Shown in pieces: positions 1 to 64,000 of a stretch of DNA of 64,000 nucleotides. Every line of letters starts with the position of its first letter. The stretch's first letter is position 1. The notes under the pieces are model-generated. The model had not been told where the DNA came from. It was given only the letters and a program-made list of their open reading frames with translations, and did not search any database. A program made the position numbers and the translations under genes. Source of the DNA: an uncultured delta proteobacterium (lineage in GTDB: Bacteria; Myxococcota; Myxococcia; Myxococcales; Anaeromyxobacteraceae); assembly GCA_963766715.1 (NCBI GenBank), contig CAVYBH010000014.1, positions 32,001 to 96,000 of the forward strand, given 5' to 3'.

Positions 1-966
1 CCATCACCGCGTCGGGCACGCCGTTCTGGCGGGCCGCGGCGACGACGGCCGGATCCCACGGGTCGAGGATGACGTCCCGCTGCGCGGCCACCAGCTCGAG
101 GTCGGTCTTCCCGGCCGCCTGGGTGAGCCGGTCGGCGTCGTAGAGCAGCACGCCCAGGTAGCGGATGCGCCCCACGCAGGTGTGGAAGCAGGCCGGGGCC
201 TCGCCGGCCTCGAGGCGCGGGTAGCAGAGGATGCACTTCTCCGACTTCCCGGTGGACCAGTTGAAGTAGATCTTCTTGTACGGGCAGGCCGACACGCACA
301 TGCGCCAGCCGCGGCAGCGGTCCTGGTTCACGAGCACGATGCCGTCCTCGCCGCGCTTGTAGATGGCCCCCGACGGGCAGGCGGCGACGCAGGCGGCGTT
401 CAGGCAGTGGTTGCAGATGCGCGGCAGGTAGAAGAAGACCATCCGCTCGATGCCCTGCAGCTCCTGGCGCTCCGCCTCCGAGAGCCCGGCCAGGTTGGGA
501 TCCTGCGCGGCGTAGACCGGCGAGCCGGAGAGGTCGTCGTCCCAGTTCGGGCCGCTCCGGATCTCCATGGGCTTGCCGTCGAGCAGCGGAGATCGGGCGC
601 GCCGTGGGCTGGTCGTTGCCGGCCGGCGGCGCTGAACAGGTTCCCGTAGTCGTAGGTGAAGGGCTCGTAGTAGTCGTCGAGCACCGGGAGCAGCGGGTTC
701 GAGAAGATCCGCGAGAGGCTGGCGATCCGGCCGCCCTGGCGCAGCTTCACCCCGTCGCCGTCCCGCTTCCAGCCGCCCTTGTACTGCTCCTGGTCCTCCC
801 AGGAGCTGGGGTAGCCGGTGCCGGGCTTGGTCTCGACGTTGTTCCACCACGCGTATTCCATGCCGCGGCGGTCGGTCCACTGGTTCTTGCAGGCGACGCT
901 GCAGGTGTGGCAGCCGATGCACTTGTCCAGGTGGAACACCGTCGAGATCTGAGAGCGCACGTTCAT
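1..966 (-). CDS. narH: Respiratory nitrate reductase beta subunit (runs off the left edge; frameshift near 590-630)
   Basis: [30 protein letters not shown]...[10 protein letters not shown]. After the shift the other frame reads [24 protein letters not shown]...[15 protein letters not shown]...[11 protein letters not shown] (Fe-S Cys clusters). Confidence 0.95.
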
Positions 967-979
967 GGCGTGTCCCCGG

Positions 980-3900
980 TCAGTACTGCGGCGCGCCGGC
1001 CAGCTTGCGCACGCGGATGAAGGTGTCCCGGTTGTTCCCGGTGGGTCCCCAGTAGTTGAGGGCGAAGGTGAACTGGCCGTAGCCGCCCAGCATGAGCGTG
1101 GGCTTGAGCCGAACCCGCGTCAGGCTGTTGTGGCCGCCGGCCCGCTTGCCGCCGCGCTCCGGGCTCCTGGGCACGCCGATGGTCCGCTCCGGCGCGTGGT
1201 AGAGCAGGCACAGCCCGGCCGGGATGCGCGCCGAGACCACGCAGCGCACCACCACCACGCCGTGGTCGTTCCAGGCCTCGACCCAGTCGTTGTCCTGGAG
1301 CCCGATCCGCGCCGCGTCCTGGTCGTTCACCCAGAGCGGATGGGTGCCGCGGGAGAGCGACAGCATGCGGAGGTTGTCGCCGAAGGTGGAGTGGATGCCC
1401 CACTTCCCGTGCGGGGTCAGGTAGTTGAGCTGCAGGCTCTTCTCGGCGCTGCCCGACGACGTGAGGTCGCGGACGACGTCGGCCGACGGCTTGGGCTTGT
1501 AGGTGGGGAGCGACTCCCCGAAGGCGATGAAGCCGGGGTGGTCCAGGTAGAAGTGCTGCCGGCCGGTGAGCGTCCGCCAGGGGACGAGCCGCTCCACGTT
1601 CAGGCAGTAGGCCGAGTAGGTGCGGCCGTTTCCGGTGATGCCGGTCCAGCACGGCGAGTCGATGAGGCGCCGGGGCTGGCGGGCCAGGTCGGCGAAGGTG
1701 GTCCGGACGTTCCGGCTCCCGGCCACGAGGTCGGTGAGCGGCAGCCCGACCTTCTTCTCCTCGGCGGCGAAGGCGCGGAAGGCCGATTCGCCGTTCGTCT
1801 CCGGGGCGAGGTGCAGGATGACGTTGGCCGCGTCCTTGGCGTTCGCGATGGACGGGTAGCGGACGCCGCCCCATTCCTCCCGGGCCCTGTCGCGGACCAG
1901 CTCGTCGTAGAGGTCGTCCACCGGCCAGGTGATGCCGTGGGCGCCGATGCCCTGGGTGCGCACCACCGGCCCGAACGACTTGAACCTGTTGGCCAGGTTC
2001 ACGTAGTCGCGATCGACGTAGGAGAGGCCGGGCATGGTCTTCCCCGGCTCCGGCTCGCAGTCGCCCTCGGCCCAGTCGCGAAGCTCCCGCTGCGCCATCT
2101 CGGCGGGGGTGTCGTGCTGGAGCGGGCGGGTGACGATCTCCCGCACCGGGTCGGGCAGGTGCACCTGGGCGAGCTCGCTCACCTTCTCGGCGATGGCCTT
2201 GAAGATGTCCCAGTCGCTCCTCGACTCCCAGCAGGGCGGGACCGCCGCCTGCAGGGGGTGGATGAACGAGTGCATGTCGGTGGAGTTGAGGTCGTCCTTC
2301 TCGTACCAGGTGGCCGCGGGCAGGATGACGTCGGAGTAGAGCGCGGTCGTGTCCATCCGGAAGTTGAGGTCGACGACCAGGTCGAGCTTTCCCTTCGGGG
2401 CGGGCTCCCGCCAGGCCACGTCCTCCACCTCGCCCTTGGCCGTCTCCGGGGCCACCGTGTTCGAGTGGGTGCCCAGGTAGTGGCGCAGGAAGTACTCGTG
2501 CCCCTTGGCGGACGACATGAGGGCGTTGCCTCGCCAGATGAACCAGAGGCGCGGCCAGTTGGCCGGCGCGTCCGGGTCCTCCACCGAGAACTTGAGCTTC
2601 TTCTCCTTCAGCTGCGTCACCACCCAGGCGCTCACCTCGGCGTCGGTCTTCGCGCCGGCCGCCTTCGCGTCCTTCACCACCGCGACCGGCGTGCGGTCGA
2701 ACTGGGGGAAGAAGGGAAGCCAGCCCATGCGCACGGCGCGGGCCTGGTGATCCATGGTGTGGCGGGTGGCGAAGGCGCTCGGCCCGGGCAGCGGGTTCAG
2801 CTTCTCGTCCTCGCCGGCCCGCTCGTAGCGCCACTGGTCGGAGTGGACGTAGTGGAAGCTGGGCGCGTTCTGCAGCCGGGGCGGGCCGGCCCAGTCGAGC
2901 GCGAAGGCGAGCGCCGACCAGGGCGCCACCGGCGCGAGCTTCTCCTGCCCCACGTAGTGGTTGAGGCCGCCGCCGTTCTTGCCGATGCACCCGCAGAGGA
3001 CGAGGCCGGCGATGGCGGCGCGGTAGGCGTGGTCGGAGTGGTACCACTGGTTCACGCCGGCGCCGATGATGACCGAGCACTTGCCGCCGGTCTTCTCCGC
3101 GGTGGTGGCCCATTCGCGGGCGAAGCGGATCACCTCGGCGGCGGTGACGCCGGTGAAGGCCTCCTGCCAGGCGGGGGTGTAGGCCGCGCCGGCGTCGTCG
3201 TAGCTCGCCGGGTAGTCGCCGGGCAGGCCGCGGGAGACCCCGTACTGCGCGAAGAGCAGGTCGTAGACGGTGGCCACCTGCACCACGCCCTCGAGCGTCT
3301 CGACGGTGCGCACCGGCACGCCGCGCATCGCCACCTTGCCCGAGGCGTACTCGTCGAAGGCCACCTGGGCGACGTCGGGGGTGGCGTCGAGGAGCGTGGT
3401 CCGGGCGTCGATCTCGCGGCCGTCGACCCCGTCCTTCATCTCCAGGTTCCACTGCCCCTTCTCGTGCTGCCAGCGGAAGCCCAGCGTGCCGCGGGGCATG
3501 CGGGGCGCCCCGGCGGCGCCGTCCCAGACCAGGAACTTGAAGTCGCCGTTCTCGACGTCCTTCGTGCGGGCCAGCTGGCTCGCGCGCAGCATCCGGCCGG
3601 GGCGCAGCGCGCCGTCGCGCGTCTCCAGCTCCACCAGGAAGGGCGCGTCGCTGTAGCGGCGCACGTAGTCGAGGAAGTACGGGGTCTGCTTCTGGTGGTG
3701 GAACTCCTTCAGGATGACGTGGTCCACCGCCAGCCAGAAGGCGGCGTCCTGGCCGGCGTGGACGGGGATCCACTGGTCGGCGTACTTGGACGTCATGCTG
3801 AAGTCGGGGGAGAGCACCACCAGCTTCGCGCCGTCGTGCCGGGCCTCGGCGGCGAAGTGGACGTCGGGGGTGCGGGTCATCCCCAGGTTCGAGCCCATCG

Positions 3901-4604
3901 AGACGATGAACTTCGAGTGATACCAGTCGGCGCTCTCGGCCACGTCGGTCTGCTCGCCCCAGACCTCCGGGGACGCGTTCGGCAGGTCGCAGTACCAGTC
4001 GTAGAAGGAGAGGTTCACGCCGCCCGAGGAGCTGCAGGAAGCGCGAGCCGGCCGCGAAGCTGAGCATCGACATGGCCGGGATGGGGCTGAAGCCGATGAT
4101 GCGGTCCGAGCCGTGCTTCAGGATGGTGTGGATGGTGGACGCGGCGGTGAGCTCGAGCACCTCGTCCCAGGAGCTGCGGCGCAGCCCGCCCTTGCCGCGG
4201 GCCTCCTGGTAGCTCTGCCGCCTGGCGGGGTCGTCCACGATCGACGCCCAGGCGGCCACCGGATCGGTGTGGTGCTTGCGCGCCTCGCGCCACAGGTCCA
4301 TGAGCACGCCGCGCAGGTACGGGTACTTCACCCGCAGCGGGCTGTAGAGGTACCAGGAGGCGGAGATGCCGCGCTGGCAGCCGCGCGGCTCGTAGGCCGG
4401 GACGTCGCAGGAGATGCGGGGGTAGTCGGTGGCCTGGGTCTCCAGCGCGACCACGCCGTTCTTCACGTGGATGTTCCAGGAGCAGCCGCCCGTGCAGTTC
4501 ACGCCGTGGGTGCTTCGCACGACCTTGTCGGTCTGGAAGCGGTTCCGGTAGATCTCCTCCCAGCGCCGCTCGTCCGGATCGAAGATGTCCTTCACCCAGC
4601 TCAT
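980..4604 (-). CDS. narG: Respiratory nitrate reductase alpha subunit (one frameshift near 4020-4030)
   Basis: N-terminus [35 protein letters not shown] (FS0 motif), then [52 protein letters not shown]. No Tat motif. Confidence 0.96.
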
Positions 4605-5113
4605 CGGGAGCCTCCGTCGTGCGAGGGGTACGCGCGGGCGATCAGGCGGGCCCGGGAGCGCGGCTTGCGCCGGCGCGAGTTCGCGGCCAGCCCGGCGAAG
4701 AGCAGGAGCGCGACGAGCGCTCCGCAGGCCACGAAGTGCAGGGTGGCGGCGGGCGGCCCGCGCTTCGCGGCGGGGATGAGGAAGGCGGCCAGGTCGGCCC
4801 GCTCGGCCTCCGTGAGCGCGTGCCCGTCGTAGACGGGAACCATGGTGGGGAAGGGGAGGGTGTCGAGCAGCCCCAGGAGCGCCTCGGTGTCCATGCCGGC
4901 GAGGCTCGTCGAGAGCTCCGGGCCGAGCGTGGCGGTGAAGGGCACCCCCTCGCCGCCGATGGCGTGGCAGGCGCCGCAGGGGGCGCCTCCGGCCTGGAAG
5001 GCGCGGGCCCCGATGAAGAGGGCCCGGCCCGTTTCCGCGGAGGGCTCGGCGGCGCCTGCGACGGAGGCGACACCGACGAGCAACGACAGGAAGCCAGTCC
5101 GGACGGCACGCAT
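4601..5113 (-). CDS. Membrane-anchored monohaem c-type cytochrome upstream of narG
   Basis: Signal peptide, CGACH, GPELS, FPTM (putative Met ligand) and a C-terminal TM helix. Its stop overlaps the narG start (ATGA). Confidence 0.85.
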
Positions 5114-5130
5114 GGGATCCCCCTCCCTCG

Positions 5131-5688
5131 CTACGCCGCACCTTCACCGTGGCGCTGCGCCAGCTCCGCCGCAAGACCCTTCAGGGCGTCACCCCCCGAT
5201 GCGACCTGCACTGCCTCGAAGGCGGCACAGTCGCGGTCCACCCGGGCGAGCGCCTCCACGTGCAGCCGCTGCCGGGCCATCGGGTAGAGGATCTGGTCCT
5301 CCTTGCGGATGTGGCTGCGGAGGAGCTCGGCGTAGCCCCGGGCGGCGGCGACGGCGGCGTCCCGATCCGCGTCGGTCCAGGGAGCGGGCTGGGCGGCGCG
5401 CTCCGCCATCCTGCCGACGAAGGCACGGCCGGACGCGTGGTCCATGAGCATGACCGCGATGGGGCCGGACTCCTGCGGGAAGCCGGCCGCCACCATGGCC
5501 CGGAAGAGGATGTCCTCCTCCTTGCCGTGGTGGCGCGCGTCGGCGAACTCGCGGATGAAGCGGACGAAGCGGCCGAGCTCGGCCTTGTCCTCGTCGCCGC
5601 GGGAGAGCTTCGCGGCGAAGGCGTCGAGCGCGTCGAGGGAGCGGAGGATGAGCTGGTGCTCGTCCATGAGGAGTTCGATGGCGTCCAT
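5131..5688 (-). CDS. Hemerythrin/HHE domain protein
   Basis: [23 protein letters not shown] and [11 protein letters not shown] di-iron ligand pattern. Confidence 0.9.
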
Positions 5689-5726
5689 AATGGATAAGTC
5701 TATCCAGAATCCCGATTGTGTGTCCA
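5689..5726 (-). promoter_or_regulatory. Putative sigma70 promoter of the hemerythrin-nar operon with an overlapping inverted repeat
   Basis: Minus strand reads TGGACA-N18-TAGACT-N8-ATG. The inverted repeat TGGATA-N4-TATCCA at 5691-5706 covers the -10. Confidence 0.5.
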
Positions 5727-5768
5727 GGGGGATGTGTCTCCGGCGCGGGATCGGTTACCTTGGGCGGC

Positions 5769-6176
5769 GTGAACTTCTCCGCCTCCACCACCCACGCGCT
5801 GCGGGCCACGGCCTGGCTGGCGGCCCACGCCGACGGCGAGGCGGTGCTGGGGCGCGACATGGCGCGGAAGCTGAAGATCCCGCCCGACTACCTCTCCAAG
5901 GTGCTGGCCACGCTGGCCCGCAGCGGCGTGCTCACGGCGGCGCGCGGGGCCAAGGGCGGCTACCGGCTGGCCCGGGCCCCGGAGCGGATCAAGCTGGTCG
6001 AGGTGGTGACGCCCTTCGAGGGCAAGCGCGTGAAGGCGGGCTGCCTGCTCCGCCCCGACAAGCCGTGCCGGGAGACCGGCGCGTGCTCGGCCCACGTCTC
6101 CTGGGGCGGAGTGAACCAGGCCTACCGGGAGTTCCTCGAGAAGACCACGCTGGCCGACATCCGGGACCAGCACTAG
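5769..6176 (+). CDS. Rrf2 family transcriptional regulator with three Cys (probable Fe-S)
   Basis: IPPDYLSKVLATL..ARGAKGGYRLAR wHTH; GCLLRPDKPCRETGACSAH. Confidence 0.9.
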   Translation: MNFSASTTHALRATAWLAAHADGEAVLGRDMARKLKIPPDYLSKVLATLARSGVLTAARGAKGGYRLARAPERIKLVEVVTPFEGKRVKAGCLLRPDKPCRETGACSAHVSWGGVNQAYREFLEKTTLADIRDQH

Positions 6177-6189
6177 CCAGGAGGCCCAC

Positions 6190-6543
6190 ATGGCGCTGCC
6201 GATGGCCACGAGCGAGACGACGCTTCCGGCGTCCGAGTCGCTCCGCTTCGAGGACCTGATCGCCTACGCGCCGCACGGCATCGCGAGCCGCGTGCTCGCC
6301 AAGACCGGCGGCGGCAACGTCACCCTCTTCGCCTTCGAGAAGGGGCAGGGGCTCACCGAGCACACCTCCCCGTTCGACGCGCTGGTCTTCATCCTCGAGG
6401 GCGCGATGACCCTCACCATCGGCGGCGCGCCGGTGAAGGCGCCGGCGGGCGGGGTGACGCGGATGCCGGCCGGGATCCCGCACGCCCTCGAGGCCGAGGA
6501 GCGCACGCGGATGCTGCTCGTCATGCTGCGCGAGCCGAAGTAG
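6190..6543 (+). CDS. Cupin domain protein
   Basis: VTLFAFEKGQGLTEHTSPFDA...MPAGIPHALEA. Confidence 0.88.
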   Translation: MALPMATSETTLPASESLRFEDLIAYAPHGIASRVLAKTGGGNVTLFAFEKGQGLTEHTSPFDALVFILEGAMTLTIGGAPVKAPAGGVTRMPAGIPHALEAEERTRMLLVMLREPK

Positions 6544-6625
6544 CCGGCCCGGTCCGTGCGAAGGGCTCCGCCCGCCGGTATGAGCCCCTCCATGGCGAAG
6601 CCCAGCACCGCGATGGCAGGAGAAG

Positions 6626-7582
6626 GTGGCGCCCGACGAGGAGGAGCGGTTCGCGAGGTACGCCGCGGCCTTCGAGGAGATGCAGCGGCGCAAGTCGGAG
6701 CGCTTCGGCCCGGGCCGGGCGCTCCACCGCAAGCAGGTCCTCGGGATCGCCGGGCGGCTCGACGTGCTCCCCGGCCTTCCGGAGCACGCCCGCCACGGGC
6801 TCTTCGCCCTGGCGGGGCCGCACGACGCCTGGGTGCGGCTGTCGAACGGGAGCGCCGATCGCGCCCCGGACAAGCGCCCCGACGTGCGCGGCTTCGCCGT
6901 GAAGGTGCGCGGGCTGCACGGCCCCGGCGCGCTGGGCGGCGAGACGACGTGCCAGGACTTCCTGCTCATCAATCACGCGGCCTTCGCCTTTGCCCGGAGC
7001 GACGAGTTCGTGGAGCTGGTCCTCGCCGCCGGGAAGGGCGGGGGAGCGCTCGCCGCCCACGTCTTCCGGCGCTACGGCCTCGTCGGCGGGGCGAAGTTCC
7101 TGGCCCGGTTCGCCCGCAGCATCGGCCGCCCCTTCAGCGGCTTCGCGACCGAGAAGTTCTACAGCGCCGCCCCCATCGCCTGCGGTCCGTACGCGGCCCG
7201 GGTCCGCATGCTGCCGGCGAGCACCACCCCGACGCCGGGCGCGAACGAGGACTGGGCCGCCGACGTGCTCGGGCGCCTGTCGAAGGCCGATCTCACCTTC
7301 GACCTCCAGCTGCAGTTCTTCACCGACGAGCGGGTCACGCCCATCGAGGACGCCTCCGTCGACTGGCCCGAGACGGAAGCCCCGTACCTGAACGTGGCCC
7401 GGCTGGTCCTGCCCCGCCACGAGCCGGCGTCGGGGGACGCCGAGCTGTCGCGGCGCATCGAGGGCGCCGTCTTCGACCCGTGGTCGGCGCTCCTCGACCA
7501 CCGCCCGCTCGGCGATGTGATGCGCACCCGGAAGGTGGTCTACTTCTCGAGCGAGAAGGTGCGGGGAGCGGTGCCGGGCTAG
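6626..7582 (+). CDS. Short catalase-like haem protein
   Basis: RALHRK (distal His), VRLSNG, RGFAVKV, DFLLIN, RPLGDVMRTRKVVY (proximal Tyr). Confidence 0.75.
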   Translation: MAPDEEERFARYAAAFEEMQRRKSERFGPGRALHRKQVLGIAGRLDVLPGLPEHARHGLFALAGPHDAWVRLSNGSADRAPDKRPDVRGFAVKVRGLHGPGALGGETTCQDFLLINHAAFAFARSDEFVELVLAAGKGGGALAAHVFRRYGLVGGAKFLARFARSIGRPFSGFATEKFYSAAPIACGPYAARVRMLPASTTPTPGANEDWAADVLGRLSKADLTFDLQLQFFTDERVTPIEDASVDWPETEAPYLNVARLVLPRHEPASGDAELSRRIEGAVFDPWSALLDHRPLGDVMRTRKVVYFSSEKVRGAVPG

Positions 7583-7608
7583 AGGCGGTCGCCATCAAGG
7601 GGGAACGG

Positions 7609-7968
7609 ATGAACACTCGAGGGTGCAAGGCCCGCGCACGGGTGCGGTTCTTCATTGGCGCATTCACCCTGCTGGCGCTCGCAGGCGCAGGGGTCGCAGA
7701 GGAACCGGCTCAGGTCATGGTGGTGACGGGGACGCCGCCGGGCGCCTGCAAGAACCTGGGCAAGGTGACGGGGATGACCCAGCGCAGTCCTCTGGACGAG
7801 ACCGGGGCGATGAATGACGCGATGAAGCAGGCCCGGGATTTCGGCGCGACGCACTTTCGTTACTATTCCGAATACTCGGGCCAGAGGGGATCCTCCACGT
7901 GGATCTACTTTGGCGTCGCCTACCGCTGCCAGGCCCCGAAGCCTCCTGCTGCGGGCGGCAGCAAGTAG
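7609..7968 (+). CDS. Small exported hypothetical protein (DUF4156/RcsF-like alpha-beta fold possible)
   Basis: Signal peptide, CKNLGKVTG...A.KQARDFGATH...GVAYRC. Lower GC than its neighbours. Confidence 0.55.
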   Translation: MNTRGCKARARVRFFIGAFTLLALAGAGVAEEPAQVMVVTGTPPGACKNLGKVTGMTQRSPLDETGAMNDAMKQARDFGATHFRYYSEYSGQRGSSTWIYFGVAYRCQAPKPPAAGGSK

Positions 7969-7970
7969 GC

Positions 7971-8781
7971 TCAGGGCGCGGCGACGGTCACCTCGCCCAG
8001 GCAGTGCTCCACCACGGCCCGGATGGTCTCCTCGGGCCGCTCGAACGGGAAGGCGTGCCCCACGCCGGGCAGCTCCACGAGCCGCGCCCGCGGGATCATG
8101 CGCGCCAGCCGGCGCGAGTTCTCCACCGGCACCAGGCGATCCTGGTTCCCGCTGAGGACGAGCGTGGGGATGCGCAGCTGCGGGAGCCGGTCCTCCGCCT
8201 CGTGCCGGGCGATGGCCAGGATCTGCCGCCGCGCCGCCGTCCGCCGGGGGTGGCCGAGCTTCTCCAGCCACTGGACGAAGCGCCCCCGGTTCGCCGGCCA
8301 GGAACTCGTTCGAGACCAGCAGGCGCGCCATCCGCCGCGGGTTGCGGGAGGAGAGGGTCACGAGCAGGAGGTCGCGGGCCACGCCGAGGCCGGGCTTGTG
8401 GCTCCGCAGCTGGCTGCCGAAGGTGGCGCCCAGCACGAGCGAGCGGACGCGCGACGGGTACTGCAGCGCCAGCTCCTGCGCGATCATGCCGCCCATCGAG
8501 ATCCCGAAGACGCTGGCCTGCGCGATCCCCGCCGCGTCCAGCACGCGGGCGGCGTCGTCGGCGAGGTCGCGGATGCGGAAGCCGCCCGGAGAGGGGGAGG
8601 ACGACCCCATGCCCCGGTTGTCGAAGACCACCACGTGGAACCATTCGGCGAGCCTCGTGGGAAGCGTGTCCCAGGCGTCGGAGCCCATCCCCAGCCCCAT
8701 GATGAGGAGGAGCGGCGGCGCCCCCGGATCGCCGAAGGACTGGTAGTGGATGCGGTAGCCCGGCTGCTCCACGAAGGCCAT
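7971..8781 (-). CDS. Alpha/beta hydrolase (frameshift near 8290)
   Basis: FDNRGMG and GISMGG nucleophile elbow. The C-terminal frame gives PTLVLSGNQDRLVP...GVGHAFP. Confidence 0.88.
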
Positions 8782-8784
8782 GCG

Positions 8785-10184
8785 TCAGCGCCCTCCCGCC
8801 GCGCTGGCCTTGGCCGCCAGCGCCGTCAGCTCGGCCAGCGCCGCCGGGATGGCCTTCGCCAGCACCGGCAGGTCGCGCAGCGCCTCCGCGTCGCCGAGCA
8901 GGCCGATGCCGATCCTGCCGTCGTAGCTCTGGATGGCGATCCCGAGCGTCTGCCCCTGCGCCAGCGGGACGAGCGGGTACCACTCGAGCATCTTCCGCCC
9001 GAGCAGGTAGATGGGCTGCTGCGGCCCGGGGATGTTCGTGACCACCAGGTTCATGTAGCGGAAGGTGGACTGGAAGCGAGCCACCTGGGCGAGCAGGGCC
9101 GGCGGCGCGAAGTCGCCGAGGTGGGTCCAGGCGAGCGCGCCCACGGCCTGGCCGCTCTCCTTCAGCGACTTCATCTCGCCGGCGACCGCCCGAAGCCGCT
9201 TCCAGGCGTCGGGCTCGCCCACCGGCAGCGCGCAGAAGAGGGCGGTGACGCGGTTCCCCAGCGCCCCCGGCGAGTCGTTCCCCCGGACGGAGACCGGGAT
9301 GAGCGCGCGGATCTCGGCGGGCGGCGGCTCGTCCCGCTCCTCGAAGAGCTGGCGGAGCGCGCCGGCGACCACCGCGAGGAGCACGTCGTTCACGGTGCCG
9401 CCCAGGCCGGCCCGGACGGCCTTCACCTCCGCCAGGTCGAGCGACACCATCTCCCAGCGCCGGTGCGGGCCGATGGGGCGGTTGAGCGAGGAGGGGGCGC
9501 GCGCCCCAGGCGCGAGAGGCCGAGGAGCGGCTTCAGCCCAGCCCCCAGCTCGAGCAGCACGCGGCGGGCCGGGCTCGAGGGCTGGAAGGCGCCGCGCACC
9601 AGCTGGAGCGGGTGGGTCACCTGGCCGGCGACCGACCGGGCCACGAGCGAGGCCGCGGCAGGGGCGGGGCGGGGAGTCCAGGGTGCGGGCTCGGCCGGCG
9701 CCACGTCGTCCGGATCGACGCCCAGGAGCACGGTGGCGAGGTCGGCGCCGGACACGCCGTCGAGCATGCAGTGGTGCGTCTTCGAGATGACGGCGAAGCG
9801 GTCGCCGGCGAGCCCCTCCACGAGCCACAGCTCCCAGAGCGGCCGGTCCCGATCGAGGCGCTGGGCGAAGATCCGCGCCGCCAGCTTCTTCAGCGGCTCG
9901 ACGCCGCCGGGGGGCGGCAGCGCCGTGTGGCGCACGTGGTACTCGAGGTCGAGGTTCGCGTCGTCGATCCACACCGGGCGCCCCAGGCCGAGCGGCACGA
10001 AGGCCAGCCGCTGGCGGTAGCGGGGCGCCCGGTCGAGCCGGGACGCGATGAGCGCGATCAGGTCGCGGTACGCCGGGGCCTTGCCCTCGAAGACCGCCAC
10101 CGCCCCCACGTGCATGTGGGCGGTGCGCTCCTCGATGTAGAGGAACATCGCATCGAGGCCGCTGAGCCGCTCGTACCAGGACAT
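8785..10184 (-). CDS. Wax ester synthase/diacylglycerol acyltransferase (frameshift near 9500-9540)
   Basis: RLSGLDAMFL, LDRDRPLWE, HHCMLDG catalytic motif, GTVNDV, NLVVTNIPGPQ. Confidence 0.92.
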
Positions 10185-10187
10185 GGA

Positions 10188-10635
10188 CTACTTGTAATAG
10201 CCCACCGCGCAGACCTGGTCGCCCACCTTGGTGACGTAGCTCACCTTCTGGACCTGCTCGGTGGTGCCGGGGCGGTACCACATGTAGGCGACCTCGCCGA
10301 TCTTGCCCGGCTCGGCCGTCTTGTAGATCTCCTCGCCCAGCGCCTTCCCCGTCTTGTCCTTCAGGTCCTTCAGGCTCTTGCCGGTCAGGGTGGGGTGGGC
10401 GGTGAAGTTGCCGTCCGGGCCGCCGCAGAACACGTACAGGTCGCGGTCCTTGAAGCCGCCCTCGCCCTTCTGGAACATGGCGAGCGCGGTGGCCTGGTTG
10501 GCCTTGAGCGCGACGACGGCCTTCTCCAGCATGGCCTTCGCCTCGGCGGCCGTGCCGTACTCGGCGGCGAGCGCGACCGTGGCGAGCCCGAGCGACAGCG
10601 ACGGCGAGTGAACGGATGAGGTGCTTGCGAATCAT
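10188..10635 (-). CDS. Exported single Cache domain protein
   Basis: Signal peptide, [36 protein letters not shown]. Confidence 0.82.
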
Positions 10636-10798
10636 GCGAGCCTCCTTCGGCTTCTCCAGCGGGTTTTCCCCTCCGCGCACTGGCCCGGATCGTCCGGGAA
10701 CGCGAGTCGGCGAGGCCCCCCGAACTGGCGACGCCATGGGGTGCGCACGCGAGGCGGCGGGCCCGCGATATGCTCCGGTCCTGCGAAAGGCGGCCACC

Positions 10799-12404
<1,606 letters not shown>

Positions 12405-12410
12405 CGAGGG

Positions 12411-13190
12411 CTACTTCTTCGGAGGGCCGCCCGGAGGCCGGCCGCCCGGCACCGGTCCGCCCGGCCTGCGGGGTCCGCCGCCACCCGGGCGACCGCCGCC
12501 GCTCCGCTCGTTCTTGCGGTCGTCGCGCAGCGAGTCCATCGAGAAGCCGCCGGTCGAGGCGCCCTTGGCGCCGCGGTCTCCGCCGCCGCCACCGCCCCGG
12601 CCGCCTCCGCGACCCTTGCCGCGACCCTTCTCGTCCTTGTGGGCGTCGGCGACCTGCTTCATGTTCGAGGGCAGGTAGTCCACGACGAACTGGTGCTCGC
12701 CCACCGTCTGGGCGCCGCGGAGCGGCTCCTCGATGCCGAAGACGCGGACCAGGCGGACGTCGCCGGTGCGGCGGCCCACGATGGTGACCGCGGCGCGGAG
12801 CATGCCCAGCCGGTCGCCCGTGCAGCCGGTCGCCTTGGCGACGGCGTCGTCGAGGAGGGCCTTCACGGTCTCGCTCTCGGTCTCGACCTCCGCCTTCTTC
12901 GCAGGGGCGGCGGGCGCGATCGCGGCAGCCTCGGCGGTCTCGCCGGGGGCGATGGCCTCGGCGCCCTCCTCGGCGGGGGGCGCAACCTCGAGCGGGTCGG
13001 CGAGAGGGGCCTCCACGGACTCGGGCGCTGCCTCGGTCGCGGCGGCCGGGGCGGGCTCGGCCGACGCCGCCACGACGACGGCCGGCGTGAACGGCTTCTC
13101 CTCCTCCTTGGGAAGGGAGCGCCGCACCTCGGCGACTGCCGCGGCTGCCATTCGAACCAGGGATCCGCTGAGCTCGGTGAGGGTCTTCAT
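12411..13190 (-). CDS. Hypothetical protein with an acidic Ala/Glu/Pro-rich N-region and a Gly/Arg-rich basic tail
   Basis: GGAGG SD before MKTLTELSG; coherent codon bias; central folded-looking segment. Confidence 0.65.
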   Translation of the reverse strand: MKTLTELSGSLVRMAAAAVAEVRRSLPKEEEKPFTPAVVVAASAEPAPAAATEAAPESVEAPLADPLEVAPPAEEGAEAIAPGETAEAAAIAPAAPAKKAEVETESETVKALLDDAVAKATGCTGDRLGMLRAAVTIVGRRTGDVRLVRVFGIEEPLRGAQTVGEHQFVVDYLPSNMKQVADAHKDEKGRGKGRGGGRGGGGGGDRGAKGASTGGFSMDSLRDDRKNERSGGGRPGGGGPRRPGGPVPGGRPPGGPPKK

Positions 13191-13322
13191 GCGCCCCTCC
13201 ATACACCTACTTGGGTGGTCCGCGCGACAAGTCTTCGACCCGCGGAGTCGTAGCCCCGCCTGGAGGGTCCGCACCCGCACCGGGGGGCGGAAAAATCCGG
13301 AAAAAGCTGAGATGATTGCTGC

Positions 13323-15225
13323 GTGGGGGAACCGGGGGAAACGTCCAGCCTGCAGGGCCTGTACGAGGCCCTGTTCAAGCACAGCGTGGACGGGGTCCTC
13401 CTCGGGCTGCCCGACGGGACCGTCATCCGCGCCAATCCCTCCGCCTGCCGGATGCTCGGCCGCGGCGAGGCGGAGATTCTCCTGATCGGGCGGGCCGGAT
13501 TCCTGGTCGACGGCCCCGAGGCGCGGCAGCTGCTCGAGACGAGGCGAGACCGGGGCGCGGTCTCGGGCGTCGTCGAGTTCCGCCGGGCCGGACGGGACCA
13601 CCTTCCCGGCCGAGGCGACCTCGACCATCGTCCCGGGCCCCTCGGGCGAGCCCGTCACCTGCACGACGTTCCGCGACGTCACCGAACGGATCCGCTCCGC
13701 CGAGGCGCTCGCGGCCAGCGAGGAGCTCTTCCGGGTCGCCTTCGACGATGCTTCCGTGGGCAAGGCGCTGATGGCGCCGGACGGACATCCACTTCGAGTG
13801 AACCGGGCCGTCTGCGCGATGATGGGGTACCGGGCGGACGAGTTGCTCTCCCTGAACTGGCGGGACTTCACGCACCCGGACGACCGGGAAGCGACGGCTC
13901 GCGAGATCGAGCGGGCGGCCAGGATCCCGGACGCCATCGGGAGGCTGGAGAAGCGCTACATCCGCAAGGACGGCTCCATCCTGTGGTGCGACACCACCAC
14001 CCGGGCCGTGCGCGGTCCCGGGGGAGAGGTACGCCACTTCATCACCAGCCTCGTCGACGTGACGGCCCGGAAGCAGGCGGAGGAGGAGCTGAGGGCGAGC
14101 CACGCGCTGTTCCGCACGCTGGCGGAGGAAGCCCCGATCGGCATCTTCCAGGCCGACGTGTACGGGCACCTCACGTACGTCAATCCCGCCGGCGTCCGGA
14201 TCGCCGGCCTGGAGGCCGATCGGGCCGGCGCCATCGAGTGGAAGCAGTCGATCCATCCGGAGGATCGGGAGCGCGTGGTCCAGGAGTGGTACGAGGCGGT
14301 CTCCGCGGGTCGCGTCTACCTGAACGAGCTCCGGTTCCAGCTGCCCGACGGGAGCGTGACCTGGGTCCGGGTCTCGGGGGCCACCATCCGGAACCAGGAG
14401 GGCATCGTCACCGGGTACATCGGTGTGGTCCAGGACGTCACCCAGTCCCGGGCGCTCCATGCCCAGGTGGCCCTCACCTCGCGCCTGGCCGCGCTGGGGA
14501 CGCTCCTCGCCGGGGTGGCGCACGAGATCAACAATCCCCTCGCCGGGGCGCTCGGTGCGAAGGCCATCGCGCTCGAGGACCTGGAAGGGATCGGCCTGCT
14601 GCTCCGGCAGGACCGGCCCCTCGACCGGTCCGCGGTGGCCCGTCAGCTGGAGCAGACCGTCGACATCCTTCGTCGGGGACAGGACGAGGTCCAGCGCATC
14701 GCCGCCATCGTGCAGGACCTCAACCACTTCGGGCAGCCGAGCCCGGAGCGCGCCCGGATCCGGCTCGAGGATCGGTTGAAGGGCGTGCTCGAGGCCGTCG
14801 CCGAGTCCCTGCAGCCAGGTGTGACGGTCCGGGTCGAAGGGGGCGACGCCCCGCACGTGCTGGGCTCGCCCGCGCAGCTGGATCAGCTGCTGACGGCCCT
14901 CGTCACGAGCGCGGCACGCCCGCTCCCGGACCGGCCGGATCGCGTCGTCACGGTGCACCTGGGCCAGGGTCCCGCGGGCACGGCGCGAATCGACGTGACG
15001 GACGACGGGCCCGGCCTGCAACCCGGGCAGATCGACCGGGTGTTCGAGCCGTTCTTCGCCACCGGCAAGGACGGGCCGAGCGGGCCGAGGGGATTGAGCC
15101 TGCCCGTCGCCCACGCCATCGTGATCGCGCACGGCGGGACGCTCACCGCGACGAGCACGCCCGGAGAGGGCTCGACCTTCCGGGTGGAGCTCCCCGCCGC
15201 GCCCGCCCAGGCGTCCCCGCTATAG
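13323..15225 (+). CDS. Multi-PAS sensor histidine kinase (frameshift near 13590)
   Basis: Three PAS/PAC segments (ANPSAC, THPDD, IHPED), H-box AGVAHEINNPL, DDGPG, FEPFFAT, GEGSTFRVELP. Confidence 0.88.
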
Positions 15226-15237
15226 TCCGGGGCAGGG

Positions 15238-16619
15238 ATGAGCCCTCTCTCCGCCACCGTCGGCCGGACCCGGTACGCCTTCGCCGACCTGAAGGAGGTC
15301 CTGGCGCAAGGCCTCCCCGCTCCGTTCCGGCGACGAGCTGGCCGGCCTGGCCGCCCGTTCGGCGGAGGAGCGCGTGGCCGCGCGGACGGTGCTGGCCGGC
15401 GTGCCGCTCACCCGGTTCCTGGAGGAGCCGCTCGGTCCCGTACGAGGAGGACGAGGTCACCCGGCTCATCGTCGACGGCCACGACCGCGCCGCCTTCGAG
15501 CCGGTGAAGGGACTCACCGTGGGCGAGCTGCGGGAGTGGCTGCTCGCCTACGAGACCGACGCGACGCGCCTCTCGGCCCTCGCCCCCGGCCTCACGCCGG
15601 AGATGGTGTCGGCGGTGACGAAGCTCATGCGCAACCAGGACCTGGTGCTGGTGGCGAGCAAGTGCCAGGTGACGACCCGCTTCCGCAACACCATCGGGCT
15701 TCCCGGGCGGCTCTCGGTGCGGCTCCAGCCGAACCACCCCACCGACGATCCGGCCGGCATCGCCGCCAGCGTGGTGGACGGCCTCCTGTACGGATGCGGG
15801 GACGCCGTCATCGGCGTGAATCCGGCCACCGACTCGGTGGCCTCCATGGAGGCGCTGGTCCGTCAGCTCGCCGGCGTCATCGAGCGCTACGGGATCCCCA
15901 CCCAGTCCTGCGTGCTGGCCCACGTGACCACCGCGCTGCGCGTGATGGAGCGCGGCGCGCCGGTGGACCTGGTCTTCCAGTCGGTGGGAGGGACCGAGGG
16001 GACGAACCGGAGCTTCGGCATCTCGCTCGCACTGCTCGCCGAGGCCCGCGACGCGGCCCTGTCGCTCCGGCGCGGCACGGTGGGCGAGAACGTCATGTAC
16101 TTCGAGACCGGCCAGGGCTCGGCGCTCTCGGCCGAGGCCCACCACGGCGTCGATCAGCAGACCTGCGAGGCGCGCGCCCACGCCGTGTGCCGGCGCTTCT
16201 CGCCGCTCCTCGTGAACTCGGTGGTGGGCTTCATCGGCCCCGAGTACCTCTACGACGGCAAGCAGATCACCCGCGCCGGGCTGGAGGACCACTGCTGCGG
16301 GAAGCTGCTCGGCCTGCCCATGGGCGTGGACGTCTGCTACACGAACCACGCCGAGGCCGACCAGGACGACATGGACGACCTGCTCACGCTGCTCGGGGCG
16401 GCCGGCTGCTCCTACGTGATGGGCGTGCCCGGCGCCGCCGACGTCATGCTTCACTACCAGTCCACGAGCTTCCACGACGCCCAGTACCTGCGCCAGCTGC
16501 TGGGGCTGCGCCCCGCGCCCGAGTTCGAGGCCTGGCTGCGGGAGATGGGGATCATGGACGAGCACCTTCGCCTCCGGACCGTGCCCCCCGGCCACCGGCT
16601 CCTCCAGGGCGGGCCGTGA
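15238..16619 (+). CDS. eutB: Ethanolamine ammonia-lyase large subunit (frameshifts near 15310 and 15435)
   Basis: RLQPNHPTDD, GDAVIGVNPA, MYFETGQGS, VGFIGPEYL, GVDVCYTNH. Confidence 0.95.
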
Positions 16620-17404
16620 CGGGCGAGATCCTCCACGTGGTCAATCCCTGGATCGGCCTGCGCGGCCTGACCCGGGCCCGCATCGCGCTGGGCCGGGCCG
16701 GCGGCTCGCTCCCCACCGCCGAGTGGCTCGACTTCTCCGCGGCCCACGCGGCGGCCCGCGACGCGGTCTGGACCGAGCTCGACGTCCCCCGGCTCGAGGC
16801 CGAGCTCGCGCCGCTCGGCCTGCCAATCGTGCGGGCGTCCTCGCGGGCGACGGACCGGGCCACCTACCTCCGGCGACCCGACCTGGGGCGGCGGCTCGAC
16901 GAGGCGAGCGAGACGGCGCTCGGCCGGGCAGCGCCGCCCGACGGGTGCGACGTGGCCGTGGTCGTCGGCGACGGCCTGTCGGCCACCGGCGTGCAGGCCC
17001 ACGCCCCTTCGCTGGCAGCGGCTCTCCTGTCCCGCCTGCGGTCGCGCGGCCTCCGCGTCGGGCCGATCGCGCTCGTGCGCCAGGCCAGGGTGGCGATCGA
17101 GGATCCCGTGGGCGCGGCCCTCGGCGCGCGGGCGGCGGTCATCCTGCTCGGGGAGCGCCCCGGCCTGGGGGCGCCGGACAGCGTGGGGGCCTACCTGGTC
17201 TTCGGACCTCGCCCCGGCCGCACCGACGCGGAGCGCAACTGCGTCTCGGGCATCCGGCCCGAAGGGCTGCCGGTTCCTGCCGCCGCCGAGCTGCTCGCCT
17301 GGCTCGTGGGCGAGGCCCTGCGCCGCGAGCTCACCGGGGTGGGGTTGAAGGACGAGCGGGCCCTTCCGGGGCCAGCCCCCGTCCGGTCGATTGGAGAGCC
17401 CTGC
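16616..17404 (+). CDS. eutC: Ethanolamine ammonia-lyase small subunit (no stop before the next gene as sequenced)
   Basis: TRARIALGRAG, HAAARDAV, YLRRPDLGRRL, GDGLS, GERPGL, TDAERNCVS. Confidence 0.93.
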
Positions 17405-18337
17405 ATGCTCCAGTTCTTCCTGGCGAGCTCGCCCATCTTCGCCGTCGTGGCGCTGGGCTTCGCCGCGGCCCGGATGCGACTCGTCGCACCCGCGGGCTTC
17501 GCGGCCTTCGCCATCTACGCCTTCGACCTGGCGCTCCCGGCCCTGCTCGTCAGCCTGCTCGCCCGGCAGCCGCTGCAGGAGGCCTTCGACCTCCGCTTCT
17601 TCGGCGCCCTCTTCGCCGCGGGGCTCACGGTCTTCGCCGCCACGGCCGTGCTCACCGCGGTCCTGGGCCGGTCCGGCCTGCGCGTCTCGGGTGTGCACGG
17701 GCAGGCCGCCACGAACGGCAACCTCGCCTTCCTGGGCGTCCCGCTCCTGCTGGCGCTCCTCGGCGACCGGGCCACCGGCCCGCTGGCGATGGCGGTGCTG
17801 GCCGAGGTCGGGATCCTCATGCCGCTCGGCATCGTGCTCATGAGCGTGGGGCGGGGCAGGGAGGGTGCGCCGCGCAGCCTGATCCGCGAGCTGGGGTCGG
17901 CGACGCTCGCGAACCCCATCGTGCTGGGGGTCTGCGCCGGCGCGGTGCTCGGGCTCACCGGCACCCGGCTGCCGCAGCCCGTCGATCGCTTCCTCTCCTT
18001 CCTGGGCGCCTCGGCGGGACCCACCGCGCTCTTCGCCCTGGGCGGATCGCTCGCCGGGCGCCGGCTGGGGGAGCACTGGCGCCCCGCGGTGGGCGTGGCG
18101 GCGATGAAGCTGCTCGTCTACCCGTCGCTCGCCTGGGTCCTGCTCCGGATGACCGGCCTGCCTCCCGTCTGGGTGGCGGCCGGCGTCCTCATCGCGGCCC
18201 TGCCCACGGCGGCGAACGTCTTCGTCTTCGCGCAGCGCTACGAGGCGGTGCCCGAGCGCATCTCGGCGGAGATCCTGCTCTCGACCGTGGCGGGGGCGGT
18301 GACCTTCCCCCTCGCCGCCTGGCTCGTGATGCCCTGA
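17405..18337 (+). CDS. AEC (auxin efflux carrier) family transporter
   Basis: About 10 TM segments; ALPALL, GNLAFLGVPL, NPIV, PTALFALG, ALPTAANVF. Confidence 0.87.
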   Translation: MLQFFLASSPIFAVVALGFAAARMRLVAPAGFAAFAIYAFDLALPALLVSLLARQPLQEAFDLRFFGALFAAGLTVFAATAVLTAVLGRSGLRVSGVHGQAATNGNLAFLGVPLLLALLGDRATGPLAMAVLAEVGILMPLGIVLMSVGRGREGAPRSLIRELGSATLANPIVLGVCAGAVLGLTGTRLPQPVDRFLSFLGASAGPTALFALGGSLAGRRLGEHWRPAVGVAAMKLLVYPSLAWVLLRMTGLPPVWVAAGVLIAALPTAANVFVFAQRYEAVPERISAEILLSTVAGAVTFPLAAWLVMP

Positions 18338-18339
18338 AC

Positions 18340-18435
18340 GTCGGGCGTCCCCGGCGCCCCGTCGGGAAACCCCGACAGCGCCTCCTCGTAACCCCTTGAA
18401 ATGACGAGGCGCGGGTTTCTGGCAAGCCCGCTGCA
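18340..18435 (+). promoter_or_regulatory. Sigma54 promoter with tandem palindromic upstream activator sites and an IHF-like site
   Basis: TGGCAAGCCCGCTGCA at 18420-18435 (-24/-12); GTCGGG-N4-CCCG(G/A)C at 18340-18355 and 18361-18376; TAACCCCTTGAAAT between them and the promoter. Confidence 0.65.
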
Positions 18436-18482
18436 ATAGCTCTCCTCGTCTATCAACCCTGACCGAACCGAGGAGAAACACC

Positions 18483-18785
18483 ATGAACCGCAAGACCCCC
18501 ACCGTCGTCGGCGCCGCCATCGGACTCGCTCTCTTCCTCGCCATCGCACTGCTCCCGGCCCTGCTGTACGGCGGCTACGCGGGCGTGCTGCTCGCCGGCG
18601 GGATCTTCGGCGCCCCGGTTCAGCCCACCTTCCTCGTCCGCGCGCTGATCGTCTTCGGGATGGTGATGGGCGTGACGGGCGTCGGCGCCCTCTTCGCGGT
18701 CGGCGGCGCGGTGGCCGGCGCTGCGGTCGGCGTCCTCGCCGGGGCCCCGGCCAAGAAGGCCGCTGCCGAGGCGACCAAGGCCTAG
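18483..18785 (+). CDS. Small Gly/Ala-rich membrane protein
   Basis: Strong SD GAGGAG; hydrophobic 100 aa; LLPALLYGGYAG. Confidence 0.8.
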   Translation: MNRKTPTVVGAAIGLALFLAIALLPALLYGGYAGVLLAGGIFGAPVQPTFLVRALIVFGMVMGVTGVGALFAVGGAVAGAAVGVLAGAPAKKAAAEATKA

Positions 18786-18875
18786 TAGAGTTTGCCCGGG
18801 CCCGAGGCCCAGGGTGATGCGAGGCCGGCCCGGGAGGGGGTCGGCCTCGTTTCGTTTGGCGTACACTCCCCGCGC

Positions 18876-20056
18876 ATGATCGCTCACCCCCACCGACGAG
18901 TGCGCCCGCCGCCTCGCCCTGCTGCGACAGGGGCTCGCCGACCTGGGGCTCGAGGGGGCGGTCCTCCTCCAGGCCGTCGACGTGCTCTGGCTCTCCGGCA
19001 CCCGACAGAACGCCGCCCTCTGGGTTCCGGTCGATCGCGACCCCGTACTTCTCGTGCGCAAGAGCCTGGAGCGGGCCCGCGCCGAGAGCCCGCTCGCCCA
19101 CGTGGTCCGGTTTCCGCCCACCCGCGAGCTGGCCGGCGCGCTCGGGCCGGCGCGCCGCCTGGGGATCACCCAGGACGTCGTCCCGGTGGCGGTGCAGAAC
19201 CTCTGGACGAAGGCGCTCCCCGGCGTCGCCTGGACCGACGTCTCCGGCCTCGTCCGGGATCTCCGGAGCGTCAAGTCGCCCTGGGAGGTGGAGCGGATGC
19301 GCGAGACGGCGCGGATGCTCTCCGGCGTCTTCCGCGAGATCCCCACCTTCCTGCGCCCGGGGATGCGGGAGGTCGACCTGGCTGCCGAGGTCGAGGTCCG
19401 GATGCGCCGCGCCGGGAACGAGGGGAGCCCGCGGGTGCGCGGCTTCAACCAGGAGTTCTTCATGGGGCTCGCCATCGCCGGCGGCGCCGCCACCGCGCCG
19501 AGCTACTTCGACGGACCCGTCACCGGCCGCGGCCTGTCCCCCTCGTCGCCGCTGGGCGCCTCCGTGGACGTCATCGAGCGCGACGTCCCCGTGCTGCTCG
19601 ACTACACCGCCATCCGGGGCGGCTACATCACCGACATGACCCGCATCGCCGTGTGCGGCCGGCTCGCGCCGGAGCTCGTCCGGGCCTTCGACGTCGCGCG
19701 GCGGATCCAGGACGAGGTCGCGGCGGCCCTCTCGCCGGGCGCGGTTCCCAGCGAGCTCTTCGCGCGCGCCCGCGCGCGGGCCGAGGAGGCCGGGCTCGGC
19801 GACCGGTTCATGGGGCCGCCCGGGGCGCAGGCGCGGTTCGTGGGGCACGGGGTCGGCCTCGAGCTCGACGAGGTGCCGGTGCTCGCGCCCGGGTTCGACG
19901 CGCCGCTCCGCCTCGGGCAGACCCTCGCCATCGAGCCCAAGTTCGTCTTCCCCGGGGCGGGCGCGGTCGGGATCGAGAACACCTGGGTGGTGGGCGAGCG
20001 GCGGCGGCGAGCGGCTCACCGAGCTCGACGACGAGCTGCTCGTCGTGGACGCGTAG
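18876..20056 (+). CDS. M24 (Xaa-Pro) family metallopeptidase (frameshifts near both ends)
   Basis: LRSVKSPWE, LLDY..GYITDMTR, FVGHGVGLELDE, AIEPK, GIENT. Confidence 0.9.
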
Positions 20057-20080
20057 CGGCCCGGCGCCCCGGGAGCCGGA

Positions 20081-22448
20081 TCAGGGCGCGGCCGGCGCGA
20101 CGGCCACGGTGCGCCAGCCCGGCACGCTGCGGAGGAAGCCGGCCATCCGGACGTCCTCCTCGAGCACGTGGGCCTGCAGCCACTCGTCCATCCAGCGACC
20201 CAGCTCCACGAGCAGCGTGACCCGCGACGGGTGGGCCCGGTACTCGGCCTTGCGCCGGGCGACCTCCTCCACGAAGCGCCGGTGAAGCGCCTGGTGGAGC
20301 TCCAGGCCCTCGAAGCCGAGGACGCGCATGAAGCCCTCCTCGGTGGCGAAGTGCTCGGTCACGTAGCGCTCCAGGTACGCGAACACGTCGTCGCCCGGGA
20401 GAGGTTCCCGGCCCGGGCCGCCCCCTCCAGCGCCGCCATGTGGACGAACAGCTCCCGGTGCTGGTCGTCGATGGACTGGATGCCGGTGGTGAGCTCGGGG
20501 CGCCAGGACCGCCGGCTGGGCCGGCTCGGCCTGCGGGCAGGGCGCCCGGAGCGTCGAGCAGCCTGCGAACCCGCGCGACCAGGACACCCGGGGTGAAGGG
20601 CTTCGACAGGAAGCTGGATGCCGGCGTCGAGGATGCCGCGCTGGACGATGGCCTCCTCGGTGTAGCCGGAGACGAAGAGGACGGGCAGCTCGGGGTGGAG
20701 CTTCCAGAGCGCCTCGGCGGTGGCCCGCCCGTCCATCCCGGGCATCACCACGTCGGTGACCAGGATCTGGACCCGGGCCAGCGTCCCGGGGCCCAGCCGG
20801 ACGGCCTCCTCGCCGCTGCGAGCGGCGAGCACGTCGTAGCCGGCCTCGCGGAGCGCACGCACCGTGACGTCCCGGACCCCGGCTCGTCCTCCACCACGAG
20901 CACGGTCTCCGCGCCGCGCGTGTCGGGTCCGCCGCCACGGGCACGGGCTCCGAGGTGGACGCCTCGAACGAGCGGGGCAGCAGGATCTCGAAGGACGTCC
21001 CTCGGCCGGGCTCGCTCTCCACGCGGATCTCCCCGCCGCTCTGCTTCACGATGCCGTAGACGGTGGCGAGCCCGAGGCCGGTGCCCTTGCCCTTCGCCTT
21101 GGTGGTGAAGAAGGGCTCGAAGAGGTGGGCGCGCGCCTCGGGGGAGAGCCCGTGTCCGGAATCCTGGACCACGAGCGCGACGTACGAGCCCGGACGCATG
21201 GCGCCGTCGCGGATCTCCACGTTGGCGGTGGAGAGGGAGAGCGTCCCGCCGCCCGGCATGGCGTCCCGGGCGTTCACCGCCAGGTTGACGATCACCTGCT
21301 CCATCTGCCCCCGGTCGCAGCGGGCCCTCCAGAGGCCCGGCTGCGCGTGGACCTCGAGGGCGAAGTCCTCCCCGAGGACCCGGCGCAGGAGCTTCTCGCT
21401 GACGCGAACCACCTCGTTCAGGTCGAGCGGGACCTCGGCTGGATGACCTGCCGCCGGGCGAAGGCGAGGAGCTGCCGCGTCAGGTCGTGGGCCCGGTCGG
21501 CGGCGGCGCGGATCTCGTCCACGTCCTCGGCCTGTGCGGGCTGCCCGGCCTCCGCGTCCATCCGGAGCGACTCGACGCAGCTCAGGATCACCGTGAGCAT
21601 GTTGTTGAAGTCGTGGGCCACGCCGCCGGCCAGCTGGCCGATGGCCTCCATCCGCGCCGAGCGCTCCATGCCGTGCCGGAGCTGCTCCCGCTCCGCCTCG
21701 GCCCGGCGCCAGTCGGTGATGTCGCGGGTCATCGACAGGACGAGGGTCTCCCCCCTGGAGCCTGAAGAGGCGGGCCGACATGAGCCCCGTCAGGATCGTC
21801 CCGTCCTTCCTGCGGAAACGGGCCTCCAGGTTCTCGACGAAGCCGTCCCGCGCGAGGTCGGCGCGAAGCCGCTCCCGGTCGGCGGGGTCGGCCCAGATCC
21901 CCACCTCGAGCGGAGGTCTTCCCGGCCACTTCCTCGGCGGTCCATCCGGTGAGGCGGGTGAAGCCGTCGTTCACCTCGACGAAGGCCCCGTCTGCCAGCC
22001 GGTTCAGGTTCACCGAGTCGGGGCTGGTCCGGAAGGCGACGCGGAACTTGGCCTCGCTCTCCCGGAGCCCGCGGTCGTCCCGGCGCCGCTCGCCGATGTC
22101 GCGGAAGGTGACGTAGGAGAAGGGACCGGAGCCGTTGGCGGGGATGACCGCGCAGGTGAAGCCTACCGGGAACGAGGAGCCGTCCGGGCGCCGGAAACGG
22201 GTGAGACCGGTGGTGACCCCGTTCTCCGAGCGGGCCGCCAGCTCCACGGGGATCGGATCGCCGTCCACGATCCCCGCCAGCCCCAGGTCGATCACCCGGC
22301 CCTCGGGGATGCGCAGCGCCTGGCAGGCCGCGGAATTGGCGCGCAGGATCGTCCCGTCCGGCCGCGCGAGGAGCGTGGCCTCGCCGGTGTGCTCGAAGAG
22401 TCGCTCGTAGAGAGCGAGCGGGACGGGCGAGTGGCCTCCGGAGGGCAT
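20081..22448 (-). CDS. Hybrid PAS histidine kinase-receiver with an apparent C-terminal hemerythrin domain (multiple frameshifts)
   Basis: PAS x2, AGGVAHDFNNML, NLAVNARDAM, GTGLGLATV, TDVVMPGMDG, then TGIQSIDDQH..HFATEE..H.ALH..HVLEED. Confidence 0.8.
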
Positions 22449-22591
22449 GAACCCTGAGTGTGTGGGGAAGCACGGCAGGCGACAAGGGGAGGATGGTGTC
22501 GGAAGATGAACGTGAGTTCACGGGCCCATGAAGCCCGGTACCCATCCTGGCCGGGGCTGGCCCGGGTTCCGGCCCTAGATTGCACCATCCC

Positions 22592-23665
22592 ATGAAAGAC
22601 ACCAACCCTCCGTGGACCTGGATCGTCCCCCTCGCCGCCGTCGCCGTCCTGGGGCTCGCCCTCTGGAAGCCCAGCGGTCCCGTGCAAATCCTGGCCGCGG
22701 CCGCGCTCATCGGGGCGGTCTTCTCGGCCGTCCACCACGCCGAGGTGATCGCCCACAAGGTCGGCGAGCCCTTCGGCACGCTGGTGCTCGCGGTGGCGGT
22801 CACCGTCATCGAGGTGGCCCTCATCGTCTCCCTCATGATGGCCGCCGGAGCCGAGAAGGCGGGGCTGGCGCGCGACACGGTCCTCGCCGCCGTCATGATC
22901 GCCGCCAACGGGATCGTCGGCCTGTGCCTGCTCGTGGGCGGCGTCCGCCACCGGGAGCAGGGATTCCAGGTCCAGGGGGCGAGCGCGGCGCTGGCGGTGC
23001 TCTCCGCGCTGGCGGTGATGACGCTCGTGCTGCCGAACTACCTGGTGGCGACGCCGGGCCCCACCGTGTCCAGATCCCAGCTGGTCTTCGTGGGCGTGGT
23101 CTCCCTCGTGCTCTACCTGGTCTTCGTCTTCGTCCAGACCGTCCGGCACCGCGACTACTTCCTCGCCGAGGCGGGGGAGGGCGGCGACGTCCACGCGCCG
23201 CCGCCGTCGACGGGCGCAGTCCTCGCCAGCGTGGGGCTCCTCGGCGCGGCGCTCGTCGCGGTGGTCGGGCTCGCCAAGGTGCTGTCGCCCGCCATCGAGG
23301 GCGCCGTGGCCCGGGCCGGCGCGCCGCCGGCGGTGGTGGGCGTGGTCATCAGCGCACTCGTGCTCCTGCCCGAGGCGCTGGCCGCGATCCGGCAGGCGCG
23401 GGCCAACCGGCTGCAGAACAGCCTCAACCTGGCGCTGGGGTCGGCGCTGGCCTCGATCGGCCTCACCATCCCCGCCATCGCCGCGGTGTCGCTCGGGTTC
23501 GGGAAGGCGATCGAGCTGGGCGTGACCGGCAAGGACACCGTGCTGCTGGCGCTGACGCTCCTCGTGGGCGTCATCACCCTGGGCACGGGCCGGACGACCG
23601 TGCTCCAGGGGATGGTTCACCTCACCATCTTCGCGGCGTACCTGTTCCTGGCGGTCGTGCCGTAG
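22592..23665 (+). CDS. Ca2+/H+ antiporter family protein (ChaA-like)
   Basis: AVHHAEVIAHKVGEPFGTLVLAVAVTVIE, LLPE, NLALGSALASIGLTIP. Confidence 0.9.
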   Translation: MKDTNPPWTWIVPLAAVAVLGLALWKPSGPVQILAAAALIGAVFSAVHHAEVIAHKVGEPFGTLVLAVAVTVIEVALIVSLMMAAGAEKAGLARDTVLAAVMIAANGIVGLCLLVGGVRHREQGFQVQGASAALAVLSALAVMTLVLPNYLVATPGPTVSRSQLVFVGVVSLVLYLVFVFVQTVRHRDYFLAEAGEGGDVHAPPPSTGAVLASVGLLGAALVAVVGLAKVLSPAIEGAVARAGAPPAVVGVVISALVLLPEALAAIRQARANRLQNSLNLALGSALASIGLTIPAIAAVSLGFGKAIELGVTGKDTVLLALTLLVGVITLGTGRTTVLQGMVHLTIFAAYLFLAVVP

Positions 23666-23668
23666 GAC

Positions 23669-25969
23669 CTAGGGAGCGACGTCGAGCGCGTAGTCGTGCG
23701 CCTCGAGCGCCGCCTTGTCCATCTTGCCGGCCCCGACGCGCCGGACGACCTCCTCGCGGGGCAGGTCGAAGATGGCCTCCAGGATCTGGCCGTGCAGGGC
23801 GGGCTTCGCCTGCCCGATGATGAAGAGCACGCGCGCGCTGTGCTGGACGTAGCGGGGCGAGAGCAGCTGCCGCTTGAGCAGCTCCATGATCACCGGCGCC
23901 TTCTTGCGGTCGAAGCGCCCCGCCGCGCCGCTCCGGTCCTGCTCGGCGAAGAAGGCCTTCGTCCACTCGTCGTGATAGGCGAAGACCTTCTCGAAGAGCT
24001 GCCGGTCGAAGGGCGTCCCGGCGGCGACGGCCTCGGCCTTCTTCCCGAGCACCACGCCGTCCTCGGTGAGCTCCTGCCGGAGCAGGTGGCCGTCCTTGGT
24101 GATGGGGGCGCGGTGGTGGGCCAGCGACCAGAGCCACGACACGTAGATGCGGTAGGTGGCGAGGTCGTTCATGAAGCGCAGCTTCAGCTCGTAGTCGTCG
24201 ATGGCCGCCGCGAAGTTGCCGTTCAGGATCTGGAAGCCGTAGTTGGCCGCCATGTAGAACGAGTGCTGGACGTGCTCGATGGTGACCTCGCCGGTGGGCG
24301 GCTGGTAGATGGCGTCCCAGAGCCCCTTCGAGAGCAGCTTCTCCGGTGAGTCGAGCGACTCGCGGGTGATCACGGTGGGGGTGATGCGCCCCATGGCGTC
24401 GAGGACGCCGCGCGACTGCAGGAGCTCCCGCTCGGCCGGGGAGAGGCCGCTCGCCGGGGTGGGCACCGCCTTGCCGTTCGCGTCGGTGGTCTCGAGCGGC
24501 CGGTCGATGAGGGCCTGGAGGTCGGAGAGCCTGGCCTGCAGCGGGCCGTTGCCGGCCGCCACGTACTCGACCTCGGGGCTCGCCACCCAGCTCTGCCGGT
24601 AGCAGTCGTACAGCCGCCCCTTCTCGGCGCCGGAGAGGACGTCGGCCAGCGTGGGCCTCGCGCCGGCCGGCAGGCTCGAGGCGGGAACGAAGACCAGGCC
24701 CAGGAGCCGCTCGCGCAGCTTGTCGACCACCATGGCGCGGAGCGCGAGCGGGTTGTAGCGGGAACGGCCGTACGGATCGCCCTTCTGGTAGATCATCACC
24801 GCCGCCATGCCGCCGATGGGCGAGGCGTTGGAGAGCTCCCCGTTCTTCAGGCCGCCCATGAGCATGAGCAGCGCGTTGTAGCGCTGGTAGGCGATCATGT
24901 TGGGCGTGGCCATGCCCACCGACTGGGGATCGGGGAAGACGCCCTTGGGATCGTCCTTCCACATCTCGATGAGGCTGCCCAGGTAGTCCCAGCGACCCAC
25001 GTTCGTGCCCAGCAGGCGGCGGCGGAAGGTCCAGGCGATGGCGGGCAGGTAGCGGCCGCCGTTGCCCTCCTCGTAGAGCATCTTCACCTTGATGGTGCCG
25101 GCGGGAACGCCGATGAGCTCCTCGAGCCGGGAGAGCAGCCGCTCCACGACGAGCGCCTCGCGCGGCGTCTGCATCTTGGGGATGTAGAAGTAGACGCCGC
25201 TGCCGGCGGCCTTGAGCGTGTCGAAGTTGTTGAGCGCCCAGAGGACCGTGATGACCACCAGGCCCGGGGCCGGACGGCCGTCGACGGTGACGTGGTCGTA
25301 GCGGAGGTGGATGCTGGGCGGGCGGGCCAGCCGGGTGGGCCACTGCGCCGGCGCCTTGTCGATCTTGTAGCTGCGGGTCTTGCCCTTCTTCACCACCTCG
25401 TAGGGCTTGCCGTTCCACTTGCCCGCGAAGATCTCCTTGGCGTTCTGCATGGCGGCGAAGACGCCCACCGGCTCGGTGGCCGGCGCGCTCTCCGGGTGGA
25501 AGTGGGGCGGGGAGGCGTCCTCGAAGTCCGGCATGTTCATGGGCGCGGGGCTGTTGAGCGCGTTGAACGCCATGTCGAGCGGCGCCCACGGGCCGGTCAG
25601 CTCGAGCCCGGAGATCCTCGACGGGTGGACGTGTGCCGGGATCTCGACCTCGTCGTTGAGGCGCCAGCGCAGCGGGGTCTCGCGCCCCTGGAAGTTGTCG
25701 ACGAGCCCCTGCACGATCTGCCGGAAGGTGAAGGACTTCCCGGTGACCGGGTCCTCGAAGGACTCGTCCCACCGGGGCCAGGCGTACTTCTGCCCGACCG
25801 GGGCCGGCGACTGGAGGAGCTCGCGGCGGGCGGTGAGCGCCTGCGCGATGGCCGGGTCGATCTCCCGGGAGAGCCGCGTGATGGTGTCGTCCACGTCGAG
25901 GTCGCGGCCGTTCACGCGCTTGGTCCCGAAGAGCTCCGGGAACTGCTGGAGGACGTCCTGGCGGATCAT
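23669..25969 (-). CDS. Malate synthase (long, divergent form)
   Basis: ELTGP, MPDFEDA, YFYIPK, GTIKVKMLYE, NVGRWDY, IGGMAA, FMNDLATYRI. Lies near the isocitrate lyase. Confidence 0.85.
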   Translation of the reverse strand: MIRQDVLQQFPELFGTKRVNGRDLDVDDTITRLSREIDPAIAQALTARRELLQSPAPVGQKYAWPRWDESFEDPVTGKSFTFRQIVQGLVDNFQGRETPLRWRLNDEVEIPAHVHPSRISGLELTGPWAPLDMAFNALNSPAPMNMPDFEDASPPHFHPESAPATEPVGVFAAMQNAKEIFAGKWNGKPYEVVKKGKTRSYKIDKAPAQWPTRLARPPSIHLRYDHVTVDGRPAPGLVVITVLWALNNFDTLKAAGSGVYFYIPKMQTPREALVVERLLSRLEELIGVPAGTIKVKMLYEEGNGGRYLPAIAWTFRRRLLGTNVGRWDYLGSLIEMWKDDPKGVFPDPQSVGMATPNMIAYQRYNALLMLMGGLKNGELSNASPIGGMAAVMIYQKGDPYGRSRYNPLALRAMVVDKLRERLLGLVFVPASSLPAGARPTLADVLSGAEKGRLYDCYRQSWVASPEVEYVAAGNGPLQARLSDLQALIDRPLETTDANGKAVPTPASGLSPAERELLQSRGVLDAMGRITPTVITRESLDSPEKLLSKGLWDAIYQPPTGEVTIEHVQHSFYMAANYGFQILNGNFAAAIDDYELKLRFMNDLATYRIYVSWLWSLAHHRAPITKDGHLLRQELTEDGVVLGKKAEAVAAGTPFDRQLFEKVFAYHDEWTKAFFAEQDRSGAAGRFDRKKAPVIMELLKRQLLSPRYVQHSARVLFIIGQAKPALHGQILEAIFDLPREEVVRRVGAGKMDKAALEAHDYALDVAP

Positions 25970-26130
25970 GGTCTTCTGGCTCCTGGTCCGGGGCCGGTCG
26001 TGGCCGGCGAGGTGGGGAAAGACTTCTTATCGTGGATTCGCACCGTTGCAGGAGCCCTTGCGGGAGTTCCGGAAAGGGCCCATCTTGGGGCTCCCCCCGC
26101 GCCGTTCTCCCCCATCAGATTGAGGAATTC

Positions 26131-27807
26131 TTGAACGAGGCCAAGCCCCGTCGTGTCCTGCTCGTGTACCCGCGCTTCGGCGGTACCTCCTTCTGGAACT
26201 ACCAGGCCACCTGCCAGCTTCTGGGCGCCCGCTACTCGGCGGCCCCGCTCGGGCTCATCACCGTGGCGGCGCTCCTTCCCCAGGGCTGGGACCTCCGGCT
26301 GGTCGACCGGAACGTCGAGGAGCTTCGCCCGGAGGACCTGGCCTGGGCCGACCTGGTCATGACGGGCGGGATGCTCCCGCAGCAGCCCGACGCGCTGCGG
26401 GTGGTCGGGATGGCGAAGGCCGCGGGCAGGCCGGTGGTGGTGGGAGGGCCGGATGCCTCCGGGTCTCCCGAGGTCTACGCCGCCGCCGATTTCCGGGTGC
26501 TCGGGGAGGCCGAGGAGGTGCTCGCCGACTTCCTGGCCGCCTGGCTGGGCGGGGCGAAGGGGGGCACCTTCACCGCGCCCCGCTTCCCCGACGTCACCCG
26601 TTCGCCCGTCCCCCGCTTCGACCTGCTGAAGCTCGAGCACTACCTGCACGTCGGGGTGCAGTACTCGCGCGGCTGCCCCTTCGACTGCGAGTTCTGCAAC
26701 GTCATCGACCTGAACGGGCGCGTGCCCCGCGCCAAGGCCACGGAGCAGGTGCTCCGCGAGCTCGACGCGCTCCACGCCCTCGGGTACCGCGGCCACGTCG
26801 ACTTCGTGGACGACAACCTGATCGGGAACCGCCGCGCCCTGAAGCCCTTCCTCCGCGAGCTCCGCGGCTGGCTCGAGCGCAGGAACTGGCCCTTCGAGTT
26901 CACCACCGAGGCGAGCCTCGACCTCGCCGAGGACGACGAGCTCCTCCGGCTCATGAAGGCGGCCAGCTTCTTCGCCATCTTCGTGGGCCTGGAGACCCCG
27001 GACGCCGCCGCCCTCCTGCAGGCCAACAAGAAGCACAACACGCGCAGCGACATGGTGGAGAGCATCCACAAGATCCACCGGGCCGGCATCTTCGTGAACG
27101 CCGGGTTCATCGTCGGCTTCGACGCCGAGAAGGCGGGCGTGGCGAACGCCATGGTGGAGTGCATCGAGGCCGCCAACATCCCGGTCTGCATGGTGGGGTT
27201 GCTCTACGCGCTCCCCGGGACGCGGCTCGCCCGGCGGCTCGAGGCGGAGGGGCGCCTGCAGCTGGACGCCCACGACGTGCTGGCCGACGACGCCGATCAG
27301 TGCACCTCGGGGCTCAACTACGGGACGCTCCGGCCCCGCGCCGACGTGCTCCGGGACTACCGGGAGGTGCTCTCGCGGATCTACGCGCCGGCGGCCTACT
27401 TCGGCCGGGCCCGGCGCACCGGCCGGCAGCTCGACCGCTCCGGTCACCGCCTGAAGCAGCCGCTTCGCCACGTCCTCCGGGAGCTGCGCGCCTTCGGCCG
27501 GATGGCCTGGCGCCTCGGCGTGAAGGACCGGAAGGTGCGGGGGGAATGGTGGCGGTCGGTGGGCGACGTGCTCCTCCACAACCCGGCCGCGCTCAAGATC
27601 GTGGTCTCCTTCGCCGCACTCTACGTGCACCTCGGCCCCTACTCGGCCGGGCTGGTGGAGCGCCTCGACCGGCAGATCGCGCGGGAGGACGGGATCGCGG
27701 CTCCGGAAGGCCGGCTAGGACGGGGAGGCAGGCCCCCGGAAATGGCTCGGCCGCCAGGTTTCCCTGGCGGCCGAGGTACGGCTCGAACGGATCGGGTCGG
27801 CGCCTAG
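26131..27807 (+). CDS. B12-binding radical SAM protein with a DUF4070-like C-terminus
   Basis: [47 protein letters not shown]. Start and stop are approximate. Confidence 0.88.
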
Positions 27808-30054
27808 CGCTCCACGATGAGCTTCGTGAGCGCCGCCTTGTCCGCGGCGAGCAGCTCCTTCACCCGGTCGGGGTTCACGTCGGCGACGATGATCTCGCCG
27901 ACCTCCTCGTTCACCAGGCCGTAGAGCCCCTGGCGCTTCATGCCCTCGGCCTGGTGCTTGTTGTCGTCGGTCGGGGTCACGTAGTGCACCGAGTAGATCT
28001 TGTAGCGGTGCATGAGGAAGAGCTGGAGCAGCGTCATGAGCCGCTTCTTGCGGAGCGCCAGGTCGAAGTTGTTCTGGTCGCGGACCGAGAGGATGTTCCG
28101 CCCCTTGCGGTCCTGGATGACCGCGAAGATGACGTTCGCCCGGGCCTTGCCGTCGGGGCCGAGGAGCGCGAGCTCCAGCAGGTCGGACCCGGCGCTGCGC
28201 GGCTTGAGCGACACCTTGAGCTTCTCGGTCGACGCCGTGCTGCTTGCGCCAGATGTCGATCCACTCCTCGAGGACCTTGGGCGGGACCTCGGTCTGGACC
28301 AGGTGCTGGTGCTGGGTCGAGCCCTGGCCCATGGCCTTGGTGGTGGAGGTGCGCCCCGAGATGGACATGAGGCCGGCGTCGGCGCGGGGGCCGCCCACCA
28401 GCGTCTGCGGGGTGCGGTAGCCCGACTCGAGGAGGCGGAACTTCCGCTGCAGCCGGGCCAGCGCCAGCATGCCGTCCTGGCGGAGCGAGGCGGCGAACTC
28501 CTCGGAGGCGAGCCCGTCGATCTGGTGTCCACCGTAGGTGATGAAGTTGAAGACGAACCCCATCTTCCCGAGCTCGATGGGGAAGGCCCGCATCTGGTCG
28601 TCGTTCATCCCGGTCGTGTCCCAGTTGAACGACGGCGAGAGGTTGTAGGCCAGCATCTTGTCCGGGAAGACCGCGTGGATGGCGTCGGCGAACTTCTTCG
28701 CGTCGTGCAGGTCGGCGGTCTTGGTCTCCATCCAGAGGATGTCGGCGAAGGGGGCGGCCGCCAGCGACTTGGCGATGGCGTAGTCGATGCCGCCGCGGAC
28801 CTGGTAGTAGCCGTCCGGCGTCTTGGCGTGCTCGCAGTCCCAGGTGATGTCCACGCCGATGGCGCGGGCCTTCTCGCGGGCCTTGTAGAAGGAGGCCCGC
28901 TCGGCGAAGGCCAGCCACTGCTCCTTCGTCATGGGCGGCGGGTCGCCCTCGTTGTGCCGGAAGGCGATGACGTTGCCGACCGCCTCGGCGTAGGTGACGA
29001 CCCCGGCCTCCTGCTGCCAGGTGTCGACGAACTTGTCGAAGACCTTGTCGAGCGCGGCGTCGACCGTGGTGCCGCCCTTCTTGTAGTCGGCGGCCGAGGC
29101 GGCGATGGCCTTCGTGAAGCCGGACTTCTCGAGCCAGGCGTCGGCGGCGGCGTACTCCTCGTCGGACAGCGCGTAGAACTCGTGGCCGGAGAGCTCCTCG
29201 ATGCCGGCCTTCTGGAACTGGCGCAGGATGGCGAGGAAGGCCGCCTTGAAGCTGGGCAGCGCCACGTTGATGGCGCCCAGGATGAAGGGCTGGTCGCGAT
29301 CGTCGCTGCGCCCGTCGAGCAGCGTGGCCGACTCGGCGTCGGTGCGGGCCACGATGATGCCGGGCACGCCCATGATGTCGAGCTGGAAGCGGGCCGCGGA
29401 GAGGCGCTTCACCTGCTCGTCCTCGGAGACGAGCACCTTGCCGCCCTGGTGGCCGCACTTCTTCACGCCGGGCTTCTGGTCCTCGATGTGGTAGCCGGGG
29501 ACGCCGACCTCCACGAAGCGGCGGATCAGGTTGCGGACGTGCGCGTCGCCGCCGTGGCCGGTGTCGGCGTCGGCGATGATGAAGGGGCGGTAGTCCACCT
29601 CGGGGGTGGCCTTGCGCTGCTCCTCGGTCATGCGGGCGCGCGCGAAGAACTGGTTCTTGTCGGCGGTGAGGAGCGCGCGGACGATGGGCGCGGCCTCGTT
29701 CGGCACCTGGCTGAGCGGGTAGCTGGCCAGGTCGGGGCCGGGGTCCTCGTGCGCGGAGCCCTTGGCGGAGGTGGCCCAGCCGCCCAGGTAGATGCCCTCG
29801 ATCCCCATCCGCTTCATGGCCACGGCCTGGCCGGGGGAGTAGGGGCCGAAGGTGGTGATGGACTTCTTCTGCTCGAAGAGCTGGCGGAGCTTGACGTGGA
29901 ACGCCTCGGCGGCGCCGCGAGCCACGGCGTAGTCCGGCCGGATCGTTCCGCGCTGCTCGACCACCTCGCGCGCCGAGTAGGCCCGCTTGATGCCCTTGAA
30001 GCGAGGGCTGGCGAACCACTCGCGCAACTGCGCGATTTCCTTCTCGAAGTCCAT
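27804..30054 (-). CDS. aceA: Isocitrate lyase, long ICL2-type with a C-terminal extension (frameshift near 28230)
   Basis: [48 protein letters not shown], plus an extra domain of about 160 aa. Confidence 0.93.
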
Positions 30055-30231
30055 GTATGGGCCTCCTGGGTTGAACGGATGCTTGTAGTGGGAGAGGCGC
30101 CCACTGTCCCGTCCTTCGCGGGAATTCGCCGGTCGCGGAGGAAAACCTCCCGAGGCTTTACTCGGTCGAGCCGTAAACCCTGTAAATGTCCTGGATCGGC
30201 AGGAGCGTTGAGAGGCCATGACGCGGAGCGG

Positions 30232-31608
30232 CTAGAACGCCTCTCCGGAGCCGAAGTAGACGCCGAAGGAGTCGGCCCCCCAGGCGAAGTCGAGCCGGAC
30301 GTTGGTCCGGGCCTCCTTGTTCATCATGAAGCGCAGCCCGAACCCCCCGGCAGGCTTGAAGGTCTGGAAGAGGTTCTCGGCGGCCTGCGTGTAGCCGTAG
30401 GCGGGCAGGCTCGCCGCCGGGCGGCTCATGGTCTCGACGTTCGCGAAGACGGCGCCGCCGAGGAGCCCGTTGTCGGTGATGCGGAACCGCCACTCGGCCT
30501 CGGCGTACATCTCGGCGGTGCCGCGGAGCCGGCCCTGCACGTAGCCGCGTCCCGTCGTCCCCTTCGCGTCCCAGCCGACGGACGGGAGCGCCAGGTAGGG
30601 CTGGTGGCCGCTCGTGACGCCCGTCCCGAGGAGCCAGAAGGCGATCACGTTGCGGGGAACGGCGTCGGAGAGCCCGAGGTACGTGCGGAACTCGCCCCAC
30701 ACGCGGCTGCTCGTCTGGCTGCTCCCGAGCCAGGTGGGAAAGAGGCCGACGGAGAACTGGGCGTAGTAGCCCCGGTACGGATTGATGGTCGAGTCGCGAC
30801 TGTCGTAGAGCGCCTCGAGGGTCACGCCGGAGACCGTGTACGCCGACGGGTCGAATCCGAAGTAGGTGCTGTAGGCGTAGTGGCTCGTGACCACCGGTGG
30901 AGTCGCGGCGAGGTTCAGGCTCTCGTCGACGATGGCGAAGTAGCGGTCGTAGCGGAAGCCCCCGCCCAGGTAGAGGTTCGGGACGACCTCCCGCAGCGCG
31001 GCCTGGTGGATGCGGATCAGGTCGAACTTCATGGGCTGGGCGCCGGGGATGGGCTCGGTGTCGCCCCAGCCGTTGATGCTGAACCCGTAGCTGACGGGAG
31101 GGATGCCGGTGCCCAGGCCGTAGGTGTCCTGGTTGTAGAGCAGGAAGCGCCAGTCGCCCTGCAGCTCCCAGTCGTTCCCCGCGGTCATGAGGGTGCTGTT
31201 GAGCTGGAGGACCAGCTGCTTCTCGGTGGTCACGAGCGCCAGCGCCGTCGCGCTCGAGATGGTCGTGACGTCCGGCTTCCCCAGGTACATCCCGAAGGTG
31301 CCCACCGCGCCGACGAGGAACCCGAGCGCCGGGTTGTAGCCGACCGCCGGGATGATGGCCGGGTAGAGCTTCCACGCCGCCGGCGGCGGCTGCTTCTTGT
31401 CCGTGAGGCCGAGGAGGTTGAAGAGGTCGGTCCGGTCCACGTAGTCCGCGCAGCGGGATTCCTCGCAGACGCTTCCGTACCCGTGCTGCTCCGCGCACGC
31501 GTGACTGCTGGTGCAGGCGTCCTCGGCGGCTGCCGGCGCGAGCGGGAGCGTGAGGGCGAGCGCCAGCGGGATCGCCAGCGCGACGGCAACCTTCGACGGA
31601 TTCGTCAT
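30232..31608 (-). CDS. Omp85/BamA-TamA family outer-membrane beta-barrel protein
   Basis: Signal peptide, YDSRD..NPYRG, RGYVQGRLRG, GFGLRF..NVRLDFAWG, terminal GEAF. Confidence 0.85.
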   Translation of the reverse strand: MTNPSKVAVALAIPLALALTLPLAPAAAEDACTSSHACAEQHGYGSVCEESRCADYVDRTDLFNLLGLTDKKQPPPAAWKLYPAIIPAVGYNPALGFLVGAVGTFGMYLGKPDVTTISSATALALVTTEKQLVLQLNSTLMTAGNDWELQGDWRFLLYNQDTYGLGTGIPPVSYGFSINGWGDTEPIPGAQPMKFDLIRIHQAALREVVPNLYLGGGFRYDRYFAIVDESLNLAATPPVVTSHYAYSTYFGFDPSAYTVSGVTLEALYDSRDSTINPYRGYYAQFSVGLFPTWLGSSQTSSRVWGEFRTYLGLSDAVPRNVIAFWLLGTGVTSGHQPYLALPSVGWDAKGTTGRGYVQGRLRGTAEMYAEAEWRFRITDNGLLGGAVFANVETMSRPAASLPAYGYTQAAENLFQTFKPAGGFGLRFMMNKEARTNVRLDFAWGADSFGVYFGSGEAF

Positions 31609-31663
31609 CGGCTTTCCCCTCCAGGCGAGCGACGTCCCCCGGACGCCAGCCGGATTCCTAGCG

Positions 31664-31921
31664 TCACCCGCCCGAGAGGGCTTGAACGATCTGCACCTCG
31701 TCCGAGGCGGCCAGGGGATAGGCCAAATCCCGGACGGGGTCGCCGTTGACGAAGAGGCGGACGTGGGGGCGCAGGTGGTCCTGCTCGTCCACCATCCGGA
31801 AGCGGATGCCCGGATGGACGCGGTCGAGGTCGGCGAGCAACTCGGCCAGCGTGGCGCCGCGGGCGTCGACCTCGCGCCGGCCGGTGTAGGAGAGCAGCGG
31901 GCTCGGCACGAGGACCTTCAT
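31664..31921 (-). CDS. MoaD/ThiS family ubiquitin-like protein
   Basis: MKVLVPSPL...LFVNG...QALSGG C-terminal diglycine. Confidence 0.9.
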   Translation of the reverse strand: MKVLVPSPLLSYTGRREVDARGATLAELLADLDRVHPGIRFRMVDEQDHLRPHVRLFVNGDPVRDLAYPLAASDEVQIVQALSGG

Positions 31922-33094
31922 CGCCGCGGCTCCGCGGCCTCGACCGCGTAGATCTCCGGGAGGTGGCGGGCGATGCAGGTCCATCGCGCGCCCTCGTTGC
32001 GGCTGGCCCAGACCTCGCCGCTGGTGGTCCCGAAGTAGAGGCCGACGGGGTCGTGCGCGTCGGCGCTCATCGCCTGCCGCTTCACGGTGAGCCAGGCCTG
32101 CCCGGCGGGGAGGCCGCCGTCCTGCCGCTCCCAGCTGGCCCCGCCGTCGCGGGTCACGTAGGCGGCCGGCTTGCCGTCGGGGCTCGTCCGGGGCCACACG
32201 CCGCTGCCGTCCATGGGGAAGACCCAGGCCGTGTCGGGATCGCGCGGGTGCACCACGAGCGGAAAGCCGATGTCGCCCACCCGCCTCGGCATGGCCTTGC
32301 CGATGCGCCGCCACTCGTCGGAGGGGCGGTCGAGCCGGTAGATGCCGCAGTGGTTCTGCTGGTAGAGCCGGTCGGGGTCCGACGGGCAGAGGCGGACGCA
32401 GTGCGGGTCGTGGAAGGAGAGGGTGGCCGGGTCCAGGTTCTCGACCACCTCCAGCCCCTGCACGAGCGGGCGCCAGTCGCTGCCGCCGTTCGACGACTCG
32501 TGCACCCCGCCGCTCGACATGCCGAGGTAGAGGTGGGCCGGGTCGCGCGGGTCGACGAGGATGGAGTGGAGCTTCGGCCCGTCGGGCGTGCCGTCCTGCT
32601 CGCCGCCCATCCAGGTCCTGTACTGCGGGTGATCGTTGAAGCCGGAGACCGGCTCCCAGGTGTCGCCGCCGTCGGCGGAGCGGAAGAGCCCCTGCGGCGA
32701 GGTGCCCGCGTACCAGGTGCCGCGCTCGCCGGCGTGCCCCGGGGTGAGCCAGAACACGTGATCGACCACGCGCCCCTTCTCCCCGTTCGCGACCTTCGGG
32801 AACGCCGGCGGCCGCGAGGCCTCCTTCCAGGTCCGGCCCAGGTCGGTGGAGCGGAACACGGTGGGGCCGAGGTGCCCGGTCCGGGCCGCCATGACCAGCG
32901 TGCGACGGTCGCGCGGGTCCATCACCAGGTGGTGGACGACGTGGCCGAGGAAGATCGGTCCGGTGGTCTTCCACGTCCGCCGGGAACGGTCGCCCTTCAG
33001 GAGGAAGGCGCCCTTCCGGGTGGCGACGAGCAGCACCACGTTTCCCGTGGTCGGCCTTCGACGATCGGGCCGCGGGGAAAGTCCGCTTCTGCAT
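31918..33094 (-). CDS. BNR/Asp-box beta-propeller (sialidase-like) protein
   Basis: LLVATRKG; repeated S.DGG.(T/S)W Asp-boxes; QNHCGIYR. Confidence 0.85.
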
Positions 33095-33156
33095 GGCGGT
33101 CTCCTTCCTGGAAGGTTCGAACGGAACCTAGCCAGGAAGGAGCGCCGGTGCATCCC

Positions 33157-35409
33157 CTAGCCCGGGTTCGGCCCGTTGTGGCAGGTGTAGCAGCCGATGA
33201 CGGTGCCGGCCGAGAGCGTCCTCCCGGCCAGCGACCTCGTGGCGAACATCTTCGAGAGCACCGTGCCGCGGTAGTCGGCGCCGTGGCAGGGCTGGCAGGC
33301 GGTGACCGGCGTGGTCGACCGGAACGAGTCGGAGTGGTGCGCCTCCACCCACGCGGATCCGACCGGGTGCATCCCGTGCGGTCCGCCGAGCCCGTTCGTC
33401 GGAGGCGCCTGGTGGCAGGTGCTGCACTCCCCGATCGTCCCGGCGTGTCCCTGGAGCTGCGTCGCGGCCACGTTGTCGTTGGGATTCGCCGACCAGATGG
33501 CGTGCGTGGAGCCGTGGCAGGCCTCGCAGGCGAGGCCGCCGTGCCCCTTGCTCTTGCGGAACATCTTGTTGGGCTCCTCCGCGAAGCGCTTGTTCGTCGC
33601 GACGATGGGCGAGGCCGAGGCGTCACCGTTCCGGAACGCGTTGTTGAAGCGCAGGCCGTCGGCGGCCAGCGGCGGCGCGTTCGTCACCGTCGTCTTCGAC
33701 GTCGCGTCGTTGGCGTGGCAGCTCTGGCAGCGCGGGACGTCCTGCCAGGGGCGCCGCGACTTCCCGTCGTTCGTGCCGTCGATGCTGCCGCCGGCGAGCA
33801 GCAGGGACTGGCCGCCCACGGCCGCCATGTTGCCGTGGCAGTTCTGGCAGTCGACCTTGGTGGTCATCGCGCCGCGGAGGCACTGGGTCGAGGCGCCGGG
33901 GTGGCACTGGTAGCAGGACTGTGCGGTCGCGGCCGGGACCGTTCCGCCCACGGGCACCGGCGTGTCGGACAGGCCCGTCATCTTGTTGGCGTGGTAGGCG
34001 TGCATGACGCTCGACATCGTCGCGTGGGCGGTCTGGCTGCCGCCGGGACCCGTGCCGGCGAGGTCGAGCGCCGGGGAGTAGTGGCAGGCCGCGCAGAGGA
34101 CGGGCGCCTGGAGGTTCGTGCCCGTCCGCGCGTTGTGGAGGATGAGGACGTTGCGCCGGGCCTGGCTCTCCAGATCGGCGTCCGTCGACCAGGTCTGGGC
34201 GCCCGCGGGGGCCGCGACCTTGCCGGTGGCGTGGCAGTTCTGGCAGGAGGTCTCCTCGGAGACCGGCAGCACCACGTCGGTGGAGGCCAGCGCCTTGCCG
34301 TTCACGTCGAAGGCCGAGAAGCGCATGAGCGGGTAGCGGTTCACCTGACCGGCATCGTCGACGGGGAAGATCGGCACGCCCGGCGCCTTGAAGAGCCCGA
34401 GCGCGAGGTCCCACTGCAGCGTGGTGCCGTCCTGGTTCGGGGCGTCCTTGGGCATCCACATCCCCTGCAGCCCCTGGCCCGGGGCCAGCGCGGCGCCGTA
34501 GAGCGGGAGCACGTACTGCCAGAAGTTGCTCTTGCCGATGCTGGTGGAGTTGATCGACCCGGTGGCGTCGGCGATGGCGGAGTACCGGACGTTCACCTGC
34601 GAGTGGTCGAGGACGATGGGCTTGCCCGAGCTCTGGAGCGCGACGACCTGCGCGTCGACCACGTTGTAGGGGGGAAGGATGGAGAAGACGGCGAAGTTGC
34701 TGTCCACGCAGTGCATGCCGAGGTCGTTGTTCGCGAAGACCTTGTAGGCCGTCGCGGTCGGCGTCGTGCCGGGCGGGACGTAGGTGCAGGACTGCGTCAG
34801 CAGGGGCGTCCCGGTGCACCCGGACGGCGACGAGGACGACACGGTGCGCGTCTGGGTGCCGTCCGACTGGCAGGTGCTCCAGGCGCCATAGGTGTACGTG
34901 CAGGCGGTGGGGACGTAGGTGCAGGACTGGGTGAGCACGGGCGTCCCGGTGCACCCGTCCGGCGAGGAGGAGGTCACGGTGCGCGTCTGGGTGCCGTCCG
35001 GCTGGCAGGCGCCCCAGGAACCATAGCCGTAGCTGCAGACGAGGGCGGAGAGCGCCCAGTTGGCCGTGACGGTCCCCTTCCTGGGCACGTTCACGCTCCT
35101 CGTCTGGGTCGCGTACCCGCTCCTCGTCGCGGTGACCTCGTAGGTGCCCCTGGTCAGCGCCAGCCGGTAGGAGCCGTCGGCGGCGGTCTGGGTGGTGCGC
35201 CCGCTGGCGGAGACGACGACGCCCGCCAGCGCCGCGCCCGTCGAGGCGTCGGTCGCCTTCCCGACGATGGCGGTGGCGGCCTGGCCGCCGGCGTCGGCCG
35301 AGGCGCCCCCGTCGACGTTGGTGCTGGCGGGGTCGCTCTGGCTCGAGGCGCCACAGGCGGTGAGGAGGGATCCGATCGTGACCACTGCGGCGAGGGTTCG
35401 TCTGGTCAT
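33157..35409 (-). CDS. Multihaem (9 CXXCH) c-type cytochrome lipoprotein with a carboxypeptidase-regulatory-like domain and two Cys-rich repeats
   Basis: SD AGAGGA, lipobox LTAC, NNDLGMHC, and CXXCH at CQNCH, CAACH, CYQCH, CQNCH, CQSCH, CEACH, CSTCH, CQPCH, CYTCH. Confidence 0.9.
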   Translation of the reverse strand: MTRRTLAAVVTIGSLLTACGASSQSDPASTNVDGGASADAGGQAATAIVGKATDASTGAALAGVVVSASGRTTQTAADGSYRLALTRGTYEVTATRSGYATQTRSVNVPRKGTVTANWALSALVCSYGYGSWGACQPDGTQTRTVTSSSPDGCTGTPVLTQSCTYVPTACTYTYGAWSTCQSDGTQTRTVSSSSPSGCTGTPLLTQSCTYVPPGTTPTATAYKVFANNDLGMHCVDSNFAVFSILPPYNVVDAQVVALQSSGKPIVLDHSQVNVRYSAIADATGSINSTSIGKSNFWQYVLPLYGAALAPGQGLQGMWMPKDAPNQDGTTLQWDLALGLFKAPGVPIFPVDDAGQVNRYPLMRFSAFDVNGKALASTDVVLPVSEETSCQNCHATGKVAAPAGAQTWSTDADLESQARRNVLILHNARTGTNLQAPVLCAACHYSPALDLAGTGPGGSQTAHATMSSVMHAYHANKMTGLSDTPVPVGGTVPAATAQSCYQCHPGASTQCLRGAMTTKVDCQNCHGNMAAVGGQSLLLAGGSIDGTNDGKSRRPWQDVPRCQSCHANDATSKTTVTNAPPLAADGLRFNNAFRNGDASASPIVATNKRFAEEPNKMFRKSKGHGGLACEACHGSTHAIWSANPNDNVAATQLQGHAGTIGECSTCHQAPPTNGLGGPHGMHPVGSAWVEAHHSDSFRSTTPVTACQPCHGADYRGTVLSKMFATRSLAGRTLSAGTVIGCYTCHNGPNPG
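34768..35037 (-). repeat. Two tandem 135-bp (45 aa) Cys-rich repeats within the cytochrome
   Basis: C.Y.YG.W..CQ.DGTQTRTV.SSSP.GCTGTP.LTQSCTYVP occurs twice. Confidence 0.9.
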
Positions 35410-35524
35410 GGTTCCTCTTTTGCTCAGGGTGAACACTAGCTCGTCATCCGGACGGGCGGCACGGGGCCACCGGCACGGGACGCGAGTCGTTTGAACCCGG
35501 GACAGGGCAAAAGGGTGCGGCTTT

Positions 35525-35593
35525 TTGTCACTCATTCATGTGACAAGTGAATCCCGCCGTGATTCCGGCGGCTTGGTTGCAGCTGCAACCAAG
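35525..35593. promoter_or_regulatory. Cluster of inverted repeats upstream of the multihaem cytochrome
   Basis: TTGTCAC-N8-GTGACAA (35525-35546) and the perfect 22-bp palindrome CTTGGTTGCAGCTGCAACCAAG (35572-35593). Confidence 0.55.
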
Positions 35594-35672
35594 AAGCGCG
35601 CGGGCGAGGCGCACATCCGAGCACACGACCAACGGGGGAGGCCGGCGCCAGGCGTCGTCCTGCTCGACCGGA

Positions 35673-36572
35673 TCAGCTGGCCAGCGCCGGGCCCGGGATG
35701 CCCGCCACCCCGGCCAGGTCGCTCTCGACGTCGTCGGCGATCCCGGCGAGCCCGAGCATGGCCTGTGCGAGGTGCGCCGCATGGAAGGGCGCGCCCGGGA
35801 GATCGACCGCGAGGAAGATCGCCCCGTCGGCGAGGACCACGCGGCAGAGCGTCATCCGCGCGTTCATCCGGTGCAGGAGCGCGAGCAGGTCCTCGTCCAC
35901 GGACCCGGGCTGGGCGATCCGCACGTAGACCCGCACCACCGTGGGCGCCTCGCGAACCTGGACGAAGCCGATGCGCGAGCCGATCCGGACCGCCAGGTCG
36001 CCGTCCGCGTCGTAGGCGAGGGTGAGGTCGCCCATGGCGTTCCGCGCCGCCGCCAGCACCCGGGCGCGCAGCCGCGCGATCGGCGCCCGCGGCTTGCGCG
36101 GCTTCGGGCGCGCGGGCTCGGGCTCCCGGGGGATGTGGAGCGCCGGAAGGACGAGCGCGTGCCCCTCGGGATCGAAGGCCTTGTAGGTCAGGTCGCTGGG
36201 GTCGGGGATGCGGTGGACGAGCGAGAGGGTCCGGACCGCGATGCGGGCGATCTCCTCGGCGGGGACGGGCCTCGGGAACTCCCGGAAGAAGTTGGGGGAG
36301 CCCTTCGGCACCGGGACGGGCGAGGGCGAGTCGGGCGCGTGGGTGGGGGCCTTCCAGCCGAGCGCCTCGAGCGCCGCCACCTGCTCCTCGGTGAGCTTCT
36401 CGGCCGGCGCCAGGTAGCCGTTGCTCACGGTCTCGGAGAAGACGCCTTCCTCGGGGGAGGCGTTGAACTGGACGAAGCGGTGTCCGGCCCGGGAGGAGAC
36501 GATGAGGATCTCGTCCTTCAGCACCGACAGGGCGCTGGCCAGGTCCCGCTCGAATGCGCTCCACTCGCTCAT
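35673..36572 (-). CDS. T3SS-chaperone/YbjN-like (TY-Chap-type) peptide-binding chaperone
   Basis: RFVQF..SETVSN.YL...L.ALGW.AP...NF..E...A....RTL..V.....P..L.Y.AF, then a YbjN-like D.DGDL..R.GS domain. SD GGAGGT. Confidence 0.65.
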   Translation of the reverse strand: MSEWSAFERDLASALSVLKDEILIVSSRAGHRFVQFNASPEEGVFSETVSNGYLAPAEKLTEEQVAALEALGWKAPTHAPDSPSPVPVPKGSPNFFREFPRPVPAEEIARIAVRTLSLVHRIPDPSDLTYKAFDPEGHALVLPALHIPREPEPARPKPRKPRAPIARLRARVLAAARNAMGDLTLAYDADGDLAVRIGSRIGFVQVREAPTVVRVYVRIAQPGSVDEDLLALLHRMNARMTLCRVVLADGAIFLAVDLPGAPFHAAHLAQAMLGLAGIADDVESDLAGVAGIPGPALAS

Positions 36573-36590
36573 CTTCCACCTCCCAGGAGA

Positions 36591-36611
36591 AGCCTACCGG
36601 GAGGACGGACA
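36591..36611 (-). promoter_or_regulatory. Shared promoter motif, copy 1 (before the chaperone gene)
   Basis: TGTCCGTCCTCCCGGTAGGCT. Confidence 0.6.
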
Positions 36612-36623
36612 CGAGCCGGGCGT

Positions 36624-37591
36624 CTACCTGCGCGTACAACCGGGCGAGCTGCGCCACCCGGTCGCCGAGCTGCGCGCGCACGTCGGGCGGGCCGGCGATC
36701 TCCGCCTGGCCACCCCAGCCGAGAACCCAGCCGAGGAGGAAGTTGCCGGGCGCCAGCCGGGCCCGGACCGTGACCGCGCCATCGGCGTCCCGGGTGGCCC
36801 GATCCGGCCAGTGCTCGACCGCGAGGGCGGCCGCCTCGCCGGTGAAGCGGACCGCGACGTCCCGCTCCGCGCCCGACTGGAAGTAGAGCTGGCGGGTGCG
36901 GAAGCGATCGAGGGGCGGTCCCTTGTGGTCGCCGAAGATCCGGGTCCCCAGGACCACCGACGCGATCCGGTCGAGCCGGTAGAGGTGCTCCTCGCCCTTC
37001 GCCACGTTCCAGGCCGCCAGGTACCAGTGGCCGTCCTTGTGGAAGACGGTCCGCGGCTCCAGCGTGCGGGAGGAGAGCGTCCCGGAGGCCTCGGCGCGGT
37101 AGTCGACCGTCACCTCGACACGGCGCTCGATGGCCTCGGCGAGCGAGTCGGCCCACTCGCCGGGCGGGTCGACCTGGAAGTCGACGGCGCGCGAGAGGCC
37201 CCGGGCGGTGTCCCGGAAGGGCTCCGGGACGGCGCGGACCAGCTTCCTCAGGGCGGACGCCACCGTCCTGCCCGGCGCTCCGCTCGAAGGGGCGAAGCGC
37301 GGCGAGCAGCGCCGCCCCCTCGCGGAGGGACAGCGGGGGTGGTGACTCCAGGTGAAGGACGCGATCGACGACGACGCGACCCCCGTCGAGGGAGACCATC
37401 AGGCCGCCCTCCGGCATGGAGGGCCCGAAATCGAGCAGGCCCAGCGTGGTGACGATCTCCTCGATCTCCTTGGCGCTGCGCGCGCCCGTCACCTGGACGG
37501 CCCGCTCCATGGCGAGCCCCTTCGGCCCGGCGCGCCAGGCCTCCGGGATGAGGAGCAGCATCCTGCGGACCTGCGTGACCGGGTTCGTCAT
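36624..37591 (-). CDS. HTH-WYL-WCX transcriptional regulator, PafC-like (frameshift near 37270; stop approximate)
   Basis: QVRRMLLLIP, PPPLSLREGAALLAAL, SALRKL, RTLEP..GHWYLAAW..YRLDRI, GWVLGWGGQAEIAGP. Confidence 0.85.
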
Positions 37592-38614
37592 CCCGCCGTC
37601 TCCCGGGCCAGGCGGCCGGACAGGGCGGCCAGGATCTCCCGCGCCATCTCGCGCCCCTCGGCGGGCTCGAGCAGCTCGGCCTCGGGTCCCCAGGCGAGCG
37701 CCTGCCGCACCAGGCCGCCCAGGTTGCGGACCTCGAGGCGGGCCACCCGGGCGTTGTCCGGCTCGCGCGAGAAGCGGGCCGTGGGCAGGAGCTTCGGCGC
37801 GAGCGCGGCGAGGGACCCCCGGAAGCGAACCAGCGCCATGCGAGGCTCGTGGACGAAGTAGTCCCAGGTCTCCTGGCGCGACCAGCTCCGGATGTCGAAG
37901 TCGGCCGGGATGGCGTAGTCGGCCTTCTTGGCCTGCGCCGGGGCGACGGCGAGCGACTGCACGCGCTCCAGGTAGAACACGCGGACCGCGTCGCGCATGT
38001 GGCAGTGGCCGGCGAAGATCCAGTGCCCGCGGCGCCAGGCGTATCCGTAGACGTCGACGAGACGCTGGGTGACGGTGCCGTCGCTCTTGCGATAGGCCAC
38101 CTTCACCCGCTTCCGCCGCTCGATCGCGTCGGCCAGCGTGCCGAGCCACTTGCGGAGCGCGGCGGGCTCGGGGACGGACCACTGCTCCCTCGAGGAGCGC
38201 GGCCTTCGGCGGGAGCCCCTTCGCCCCCACCACGAGCTTGCGCAGCGCCGTCTCCAGGTCGTCGGAAAGGGGATGGTCGTGGGTGCGGAGCGCGGCCAGG
38301 CCGGCCATCCAGACCACCGAGGCCTCGTCGGGGGCGAAGTCGAGCCGGGGAAGGGTGCAGGAGGTGGCCTCCACGAGGTAGGCGCCCTCGCGCCCCTCCT
38401 CCTCGAGGAACTGCACCGGGATGCCCAGCTTCCGGAGGTCCTGCTTGTCGCGGGTCCACTTCTTCTCCCGCGCCTCGTCCTTGCCCGCGTAATCGTCCGG
38501 GAAGGCCTCGTAGACCTGCTGCCGCGTCACCGGCTCGCCGTGGTTCGAGAGCCAGGTCGCGAGCTGGAGGAGTCGCGCCTCGGCCGCCGTTCCACGCTTT
38601 CCGGTCGATGGCAT
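37588..38614 (-). CDS. HTH-WYL-WCX transcriptional regulator, PafB-like (frameshift near 38180-38200)
   Basis: RLLQLATWL..PVT..Y....EAREKKWTRDKQDLRKLGIP, ALRKL, RLVDVYG..GHWIFAGHCHMRDAVRVFYLERV, ALAWGPEAELLEP. Confidence 0.87.
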
Positions 38615-38631
38615 GAGCGAGGCAGTGTAGC

Positions 38632-39158
38632 TCACGGTGCGTGAGACGGCGAGTTCAGCTCGGCCCCTTCACCGAGTGACAGGACCAGTCCCGGCGAGGG
38701 TCGGGGAGCCCGGTGGTGCGCAGGTGGCAGAGCACCGTGCCCCGGGCCGGCTGCTCGCGGAGCGCCGAGGGGAAGAGCGCGGTCGCGATTCGCGCGAGCG
38801 GCGGGCGCAGCCGGACGGTGACGCGGACGGGTGGCTCGGGGCTGCCCGAGTCGAGGAACCCCGCGGTGGAGAAGAACCGGAGGTCGAAGCCGGGCGGGGC
38901 GAGCCCCCGCCGGGCCCGCGCCCGCATCACCCTCACCCGGAGGACGCGGTCGAGGCGGAAGAGCCGGAAGGCCTTCCTGCGGTGGCAGAAGGCCGCCAGG
39001 TGCCAGACGCCCTCCCGCCAGGCGAGCCCCAGGACGTCCACCTCCCGGTCGGTCCGGATGCCGCCACCGTCCTCGTACCGGAACCACGCCCGGCGTCCCT
39101 CGGCGAGGGCGCGGGCGAGGGGAAGGAGGGCCTTCCGGGCGGGGCGGGGCTGGGTCAC
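38632..39158 (-). CDS. Stand-alone WYL(-WCX) domain protein without an N-terminal HTH
   Basis: LARALAEGRR..FRY..TDREVDVLGL..GVWHLAAFCHRRKAFRLFRLDRV. Both ends are approximate. Confidence 0.78.
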
Positions 39159-39189
39159 GGCATGGAGAGCCCCCGGGGGCTCGGAGGCC

Positions 39190-39210
39190 ATCTTGGCCGG
39201 CCCACGGACA
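39190..39210 (-). promoter_or_regulatory. Shared promoter motif, copy 2 (before the stand-alone WYL gene)
   Basis: TGTCCGTGGGCCGGCCAAGAT. Confidence 0.5.
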
Positions 39211-39235
39211 CCGGCCGCCCGCCAGGCGCCGAGGC

Positions 39236-40849
39236 TCAGCCGGGCAGGCCGGGCCAGGAGCCGGTGGCCCCGGCCGGACCCACCACGCGCGCAGCCGTGA
39301 GCGCGCGGGTGAGGGCGATGTGCATGCGGGTTCCGAAGCGCTCCCGGTCCGCCGCTCCCACGTCCGCGACCAGGATGACCGGGCGCTCCAGCCCCTTCCA
39401 GCGCAGGAAGGTGTCGGCGACCAGCCGGTCCTCCATGCCGTCGGACCCGGCGCCCACGAAGGCGTGCCGGCCCAGCGCCGGGGCGTGGTGGACGGCGTCC
39501 TTCGCGTTCTGGCCGCGCAGCGACACGACGCCCACGTCGCCGGGCTTCACGCCTTGTGAATAGAGCCGGTCGATCTCCGCCCCCACGCAGGCGGCCACCC
39601 GGGCCGGGTCGTCGCAGGGGACGAGCCCGAGCGTCCCGTCGAGGACCGCCTTGCGGACGAGCGCCTCGTCGGAGGGCTCGCCCAGGTAGCGGCGCGCCAG
39701 CGCCTCGATGCCCGGAGGCGAGCGCCGGCCCCGGCCGAGCGGGAAGGGAGCGGGGAAGAGGCCGGCCGGGGGCTCGCGGTCCGGCCAGAAGGCCTGCCCG
39801 GTGTCGCGGAAGGCCCAGAGCCGCTTCCCTTCGGCCAGGCGCCCCACCAGGTACCAGGCCTCGAAGTCGAAGTCCTGCGCCTCGTCGACGACAATCGAGT
39901 CCCAGCGCGGCGTGCAGACGTCGGCGGCGCGCTCGCAGAACTTCCGCCAGGTCGAGGTGTCGGAGAAGTCGGCGCCGCCGTCCGGGCCGTCCACCTTCTC
40001 GGCCTCCGACTTGGCCAGTCCACCCACGGTGTGGACCTCAATCCCGCTGCCGTCGAGCCGCGCGCGCAGCCAGCGCCCGAGGGGCTGGGTGAAGCAGAGG
40101 AGCAGCGGCTTCCGCCCCGCCGCGAGCTCCCGGCGGGCGGCCTCCACCGCGAGCAGCGTCTTGCCCGTGCCGGCCCCGCCCTGCACCAGCGCCCGCTCCT
40201 GCCCGGAGAGCAGGTCGAGGGTGGCGAGCTGGATCTCGTCGAGGTCGAGGTGCGCGCGGCGCGCCTCCTCCACCCGGTGGCCGAGGGACAGGGAGGGCGC
40301 CCAGGTCTCGCCCCACATCTGGTGGAGCCGCTTCGTCCACTCCCCGCGCCCGCCGTCGGCCGGGGGCAGCGCGCGCTCGATCACGGCCGGGAGGTACTGG
40401 TCCAGCCAGGAGAGGTGGTTCTTGCCCAGCACGACGCCGCGGAGGTCGTCCTGCCACGGCTGCTCGTCGAACTCGACGTCGGGAAAGGCCACCGCCGCGC
40501 CCCAGGCCGGAGGCCAGCAGTTCCACTCGCCGAGCCGATCGCGAAGGCGCCGCACGAAGCCGTTTCCCTGGTCGAGCGGGGCCTTCTCGAGCTGCTTCCC
40601 GTTCGAGTACCAGAGGCCGCCGCGCTGCTCGATCTGCCCGCCCTTCACCTCGAGCACGAGCAGGCCGCGCTCCGGGTGGGCCAGGACGAAGTCGCCCTCT
40701 CCCAGGAAGTTCTTGCCGTCGCGGATGCGCAGGGAGTGCCAGGCGGTCCAGCCGGCGGGGAGCCCGGCCTTGAGCCGGGACCAGACGGTCCGCTCCCCGT
40801 GGGACGACGCGGGCCGGGGAGCGTCGGACGGCCAGAGCTTTCCGGGCAT
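39236..40849 (-). CDS. NERD nuclease-like domain fused to an SF1-type helicase/ATPase
   Basis: GEGDFVLAHPERGLLVLEVKGG; Walker A GGAGTGKT; Walker B IVVDEAQD; KGLE; IALTRA. Confidence 0.88.
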   Translation of the reverse strand: MPGKLWPSDAPRPASSHGERTVWSRLKAGLPAGWTAWHSLRIRDGKNFLGEGDFVLAHPERGLLVLEVKGGQIEQRGGLWYSNGKQLEKAPLDQGNGFVRRLRDRLGEWNCWPPAWGAAVAFPDVEFDEQPWQDDLRGVVLGKNHLSWLDQYLPAVIERALPPADGGRGEWTKRLHQMWGETWAPSLSLGHRVEEARRAHLDLDEIQLATLDLLSGQERALVQGGAGTGKTLLAVEAARRELAAGRKPLLLCFTQPLGRWLRARLDGSGIEVHTVGGLAKSEAEKVDGPDGGADFSDTSTWRKFCERAADVCTPRWDSIVVDEAQDFDFEAWYLVGRLAEGKRLWAFRDTGQAFWPDREPPAGLFPAPFPLGRGRRSPPGIEALARRYLGEPSDEALVRKAVLDGTLGLVPCDDPARVAACVGAEIDRLYSQGVKPGDVGVVSLRGQNAKDAVHHAPALGRHAFVGAGSDGMEDRLVADTFLRWKGLERPVILVADVGAADRERFGTRMHIALTRALTAARVVGPAGATGSWPGLPG

Positions 40850-40879
40850 CCGCGCAGCCTGACACGCGGGAGCCGTCCG

Positions 40880-41434
40880 TCAACCGCGCGACCGCCCCAC
40901 GTGGGCCGCGAACCGCTCGACGAAGCGCTCCTGGTCCGGGACCTCGATGGCGCCCGGCCGGGCCCGGCGAACCGCCTCGATGGCCGTCGACGGCGCCTTT
41001 CCCGTCGCGACCAGGCAGCAGGCGGCGATGGTCCCGCTGCGCCCCAGCCCTCCCAGGCAGTGGACGACCACGGTCTCCGCGCGCGCCAGGCTCCGCAGGA
41101 TCCGGGTGACGAGGCGGGACGTCGCCTCCAGCGAGGAGGGGACGGAGACGTCGGGGATGGGGAACCAGAAGCTCGCGATGCCGGCCCGACGGAGCACGCC
41201 CCGGAGGCCGTCGATGGCGAAGCGCTCCATCTCGAGCTCCTCCATGAGGGTGACGACCACGTCCGCTCCGTGGGCGTCGCGCAGGAGGGCCACGTCCATG
41301 CGGAGGAGGTTCTCCGACGGGTCGCGGCCGGGGCGCCACCGACCCGGCGCCTGCGTGAGCCCCAGCCGTCCCGGCAGCCCGTGGTCGCTCGAGGCGAGGA
41401 AGTCGACCCGCGCCTCGCGGGGGTCGGCCGCCAT
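40880..41434 (-). CDS. Protein-tyrosine/dual-specificity phosphatase (CDKN3-like)
   Basis: LGLTQAPGR, FPIPDVSVP, HCLGGLGRSG (CX5R), RPGAIE..DQ. Confidence 0.88.
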   Translation of the reverse strand: MAADPREARVDFLASSDHGLPGRLGLTQAPGRWRPGRDPSENLLRMDVALLRDAHGADVVVTLMEELEMERFAIDGLRGVLRRAGIASFWFPIPDVSVPSSLEATSRLVTRILRSLARAETVVVHCLGGLGRSGTIAACCLVATGKAPSTAIEAVRRARPGAIEVPDQERFVERFAAHVGRSRG

Positions 41435-42114
41435 CAGCAGACCTCCAGGACGACGACCCCCAGCTGCTCGAGGAGGTCGGTGCCGACGATGGCCTCCACG
41501 CCGAGCAGGCGCATCGCCATCGAGACCGACGAGGGGGGCTCGGCGAAGTCGACCGTCACCTCCCGGCCCCGGAAGACGGCCCGGCCGCGGCGAAGCGGCA
41601 CCTCGAAGTCCCCCTCGCCGTGGAAGAAGTCGCGCGCCCGGCCGGCCACGGGGAACCCGCTGGCCTGCGCGGCGGACAGGTACGACACCGGAGCGCCCGT
41701 GTCGACGACCGCGGTCACCGGGGCGCCCCAGATGAGGAGGTCCTCGATGATGAACCGCTGCCGGACGGCGCCGGGCACGTGGGTGGCGAAGCCCGGCGCG
41801 AGGTCGATGCGGAGGAGACGCGAGGTGAAGTCGAGGACCAGCCGGTGGCCCCAGAGCAGGTCGGTGCCGAGCAGCAGGTCGAAGTCGAAGTCCGGCGCCA
41901 CGCCGGGAAGCTGCCGGATGTGCTCCACCGCGGTGTCGACGGTGAACCCGAGGATGCCCGGGGAGACCCGGTGCTCGTCGCCGAGGAGCCGCATCCCGTC
42001 GCACCGCCCGAAGGTGACCGACGAGCCCGTGTCGAGCAGCGCCCTCCGGTCCCGGATGCGGGTGACGACGTGTCCGGCGACCAGGTCGAAGGGAGCGAGG
42101 AGAGGGCCAGGCAT
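41434..42114 (-). CDS. Two-domain retropepsin-like aspartyl protease
   Basis: ALLDTGS..LLGTDLL and AVVDTGA..IVGTDLL. No signal peptide. Confidence 0.7.
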   Translation of the reverse strand: MPGPLLAPFDLVAGHVVTRIRDRRALLDTGSSVTFGRCDGMRLLGDEHRVSPGILGFTVDTAVEHIRQLPGVAPDFDFDLLLGTDLLWGHRLVLDFTSRLLRIDLAPGFATHVPGAVRQRFIIEDLLIWGAPVTAVVDTGAPVSYLSAAQASGFPVAGRARDFFHGEGDFEVPLRRGRAVFRGREVTVDFAEPPSSVSMAMRLLGVEAIVGTDLLEQLGVVVLEVC

Positions 42115-42123
42115 TACACGGCG

Positions 42124-42144
42124 AGTGTCGAGCGTGGACGGACA
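42124..42144 (-). promoter_or_regulatory. Shared promoter motif, copy 3 (before the protease gene)
   Basis: TGTCCGTCCACGCTCGACACT. Confidence 0.55.
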
Positions 42145-42216
42145 TGGGCAGGAACCCGTCCGTGCCCTCACAGGGTGTAGACGAGCCACTGCAGCCAATC
42201 TGACGCCCCGTGAGGG

Positions 42217-45200
42217 TCAGACCCAGCGCATTCCCCCGTCGGCCGTGAAGAGCAGCCCGCATCTCACCGCGCCTGCCCTTGCGACGCCCAGCTCGACCAG
42301 GATTCGCCCGTAGCTCCGCACCTGCTCGACGTAGGCGGGGTGCGTTTCGCGGACGTCGCCGGTGGGCGGGCTGTCGGTCTTGAAGTCCACCACGCTCACC
42401 TGTCCATCCCGGGCGCCCAAGAGGTCGACGTAACCCTGGAGCAGCAGTCCGTCCCGACCCAGCGCGACGGGGTACTCCAGCCGGAGGTCTTCCCCTGGGA
42501 CGCGCCGCATCCCTGCTGCCTCGAGCGCGGAGAGGGCCCGGGTCACGTCGTCGGCCGCCTCGGCGTGGCGCTCGGCCAGCCCGGTCTCCCGCACCACCCG
42601 CGCGACCGCCCGGGCGGCGTCCAGTCCCGGCTCCCGGAGGCAGAGGCCGATCGCCCGGTGGACGGTGTCGCCGAAGACGCGGCCGAAGCGGCTCTCCCGC
42701 AGCCGGGGGCGCTCTCCGGCCCGCCCCTCGCCCTCGGACTCGGCGTCGACCCGCTCGTGGGCCTCGGTGGAGACACCCTTCGGCACGAAGCGCGGCGTCC
42801 CCGATCCGGCCGACGCCGAATCCCATTCCTTCCCGACTCGCCTCGACGGCTCGGCGACCTCCCGGGGGAGCCGTGCCGGTGGAGCCTCCACGTCCGTGGC
42901 CCAGGCGGGAGCGGCGTCGTCGGTCCACTCCTCGAGGACGTCGAGGGCAGGGGAGGAAGTTCCGACGAGGGCCGGGGTCACGAGCCCGGACTTGCCCGTG
43001 GTGACCACCGGCAGGACGAGGAGCTCGCGGGCCCGCGTCGCCGCGACGTAGACGAGGCGCCTGCGCTCGGCGGCCGCGTAGGCCTCCTCGCGCCCGAGGA
43101 AGCCGCTCTCCTCGGGCTCCTGCCAGGAGAGGCCGTCGATGTCGAGTGCCCACGCACTCCCGGTGCGCTCCACGAACCAGTGGGTCTGTCCCTTGCGCGG
43201 GGCGAAGCGGGCGTGCGCGTCCCACCAGGCCACGACCGGGAACTCGAGCCCCTTGGCCTGGTGGATCGACATGATCTGCACGGCCTCGGCGCCCACCGGG
43301 CGTGGGGGATCGAGGCCGACCGGATCCAGGGCCCAGGCCCGCAGGTGTGAGGTGACGCCGTCGAAGTCGAGCCCCTCCGCTGCGGCGATCCGTTCCAGCT
43401 CGAAGCACAGCTCACGCAGGCGCTCCAGCCGCTGCGAGCCGTTCGGTCCGAAGGCGACGGCGCGCCCGATTCCGGTGCGCTCGAGGAGGTCGCGCGCGGT
43501 CTCCCCGGGAGTCCGCTCGAACCGGCGCCGGCGCAGCTCCCCGACCAGCGCCTGGGCGGCGCGGGCCCGCTCGATGCCGGGGTCTCCCGGTCCGTCCCCG
43601 GCCGCCCCGGCCCGGACCAGGTCGGCCAGGTCCACGGCGAAGAAAGGCTCGCGGAGGAGCGCGGCCGTGGCGACGCCGTCCCGCGCGTCGGCGAGGGCCC
43701 GCAGGGCGAGCAGGAACTGCCGGTGAATAGGGTCCTGGAGGAAGAGGCTCGCTCCGCGGGCCGTCCACGGAACCCCGAGCCGGTCGAGCTCGTCGGTGAG
43801 CAGGCCCAGGTTGGTGGTGACGTGGGCGAGGATGGCGACGTCCCCGTAGCGGAATCCCCGCGCCTCGAGCGTCCGGAGCCACGTGGCGAGCACGGTGGCC
43901 TCCCTCGCCCGGTCGGGCCCCACCTTCTCGTCCTCGGTCGAGAAGGGCAGGACCACGACGCAGGCCGTCCGATCGCCTTCGCGCCCGGCGTCGAGGGGCC
44001 GATTCACGACCGTGCCCGCGTCCGGATCGAAGTCGCCCTTCCCTGGCTGGGCGCGCCCCAGGATGTCGTCGAACCGGGCGTTCAGGTGGGCGATGAGGGC
44101 GGGCTGTGAGCGGAAGTTGGCCGTGAGGGCGACCGCCAGGTGGCTGCCCTTCAGGACGATGGCGCGAACCGCGTCGTACACGGAGATGTCGGCCCGACGG
44201 AACCGGTAGATCGACTGCTTGGGGTCGCCGACCAGGGTCAGCTTCCCGGGGGCGAGCCGGACGTCGCCCCACTGCCCGGCCGCGGCGCCCTCTTCGCAGA
44301 GGTAGAGGACGATCTCGGCCTGCAGGGGATCGGTGTCCTGGAACTCGTCCACGAACACGTGGTCGAAGAGCGACTGCATCTCCAGCCGGACCTCCCGGCT
44401 GGACCGGAGCAGGTCCCGCAGGCACAGGAGGAGGTCGACCTGGTCCACCGCGCGGTGACGCGCCTTCACCTTCTCGTAGGTCGCCACCACGGCGGGGAAC
44501 GTGCGGACGAGCCGCGTGGCCATCCAGCGGTGGAGGGGACCGGTGATGCGTTCCTCGTAGGTGGGCTCGCTGCCCGGCTTGCCCCAGGCCTTCCAGGCCG
44601 CCCATCCGTCCGCGTCGTCCGGGAAGTCCCTGCGCATCTGGAGATCCGCGGGGCGCGGCGCCGACCGGACGAACCGGGCCACCTCCCGGTACAGGGTGAC
44701 GGGGTCGGACGCGGTGACGAGGGGCTCGAGTTGGCGCACGGCGCGCCTCATCCAGTCCGGACCCTTCCCCGTGCCGGTGGACGCGCGGGCCAGCGCGACG
44801 AATTCCTCGATGGCCTGGCCGACGCGCGCGGCCGGGAACGGCGCCGGCGGCCCGTCGGCCGGGGGCACGTCGCGGTGCAGGATGAAGCCATCGAAGAGCG
44901 CGTCCAGGCCGTGACGATCCCTCCAGGCGGTCTCCTTCGTCTCGGCGCGGACCTCGGCGGCGAGGGCGATCCGGATGTACTCCTGGGCCTCCTTCGCCCG
45001 CTCGGGTGGACAGGTGGTCCCGGCCAGCTCCTCGACGAGCCGACCGGCCTCGGAGGCCTGGAGCAGGATCTCGAAGGTCTCGTAGGTGAGCGCGGAGGCG
45101 TCCTCCACGATCTCGTAGGAGGGGCTCAGCCGGGCCTCGACCGGGCGCCGCCGGAGCAGCCGGTCCGCGAAGCCGTGGATCGTCCCGATGAAGGCGGTGT

Positions 45201-45516
45201 CCGCGGCGGAGAGCGCGAGCGCGAGCCGCTCCCGCCGGCGCGTCGAGGGCGCCCCGGCCAGCTCGGAGAGGAGCTTCTCGCGCACGCGGAGCTTCAGCTC
45301 GCCGGCGGCCTTGCGGGTGAAGGTCACCGCCGCGATGCGCTCGAGCGGGACGGCGTCCTGCGAGTCGTCGGACGGCGCCACCATCTCGACGAGCCGCGCG
45401 ACGAGGAGCGTGGTCTTCCCGGTTCCCGCACCGGCGTCCACCAGGACGTTCACGCCGCGTGACTGGATGGCGGCGTCGCGCTGCGCCTGGTCCGGAGCCG
45501 GCCGTCGAGCGCTCAT
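42217..45516 (-). CDS. AddA/AdnB-like UvrD helicase with a C-terminal RecB-type nuclease
   Basis: AGAGTGKT, TFTRKAA.EL, TIHGF, VDEFQDT, VGDPKQSIYRFR, NFRS, SIHQAKGLEF, YVAATRA, then GYVD..VDFKT..Q.RSY. Confidence 0.92.
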   Translation of the reverse strand: MSARRPAPDQAQRDAAIQSRGVNVLVDAGAGTGKTTLLVARLVEMVAPSDDSQDAVPLERIAAVTFTRKAAGELKLRVREKLLSELAGAPSTRRRERLALALSAADTAFIGTIHGFADRLLRRRPVEARLSPSYEIVEDASALTYETFEILLQASEAGRLVEELAGTTCPPERAKEAQEYIRIALAAEVRAETKETAWRDRHGLDALFDGFILHRDVPPADGPPAPFPAARVGQAIEEFVALARASTGTGKGPDWMRRAVRQLEPLVTASDPVTLYREVARFVRSAPRPADLQMRRDFPDDADGWAAWKAWGKPGSEPTYEERITGPLHRWMATRLVRTFPAVVATYEKVKARHRAVDQVDLLLCLRDLLRSSREVRLEMQSLFDHVFVDEFQDTDPLQAEIVLYLCEEGAAAGQWGDVRLAPGKLTLVGDPKQSIYRFRRADISVYDAVRAIVLKGSHLAVALTANFRSQPALIAHLNARFDDILGRAQPGKGDFDPDAGTVVNRPLDAGREGDRTACVVVLPFSTEDEKVGPDRAREATVLATWLRTLEARGFRYGDVAILAHVTTNLGLLTDELDRLGVPWTARGASLFLQDPIHRQFLLALRALADARDGVATAALLREPFFAVDLADLVRAGAAGDGPGDPGIERARAAQALVGELRRRRFERTPGETARDLLERTGIGRAVAFGPNGSQRLERLRELCFELERIAAAEGLDFDGVTSHLRAWALDPVGLDPPRPVGAEAVQIMSIHQAKGLEFPVVAWWDAHARFAPRKGQTHWFVERTGSAWALDIDGLSWQEPEESGFLGREEAYAAAERRRLVYVAATRARELLVLPVVTTGKSGLVTPALVGTSSPALDVLEEWTDDAAPAWATDVEAPPARLPREVAEPSRRVGKEWDSASAGSGTPRFVPKGVSTEAHERVDAESEGEGRAGERPRLRESRFGRVFGDTVHRAIGLCLREPGLDAARAVARVVRETGLAERHAEAADDVTRALSALEAAGMRRVPGEDLRLEYPVALGRDGLLLQGYVDLLGARDGQVSVVDFKTDSPPTGDVRETHPAYVEQVRSYGRILVELGVARAGAVRCGLLFTADGGMRWV

Positions 45517-48500
45517 TCCTCCTCCTCCTTCGCCTGCTTCGTCGCGAAGAAGGCCGCCACGGCTCCCTCCGCCTGGTCCGCGCCGGCGGACGCCCCTCTC
45601 GCGGACCGGCGCGCCGCAGACCGGAGCGAAGCAGCAGTAGTCGCAGTCCTCCGCCCGCGAGGTGGGCGGGAAGGCGTGCTCGGAGAGGAGCCCGGCCGCG
45701 ACGGAGAGCCAGCCCTTCGCCGCCGCGTCGAGCTGGGCGTGGTCGCCGCGGAACGCCCGCTCCGAAGGGCCGCTGGCGTAGACGTAGGCGGCCTGGACCT
45801 TCCTCGGGAGGCCCCATTCCGCGGCCATCTTCCTCGCCACCAGGCCGTACAGGCCGAGCTGGACGTCGCGCACCGGGGTCGGGCCCGCCTCCTCGCCCGT
45901 GCGCGGGTGCTCCCGGCCGGTCTTGAGGTCGCGGACCAGCGCGTGATCGCCCTCGACGTCGAGCCGGTCGATGTAGCCGCGGACGTGGAGGGGCGTCCCG
46001 CCCGCGTCGAGGACCACGCCGGAGAAGGCGCGCTCCACGCCCACGAAGCGGGAGAGCCGGAGGCCCGCGTCGTAGTCGAGGAAGGCCTCCAGGTCGCGCA
46101 CCAGCCTGGCCCGCTCCTTGTCGAGGACTCCCTTGCCCACGAGTGGATACCCGCCGCAGAGCCTGTCGAAGGAGTCGTCGGCGAACGTCCTCAGGACCCT
46201 CTTCCAGTGGGCCAGGTCCTTCTTCCCGGAGACGAAGGCCTCGCCGTGCGCGGCGTAGAAGTGCTCGGCCGCCTCGTGGAACATGCTGCCGTAGGAGAGC
46301 GCATCGATCTCGCGGATCGAGGGCGCACCGTCCGGTTCCTTCCAGCCCAGCACCCGCTCGCGGAGGAAGCGAAGCGGACAGGTGAGGAGCCGCTCCAGAG
46401 CCGACGCCGAGATCGGGTGCTCCGGGTCGAGCCCAGGGAAGCCGGGGAGCGGGCCGTCGTCCCCCAGGATCCCGTCGGCCGGCCCGAGATCGTCCCGGCT
46501 GCGCAGCGAGAGGATGGAGCCGATGTCGAGGCATGCCGCGCCGACCCAGGCAGGAGGCACCTCGCCCGTCGCGGCCGCCCGGTCGAGCCACTGGGCCTGC
46601 GAGACCGGGTTCGCGCTCCGGAACGCCAGCGCGGCCTCGCGAGCGGGCTCGAAGGACGTCCGCTGGAGCGAGGCCAGGTCGGGTATCGCCTCCAGCCGCT
46701 GCGCGTCGGGGCGCCCCAGCGCGGCGCCCACCTCGACCAGCAGGGACGAGATCTCCCGGTCGCTCCGCTCGGCGTCCGCGTGCGGGACCGAGAGCGCGAT
46801 TCGCGCGGTGGCTCCGCGCAGCGCCCGATCGAACGAGTGGAGCTGGGCCAGGACCCGGTCGCCCGAGACGGGGACCAGGATCCCCGCCTCTCCCCGCATG
46901 CGGTCGGGCAGTACCGGGTCCTCCCGGACCGCCGAGGGGAGCGCCCCCTCGCAGAGGCCGACGATGCGGACGGCCTGGAACTCGAGGCCCGCCGCGGATG
47001 CGACGGTGCCCACATAGACCGCCGGCTGGCCGAAGCGGACGGTGCCGAGGCGGAGCGACCCGAGTTGCTCCTCGATGAAGGACATCGCGCCGGCGCCGCG
47101 GACCGTCGAGGCGACCGCGTCGGTCGTGACGCGCTCCAGGGTCTCGCCGAGCAACGTCCGGACGGCCGCGCCCTTCCCGGGGAGGCGCACCCAGGTCTCC
47201 AGGAAGCCGGTGAGCGCCGGGGCGATCTCGGCGAGGGGGCGCGCCTCGACGACCTGCCTCGCCAGGCACACCAGCGCGTCGATCGCAGGGCGCGCCGCAC
47301 GGAGCGAGTCGAGGAGGGGTCGCAACTTCCACCCCTCCCGTGCCTCGGCCTCCTCGTCCAGCTCCTCGACCATCCTCGCCAGCTGGGCCTCGCGGGCCGC
47401 GACCCGCGGCGACCATTCGAGGGCGCCCTCGGGACGGGCGGAGCTCCCGCCCGCGGTGCCCACCCCCCACGCGATGGCGAGGGCGGTGCCGGGCGCGAGG
47501 CGGTCGCGGTCGCCGACCTTCACCTCCAGGCAGGGCAGGAGGTCGCTCATCGACCCGGCTGGAAGGAAGGCACCGAGTGCACGGACGACAGCCAGGACGC
47601 GCGCGCCCGCCGCGGTGGCCACGAGCGGGAGTCCCCCGGCGACGTGGACCGGGAACTCGCCGGCCGGCCAGGGCAAGCGCGAGATGCGGCTCGCGAGCAT
47701 GGGAGCGAGGGGGTGCTGGTGCGGGACGAGGACCGCCACGTCCTCGAGCGGCGTCCTGTGCGAGAGGACCTCCCGCGACACCCACTCGGCCGCGGCCTCC
47801 ACCTCGGTCTCGACCCCTGCGTACTCCTCGAGGGTCACGGTGCCGTCGGCTCCCCGGCTGCGCGGCCGGGAAGGGTCGGCGAGCGTCTGGGGGGCGCGAA
47901 GATGTACCGGCACAGGAGGTCGCGCTCCGTGGCGGTGGCGCCCGGCGGAGGTGCCTCCTCGAGGGCGGCCCGGGCCTCCGGGCCGAAGAGGGCCTCGAGG
48001 CGCTCGAGGTGGCGGGGGCGGATGGGGCGCGCGGCGAAGAGCGCGAAGCGTGGCCCCGGGCAGGGAACGCAGGAACCGGGCCTCGGCGGCCGTTTCACGT
48101 CCCGTCACGGTGACCAACGTCGGGCCCGTCGCCGGGCGAGCACCGCCCCGCAGGGCCTCGGCGGCCAGGAGGAAGATGCGCGCGCCGGTGGCGCTCCGGC
48201 CCGCGGCGGCGTCGAGGCGGCGCCAGAGCAGGCTCACGTCGCGCCATTGCGAAGACGTCCGGGGGAGCCCGTCGGGAGAGAGCCCCGCGCCTTCGAGGTC
48301 GCCGATGGCGGCGGCGAAGGCGTCCGGCCAGCCCTGCGTGTTTCGCAGGAGCTGCAGGTCGAAGTACTCCAGGGGAAGCTCATCCTGGAAGAGCCCGAGG
48401 AGGCGGGCCGCCCGGAGCGACTCCTCGCCCGGAAGGAGATCGCTGCCGGCCTCCGCCAGGATCTCCTGGGCCAGGGTCAGCGGGCCGACGAAGCGGGTGC

Positions 48501-48672
48501 CCGCCAGGGCGGCCGGGCGTCCGGAGCGGAGGAGGGCCCGGCGGAGGGAGTGGGCGTGGCGCTCGGAGGGGACGAGAGCCGTCCGGATGGGAAGGGCTCC
48601 CGACGCGGCGAGCGCGGCCACGGCCGAGGCCTGGTCGGAGAGCGAGTGGAAGATTGACCAGGAAGTGCCCAT
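45513..48672 (-). CDS. AddB/AdnA-like protein: inactive helicase scaffold plus PD-(D/E)XK nuclease with Fe-S Cys
   Basis: AAGLEFQAVRIVGL.EG.LP, SASALE..LTCPLRF, GSMFH, RGYIDRLD..RDLKTG..QLGLY, CDYC.FAPVC. An alternative-frame end TKQAKEEEE* overlaps the next ATG. Confidence 0.87.
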
Positions 48673-48682
48673 ACGGGCACGC

Positions 48683-48703
48683 ACTCTACCGGTCGGACGG
48701 ACT
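48683..48703 (-). promoter_or_regulatory. Shared promoter motif, copy 4 (before the addB-like gene)
   Basis: AGTCCGTCCGACCGGTAGAGT. Confidence 0.6.
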
Positions 48704-49505
48704 CACGTCCCGCATGCGTCGCGGGCCATCGCCACCGCCGTCCGGGCCGTGCCCGGATCCTGCGGGTCGAGCGACGAGATTGACTGGAGCGCACGCCGCA
48801 GCTCGAGCAAGGCCTGCCGGGCAAGGTCGGGCTCGCGAACCGGGTGCGCCGCCGCGTGGCCCGCTCGCTGGGTTCCGAGCGATCTCTCCAGCGCGGCGAG
48901 CCTCTCGAAGACGAAGAGCGGGTCTGGGCGATTCCTCACCCCCCGACCTCCACCCCGGTGACCAGGGTGCGGGCCGAGGAGAGCGCCGCGAGGTAGCGGT
49001 CCTCCTCCGGAGCGGGGACGAGGTCCTCCGGCGACGCGCGCACCGCGGCGAGGAAGTGATCCCGTGCGTCGAGGACGTGGCGCAGGGCGTCGTAGATTTC
49101 CTGCGCGCGCGCGACCCGGGAGTCCGCGCGGAAAGGCTCCGGCGCCGGAGCGATTGCCGGGGCCAGGGTCGGGTGCGGCGGCCGCAGGACGACCTCCAGC
49201 CGGGCCAGATCGGAGAGGTCCATGCGAGCGATGCCGAGGCCGACGTCGAACCGGGCCGGGCTCCCCTCCGGGAGCGCGTCGCACCAGCTCACCCGGACGA
49301 CGGCACTCACCGTCGAGTGGTCGGGGAGGAGCACGTCGACCTCCAGGACGTCGCCCCGGCGGAATGGCTGGTCGGTGTAGGTGAGGAAGCCCTTGTCGGG
49401 GTCGGGGACGCCTTCGCGCAGGAGGCCGTGCGCGAGCCTCGAGGTCGGCCGGTGCAGCATGGGCGCGAAGATGCGAGGGAAGCGGGGGTGTGCGGTCGGT
49501 GCCAT
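48703..49505 (-). CDS. PilZ-like domain protein with a helical C-terminus (ends at 48936 as sequenced, or at 48703 after a frameshift)
   Basis: R.FPRI.AP..., YTDQPF..GD.LEV.V.LPD...VVRVSWC..LP.GSPARFDVGL. Confidence 0.6.
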
Positions 49506-49685
49506 CGGCTTGCAGCGTTAGCAAGCTCCACACCAGGGAATGACCCCACCAGTCTTGGGGATTTCCGGCCCGGGGCCGAGGGGTCGAACTCGCCCCTGGG
49601 TGGCCGCCGATCCTGCCGGAACCTTTGAGATTCTCTCATGTCTGGCCTTGTACGGACGGCGGGGGCAAGCGATCCTCCGCCGCGT

Positions 49686-50733
49686 GAGTGCGCCCCCGGT
49701 CCCCCGCGATCGCCCCCTCGTGACGGCCGTGGTGGCGGCCCACGATGCCGAGCGGCACGTCGGCCGCGCACTCGCATCGCTGTCCGCGCAGACGGTCGAC
49801 GACCTCGAGATCGTCGTGGTGGACGACGGCTCGAGGGACGGCACCGCATCGGTGGTGGAGCGCATGGCGCGGGAGGACGCGCGGATCCGGCTCGTCCGGC
49901 TCGGCCAGAACCGCGGGCAGGCCGCGGCGCTCGACGCCGGGGTGGAATGCGCGCGCGGGCGTTTCGTCGCGCTCCTCGACGCCGACGACGAGGCGATGCC
50001 CACGCGGCTCGAGCTGCAGGTGGCTGCGTTCGACAGGGACCCCGGGCTCGTCCTGGTCGGCGGCGCCGTCGTTCCCTTCTGCGACCGGCACGGCGTGGAG
50101 GGGCCGTCCTGGCGCTACGCGGAGGAGGACGGACCCGTTCGCGTCCGGACCCTCTTCAAGTCGGAGGTCATCTCGGGGGCCATCACCCTGGACCGGGAGC
50201 GGATGACCGGGCACGGCCTTCGTTTCGACCGGACCCTGCGGCTCGGGGTGGACTGGGCGATGTCGTTCGCGGCGATGCAGGTGGGACGGGTCGGCAACGT
50301 CGGACCGGTGGTGATGCGCTACCGCATCCACCCCGGCCAGATGACCACCGGCATGCTCGACGACCTGGGCTCGGACAGCACCCGGATCCGGCGGGGCGTG
50401 CTCGCGTGGCTGGGCGTCCAGCCCACCGACGAGGAGATGCGAATCCACCTGGCCATCAGCCCGTGCAACTACTGGCCCTTCGGGTCGCACCCGTTCTTCC
50501 GGCGACGCCGCGTCTCGGTCCTCGGCGACGCGGTGCGATGGCTGGCGCGCCTCTCGGACGCGGCGGTCCGGACCGGGCGCGTGCCCGCGGCGGCGATGCG
50601 GGAGTATGCCGAGGAGATCGTCGCGCTCGTCGAGGGGGCGCTCGAGGAGCCGGAAGGAGAGCCGGTCGTCGCCCCCAGGTACTGCCCGGTCGCGACCCCG
50701 CTTCCCTGCGTCGTGGACGAGGCGTGCCGGTAG
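49686..50733 (+). CDS. Glycosyltransferase family 2
   Basis: VVVDDGSRDGT, NRGQAAA, ALLDADD, YRIHPGQ. Confidence 0.88.
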
Positions 50734-50749
50734 GCACGGAGGCAGGACG

Positions 50750-51013
50750 TCAGCCGAGCTTCTTCACGAGCTCGCCGACCAGGGTCACGTAGCGGGACTG
50801 CGCCTCCGCCGGCGCGACGCCCTTGCGGGAGGTCCAGGCGTCGAACTTGGCCCGCCCCTTCGGATCGAGGAGACCCGGCCGGCTTCCCTTCACGTCGCCC
50901 TCGGTGCCCTGCTTGTAGAGCCCGTACAGCTCGAGCAGCTCCGCGTTGGAGGGGCGCTTCGAGAGCTTCTTCACCCGCTCCTGCGCTTCCGCGAATGCGT
51001 CCTTGGCCGCCAT
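50750..51013 (-). CDS. Acyl-CoA-binding protein
   Basis: LLELYGLYKQGTEGD..RPG..D.KGRAKFDAW. Confidence 0.92.
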   Translation of the reverse strand: MAAKDAFAEAQERVKKLSKRPSNAELLELYGLYKQGTEGDVKGSRPGLLDPKGRAKFDAWTSRKGVAPAEAQSRYVTLVGELVKKLG

Positions 51014-51060
51014 GGCGTCCTCCCGTGGGCTGCTCTTACAATGCGCGATCGGAGGATGCC

Positions 51061-51433
51061 ATGTTCCGGACCAAGCGAGCCTACGAGCCGGCCGGGGCGG
51101 AGGACGGCTACCGGGTTCTCGTCGAGCGCCTGTGGCCCCGCGGGCTCACCAAGGAGCGCGCCGCGCTCGACCACTGGGCGAAGGAGGTCGCACCGAGCCC
51201 GGCGCTCCGCACCTGGTACGCGCACGACCCGGAGCGCTTCGAGGCCTTCGCCGTCCGCTACCGCAAGGAGCTGGCGGCGCCCGCGGCGCAGGCGGTCCTC
51301 GCCGATCTCCGCCGGCGCGGGGCGCGGGGCGCGGTCACGCTCGTGTACGCGGCGCGCGACGAGGAGCACAACAGCGCGGTCCTCCTGCTGCGCGAGCTGA
51401 CGCGCCGTCGCCGGCCGGCCTCGCGAGCGCTGA
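51061..51433 (+). CDS. DUF488 (YeaO-like) protein; stop approximate
   Basis: KRAYEP..DGYRVLVERLWPRG..K..W.KEVAPS..LR.W..VTLVYAARDEEHN.A. Confidence 0.88.
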
Positions 51434-51439
51434 CGCCGC

Positions 51440-54400
51440 GGATCGGGCCCCCGCCCGGATACTGGAGCTGCGTCGCTGGCCGTCGTCGCCGTACCGGTGA
51501 CGACGACGTTGCTCGCAGAGTCGGTGCCGCTTGCCGTCGCGGTGAAGGTGATGCTCGGGTTGCCGGCGTCGGCGTGCAGCAGAAGGAGAACGGAACAGTG
51601 TCGCCTGGCGCGATGGCCGCCGAGGCGGGCGTGGCGGCGGTGCAGGTGGCCGCCGCCGTGCCCAGGCCCGTCCATGAAGGCGTGACGGTGACTCCGATCG
51701 CGCTCGCACCGCCTGCGGCGGCGGTGTTCTGGACGTCGCGACGAGCGGGATCGCCACGTCCACAGCGGCGGGAGACGCCGGGTCGCTCGCGAAGCTCACG
51801 GCCAGGGCGGCGGCGGGGAGGACCGTGACGGGGGAGGTGACGGCGGCCGTGACGTGGGGCGTCCCGGGGATGTTGGCGTCCACCCAGGTGGCGGTGGCGG
51901 AGAGGGTTCCCGAGGCGGTGGCCGTGCAGCCGGGCACTGCGATGGCCTGGCCATTCGCGACGCCATTCACCGGGGCGATGGCCGGGCAGGTGGCGCCCGT
52001 CACGGTGATGGCGGTGACGTTGGCCGGAGCCGTGCCGGTCTTGCCCACGGTGAAGGTGAGCGAGAAGACCTGGCCGACGGTGACCGTCGGCTGCGACGGT
52101 GCAACCGAGGTGGCGGTCACGACGGCCGCCGTCTGTACCGTGATGGGGGAGGTGACGGCAGCGGTGGTGCGAGGCGTCGCGGGGACGTTCGCGTCCACCC
52201 AGGTGGCGGTGGCGGAGAGGGTTCCCGAGGCGGTGGCCGTGCAGCCGGGCACTGCGATGGCCTGCCCATTCGTGACGCCGTTTACCGGGGCGATGGCCGG
52301 GCACGTAGCGCCCGTCACGGTGATGGCGGTGACGTTGGCCGGAGCCGTGCCGGTCTTGCCCACGGTGAAGGTGAGCGAGAAGACCTGGCCGACGGTGACG
52401 GTCGGCTGCGACGGTGCAACCGAGGTGGCGGTCACGACGGCCGCCGTCTGTACCGTGATGGGGGAGGTGACGGCAGCAGTGGTGCGAGTCGCGGACGGGC
52501 GTCCACCCAGGTGGCGGTGGCGGAGAGGGTTCCCGAGGCGGCCGTGAGCCGGGCACCGGGTGGCCTGGCTGACCGAGGCCGGAGGCGGGGCGTGGCGCCC
52601 GTCACGGTGATGGCGGTGACGTTGGCCGGAGCCGTGCCGGTTTTCCCACGGTGGTGAGCGAGAAGACCTGGCCGACGCTGACGGTCGGCTGCGAGGAAAC
52701 CACCGAGGTCGCGGTCACGACGGCTGCGGTCGACGGTGATGGGAGGTGACGGCAGCGGTGGTGCAGGCGTGCGGAGAGCGTTCACGCCACGGTGGCGGTG
52801 GCGGAGAGGGTTCCCGAGGCGGTGGCCGTGCATCCGGGCACCGGAATGGCCTGGCCGTTCGTGACGCCGGTCACCCGCGATGGCGGGGCGGTGGCGCCCG
52901 TCACGGTGATGGCGGTCACGTTGGCCGCGGCGGCGCCGGTCTTGCCCACTCGTGATCGTAGGGAGAAGACCTGGCCGACGCTGACGGCGGTCCGGAGGCG
53001 GGCGTGGAAGGTTGCCAGGAGAGCGGAGAGCCCGCCTTGCCCGATGGTGTCGACGTTGGACGGGGTCACCGCGGCCGTCACCGCAGCTCCGGTGTTGGCG
53101 TCGACCCCGGTCGCACTGCCCGTGAAGGCGATCGTCCCCACCGAGGTGGCGTGTAGGTCCAGGTGGACGGGGCGAGCCGCCGGCGGCAACAGTGACGGAA
53201 GGCGGCGCGGCCCGCAGGACGCCGTCACCGGCCCGCTGCCCGGCGGCGGCCGTGAGCGCGCCGCGGCGTGACCACCGCCGCGGCGCCTCCGTGTTGGAGA
53301 GGGTGAGGGTCACCGTGAAGGGGAGGCCCCGGGCGATGGCCGACGGGAAGGTCCCCCTGACCGCCGCGGGCGCCTGGACCGTCACGCTGGCGTGGCCGTG
53401 TTCGAGGTGACCGCGAGGGCCGGATTGTTGGCGTCCGTCCCGGACGCGGACGCCGAGAAGGAGAGCGTCCCCGGCGTCGCGGACGAGCAGCCCGAGTAGA
53501 CCAGGGTCTGAGCGGGGGGGATGGGCGCGGAGGCAGGCGAACCGACGTGCAGCCCGCGATGGCGGTGGGCGAGACCGCGTTCGCGGCCGCAGCGCCCCCG
53601 TTCACCACGGAGAGGGACAGGTGAAGGCCTGGCCGACGTTCACCGTAGGGCTGGCCGGCGGGGACGGGCGCGTCGCGAGTGAGCGTGGCGGCGGCGGGGC
53701 CGGGACGTCACCGACGTGGTCGGTCGGGCCGTGACGGCTCCGCCCGAGAACGCGTCGGTCCCGTTCAGGACGACGACGAAGGAGAGGTGCCCCGCGGCCA
53801 CGCCCGCTCGCGCCGCGGTCATCCAGCTGGTGGTGAAGGTCTGGCCCCGGCCAGCGTAGCACGGGCACCAGGCGTGGACGTCTGGGTCACGGTGGCGCCG
53901 CGTCGAGGAACCGGCCGGAGCGACCACGGTGGCCGTCGGCGAGCCCGGGGTTGGTGACGGACAGGGTGAGGGTGAAGGGCTGGCCCGCGCTGACCGTGGC
54001 CGGCGCCGGGGTCAGCGTGGCGTTCACCCGCGCTGCCGATGTGAATTTCCGGACGTGGCGACGGCCGAGGTCACGGCGGCGCCGGTGTTGGCGTCGGTGC
54101 CGCTGGCGCTCGACGAGAGGGTCACGGGACCCGGGGTCGTGCCCCGAAGTAAAGGAAGACGCACCGCGGTGGCCGGCGGGTGCCGCCGAGAGGGCGGGAC
54201 CGTCCCGTGCCTGCCTTCAGCACGGCGCCGGGGGACGATGGGTACCGCGGGGAGGACGCCGTTTGCCGCGGAGGGACCGCCTCCGCGTGACCGACGGTCA
54301 CCGCGAACTCCTGGCCGACGGCGGCGGCCCCGGAGGCGGGCAGGGCCGCGGTCAGCGCCGCCGGCAGCTGCACCGTCGCCTGGGCGGGGAGGGCGGGATC

Positions 54401-55102
54401 GGTGGAGGCCGTGACGGCGGTTCCCGAGAAGGAGTCGGTGGCGCTCGCCGTACCCGAGAAGGCGAGGGTCCCCGCGCCGGTGGCCGGGTAGGTCCAGGTG
54501 AAGGTCCCGGATGCGCCCGGCGCCAGGCTGGCGATGGTGGCCGGGTCGGGGCCGGTGGGAGCGCCCACCGTGCCGGTGCCCGTCACCGCGATGGATACCG
54601 GCGAGACGCCCGTCGCGTCGCTCGTGCCGCCGTTCGTCACCGTGAGCCGGACGGTAATCGACTGCCCCACGCTCACCGTGGCCGGCGTGGCGGAGATGGC
54701 CGCCGACATGGACGCGAGCGCCGAACCCTCGACGGTGTAGGCGTTCTGCAGCGTCCCGGAGGTGCCGTAGGGGCCCTGTACGCGGAGCGGCTTCACCCCG
54801 GGAGCGAGCCCGGCCGGGACCGTGGCCGAGAGGGTCTGGCCGTCGACGCGGCGGACGTCCTGCAGCGGCGCCTCCCCCAGCCAGGCCTGGAAGGTCTCGT
54901 CGATCGCGGGCGAGCCCCCGGTGGACGACTGGACCGTCCGCACCGCGAAGCCGTCGCCCTGGATGAGGACCGGGGTGGCGTTCGCCGCGAAGCCGCGCGC
55001 TGGCGTCATCGACGCGGGCGCGGGCGCGGGGAAGTCGGATCCTCCACACGCGGTGAGGACCAGGGCGGCCAGGAGGGCGGAGGTCGAGCGTCTAGCCCAC
55101 AT
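51440..55102 (-). CDS. Large Thr/Ala/Val-rich surface lipoprotein with tandem Ig-like beta-sandwich repeats (heavily frameshifted)
   Basis: Lipobox VLTAC, IPT/TIG-like start, repeated P.TV.VGQ.F..T.TV...ATG.DAN units. Confidence 0.72.
51825..52990 (-). repeat. About 3.5-4 tandem copies of a 315-bp (105 aa) unit
   Basis: CACCCAGGTGGCGGTGGCGGAGAGGGTTCCCGAGGC recurs at 51881, 52196 and 52504, and (degenerate) near 52790. Confidence 0.9.
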
Positions 55103-56829
55103 CGAACCGGTACCCCAGGAAACCGAGGAAGGTGAAGGTCGATCCACTCAGCGTCGACAAGCCGGGGTCGCCAATCCAGGTGGCCCTCGCCTCGAGGAAG
55201 AGCCAGCCGGGGCCGAGGCGCGGGCCCAGGGAGAGCGAGCCGCTGGCCGCCGGGGCGAAGCCGCTCTCGCTCGTGGACGGCTGGCCCGCCAGCTGCGATC
55301 GGTTCGAGACGAGCGCGCCCCCTCCGCCCGCCGTCGCCCAGACCATCCAGCGCTCGGCGAACGGCGTCCGCCATCCCACCGAGAGCAGGAACGGGAGGTA
55401 GCTCTGGGTGGAATCGAAGCTCGACTCGACCCCGCCCACGGTCGCGGTGCTGGTGCGCGAAATCATCCACCAGTCGACGTCGAGAACCAGGCCGAGCTGG
55501 GTCCGGCCGAAGAACCTCCAGAGGCCCGCCTCCGCTCCCGCGGCCGGTCCCACGCCACCGCCGGTGAACCCCGCCCCCCTTTCAGGCCCAGGGAGACCGA
55601 GAGGCGACGGGCCCGGAGCACCAGTTCGACCTTGGTGGTGGCGGGGCCCGCCGTGATCACGACCTGCTCGGTGGTGTCCTCGGAGACGCGGGGTGGACGG
55701 TAGGGCAGGGCCCAGTGCCCAGGGCTGATGGGAAGCGCGGGCCGGAATTCGCCGCGCCCGCCCAATCCCACCGGAACGTCGTCCACGGGCTTGCCGAACG
55801 CGTCGACCACCTCGACCTCGAGGACCTCGAAGCGCCCCTGGGACGAACCGTCGGCGACGATGGGCTCGTGCGGGCTCACCCGGACCTGGGCCGCAGCCGA
55901 GGGCGTGATCGCAAGGCTCGCGGTGGCCACCGCGCGGTCGGCCCGGGCGGTGAACAAAATCGCGGTGTCCCGCGTTCCCGGGGGAATGGCGACCTGGACC
56001 TGGTAGACGCCCCGCTCCAGGCGGACCGGCGCGTCGAATTGCGCGACGTCCGACTCCAGGACGAGCGCCTCGTCCGTGAGGTTGCCGCCGAATCCCGGAT
56101 GCGCACCACGACCGAGGTCTTCAATCCGGCGCCGGCCACCGAACCCGCATCCTGCGTGATCTCAATCGCCTGCGGCGTTCCCGGCTTGCGAGCGAGCGAG
56201 GCGGCGGCGGAAGGTTCCAGCCCGAAGGCGGCCGTGACGGCGGCGGCCTTGGCCTCGCCGGGGGGCACGCGCCACCGGGCTCGCCAGGCGCCGGGCCCGA
56301 GCGATTCGACGCGCGCCACCGACCCGACGCTCGGCTGGATGGCGGGGGCGCTGCCTCGGCGAGGGTTGCCCCGCTCGTCCGTGGCGAAGACGTAGACCAG
56401 CACGTCGGCGTCCTGGTCGGCGCTCGCGGTCCCGGGCTCGACAAGGGTCAGGGTCACCGGCAACGGGCTCGATGCGGTCTCCCGCGGCGCGGCGACATGG
56501 ATCACCGAGAAGCCACAGGCGTTCGGACCCACGGCGGCGACAATCACAATCGGAGGCGAGTCGGCGCCGGCCTGGAACTCCGCCTCCACCGTCCCCGCGC
56601 CGAAGCTCACCGGCGACCCGGACGTGCCGCTGCTGGCGCGCAGCTGCAAGTCGGCGATCCCAGTGGGGATCCGGATCCGGGCGGTGCGTGCGCCGGCAGG
56701 AAGGTTCGGGGGCGTCACCTGGATGGCCAGGTCGCACCGGATCGGCGCGGCCCGCGACACACCCGGGGCCATCACCAGCGAGGTGAGGACGAAGCCCAGC
56801 CGGACGAAAGTGTGCCCGCATCCACGCAT
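55092..56829 (-). CDS. Exported protein with Ig-like domains and a C-terminal outer-membrane beta-barrel (frameshifted)
   Basis: Signal peptide, D.RGNP/DAFGKP Ig-like motifs, amphipathic strands ending LGYRFDVG. Confidence 0.6.
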
Positions 56830-56982
56830 CGACCGATCCTTCCTCGTCCGGGAGCCCCCTGAGGCGAACCGAGCGTCCTCCTCTTAAGGCCCGGGTAGGG
56901 AACGCGCCTACCCTTTCGATGTCAGCGATTCTTGCGCCGAATCGGGCCGGGCACTTGCCCCGCTGAGGGGATACCCAAATGC

Positions 56983-57753
56983 CTACTTCAAATCCACCGC
57001 CTGGAACGAGGCCAGCGAGCCGCCCCCGGCGTCGAGCAGGTCGAGCCGGTCGCCGGAGATGCGCCAGGCGAGGACCTTCCCGAGCGCGGCCAGGAAGGCC
57101 GTCTCCTGGTCCATGCCCTCCGCGCAGGCCATCCGGGTGAGGGCGAGGTTCCCGAAGGTGAGCGTGCTGCCCTCCACGGTGCACGAGCCCGAGAACCGGT
57201 TGCAGCCGCCCGACCCCGCGACCTGGCCCTTTCCGGAATGGACGACGAGGCTCGCCTCGCGCTGGTTCGCGGCGCCACGCACCGCGGTCTCTCCCAGGCG
57301 CGTGAGCTTCCAGTACGTCTCGCCGAGAGCCCGGTCCGGCGCGGCGGCCGGCCCACCTTCTGGAGCGCGACGGCGACCTCGCTCGCGGCGCCATTCGTCA
57401 GCACCGGGTAGTTCGTCGTCGACGTGAAGAGGAGCTCTGCCTGCCGGGTGATGCGAGCGCGGACCGAGTAGCGGTGGCTCGGAACGATGGCGCCGGATCG
57501 TAGGAATCGAGAAGGGGATGGGGACCTGGCCGGCAGGATCCACGGTGGTCCGCGCGATCAGGTCGGCGGGGGCGTCGGCGCGGCTCACGTCCTCGAGCGA
57601 GACCTCGAGCACCGCGTCGGGGGGCAGCGCGATGCGCTCCCGGTACGCGGCGGTTCCGGTGACGGTCTTGGCGGAGGCCGCCATGGGCGTGGCTCCGAGG
57701 ACGAGCAGGAGGAGGGTGAGCGGCAGGGGCGCCGTGCGGACGAGGGAGTTCAT
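56983..57753 (-). CDS. YbaY-like plus META/HslJ domain protein (frameshifts)
   Basis: YRERIALPPDAVLEVSLEDVSRADAP; GSGGCNRFSG..LTRMAC. Confidence 0.85.
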   Translation of the reverse strand: MNSLVRTAPLPLTLLLLVLGATPMAASAKTVTGTAAYRERIALPPDAVLEVSLEDVSRADAPADLIARTTVDPAGQVPIPFSIPTIRRHRSEPPLLGPRSHHPAGRAPLHVDDELPGADEWRRERGRRRAPEGGPAAAPDRALGETYWKLTRLGETAVRGAANQREASLVVHSGKGQVAGSGGCNRFSGSCTVEGSTLTFGNLALTRMACAEGMDQETAFLAALGKVLAWRISGDRLDLLDAGGGSLASFQAVDLK

Positions 57754-57894
57754 GGGACCTGTCAGCTAGTCGGGCGCACGGGTTCGCGGCCACTCCCGGC
57801 CCCAAGGAGGGGGTGACCGTCGTGCGCGCGCGCCCGCCGGTGGATATCTCCCGCCGCGGAAGGCGCCCGGAGTGCGGACGCGAAGGAGCGGATC

Positions 57895-58878
<984 letters not shown>

Positions 58879-58931
58879 CCGGGTCGCCTGGGCGGCGCGG
58901 TCCGGGCACGGCTATGATGCCTCCACTTCTC

Positions 58932-60810
58932 GTGGGGGGAACCTGGCCCGATTCGGCGATTTCGTCCTGGAGCTGAAGCGCAGGCGCGTGGTTCGCGCCC
59001 TGCTCGGCTGGGGACTCTTCTCGTTCGCCGTGCTCCAGGTCGTCGAGCCAATCCTCCACGCCTACCGCCTCCCGGAGTGGACGCTCACGCTGGTCGTGTC
59101 GCTGCTGGCCGCAGGCTTCCCCGTGACGGTGGCGCTCGCCTGGGTGTTCGACCTCACCGGGAAGGGTGTCACCCGGACCGTGCCCGCGGCGGGAGACGGT
59201 GGAGCAGGGGCCGGCCCCTCCGGGTCCCGCTTCGTCCCGCTTCTGCTGGGGCTCGGTCTCGTCGCCGCCGCTCCCGGCCTCGTCTACTTCTTCGTCTGGC
59301 CGGGAACGGGTCGCGCTCCGGCGGTTCCGGTGGTGCCATCGGCGCCGGTTCCACCGGGGGCATCGGCGGCCCTGGCCGCGCCCGGCGCTCCGTCCATCGC
59401 CGTGCTCGCCTTCGCGGACCTGAGTCCCACGAAGGACCAGGAGTACTTCTCCGACGGCATCGCCGAGGAGATCCTGAACGCGCTGGCGCGCGTGAAGGGG
59501 CTGAGGGTCGCGGGCCGGACCTCCTCGTTCCACTTCAAGGGCAGGAACGAGGACCTGCACGCCATCGGGACCACCCTCGGGGTCGCGAACATCCTGGAGG
59601 GATCGGTCCGGAAGCAGGGCAACAAGGTGCGCATCACCGCGCAGCTCATCAAGGCATCGGACGGGTTTCACCTCTGGTCGAAGACCTACGACGGCGATCT
59701 CACCGACGTGTTCGAGCTGCAGGAGCGCATCGCCCGCGCCATCACCGACGAGCTGAAGGTGGTGCTGCAGGGGGACCAGCGGGCCCGCCTCGTCCCGGTG
59801 GCGACGACGAACCCGGAGGCCTACGCGCTCTACCTCCAGGCGAGCGCCATCTTCAACCGGCGCGAGGGCTCCGATTCCCGGACGCGGTCGCCCACCTCGA
59901 GCAGGCCATCCGGCTCGACCCGGCCTACGCCCGCGCGCACTCGCGCCTCGCCGCGCTGCACGCGCTCTCGCCCGCCTACGTGCCGCTGGTCGCCGAGGCC
60001 TCGCGCCGCGCGGCCGAGAAGCACGCGCGCAGGCGATGGAGCTGATGCCGCCCTGGCCGAGCCGCATGCCGTGCTCGCCCTCCTGTTCACCCAGCAGCGA
60101 CGCTACGAGGACGAGTGGGTGGCCATCGAGCGCGCGCTCGCGCTCGATCCCGACGACGTCACCGCCAACTTCTGGTTCGCGTCCGGCCTCATCACCCAGG
60201 GCTACGGCGGCAGGGCAGCGAGCGGCTCGACCGGGTGCTCGCCATCGACCCGATCATGCCCAACGCCCTGCTGTGGCGGGGGAGGACTTTCCTCGACGAG
60301 GGCGACGTCGACGGCGCGGAGCGGCTCTCCCGGCGCGCGGCGGACCTGGGCCTCGCCCATGCCGCGCTCGGCCTCTCCGCGGCGGCGGAGGCCCGCGGCA
60401 ACAGGCAGGAGGCGATCGATCAGCTGGCGGCTGCCATCCGCCCGTGGGCCTCCGTTCCGCCGGCTTGAGACGTCATCGCCCGGGGTGCCCTGGGCGACGA
60501 GCAGGCGCGGCTGAAGGGCGTGGCGATCGTCGAGGCCTACCTGGCCACGAGGCCCAAGGTGGTGGCGGGTGGCGCCGTTCGCCTTGCTTCGCCTCGGCGA
60601 GCCGGCCCGGGCGCTCGCCGCTTCCAGGAGCAGTCGACGGAACGACTCGCTGATCATGGACTGGCTGTGGGGCCCCTACGGCCGAGCTGCGCGGGCCTTG
60701 CCGGGGTTCCCGGAGTTCCTGCGGAAGATCGGCCTCGCCGACCTCTGGGAGCACCACGGCCCGGTGACGGATGCCGCCGCGTGGCGCCGCGCGAGTTCGT
60801 CTGCGGGTGA
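58932..60810 (+). CDS. Membrane-anchored TolB-N-like/TPR protein (frameshifts)
   Basis: ELKRRRV, SIAVLAFADLS..QEYFSDGIAEEILNAL, LEGSVR, TPR motifs. Confidence 0.8.
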
Positions 60811-60828
60811 TCGATCGCCTGGAGGCAC

Positions 60829-61121
60829 TTGGCTGCCTACGTCATCGCCATCCTGAAAGTTACCGACCCGGCTGCGTACGAACGGTACAAGGCCGCCGCT
60901 CCAGCGACCATCGCGGCGGCCGGTGGCCGCTACGTGTCGCGCGGGGGCGAGGTCGTGGCGCTCGAGGGTGCGCACGACGGCGGCCGCGTGGTCATCCTCG
61001 AGTTCCCGTCGGCGGAGGCGGCGAAGGGCTGGTACGACGGCGAGGCCTACCGCGAGGCGCGAAGCGGCGGGAGACGTGCGCCCGGAACGTGACCTTCCTC
61101 CTCGTCCCCGGGCTTCCGTAG
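60829..61121 (+). CDS. DUF1330 domain protein
   Basis: AYVIA..VTDP..Y..Y..GGRY..RGG..LEG..VILEFPS..A..WY. Confidence 0.88.
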
Positions 61122-61899
61122 CTCACGGCCGCAGCCGCCCTCCGGTGGCGCGGCTCGAGACGGTCCCGCTCACCCGCATGGGCGTCGACAAGCCTCGGGC
61201 CGGGCGATTCCAGGGCCCAACATTTCCAGCAGCGCCTGTGGAGGCGGTGGCGACGCGACTGCTCACGCCGAACTCGAGCCAAGGGCTGAGCCGATCGCCT
61301 GGAGCGTCCGGGCCGTCCCAGCGGGAGCCGGGCCTTCACGGCGTCGCGGGCGTCGGGCTCCTTCACGTCGACGCGGTAGCTCGCTGCAGTGAGCGAAGGC
61401 CTGCTGCTGGGCGCGTGTGTCGGCGCCGAAGACGCAGGCGTGCCCCCGGGAGGTGAGCCGACGGACAGTTGCTCGCGCCCTCCGGATTCCCTTGATCACC
61501 ACCCGCATGTCGCCGGGCTGGTCGTGCGTGGGGAACGGCGAGACCTGTACGTGCGCGCTGCCGCGGACGAGGAAGGTCCTGACCCCGCGTCCTTCTCGGC
61601 CGCGGGAAGGACGATGGCGAGACTGAAGGCGGCGAGCAGGAGCCGCGCCGTGGCAAGGAGCGGGCGCAGGGGCCCATGATGCCCGCCAACGCCCCGGCGT
61701 CACGATCCGGCGCCGGCCAGTGCCCACCCGGCCGGGATGCGGGCCATCCGGGTTGCCGCCTCGTCGCCGACTCGAAGGGACCAGGCCTTGTCACCCGAGG
61801 TGAATGGAACGGGGCGGCCCGGAAGGGGTCGTGGATCCGCGCGTGCGCCGGGAGGATCATGCGGGGACCAGGGAACACGAAGTTGCCCGGGGGGCGACC

Positions 61900-62353
61900 A
61901 TGAAGATCCTTAGGTGATGTCGAGGCAGGCGTACTCGTGCCACGCCACGGACATGCTCGACGCGGCGGCGCGGGTCATGCGGGACCACGACGTCGGGGCG
62001 GTGCCGGTCCGCGGCGCTGACGGCAAGCTGGCCGGGATCACCACCGACCGTGACATCGCCATGGGCGCCTGCTTTGGGGGCCAGCCGCTCGCGCGACTCC
62101 GGGGTCCGACGACATGTCCCGCCAGGTCTTCACCGTCACGCCGGAGCACGCCGTCGAGGACGCCGAGGAGCTGATGGCGACGAGGCAGATCCGCAGGCTC
62201 CCGGTGGTGGGCGCCGCGGGAAGCCCCGGGACGATGACGATGGGGGACCTGGCCCGCGCCGCGGCCGGGGAGAAGGGGATTGACGCCAGGAGGGGCGCGA
62301 GGACGGTCTGCCGGATCGTCGAGGCCCGGTCGGCGCCGGCCCTGGTGGGGTGA
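61900..62353 (+). CDS. CBS domain protein (frameshifts)
   Basis: AARVMRDHDVGAVPV..GITTDRDIA; ELMATRQIRRLPVV. Confidence 0.82.
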
Positions 62354-62357
62354 GCCC

Positions 62358-62800
62358 ATGGCCCCGTTTCGCCACGTGATGGTCGCGACCGACCTGTCGG
62401 AGTCGCCCAGGCAGCCCGAAGCAGGCCGTCGAGCTGGCGCGAACGCGGGACCGACCTGACCGTCGTCCACAGCTGCGAGATCCCCGTCGATTGGAACACG
62501 CCCGAGATGGCGATGGCCCCGGTCGACCTGCTCACTCCGGCGGTCGATGCCGCGCGGGCCCGGCTGGAGGAGCTGATGCGCCAGGTCCACAAGGAGTGCC
62601 CGGGGGCGCAGAGCCTGCTCGAAATCGGGGTCCCGGCCGACAAGATCCTGTCGGCGGCGGCGTCGTCCGGGGCCGACCTGATCGTCATGGGGACCCACGG
62701 GCGCCGTGGACTGGCCCACGCCATGCTCGGGAGCGTCGCGGAGAAGGTGGTCCGGCGCTCCACCGTCCCGGTGCTGACCATCCGCCCGCCCCCGGCCTGA
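62358..62800 (+). CDS. Universal stress protein (frameshift)
   Basis: VMVATDLS; DLIVMGTHGRRG..LGSVAEKVVR..PVLT. Confidence 0.88.
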
Positions 62801-62834
62801 GCAGGAGGCGGTCGCCGTCGTCGCGCGGCGCCGG

Positions 62835-63252
62835 CTACTGCTTCATCCGCACGAAGAACACGTCGAAGGTCTCGCGAGCGACCGCCTGGTAGTAGCGGCC
62901 CACCAGCCGGTCGGTCTTCGCGTCGTAGGTGAGCGTGTAGGTCGAGCCCGGGTAGTTCACGTCGCGCAGCTCGAGGAAGACCTCGATGGCCGAGCCCTTC
63001 CGGGACGCGTCCGCCTTCGCGACGTGGATCACCGCGGGTTGAAGTAGGCGGCCTGGAGCTTCCCGTCCGGCGCGACGCTGCGGATCTCGACGACGTAGCC
63101 TCCCTCGGATCGCACCCAGCGGCCGACGAGCGTGTCGAGCGAGGGGGCGGCCTTCGCCGCGGCCGCAGGCGCCTCCTGGGCGGGGGCCGGGGAGGGGACG
63201 GCGACGAGGATGCCAGGGCGGCCAGGATTCCGGGGAGTCTCACGAAGGGCAT
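62835..63252 (-). CDS. Conserved-looking exported hypothetical protein (frameshifts)
   Basis: GRWVRSEGGYVVEI..AAYFNPR; ELRDVNYPGSTYTL.Y. Confidence 0.6.
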
Positions 63253-63253
63253 C

Positions 63254-64000
63254 TCAAATCCTCTCGATGCGGGCGGGTACGTGCTTGTGCCAGGGGGTCC
63301 CGGCGAACGGGTCGCGGTCCTCGCTGGCGGTGAGCTCGTTCGGGGCGACGCCCGTCGAGACCTCGCCGTCCGCACCGGGGTAGCCGAGTCCGAGGCCGTT
63401 GGGAAGCGAGACGTGCCCCCGCTGCATCGTGTCCGACACCTCGATGGAGGCGACGACGGAATCGCGCCGGGTGGAGAGCCGCACCCTGTCCCCGGAGCCC
63501 ACGCCCAGGTCGGACGCGTCCTCCGGGCTGATCCGCAGCGCACCCTCGGGGTCCTGCTTCCGCCACGCGGGATCGCGGATGATCGTGTTCGCGGTGTAGG
63601 ACCGTCGCTCCCCGGCCGAGAGCACGAAGGGAAAGGCCAGGTCCCGGTCCTGGGCGGATCGCGTTCCAGCCGCGCCAGCTCCTCCAGGAGATCGGGCAGG
63701 GCGAGCTGGATCTTCCCGTCCGGCGTCGCGATGCGGCCCAGCACGTCGGCCCACTCGTCGACCGAGAAGATCACCCCGGACGGGCTCCGCAGGATGGCGT
63801 CGAAGAGCGCCTGCGCGGCCTCGAGCGGCGTCCCTCCGAAGCCGGCCCGGGCGAGCGACGCAGGGCTCTGCATCGCAGCGCGGAGCGAGAGGGCGAGGAG
63901 GACCGCGCCCTCCCGGACCTCCGGAGGAAGCGCCATCGTCCGGTAGAGCAGGACCGGCGCCTGGGCGGCGAGGCGCGGGTCGGAGAGGAAGAGGCCAGCC
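63254..64000 (-). CDS. Molybdopterin-dependent oxidoreductase, C-terminal part (runs off the right edge)
   Basis: TPDGKIQL, FPFVLSAGERRSYTANT, ISPEDA..LG..GD.VRL.T.R, N.LT..RDP.AGTP.HK. Confidence 0.85.
   Translation of the reverse strand, partial: GWPLPLRPAPRRPGAGPALPDDGASSGGPGGRGPPRPLAPRCDAEPCVARPGRLRRDAARGRAGALRRHPAEPVRGDLLGRRVGRRAGPHRDAGREDPARPARSPGGAGAAGTRSAQDRDLAFPFVLSAGERRSYTANTIIRDPAWRKQDPEGALRISPEDASDLGVGSGDRVRLSTRRDSVVASIEVSDTMQRGHVSLPNGLGLGYPGADGEVSTGVAPNELTASEDRDPFAGTPWHKHVPARIERI

Follow-up and report, generated by a model that had tools for sequence, protein, structure and literature searches.

Sigma adaptation by PafBC has been described for Actinobacteria (PMC8635444, PMC11804915, PMC6789036, PMC8223512), and the mycobacterial complex recognizes the motif tGTCgg(N10)tA(N3)T through R46 and R50 of PafB (PMC8635444). 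Another WYL activator, DdaA of Moraxellaceae, ties DNA damage to anti-phage genes; it uses the palindrome CGWCA-N5-TGWCG and controls repair and defense together (PMC12392091). Section 3.8 of Iyer et al. 2022 (PMC9503650) predicts an ARG-centered anti-ADP-ribosylation system and proposes a one-component ADP-ribose-sensing repressor for it. In M. xanthus, the passages of PMC12288472 that concern MXAN_1359/1360 note them as PafB and PafC homologues without further study, and describe the regulators of LexA- and DdiA-independent genes as still unidentified.

We analyzed a window of 64,000 nucleotides from a myxobacterial host (source records of the homologues name Anaeromyxobacteraceae) in which a first-pass annotation had described nine genes as a self-contained system for sensing and responding. 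Like PafBC loci, this one combines tandem wHTH-WYL-WCX genes with promoter-like sites made of a GTC element and TA-N3-T without a -35, and end-resection enzymes are among the apparent targets; it differs in that the genome carries two such pairs and a third WYL gene without an HTH. With the system of PMC9503650 section 3.8 the block shares a WYL regulator, an R-P phosphatase, TY-Chap/vWA chaperones, a nuclease-helicase and variable accessory content, whereas AddAB, SbcCD and the protease are unnamed in that section. Searches of the main-text open-access literature found no description of the motif, the second pair or the block, although the supplements of PMC9503650 may show such neighborhoods.

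Organization of the nine-gene block

All nine co-directional minus-strand genes (48672-35673) reported by the first-pass annotation were confirmed, and motif inspection found catalytic motifs in the block proteins. The first, addB (45513..48672), encodes an accessory AddB-like subunit with a helicase-like N-terminal part lacking Walker A, a PD-(D/E)XK nuclease and a 1+3 Cys Fe-S motif; addA (42217..45516), whose start overlaps the addB stop, encodes an accessory AddA-like SF1 helicase-nuclease (Pfam UvrD-helicase, UvrD_C and PDDEXK_1). Downstream lie a single-chain, two-lobed, retropepsin-like aspartyl protease (41434..42114; two DTG motifs, weak Pfam matches under cut-off, Atlas feature score 0.94 to aspartyl protease clusters), a CX5R phosphatase of the rhodanese-phosphatase superfamily (PTP-SAK / Tc-R-P; 40880..41434; HCLGGLGRS, Pfam above cut-off) and a NERD nuclease fused to an SF1 helicase (39236..40849; profile matches and motifs). 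The three WYL proteins are present as claimed but are not equivalent: WYL1 (38655..39158, limit about 38655, C-terminus frameshifted in the assembly) is a PafB-like WYL-WCX module without a DNA-binding domain, while pafB2 (37588..38614; wHTH-WYL-WCX) and pafC2 (36623..37591, limit about 36623; HTH_PafC-like-WYL-WCX), the start of which overlaps the pafB2 stop, form a PafB/PafC-like pair. The last gene (35673..36572) encodes a predicted TY-Chap3 + TY-Chap1 peptide-binding chaperone (Pfam PF22552 and PF22551 above cut-off). A terminator-like hairpin on the minus strand 3' of TY-Chap (35596..35615) belongs to 2 overlapping matches, which do not exceed the chance count (shuffle mean 2.6). The left flank holds a multiheme cytochrome and the right flank a TIGR02266-like protein and a GT2 glycosyltransferase; the block genes include no Pup-proteasome gene, and Rfam at gathering score gave no match in the window or in four loci.

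Several reading frames are interrupted: addB, WYL1, pafB and pafC carry single-base frameshifts in this assembly, with addB out of frame at about 48060-47890 and at 45594, pafB2 near 38184 and pafC2 near 37270 and 36630. Contigs of near-identical strains have one base fewer at 36630, 37270, 38184, 38689 and 38702, a comparison whose rows covered the WYL1, pafB and pafC shifts, the two addB shifts falling outside them. Because these strains lack the extra bases and icl, beyond the block, is likewise frameshifted, the frameshifts are most likely assembly errors; a relative, G008, has an intact AddB orthologue of 1059 aa (70-78% identity). Natural AddB-AddA or PafB-PafC fusions in the window were ruled out as frameshift run-throughs. 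Independent contigs span addA-protease, protease-PTP-NERD, NERD-WYL1-pafB and pafC-TY-Chap, and the gene order is therefore no assembly chimera.

A shortened PafBC-type motif precedes four block genes

No canonical sigma-70 promoters were found within the block. The motif GTCCG-N9-TA-N3-T (hereafter N9) precedes addB, the protease, the HTH-less WYL gene and TY-Chap. Using a matrix of 14 sites from non-homologous genes in other genomes (leave-homologue-out), we scored promoter-like sites, all on the minus strand, at 48683..48704, 10 nt upstream of the addB start (GTCCG-N9-TAGAGT; 18.0), at 39190..39211 before WYL1 (GTCCG-N9-CAAGAT; 17.4; same site in G001, G006 and G012) and at 36591..36612, 18 nt upstream of TY-Chap (GTCCG-N9-TAGGCT; 20.5). 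A weaker site 9 nt upstream of the protease (42124..42145; GTCCG-N9-GACACT; 10.7) likely drives protease-PTP-NERD. Four of nine block genes therefore score 10.7-20.5, versus 18 of 3190 called genes genome-wide at >=10 and 4 of 3190 at >=15. The motif is absent before PTP, NERD, addA, pafB2 and pafC2 (all five <0), all of which but pafB2 abut the upstream gene. Since four genes have their own promoter-like site, the block comprises more than one transcription unit. Upstream of pafB2 we noted a -10-like TACACT without a GTCCG element (38624..38629, minus strand; motif score -2.1), likely the gene's own basal promoter; TACACT/TAGACT recurs upstream of most pafB2 genes. The first-pass annotation had proposed positive feedback, and PafBC-type promoter-like sites before addB and other block genes are what such a loop would require.

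Elsewhere in the genome the N9 motif precedes sbcDC, a TPR-like/metK operon, an HD operon and a vWA gene; six of the top seven sites lie on contig C14 within 72 kb and the seventh lies before vWA. Many N9 sites stop 6-10 nt short of a start codon, and one lies directly upstream of a SAM-I-like leader. The motif is absent or weak before lexA, the second recA and both ARG genes, neither of which has N9. The apparent regulon is small, patchy and without recA, unlike that of PafBC, and the block differs from the section 3.8 system in containing no ARG while the two ARG loci elsewhere lack the motif.

Nine-base spacers accompany a second PafBC-like pair

The N9 spacer falls one base short of the N10 spacer in the mycobacterial PafBC motif. 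N10 sites (GTCNG-N10-TA-N3-T) precede dnaB, uvrD, ruvB, ssb, a PolB-type exonuclease, dnaE, an imuA-like gene (C12:700536), core addB and recA; five N10 target sites seeded their own matrix. Strict N9 matches versus reversed controls numbered 142/35 in 26 family genomes with pafB2, 18/14 in 11 family genomes without it and 69/145 in 24 other-family genomes, while the corresponding N10 counts were 69/22, 38/9 and 189/140, all of which overstate independence because the genomes are kin and mostly drafts. N9 enrichment is confined to genomes carrying the second pair, and N10 is enriched with or without it. Within this genome alone, GTCCG-N10 is about as common as GTCCG-N9 (15 vs 16), mostly before unrelated genes, and the strict N10 pattern shows no enrichment (9 matches, against 3-11 with other spacers). 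In G021 and G043, of five N10 sites inspected besides those at ssb, rmuC and sbcD, four led to genes that were unrelated or uncalled, and five N10 sites of G043 received no gene assignment from the gene caller used.

Individual genes show the same spacer preference. A motif precedes sbcD in 15/15 genomes, with a spacer of 9 in 13 genomes carrying pafB2 and one with a broken pafBC2, and a spacer of 10 in the single genome without pafB2. GTCNG-N9 lies upstream of addB in 9 of 11 relatives examined and an N9 site precedes TY-Chap in all eight relatives having the gene. ARG, ARPP-1, vWA, YbjN, HAD_SAK_2 and HNH genes are among those preceded by N9 in relatives (ARG in G017, G019, G024, G027, G035 and G051), and the ARG, ARPP-1, PARG-like and HAD genes of these clusters are shared with the system predicted in section 3.8. 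G051, the sole pafB2 genome outside the family, has an N9 site before an adjacent ARG gene. Weaker N9 sites in relatives precede a type IV restriction enzyme and ZacA, and many N9 targets lack any Pfam family. NERD genes of relatives have no motif, and N9 is absent before addB2 in 15/15 loci of other lineages (best score 10.0).

These distributions bear on whether the N9 promoters, while real, are read by another factor, either a spacer-tolerant core PafBC1 or an alternative sigma factor, with pafBC2 merely sharing their islands. Both motif classes contain the GTC core, G015 and G024 have an N9 site before pafB1, and an N9 site before addB2 persists in G018 (96% complete) and G026 (96%), where no pafB2 was found. 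However, most of the genomes in which N9 stays at background carry pafB1, the sbcD of G021 and addB2 of G023 use N10 in genomes without pafB2, and PafB2 shows consistent helix-3 changes, which together make a different reader unlikely. The two circuits do cross, because WYL1 is preceded by an N10-type site in G019 and G027 and addB2 of G020 has both spacer types.

PafB2 differs from core PafB in helix 3, and WYL1 lacks an HTH

The WYL pair is PafBC-like by sequence and fold, in agreement with part of the earlier proposal: it consists of two adjacent wHTH-WYL-WCX genes whose best PDB matches are PafBC. The genome contains two paralogous pairs, one core pafBC-like and the second in the block, and pafB2 forms a separate clade (support 100/100). 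In helix 3 (EAREKKWTRDK in the block protein), position 46 is R in 23/23 PafB1 and K in 24/26 PafB2, and position 49 is E in 22/23 PafB1 and in 0/26 PafB2, where it is T/S; R50, K52 and R56 are kept in PafB2. The second pair therefore departs from mycobacterial PafBC in having K at 46, T/S at 49 and a spacer of 9 rather than 10. Both PafB2 (FYLER) and PafB1 (FHLGR) lack the first of two WYL ssDNA-binding arginines and keep the second, whereas mycobacterial PafB needs both for ssDNA binding; the first is replaced in DdaA too. PafC2 and WYL1 keep both arginines. Among the 120 best PafB2 homologues, 15 carry WYL1 and PafB2 as a single in-frame fusion. The predicted fold of one natural fusion, P0032 (pLDDT 82.5, pTM 0.40), has confident domains in no fixed arrangement, with PafBC as its best fold match at low TM, and is neutral on binding either way. 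In G008, G027, G010, G017, G028 and G036, pafBC2 lies <=14 kb from an AddAB-type gene or pair that belongs to one or other of two distinct AddAB clades.

The AddAB-like pair is accessory to a core AddAB

A search for a separate housekeeping addAB, suggested by the first-pass annotation, identified a second pair on contig C12. A sole, vertically inherited addAB is ruled out by that pair and by the occurrence of the window type in 13 of 60 relatives. The block AddA has Walker A, DEFQD and nuclease motifs and about 34% identity to core AddA. As in AddAB/AdnAB, the subunits appear from their motifs to be an active-type SF1 motor with a C-terminal PD-(D/E)XK nuclease and a helicase-like partner with a nuclease motif and four Fe-S cysteines (LTCP, CDYCCFAPVC). 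The pair differs from those enzymes in its patchy distribution beside a core AddAB and in falling far under the NCBIfam equivalog cut-offs (run-through ORF versus TIGR02784, 177 bits against 861).

Could the N9 genes, although controlled by PafBC2, form a back-up DNA- and protein-repair response with no anti-phage or anti-plasmid role? AddAB and SbcCD both function in repair, the mycobacterial PafBC regulon includes AdnAB (PMC8223512), and the direct neighbors of addBA2 in the host family are mostly metabolic genes. PADLOC likewise found no complete system, only partial or generic matches (GajB-like helicase part, RTasNERD-Hel, Cas-associated WYL) without partner genes, which upholds the first-pass view that this is not a named defense system, except that the gene set partly overlaps the system predicted in PMC9503650 section 3.8. 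Yet the genome already has a core AddAB preceded by an N10 site, the N9 targets have a patchy distribution and correspond to the gene set predicted for anti-ADP-ribosylation, and in other phyla members of the AddAB2 clade are often found next to Wadjet, Pgl or CRISPR genes. Among AddAB2 loci of other lineages, 8 of 14 have a nearby PADLOC match at E<=1e-20, six of these system-specific, versus no system-specific and three generic ATPase matches at 13 UvrD/AddA loci, a crude control of hand-picked genes that are mostly UvrD/PcrA loci of other taxa. We therefore consider a role confined to repair improbable.

The block likely gathers regulon members around their regulator

The block is not kept as a unit: the nine genes occur together in none of 13 same-genus genomes, which have pafB2 in 13, TY-Chap in 8, PTP in 7, the protease (close type) in 6, and addA2 and NERD in 2 each; the NERD helicase gene is found in 10 of 60 relatives. 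This, and the motif before sbcDC, TPR-like/metK, the HD operon and vWA, speaks against the self-contained system first proposed. A mosaic built up by chance at an insertion hotspot close to icl, without any common control, would fit the differing gene subsets near icl in G004, G008, G009, G026 and G030, but the motif precedes the first gene of each unit except pafB2 and follows genes to other loci, so that we regard it as highly improbable. A fixed, self-contained nine-gene defense operon, suggested by co-directional genes, short junctions, an order confirmed in near-identical strains and seven of nine genes within about 23 kb in G027, is very unlikely and largely refuted by gene order in relatives, with TY-Chap 35-180 kb away from pafB2 in G008, G012 and G001, and by the internal promoter-like sites. 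More likely, members of the regulon have collected locally around their regulator in this block, with different subsets collected in other genomes.

Discussion

By analogy with mycobacterial PafBC, the second PafB/PafC-like pair is likely an ssDNA-triggered activator of a separate, probably conflict-related regulon with a shortened PafBC-type promoter motif. On the same analogy, pafBC2 would have basal expression, the WYL domains would bind ssDNA that arises from broken or incoming DNA, and PafB2C2 would insert between region 4 of sigma and the GTC element upstream. The N9 promoters would start mostly leaderless transcripts. Induced AddAB2, SbcCD and NERD helicase may degrade or resect free DNA ends and so yield more ssDNA and positive feedback, while the phosphatase, the TY-Chap/YbjN/vWA chaperones and, in relatives, ADP-ribosylglycohydrolase may restore modified proteins or clear them away. 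Once induced, the HTH-less WYL1 would modulate this response, most probably by dampening it through competition for ssDNA or PafC2.

More tentatively, the cell may hold two sigma-adapting PafBC activators told apart by one spacer base, the core pair directing DNA repair and the duplicate pair, modulated by the HTH-less WYL subunit, directing inducible anti-phage genes. In such a regulon, invading linear DNA would be destroyed by a mobile AddAB paralogue, with ADP-ribose-reversal enzymes and chaperones rescuing host proteins. The two jobs of DdaA appear to be divided here between two paralogous pairs. In contrast to the repressor proposed in section 3.8 of PMC9503650, the likely regulator here is a PafBC-like pair and the promoter anatomy fits an activator, and the motif suggests an alternative trigger, open to testing, for the predicted ARG/phosphatase/TY-Chap system.

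The motifs predict PafBC sigma adaptation in myxobacterial lineages too. MXAN_1359/1360 are probably a core-type pair, and neither a motif nor a second pair is given for them in those passages of PMC12288472; a PafBC-like pair with its motif provides a concrete candidate regulator and predicted site for the LexA- and DdiA-independent genes of M. xanthus. The N9 motif may also help to locate new conflict genes in sequence searches, and the accessory AddAB clade is a candidate defense enzyme in several phyla. If correct, a paralogous pair with a one-base spacer shift would show how such an activator acquires a new regulon, and the second pair would equip these bacteria with a separate damage alarm that is probably defensive.

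The block recurs in pieces rather than as a unit

All nine genes annotated at first pass as co-directional were found on the minus strand of the window (48672-35673), and catalytic motifs are kept in AddA, AddB, the aspartyl protease (two DTG), the phosphatase (PTP; HCLGGLGRS) and the NERD helicase. Frameshifts in addB (two), WYL1, pafB and pafC, as well as in icl outside the block, showed up in frame plots and in alignments with intact orthologues. Because three of four public runs gave contigs that, aligned to the window, lack one base at 36630, 37270, 38184, 38689 and 38702 and span four block gene junctions, the block frameshifts are most likely assembly errors and the gene order is genuine. 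The source assembly (G000), whose contig C14 carries the window, comprises 4.2 Mb at 84.6% completeness and 72% G+C, and close homologues of the window-type PafB (PafB2) carry the Anaeromyxobacteraceae label in source records. Tandem Thr/Val-rich protein repeats at window 51300-53900 are split over several frames and probably belong to a large surface protein disrupted by assembly errors.

The reading of the block as a self-contained nine-gene sense-and-respond system is not supported by comparison with relatives, as the full set occurs in 0 of 13 same-genus genomes. Among these we found addA2 in 2, the protease in 6 (plus one of a distant type), PTP in 7, NERD in 2, pafB2 in 13 and TY-Chap in 8; some of the block-gene searches covered 36 relatives, and many relatives are drafts with short contigs. 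A conserved operon was likewise ruled out, since no same-genus genome has all nine genes and differing pieces recur: protease-(WYL1)-pafB2-pafC2 in six genomes, PTP-TY-Chap in four, vWA-PTP in two, and addBA2-vWA-ARG-AAA-NERD in relatives G019 and G027. In G008, addBA2-WYL1-pafBC2 occupies the same GT2-to-icl site, and pafC2 and TY-Chap are adjacent in G004. The isocitrate lyase gene icl (window 27715-30219, one frameshift) lies near differing subsets of block genes in G004, G008, G009, G026 and G030, which suggests a hotspot.

Window-type genes are second copies

A separate housekeeping addAB, whose existence the first-pass annotation had left to be checked, is present on contig C12 amid metabolic genes, with ~34% identity to the window AddA over part of its length. 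The genome also holds a second pafB/pafC-like pair at C8:17290-19240 (locus L002), which is the core pafBC-like pair and has 29-39% identity to the window pair; it has five WYL domains in total. Window-type AddA occurs in 13 of 60 relatives, 9 of which also have a distant AddA-like match. A PafB-like gene is found in 56 of 60; pafB2 is present in 13/13 same-genus, 25/36 family and 1/24 other genomes. A 50-row PafB tree, with the frameshifted window protein left out and G027 included twice, splits 27 PafB2 from 23 PafB1 (core) rows with 100/100 support.

A third AddAB clade, with <40% identity to the window AddAB over local matches, lies near pafBC2 in G010, G017, G028 and G036 (L082, L084/L122, L085, L093) and is preceded by the N9 motif described below in G028 and G036. 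In G024, pafBC2 (L070:9166-10800) is truncated by a deletion and a neighbouring insertion-sequence-like stretch, and the genome still has N9 sites.

A promoter-like motif marks dispersed genes

The motif GTCCG-N9-(T)A-N3-T (N9) first stood out on visual inspection upstream of addB, the protease and WYL1, and was then found before many neighbours in relatives. A first matrix, built from 25 sites of relatives, found seven G000 sites at a score of at least 18: three in the block, one before vWA and three at C14:9-13 kb, which precede a divergent HD operon and sbcDC, and a TPR-like/metK operon. To reduce circularity, we built a second matrix from 14 sites of genes without a homologue in the block; it scored addB 18.0, protease 10.7, WYL1 17.4 and TY-Chap 20.5, the remaining five block genes below 0, and only 18 of 3190 called G000 genes at 10 or more. 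TY-Chap has an N9 site in 8/8 relatives, whatever its locus. Across the fetched loci, a called start lies near 77 of 102 sites scoring at least 15, often at 6-10 nt, a distance that fits a -10 element with leaderless RNA. From sequence, we infer that N9 is a promoter.

The three sites at C14:9-13 kb form a second N9 cluster (L110:7976-15884, ~16-24 kb before the window), in which one site lies directly 5' of a SAM-I-like aptamer (E 1e-4; score under the gathering cut-off); a further such aptamer lies at 15910-16000 of L110. Identical N9 sites ending TATATT at C2:280723 and C18:40994 are more than 300 nt from any called gene; similar ones occur in eight same-genus genomes and may head a non-coding RNA. 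Another site, 6 nt before the ribonucleotide reductase large subunit (C12:154079), may be a further target or chance. Before NERD genes (L061, L063, L071, L099; L097, L098), other conserved words replace N9, namely GCCGGATCATGG in one genus and a CGAATC-N3-GATTCG palindrome in another. Upstream of addB2 at three other-lineage loci (L004, L022, L023) lies the palindrome TGTGAC-N7-GTCA, a candidate operator for a WYL homodimer or for some other regulator.

Spacer length covaries with the regulator pair

The mycobacterial PafBC motif, tGTCgg(N10)tA(N3)T, is read by PafB R46 and R50 (PMC8635444), and AdnAB belongs to that regulon (PMC8223512). In G000, sites of this N10 form before dnaB, uvrD, ruvB, core addB and recA (with a deviating last base) were used to seed the N10 matrix; non-seed matches comprise ssb, a PolB-type exonuclease, dnaE and an imuA-like gene, other matches preceding unrelated genes or falling within genes. 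The N10 sites lie at C8:680055, C12:644638, C13:252596, C8:259414, C12:127300, C1:40781, C1:239111, C18:16095 and C12:700536. Families f3 and f8 show strong enrichment of the N10 pattern, and the core pair with its N10 sites likely constitutes a housekeeping PafBC regulon in myxobacterial lineages.

Strict N9 matches outnumber reversed controls 142 to 35 in the 26 family genomes with pafB2 (G000 counted), as against 18 to 14 in 11 family genomes without it and 69 to 145 in 24 others; the corresponding N10 counts are 69/22, 38/9 and 189/140, all from kin genomes that are not independent, so that we place no weight on P values. The cleanest case of spacer following pafB2 is sbcD, which has the motif in all 15 genomes with the gene: the spacer is 9 in 13 with pafB2 and in G024, with its broken pafBC2, and 10 in G021, which yielded no pafB2. 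At addB2 the sites are mixed, with N9 in 9/11 relatives, including G018 and G026 (both without pafB2), N10 in G023 (without pafB2), both types in G020 and none in G057. There is also cross-wiring, with N9 before pafB1 in G015 and G024 and N10-type sites before WYL1 in G019 and G027. As the core varies between GTCCG, GTCGG and GTCAG, the spacer looks to be the main discriminator.

The regulators also differ at the protein level: PafB1 has R at 46 in 23/23 and E at 49 in 22/23, whereas PafB2 has K at 46 in 24/26 and E at 49 in 0/26. Within the family, pafB1 mostly has a TTGAC -35; pafB2 has a -10-like hexamer only. We propose that PafB2C2 would read N9 by sigma adaptation after binding ssDNA, with AddAB2, SbcCD and NERD possibly feeding ssDNA back. 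As the window pair is proposed to work like PafBC yet fails three defining sequence features, we regard it as a PafBC variant rather than a member. The M. xanthus homologues MXAN_1359/1360 are mentioned but not investigated in PMC12288472.

WYL1 is tied to the regulator

WYL1 lacks an HTH and shares 38-40% identity with the PafB2 sensor half. Mycobacterial PafB needs two arginines for ssDNA (PMC11804915); WYL1 keeps both, and PafB2 and PafB1 the second alone. In 15 of the best 120 PafB2 homologues, WYL1 is fused in frame to the PafB2 N-terminus, often with loss of the first arginine, which ties WYL1 to the regulator. In a predicted model of one fusion, the WYL-WCX module is complete, tethered by a disordered linker, and adopts no fixed packing. 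Given its own N9 site and its lack of DNA reading, we favour a role for WYL1 in damping rather than assisting the response. In the fusions (P0022, P0032, P0099, P0100, P0103, P0119 and nine more), a likely internal start is retained at the junction with PafB2, which hints at long and short forms.

Links to defence

PADLOC, a check raised at first pass, returned no system completed by a block protein. The block's gene set overlaps that of a predicted ARG-centred system, as outlined in section 3.8 of PMC9503650; unlike that system, the block lacks ARG, and N9 was not found at either of the two ARG loci of G000. Genes that follow an N9 site in relatives include ARG (six genomes), ARPP-1, YbjN, HAD_SAK_2 and HNH genes; the sites at ZacA and at a type IV restriction enzyme gene are weaker. 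Searches of open-access papers turned up no description of the N9 motif, a second pafBC pair or the nine-gene block.

In other lineages, N9 precedes AddAB2-clade genes at 0/15 loci, and neighbours include Wadjet I, II and III, PglW, Cas3g/Cas8g and PDC-M27 genes. PADLOC matches at E<=1e-20 occur at 8 of 14 such loci (57 neighbours scanned; those of 23 close loci with sufficient flank), six being system-specific, as against 0 system-specific and three generic ATPase matches at 13 control loci (58 neighbours). DdaA (PMC12392091) is an earlier example of a WYL activator that links damage and defence. We infer that the output of the pafBC2 regulon would be defensive.

Follow-up and report, generated by a model that had tools for sequence, protein, structure and literature searches.

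Four short sequences on the minus strand of the window (the whole 64,000-nucleotide stretch of DNA that was analysed, from an uncultured delta proteobacterium) raised the question of which regulator reads them. They lie around a tandem pair of PafB/PafC-like genes, and the preliminary description of this DNA had proposed that this pair activates them. The lineage of the source genome is Anaeromyxobacteraceae, which are soil and sediment bacteria; to our knowledge, PafBC has so far been studied only in actinobacteria. In mycobacteria it reads RecA-NDp promoters, tGTCgg(N10)tA(N3)T, through 'sigma adaptation' (PMC8635444, PMC11804915).

The locus and its four sites

All four strings were found on the minus strand at the coordinates first reported, and the pattern fitted to them gave four matches in the window compared to 0.22 ± 0.46 expected from 100 shuffles, none of which reached four. 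Since the pattern had been fitted to these sites, the independent test was DNA outside the window. Site 1 (TGTCCG-N9-TAGGCT, 36591..36611) lies 18 nt upstream of a TY-chaperone gene, site 2 (TGTCCG-N9-CAAGAT, 39190..39210) 31 nt upstream of the GTG codon of a stand-alone WYL gene, site 3 (TGTCCG-N9-GACACT, 42124..42144) 9 nt upstream of the ATG codon of a protease gene and site 4 (AGTCCG-N9-TAGAGT, 48683..48703, in which A replaces the first T of TGTCCG) 10 nt upstream of the ATG codon of an addB-like gene; these gaps agree with the 9-31 nt first reported. Each site had been credited with a -10-like hexamer, but TANNNT is complete at sites 1 and 4 alone, the hexamers of sites 2 and 3 being weak. 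The sites had also been called intergenic. For site 1 this requires that pafC should end at the TAG at 36626-36624, as it does at the equivalent TAG in the closest ortholog, which has one base fewer there; in this assembly the pafC frame reads through.

Sites 1, 2 and 4 were kept upstream of orthologous genes. The same promoter class precedes the ortholog of the site 1 gene in L108, and site 1 had the third-best PWM score genome-wide; site 2 was kept, with CACGAT, in L149, L152 and L179; the site 4 ortholog in L148 is TGTCCG-N9-TAGACT, and the class also precedes addB-like genes in L073, L133, L042 and L049. In contrast, site 3 was lineage-specific, being absent in all six same-genus protease orthologs. 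A relaxed site was seen upstream of a distant homolog in L051.

All genes of the locus lie on the minus strand. The predicted target of site 1 (35673..36572) encodes TY-Chap3 + TY-Chap1 domains (T3SS/YbjN-type peptide chaperone; Pfam PF22552, PF22551). The pafC (36624..37591; Pfam WYL/WCX, clade profile) and pafB (37588..38614; clade profile) genes belong to an accessory group, here clade A, and encode wHTH-WYL-WCX proteins. In this assembly pafC is frameshifted near 37270 and carries an additional base near 36630, and pafB is frameshifted near 38182-38184; the base at 37270 was absent from the contigs of three of four runs, the fourth having no coverage there, and the extra pafB base was absent from contigs in all four. 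Intact orthologs are 321 aa (pafC, in L148) and 341 aa (pafB).

The hexamer TACACT (38624..38629) lies 9 nt upstream of the pafB ATG codon with no TGTCCG upstream. A TANNNT shortly before pafB, without the motif, recurred in most clade-A loci, confirming that pafB has a motif-free promoter of its own. pafB had been suggested to be a constitutive sensor, but it need not be wholly so, since the upstream WYL gene has the motif and reads into pafBC. This gene (38632..39158; Pfam WYL only, WCX-like, no HTH) lies directly upstream of pafB; its end coordinate was inferred, because extra bases at 38689 and 38702 were absent in two runs. Of 42 loci examined, 17 have such a gene upstream of pafB, and in nine of the 17 the motif lies no more than 170 nt away; the gene is a predicted N9 target and a probable modulator.

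Beyond it lie genes for a NERD nuclease + SF1 helicase (39236..40849; Pfam PF08378, AAA_19; PADLOC NERD-helicase models), a DSP-PTPase of the Tc-R-P / PTP-SAK, rhodanese-phosphatase type (40880..41434; Pfam PF22785, PF22784), the retropepsin-like aspartyl protease (41434..42114; weak Pfam matches, E 2e-4 to 9e-4, below the cut-off), an AddA/AdnB-like UvrD helicase + PD-(D/E)XK nuclease (42217..45516; Pfam PF00580, PF13361, PF12705; start read from the sequence) and an AddB/AdnA-like PD-(D/E)XK nuclease subunit (45513..48672; Pfam PF12705), which is frameshifted in the assembly and has a 1042-aa ortholog in L052.

A promoter class with a nine-base spacer

Genome-wide, TGTCCG-N9-TANNNT had eight matches compared to 0-3 at other spacers from 4 to 15. 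The relaxed pattern first fitted to the four sites also had eight, which does not exceed the 2-16 seen at other spacers. Two of the eight strict matches are one duplicated tmRNA promoter, which also has TTGACC. In an unbiased word scan upstream of all 3017 TANNNT hexamers of the genome, GTGTCC/TGTCCG at the N9 distance was the best non -35 word. Strict sites in 20 clade-A loci numbered 23 at N9, four at N10 and 0-2 at other spacers, and TGTCGG-N10 was absent from these loci; in 50 clade-A loci, a set overlapping the 20, relaxed intergenic sites numbered 42 at N9 compared to at most six at any other spacer. The element is one base closer to the -10 than in tGTCgg(N10)tA(N3)T, as had been proposed (spacer 9 versus 10; PMC8635444).

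The class consensus is cRTGTCCGtcc. The seventh base had been given as a fixed T (GTCCGT), but it is T in 58% of 104 aligned sites, a preference and not a requirement. An ATG codon follows the hexamer by 5-9 nt at 35 of the 104 sites compared to 399 of 3020 hexamers in the background. The class uses the housekeeping -10, and a GTC triplet stands upstream of it, as in RecA-NDp promoters. As to the reported lack of TTGACA, a -35 was present in four of the 104 sites, whereas leaderless promoters of other kinds had one in 19 of 163 cases (Fisher p 0.027); its absence exceeds what is usual in this genome by a small margin and carries little weight in this lineage. No second half-site was found in the flanks of the 104 sites; the element is non-palindromic and one-directional.

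Clade A, the core pair and the N10 class

This genome also has a second, core PafB/PafC pair (clade B), which is present in nearly all relatives, is found across the order and retains the residues with which mycobacterial PafBC contacts DNA and sigma. A LexA-like box lies upstream of some core pairs. The mycobacterial-type class, RTGTCRG-N10-TANNNT, occurs with or without clade A, at ssb, recN, recA, radA and ddiA, and in relatives at recA, recN, ssb, radA and dprA; the ddiA hexamer precedes the published start site by 7 nt. Judged from sequence, the lineage appears to have two PafBC, the core copy at repair promoters of the known type and the extra copy at one-base-shorter nuclease and anti-phage promoters. 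The clade-A pair is not the main PafBC of a general repair regulon, as the preliminary description might imply: both recA copies, lexA and radA had no N9 site in this genome, and ssb and recN are under the N10 class.

In a scan of 91 related genomes, the predicted enrichment of the N9 class in pafBC-positive strains was found only with clade A. Among these relatives, which include kin that are not independent, the mean number of N9 sites was 5.09 (control 1.18) in 56 clade-A genomes and 1.34 (control 1.34) in the 35 others, and at least five sites were present in 31 of the 56 compared to none of the 35. Within one genus the means were 5.10 with clade A (n = 20) and 1.12 without (n = 17). Counts with and without clade A were 1.38 and 0.97 for RTGTCRG-N9, 1.39 and 1.09 for RTGTCCG-N10, and 2.80 and 3.00 for RTGTCRG-N10, each independent of clade A. 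Some clade-A genomes (e.g. G012, G015, G020, G022 and G081) have 0-1 strict sites.

The co-occurrence is confounded, since most genomes without clade A also lack its target genes, and it is conceivable, at low probability, that the readers of the N9 sites are the core clade-B pair or heterodimers mixed from A and B, and that clade A merely co-travels with its targets. Clade B is widely present, and in the B-only genome G187, of another family, N9 was also enriched, sites counted by eye numbering 15 at N9 (mostly TGTCAG/TGTCGG), 19 at N10 and 2-7 at other spacers; spacer length alone therefore does not insulate the two systems. However, TGTCCG-N9 was at the control level in the 35 A-less genomes and below control in all 47 B-only genomes from two genera of the sister family. 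Counts by eye gave 11 N9 sites (background 4-13) and 35 N10 sites in five A-less genomes, compared to 34 N9 (27 TGTCCG) and 34 N10 in five clade-A genomes. One gene compared across genomes, sbcD, had an N10 promoter in all four A-less genomes (only four, with completeness of 73% and 81% in two) compared to N9 in 11, N10 in three and an unclear spacer in one of 15 clade-A genomes, kin again not being independent.

The clade-A proteins and their predicted targets

The adjacent genes encode a true pair, in agreement with the first description. The clade-A pafC profile best matched PafC (7p5x_AX, E 4e-26, compared to 3e-12 for PafB) and the pafB profile best matched PafB (E 6e-27, compared to 3e-6 for PafC); the HTH was assigned via full-length alignment to the 7P5X/6SJ9 chains, Pfam giving no HTH match. 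A model of the pair had an ipSAE of 0.75 (best of three controls, 0.00), a partner pLDDT of at least 81 and agreement between runs in at least 90% of contacts, a mark that 116 of 157 solved pairs and two of 215 mismatched ones also attained; success here may stem from resemblance to the solved PafBC structures.

As in mycobacterial PafBC, the genes are tandem, the GTC triplet is fixed relative to a housekeeping -10 and nucleases are among the targets. R50 and K52 of PafB helix 3 are kept (RDK in 46/46 clade-A and 20/20 clade-B sequences), as are six of the eight ssDNA-binding WYL residues (PafB R181, Y196, R204, R208, R211 and R214; PafC R201 and R204; PMC11804915), Y196 being replaced by Ile and R211 by Tyr/Leu. 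Unlike in the mycobacterial system, the spacer is 9, the element is TGTCCG, and PafB R46, the second guanine reader, is K in 36/46 clade-A sequences, including the window copy, and R in 10/46 (R in 20/20 of clade B). Wing-tip W70, which docks into sigma3 / beta flap, is missing, the wing being acidic or Gly-rich, and PafC D/E62, which contacts sigma domain 4 (S446), is variable, with Met in the window copy and Asp in the clade-B copies examined. RpoD keeps two arginines 26 residues apart and has Ala at the S446 position, as mapped by spacing and not by SigA alignment. Within the locus the pair is flanked by WYL and TY-Chap genes and not by pafA, which in the known system ties pafBC to the Pup-proteasome; clade A is also accessory, with a defence-type regulon without recA and a second, canonical pair co-resident.

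Outside the window, sbcDC, HD-domain, TPR and vWA genes are preceded by promoters of the N9 class. An ECF sigma-like gene lies downstream of one further site in this genome (C8+156366). Predicted targets across relatives include SbcD, AddAB-like nucleases, ADP-ribosylglycohydrolases, type IV restriction, PD-Lambda-1 and the HTH-less WYL gene, and ARG, PARG and ARPP-1 genes are preceded by the motif. The window has the phosphatase, TY-Chap and WYL genes of ARG-centred systems but no ARG, and the ARG on contig C15 of this genome had no site within 300 nt upstream. By its gene content, the regulon is a predicted nuclease, defence and ADP-ribose-reversal set.

ARG-centred counter-ADP-ribosylation systems share with these loci ARG, rhodanese-phosphatase, TY-Chap, ARPP, Macro and REase/helicase genes with a WYL regulator; they use Nudix or WYL regulators, the latter proposed to be one-component, ADP-ribose-sensing repressors of one operon (Iyer et al. 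2022, PMC9503650). A WYL pair acting likewise as a ligand-released repressor, in the manner of CapW and BrxR and with an operator overlapping the promoter spacer, would suit the shared target families and the TTGACC of the tmRNA promoter, but is less probable still. CapW and BrxR are homodimeric repressors on palindromic operators. Like the clade-A proteins they are wHTH-WYL-WCX proteins beside defence genes, but here a single non-palindromic site is phased to the base against a -10 that is often weak and often unaccompanied by a -35; the two subunits differ, and they resemble heterodimeric PafB and PafC much more closely than WYL regulators that form homodimers, and the dispersed loci include SbcCD and AddAB-like genes.

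Slightly more doubtful again is another island-borne factor, such as a third HTH-WYL regulator, an alternative sigma factor or an unrelated activator. HTH-WYL-WCX genes are themselves N9 targets in L067 and L138, and the ECF sigma-like gene could be cited, yet neither third-type HTH-WYL query matched in this genome (84.6% complete) at E 1e-6, the stand-alone WYL protein has no HTH, and the hexamer is the one that housekeeping promoters use throughout the genome. By established promoter geometry, nine nucleotides also leave no room for sigma domain 4 to make contact. That the motif is a chance pattern fitted after the fact to four GC-rich intergenic stretches, as the relaxed count and the unconserved site 3 might suggest, is refuted for the class as a whole, site 3 excepted, by the spacing, word scan, co-occurrence and sbcD footprint, all on DNA outside the window.

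The explanation that we favour, at a probability of about 0.7, is that the sites would be promoters for the housekeeping sigma that depend on an activator, namely the clade-A PafB/PafC heterodimer encoded next to them, which is an accessory paralog of core PafBC. By analogy with mycobacteria, the WYL domains would bind single-stranded nucleic acid that arises at DNA breaks or when phage replicate, the PafB HTH would read the GTC triplet and the PafC HTH would hold sigma domain 4, RNA polymerase then firing without a -35 at N9 promoters. More tentatively, the helix change (K46, T/S49) and loss of the wing Trp and PafC Asp could move the register by one base, which might leave little overlap between the two regulons. 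A weak motif promoter ahead of pafBC would supply the HTH-less WYL protein, which might close a feedback loop, read-through giving more PafBC and the protein acting as a ligand sink or third subunit.

DdaA of Moraxellaceae (PMC12392091) and DriD of Caulobacter are likewise WYL activators outside Actinobacteria, and DdaA also ties DNA repair to anti-phage systems; unlike the clade-A pair, both are single-gene regulators, and the DdaA site is placed ~50 bp ahead of the start site, its authors allowing that DdaA might work without sigma adaptation. In M. xanthus a PafBC-binding sequence was reported for 24 of 51 indirectly LexA-controlled genes (PMC9705874); that statement gives no motif, spacing or test, and PafBC is absent from the supplement text, although picture tables could be missed. 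The M. xanthus pair MXAN_1359/1360, whose ortholog group is most likely clade B, was left aside in PMC12288472, and the available parts of both papers make no mention of clade A or the N9 class.

Together these observations could describe two sigma-adaptation circuits in Myxococcota, with core PafBC as a LexA-independent damage master and a mobile duplicate as a defence switch, a reading to which we give even odds. If it is true, core PafBC, which keeps the promoter geometry of actinobacteria, would be the missing LexA-independent master activator for recA2, recN, ssb, radA and ddiA. The induction of ddiA in Myxococcus is an open question of the field, and its activation by core PafBC would place DnaE2 mutagenesis under this regulator too. 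The duplicate would have re-tuned its helix and wing to a shorter promoter, perhaps with a different ligand, and would have captured sbcD-type core genes through a single-base spacer change; tuned by an HTH-less WYL protein, it would activate a dispersed anti-phage and ADP-ribose-reversal regulon.

The N9 promoter class

All four minus-strand sites of the preliminary description, lying before the chaperone, stand-alone WYL, protease and addB-like genes of the window (sites 1 to 4), were present where it had placed them (four matches compared to 0.22 per shuffle). Since the pattern had been fitted to these sites, it was retested on DNA outside the fit. In the whole source genome (G000; 4.2 Mb, 72% GC, 84.6% complete) the relaxed pattern originally given showed no excess (8 matches, with 2 to 16 at other spacers), but its strict form, TGTCCG-N9-TANNNT (the N9 class), was enriched, with 8 matches compared to 0 to 3 at other spacers; seven of these eight lie outside the window. 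When all 3017 TANNNT hexamers of G000 were subjected to an unbiased upstream word scan, the N9 word ranked best after the TTGAC family. Conservation before orthologous genes was confirmed for sites 1, 2 and 4; site 3 was absent from six of six same-genus orthologs. PWM scores below approximately 17 bits did not separate N9 from other spacers, so weak sites could not be called by score.

Further N9 sites were located in G000 by the strict pattern scan at L001:9048(-), 9071(+) and 13299(+), L005:4270(+) and L006:4367(+). They precede a divergent HD-domain/sbcD-sbcC pair, a TPR-like gene with a metK-like gene behind it, a vWA gene, and an ECF-sigma-like gene with a kinase; the TPR-like and ECF-like labels were derived from sequence reading and the homolog L136. 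TGTCCG-N9 was also found inside the TTGACC/TATATT promoter of the tmRNA gene in three genomes of the same genus (L007:8723(-), L008:6996(+), L112 and L119); the two G000 copies, both at contig ends, probably represent one locus. A degenerate TGTCAC-N15/16-CGTC copy was observed upstream of site 3 (window 42205-42179, minus strand), and the same element occurred upstream of protease orthologs at L016, L017, L019, L020, L022 and L026; we take it, as a family label, to be an ECF-sigma-like promoter. An inverted repeat before the pafB -10 was considered as an element and rejected, as it was not conserved.

Its position identifies TANNNT as a -10 hexamer. Its counts in G000 peaked 6 to 9 nt before ATG (48, 27, 38 and 37, compared to about 5 per offset), at 150 of 1914 predicted genes; such a peak is characteristic of leaderless transcripts, and promoters of the leaderless type are common in G000. 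Among the relatives, an ATG followed the hexamer by 5 to 9 nt at 35/104 N9 sites compared to 399/3020 background hexamers. The missing -35, also noted in the preliminary description, proved to be weak evidence (4/104 N9 sites had one, compared to 19/163 other leaderless promoters). In the sister family, RTGTCAG-N10-TANNNT was found 100 nt before the ATG of a ddiA-like gene (the XRE gene adjoining a pomXYZ-like cluster) in three genomes and 98-99 nt before it in three more, that is, in 6/6 genomes of three genera and 0/5 paralogs (L295, L317-L321, L346). The accessible part of PMC12288472 places the ddiA start codon at +94; if the strain studied there shares the leader, +1 would fall seven bases after the hexamer.

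Two PafB clades and the associated promoter classes

The two genes of the window's WYL pair (38614-37588 and 37591-36624) were frameshifted in the assembly, and their orthologs were intact. The extra bases were missing from public-run contigs in 4/4 runs for the first gene (pafB) and in 3/4 for the second (pafC), the fourth run having no coverage of that place. Single-base frameshifts were numerous overall (window 37270, 38182-38184, 38689 and 38702; the addB-like gene; sbcD/sbcC of L001); most are probably assembly errors, those tested being missing from public-run contigs of related organisms. Profile comparison sorted the two genes cleanly, as the preliminary description had proposed, into a PafB-like protein (6e-27 to mycobacterial PafB, 3e-6 to PafC) and a PafC-like protein (4e-26 to PafC, 3e-12 to PafB). 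No NCBIfam model matched either Paf clade at E 1e-8. The predicted PafB-PafC complex gave an ipSAE of 0.75 compared to 0.00 for the best of three controls, with a partner pLDDT of at least 81 and at least 90% of contacts in agreement between runs. The ipSAE mark was reached by 116/157 solved and 2/215 mismatched pairs, and the pass may reflect only likeness to solved PafBC.

An HTH-less WYL gene, with the WYL arginines kept, preceded pafB in 17/42 loci; the motif was present in 9 of the 17, mostly with a weak -10. In five of the 17 (L166, L167, L169, L181 and L186) it was in frame with pafB, whose own -10 was kept; from the sequence, a real WYL-PafB fusion is possible there.

The family Anaeromyxobacteraceae contains two PafB groups, distinguished by identity to the query: clade A (at least 44%), which includes the window's pair, and clade B (33-40%). 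Clade A was found in 56/91 relatives, counting the split gene of G070, and beyond the family a score at its level was obtained in only 1/222 sampled genomes (G271). Clade B was nearly universal in the order (109/112 sister-family genomes with a match, or 108/111 leaving out the unpublished genome G239, which enters into no other claim). In a quick tree each clade was split off by a branch of its own (SH-aLRT 90 for A, 82 for B); the tree was built without actinobacterial sequences and is therefore silent on origin and direction of transfer. The core clade B pair of G000 (C8:17264-19236, minus strand) has a canonical TTGACG-17-TAAGGT promoter.

Clade B kept the mycobacterial contacts: R46 and R50 were present in 20/20 sequences, and the clade B PafC copies inspected have the Asp. 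In clade A PafB, position 46 was Lys in 36/46 sequences, the wing Trp was missing, Ile replaced Y196 and Tyr replaced R211; D62 of clade A PafC was not conserved. The roles of these residues are as described in the accessible parts of PMC8635444 and PMC11804915. When solved structures were searched with RpoD domain 4, mycobacterial SigA was not among the matches at E 1e-20.

The scan of relatives that had been proposed revealed N9 enrichment where clade A was present: 5.09 sites per genome (control 1.18, n=56) compared to 1.34 in A-less genomes (control 1.34, n=35), or 4.96 and 1.64 with G070 reassigned to the A-less group. At least five N9 sites were found in 31/56 clade A and 0/35 A-less genomes, and the largest genus alone gave 5.10 (n=20) and 1.12 (n=17), respectively. 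In twenty clade A loci the N9 spacer accounted for 23 strict sites and N10 for 4, and TGTCGG-N10 did not occur; in 50 loci, partly overlapping the 20, 42 relaxed intergenic sites had the N9 spacer, whereas no other spacer had more than 6. RTGTCRG-N10-TANNNT (the N10 class, with the mycobacterial-type spacer) was enriched regardless of clade A (2.80 with, 3.00 without; controls 0.57 and 1.11), and the two mixed motif/spacer cells were near background. In two sister-family genera, RTGTCVG-N10 exceeded its control in 47/47 genomes and TGTCCG-N9 in 0/47. Counted by eye over spacers N7 to N13, five A-less genomes gave 10, 13, 11, 35, 5, 9 and 4 matches, and five clade A genomes gave 9, 8, 34, 34, 6, 0 and 4, TGTCCG making up 27 of the 34 at N9. 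TGTCCG-N9 was also observed 13 times, compared to 5 in the control, in G277, whose best PafB match is of clade B.

Predicted targets of the two classes

Coding-like ORFs lay within 150 nt of 72/104 distinct N9 sites. Eighty-five proteins (targets and some neighbours) were chosen for the protein scan, and 34 proteins were scanned against PADLOC. Recurrent N9 targets were SbcD, AddB/AddA-like nucleases, vWA/VIT, ADP-ribosylglycohydrolase, PARG macrodomain, ARPP-1, TY-chaperones/YbjN, UDG-family, RmuC and other HTH-WYL regulators; defence targets comprised type IV methyl-directed restriction, HmaA-like, PD-Lambda-1 and PDC-M32A, and many targets matched no family. The two recA copies and lexA of G000 have no N9 site.

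Core repair genes were instead found among the N10 targets (ssb, recN, recA, radA, dprA, sbcD, rmuC, lon and ddiA). In G000, where both classes coexist, N10 sites precede ssb (C1:40764, minus strand), recN (C2:56568, plus strand, 6 nt to the ATG), a conserved hypothetical gene (C1 near 164646, minus strand) and a UvrD-like helicase gene (C12:644638, minus strand). N10 sites were also seen before a CBASS-type cyclase gene (L260, G004) and before four copies of one gene in G233 (L288, L290, L296 and L308), which matches no family and is presumably transposase-like. In G187, a genome with clade B only, the loci of recA and recN match the M. xanthus LexA-box oligos in the accessible part of PMC9705874, and the N10 sites thus adjoin or overlap those boxes.

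Candidate regulator and significance

The existence of the N9 class, the phase of its element, the association with clade A and the set of targets are computational observations. They point to activation of TGTCCG-N9 promoters by the clade A heterodimer through a variant of sigma adaptation, a reading to which we assign a probability of roughly 0.7. The pair would also have a structural cause for its one-base spacer shift and feed back through the stand-alone WYL gene; ssDNA is somewhat favoured as its ligand, tempered by two changed residues. An N9 site 9 nt before the ATG of a clade B pafB was noted in G070 (L105); from this site, clade A control over clade B is possible.

Alternatively, the core pair or mixed dimers might read N9 sites. 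By-eye counts for G187 were 3, 3, 15, 19, 7, 3 and 2 over N7 to N13, and since its N9 sites are mostly TGTCAG/TGTCGG, clade B may read N9 when the site takes that form. Of 23 sbcD matches, 20 were fetched and 19 were close orthologs; the promoter was N10 in 4/4 A-less genomes, and in 15 clade A genomes it was N9 in 11, N10 in 3 and ambiguous in 1. Strict insulation by spacer alone was rejected on these G187 sites and the three N10 sbcD promoters. With TGTCCG-N9 enriched only alongside clade A, a core-pair reading is unlikely. Repression is less likely again, although N9 targets overlap with the ARG-centred systems described in PMC9503650, where the WYL factors were proposed to act as repressors. 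Another factor travelling with the island was given slightly less weight still. Chance is hardly credible. Because some clade A genomes had almost no strict N9 sites, most island targets were also missing from A-less genomes and kin are not independent, p-values for the A/A-less comparison overstate. The reversed-pattern control was too high where TA is depleted (genus g23, 11.7 control compared to 3.2 observed) and hence conservative.

What remains of the PafBC-type regulon put forward in the preliminary description is a genuine and conserved class of promoters, for which clade A is a strong candidate regulator; it is an accessory, defence-type circuit and not the main circuit of the lineage. 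Clade A is a PafBC homolog for which the same mode of action is proposed, but it departs from PafBC in a number of defining residues, in lacking the 10-nt spacer and in lacking a recA-type regulon, and it was thus classed as a PafBC variant; clade B with the N10 class is likely a true member. In their accessible parts, PMC9705874 named M. xanthus pafBC and claimed a binding sequence for 24/51 indirectly LexA-controlled genes, motif and test not given, and PMC12288472 set the M. xanthus pair aside, leaving ddiA induction open. No publication on the N9 class or the two PafBC clades was found in a search that excluded subscription journals, bioRxiv supplements and picture tables.

To our knowledge, sigma adaptation has been demonstrated in mycobacteria only. 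If the reading is correct, a Gram-negative phylum would hold the PafBC promoter code in two versions, and the mechanism would be old or mobile. Promoter geometry would be re-settable by one base, providing a natural pair for structural work. In predicted anti-phage systems for ADP-ribose reversal, the WYL regulators, proposed to be repressors, would become testable activators, and the N10 assignment is a prediction directly testable in a model organism, M. xanthus.
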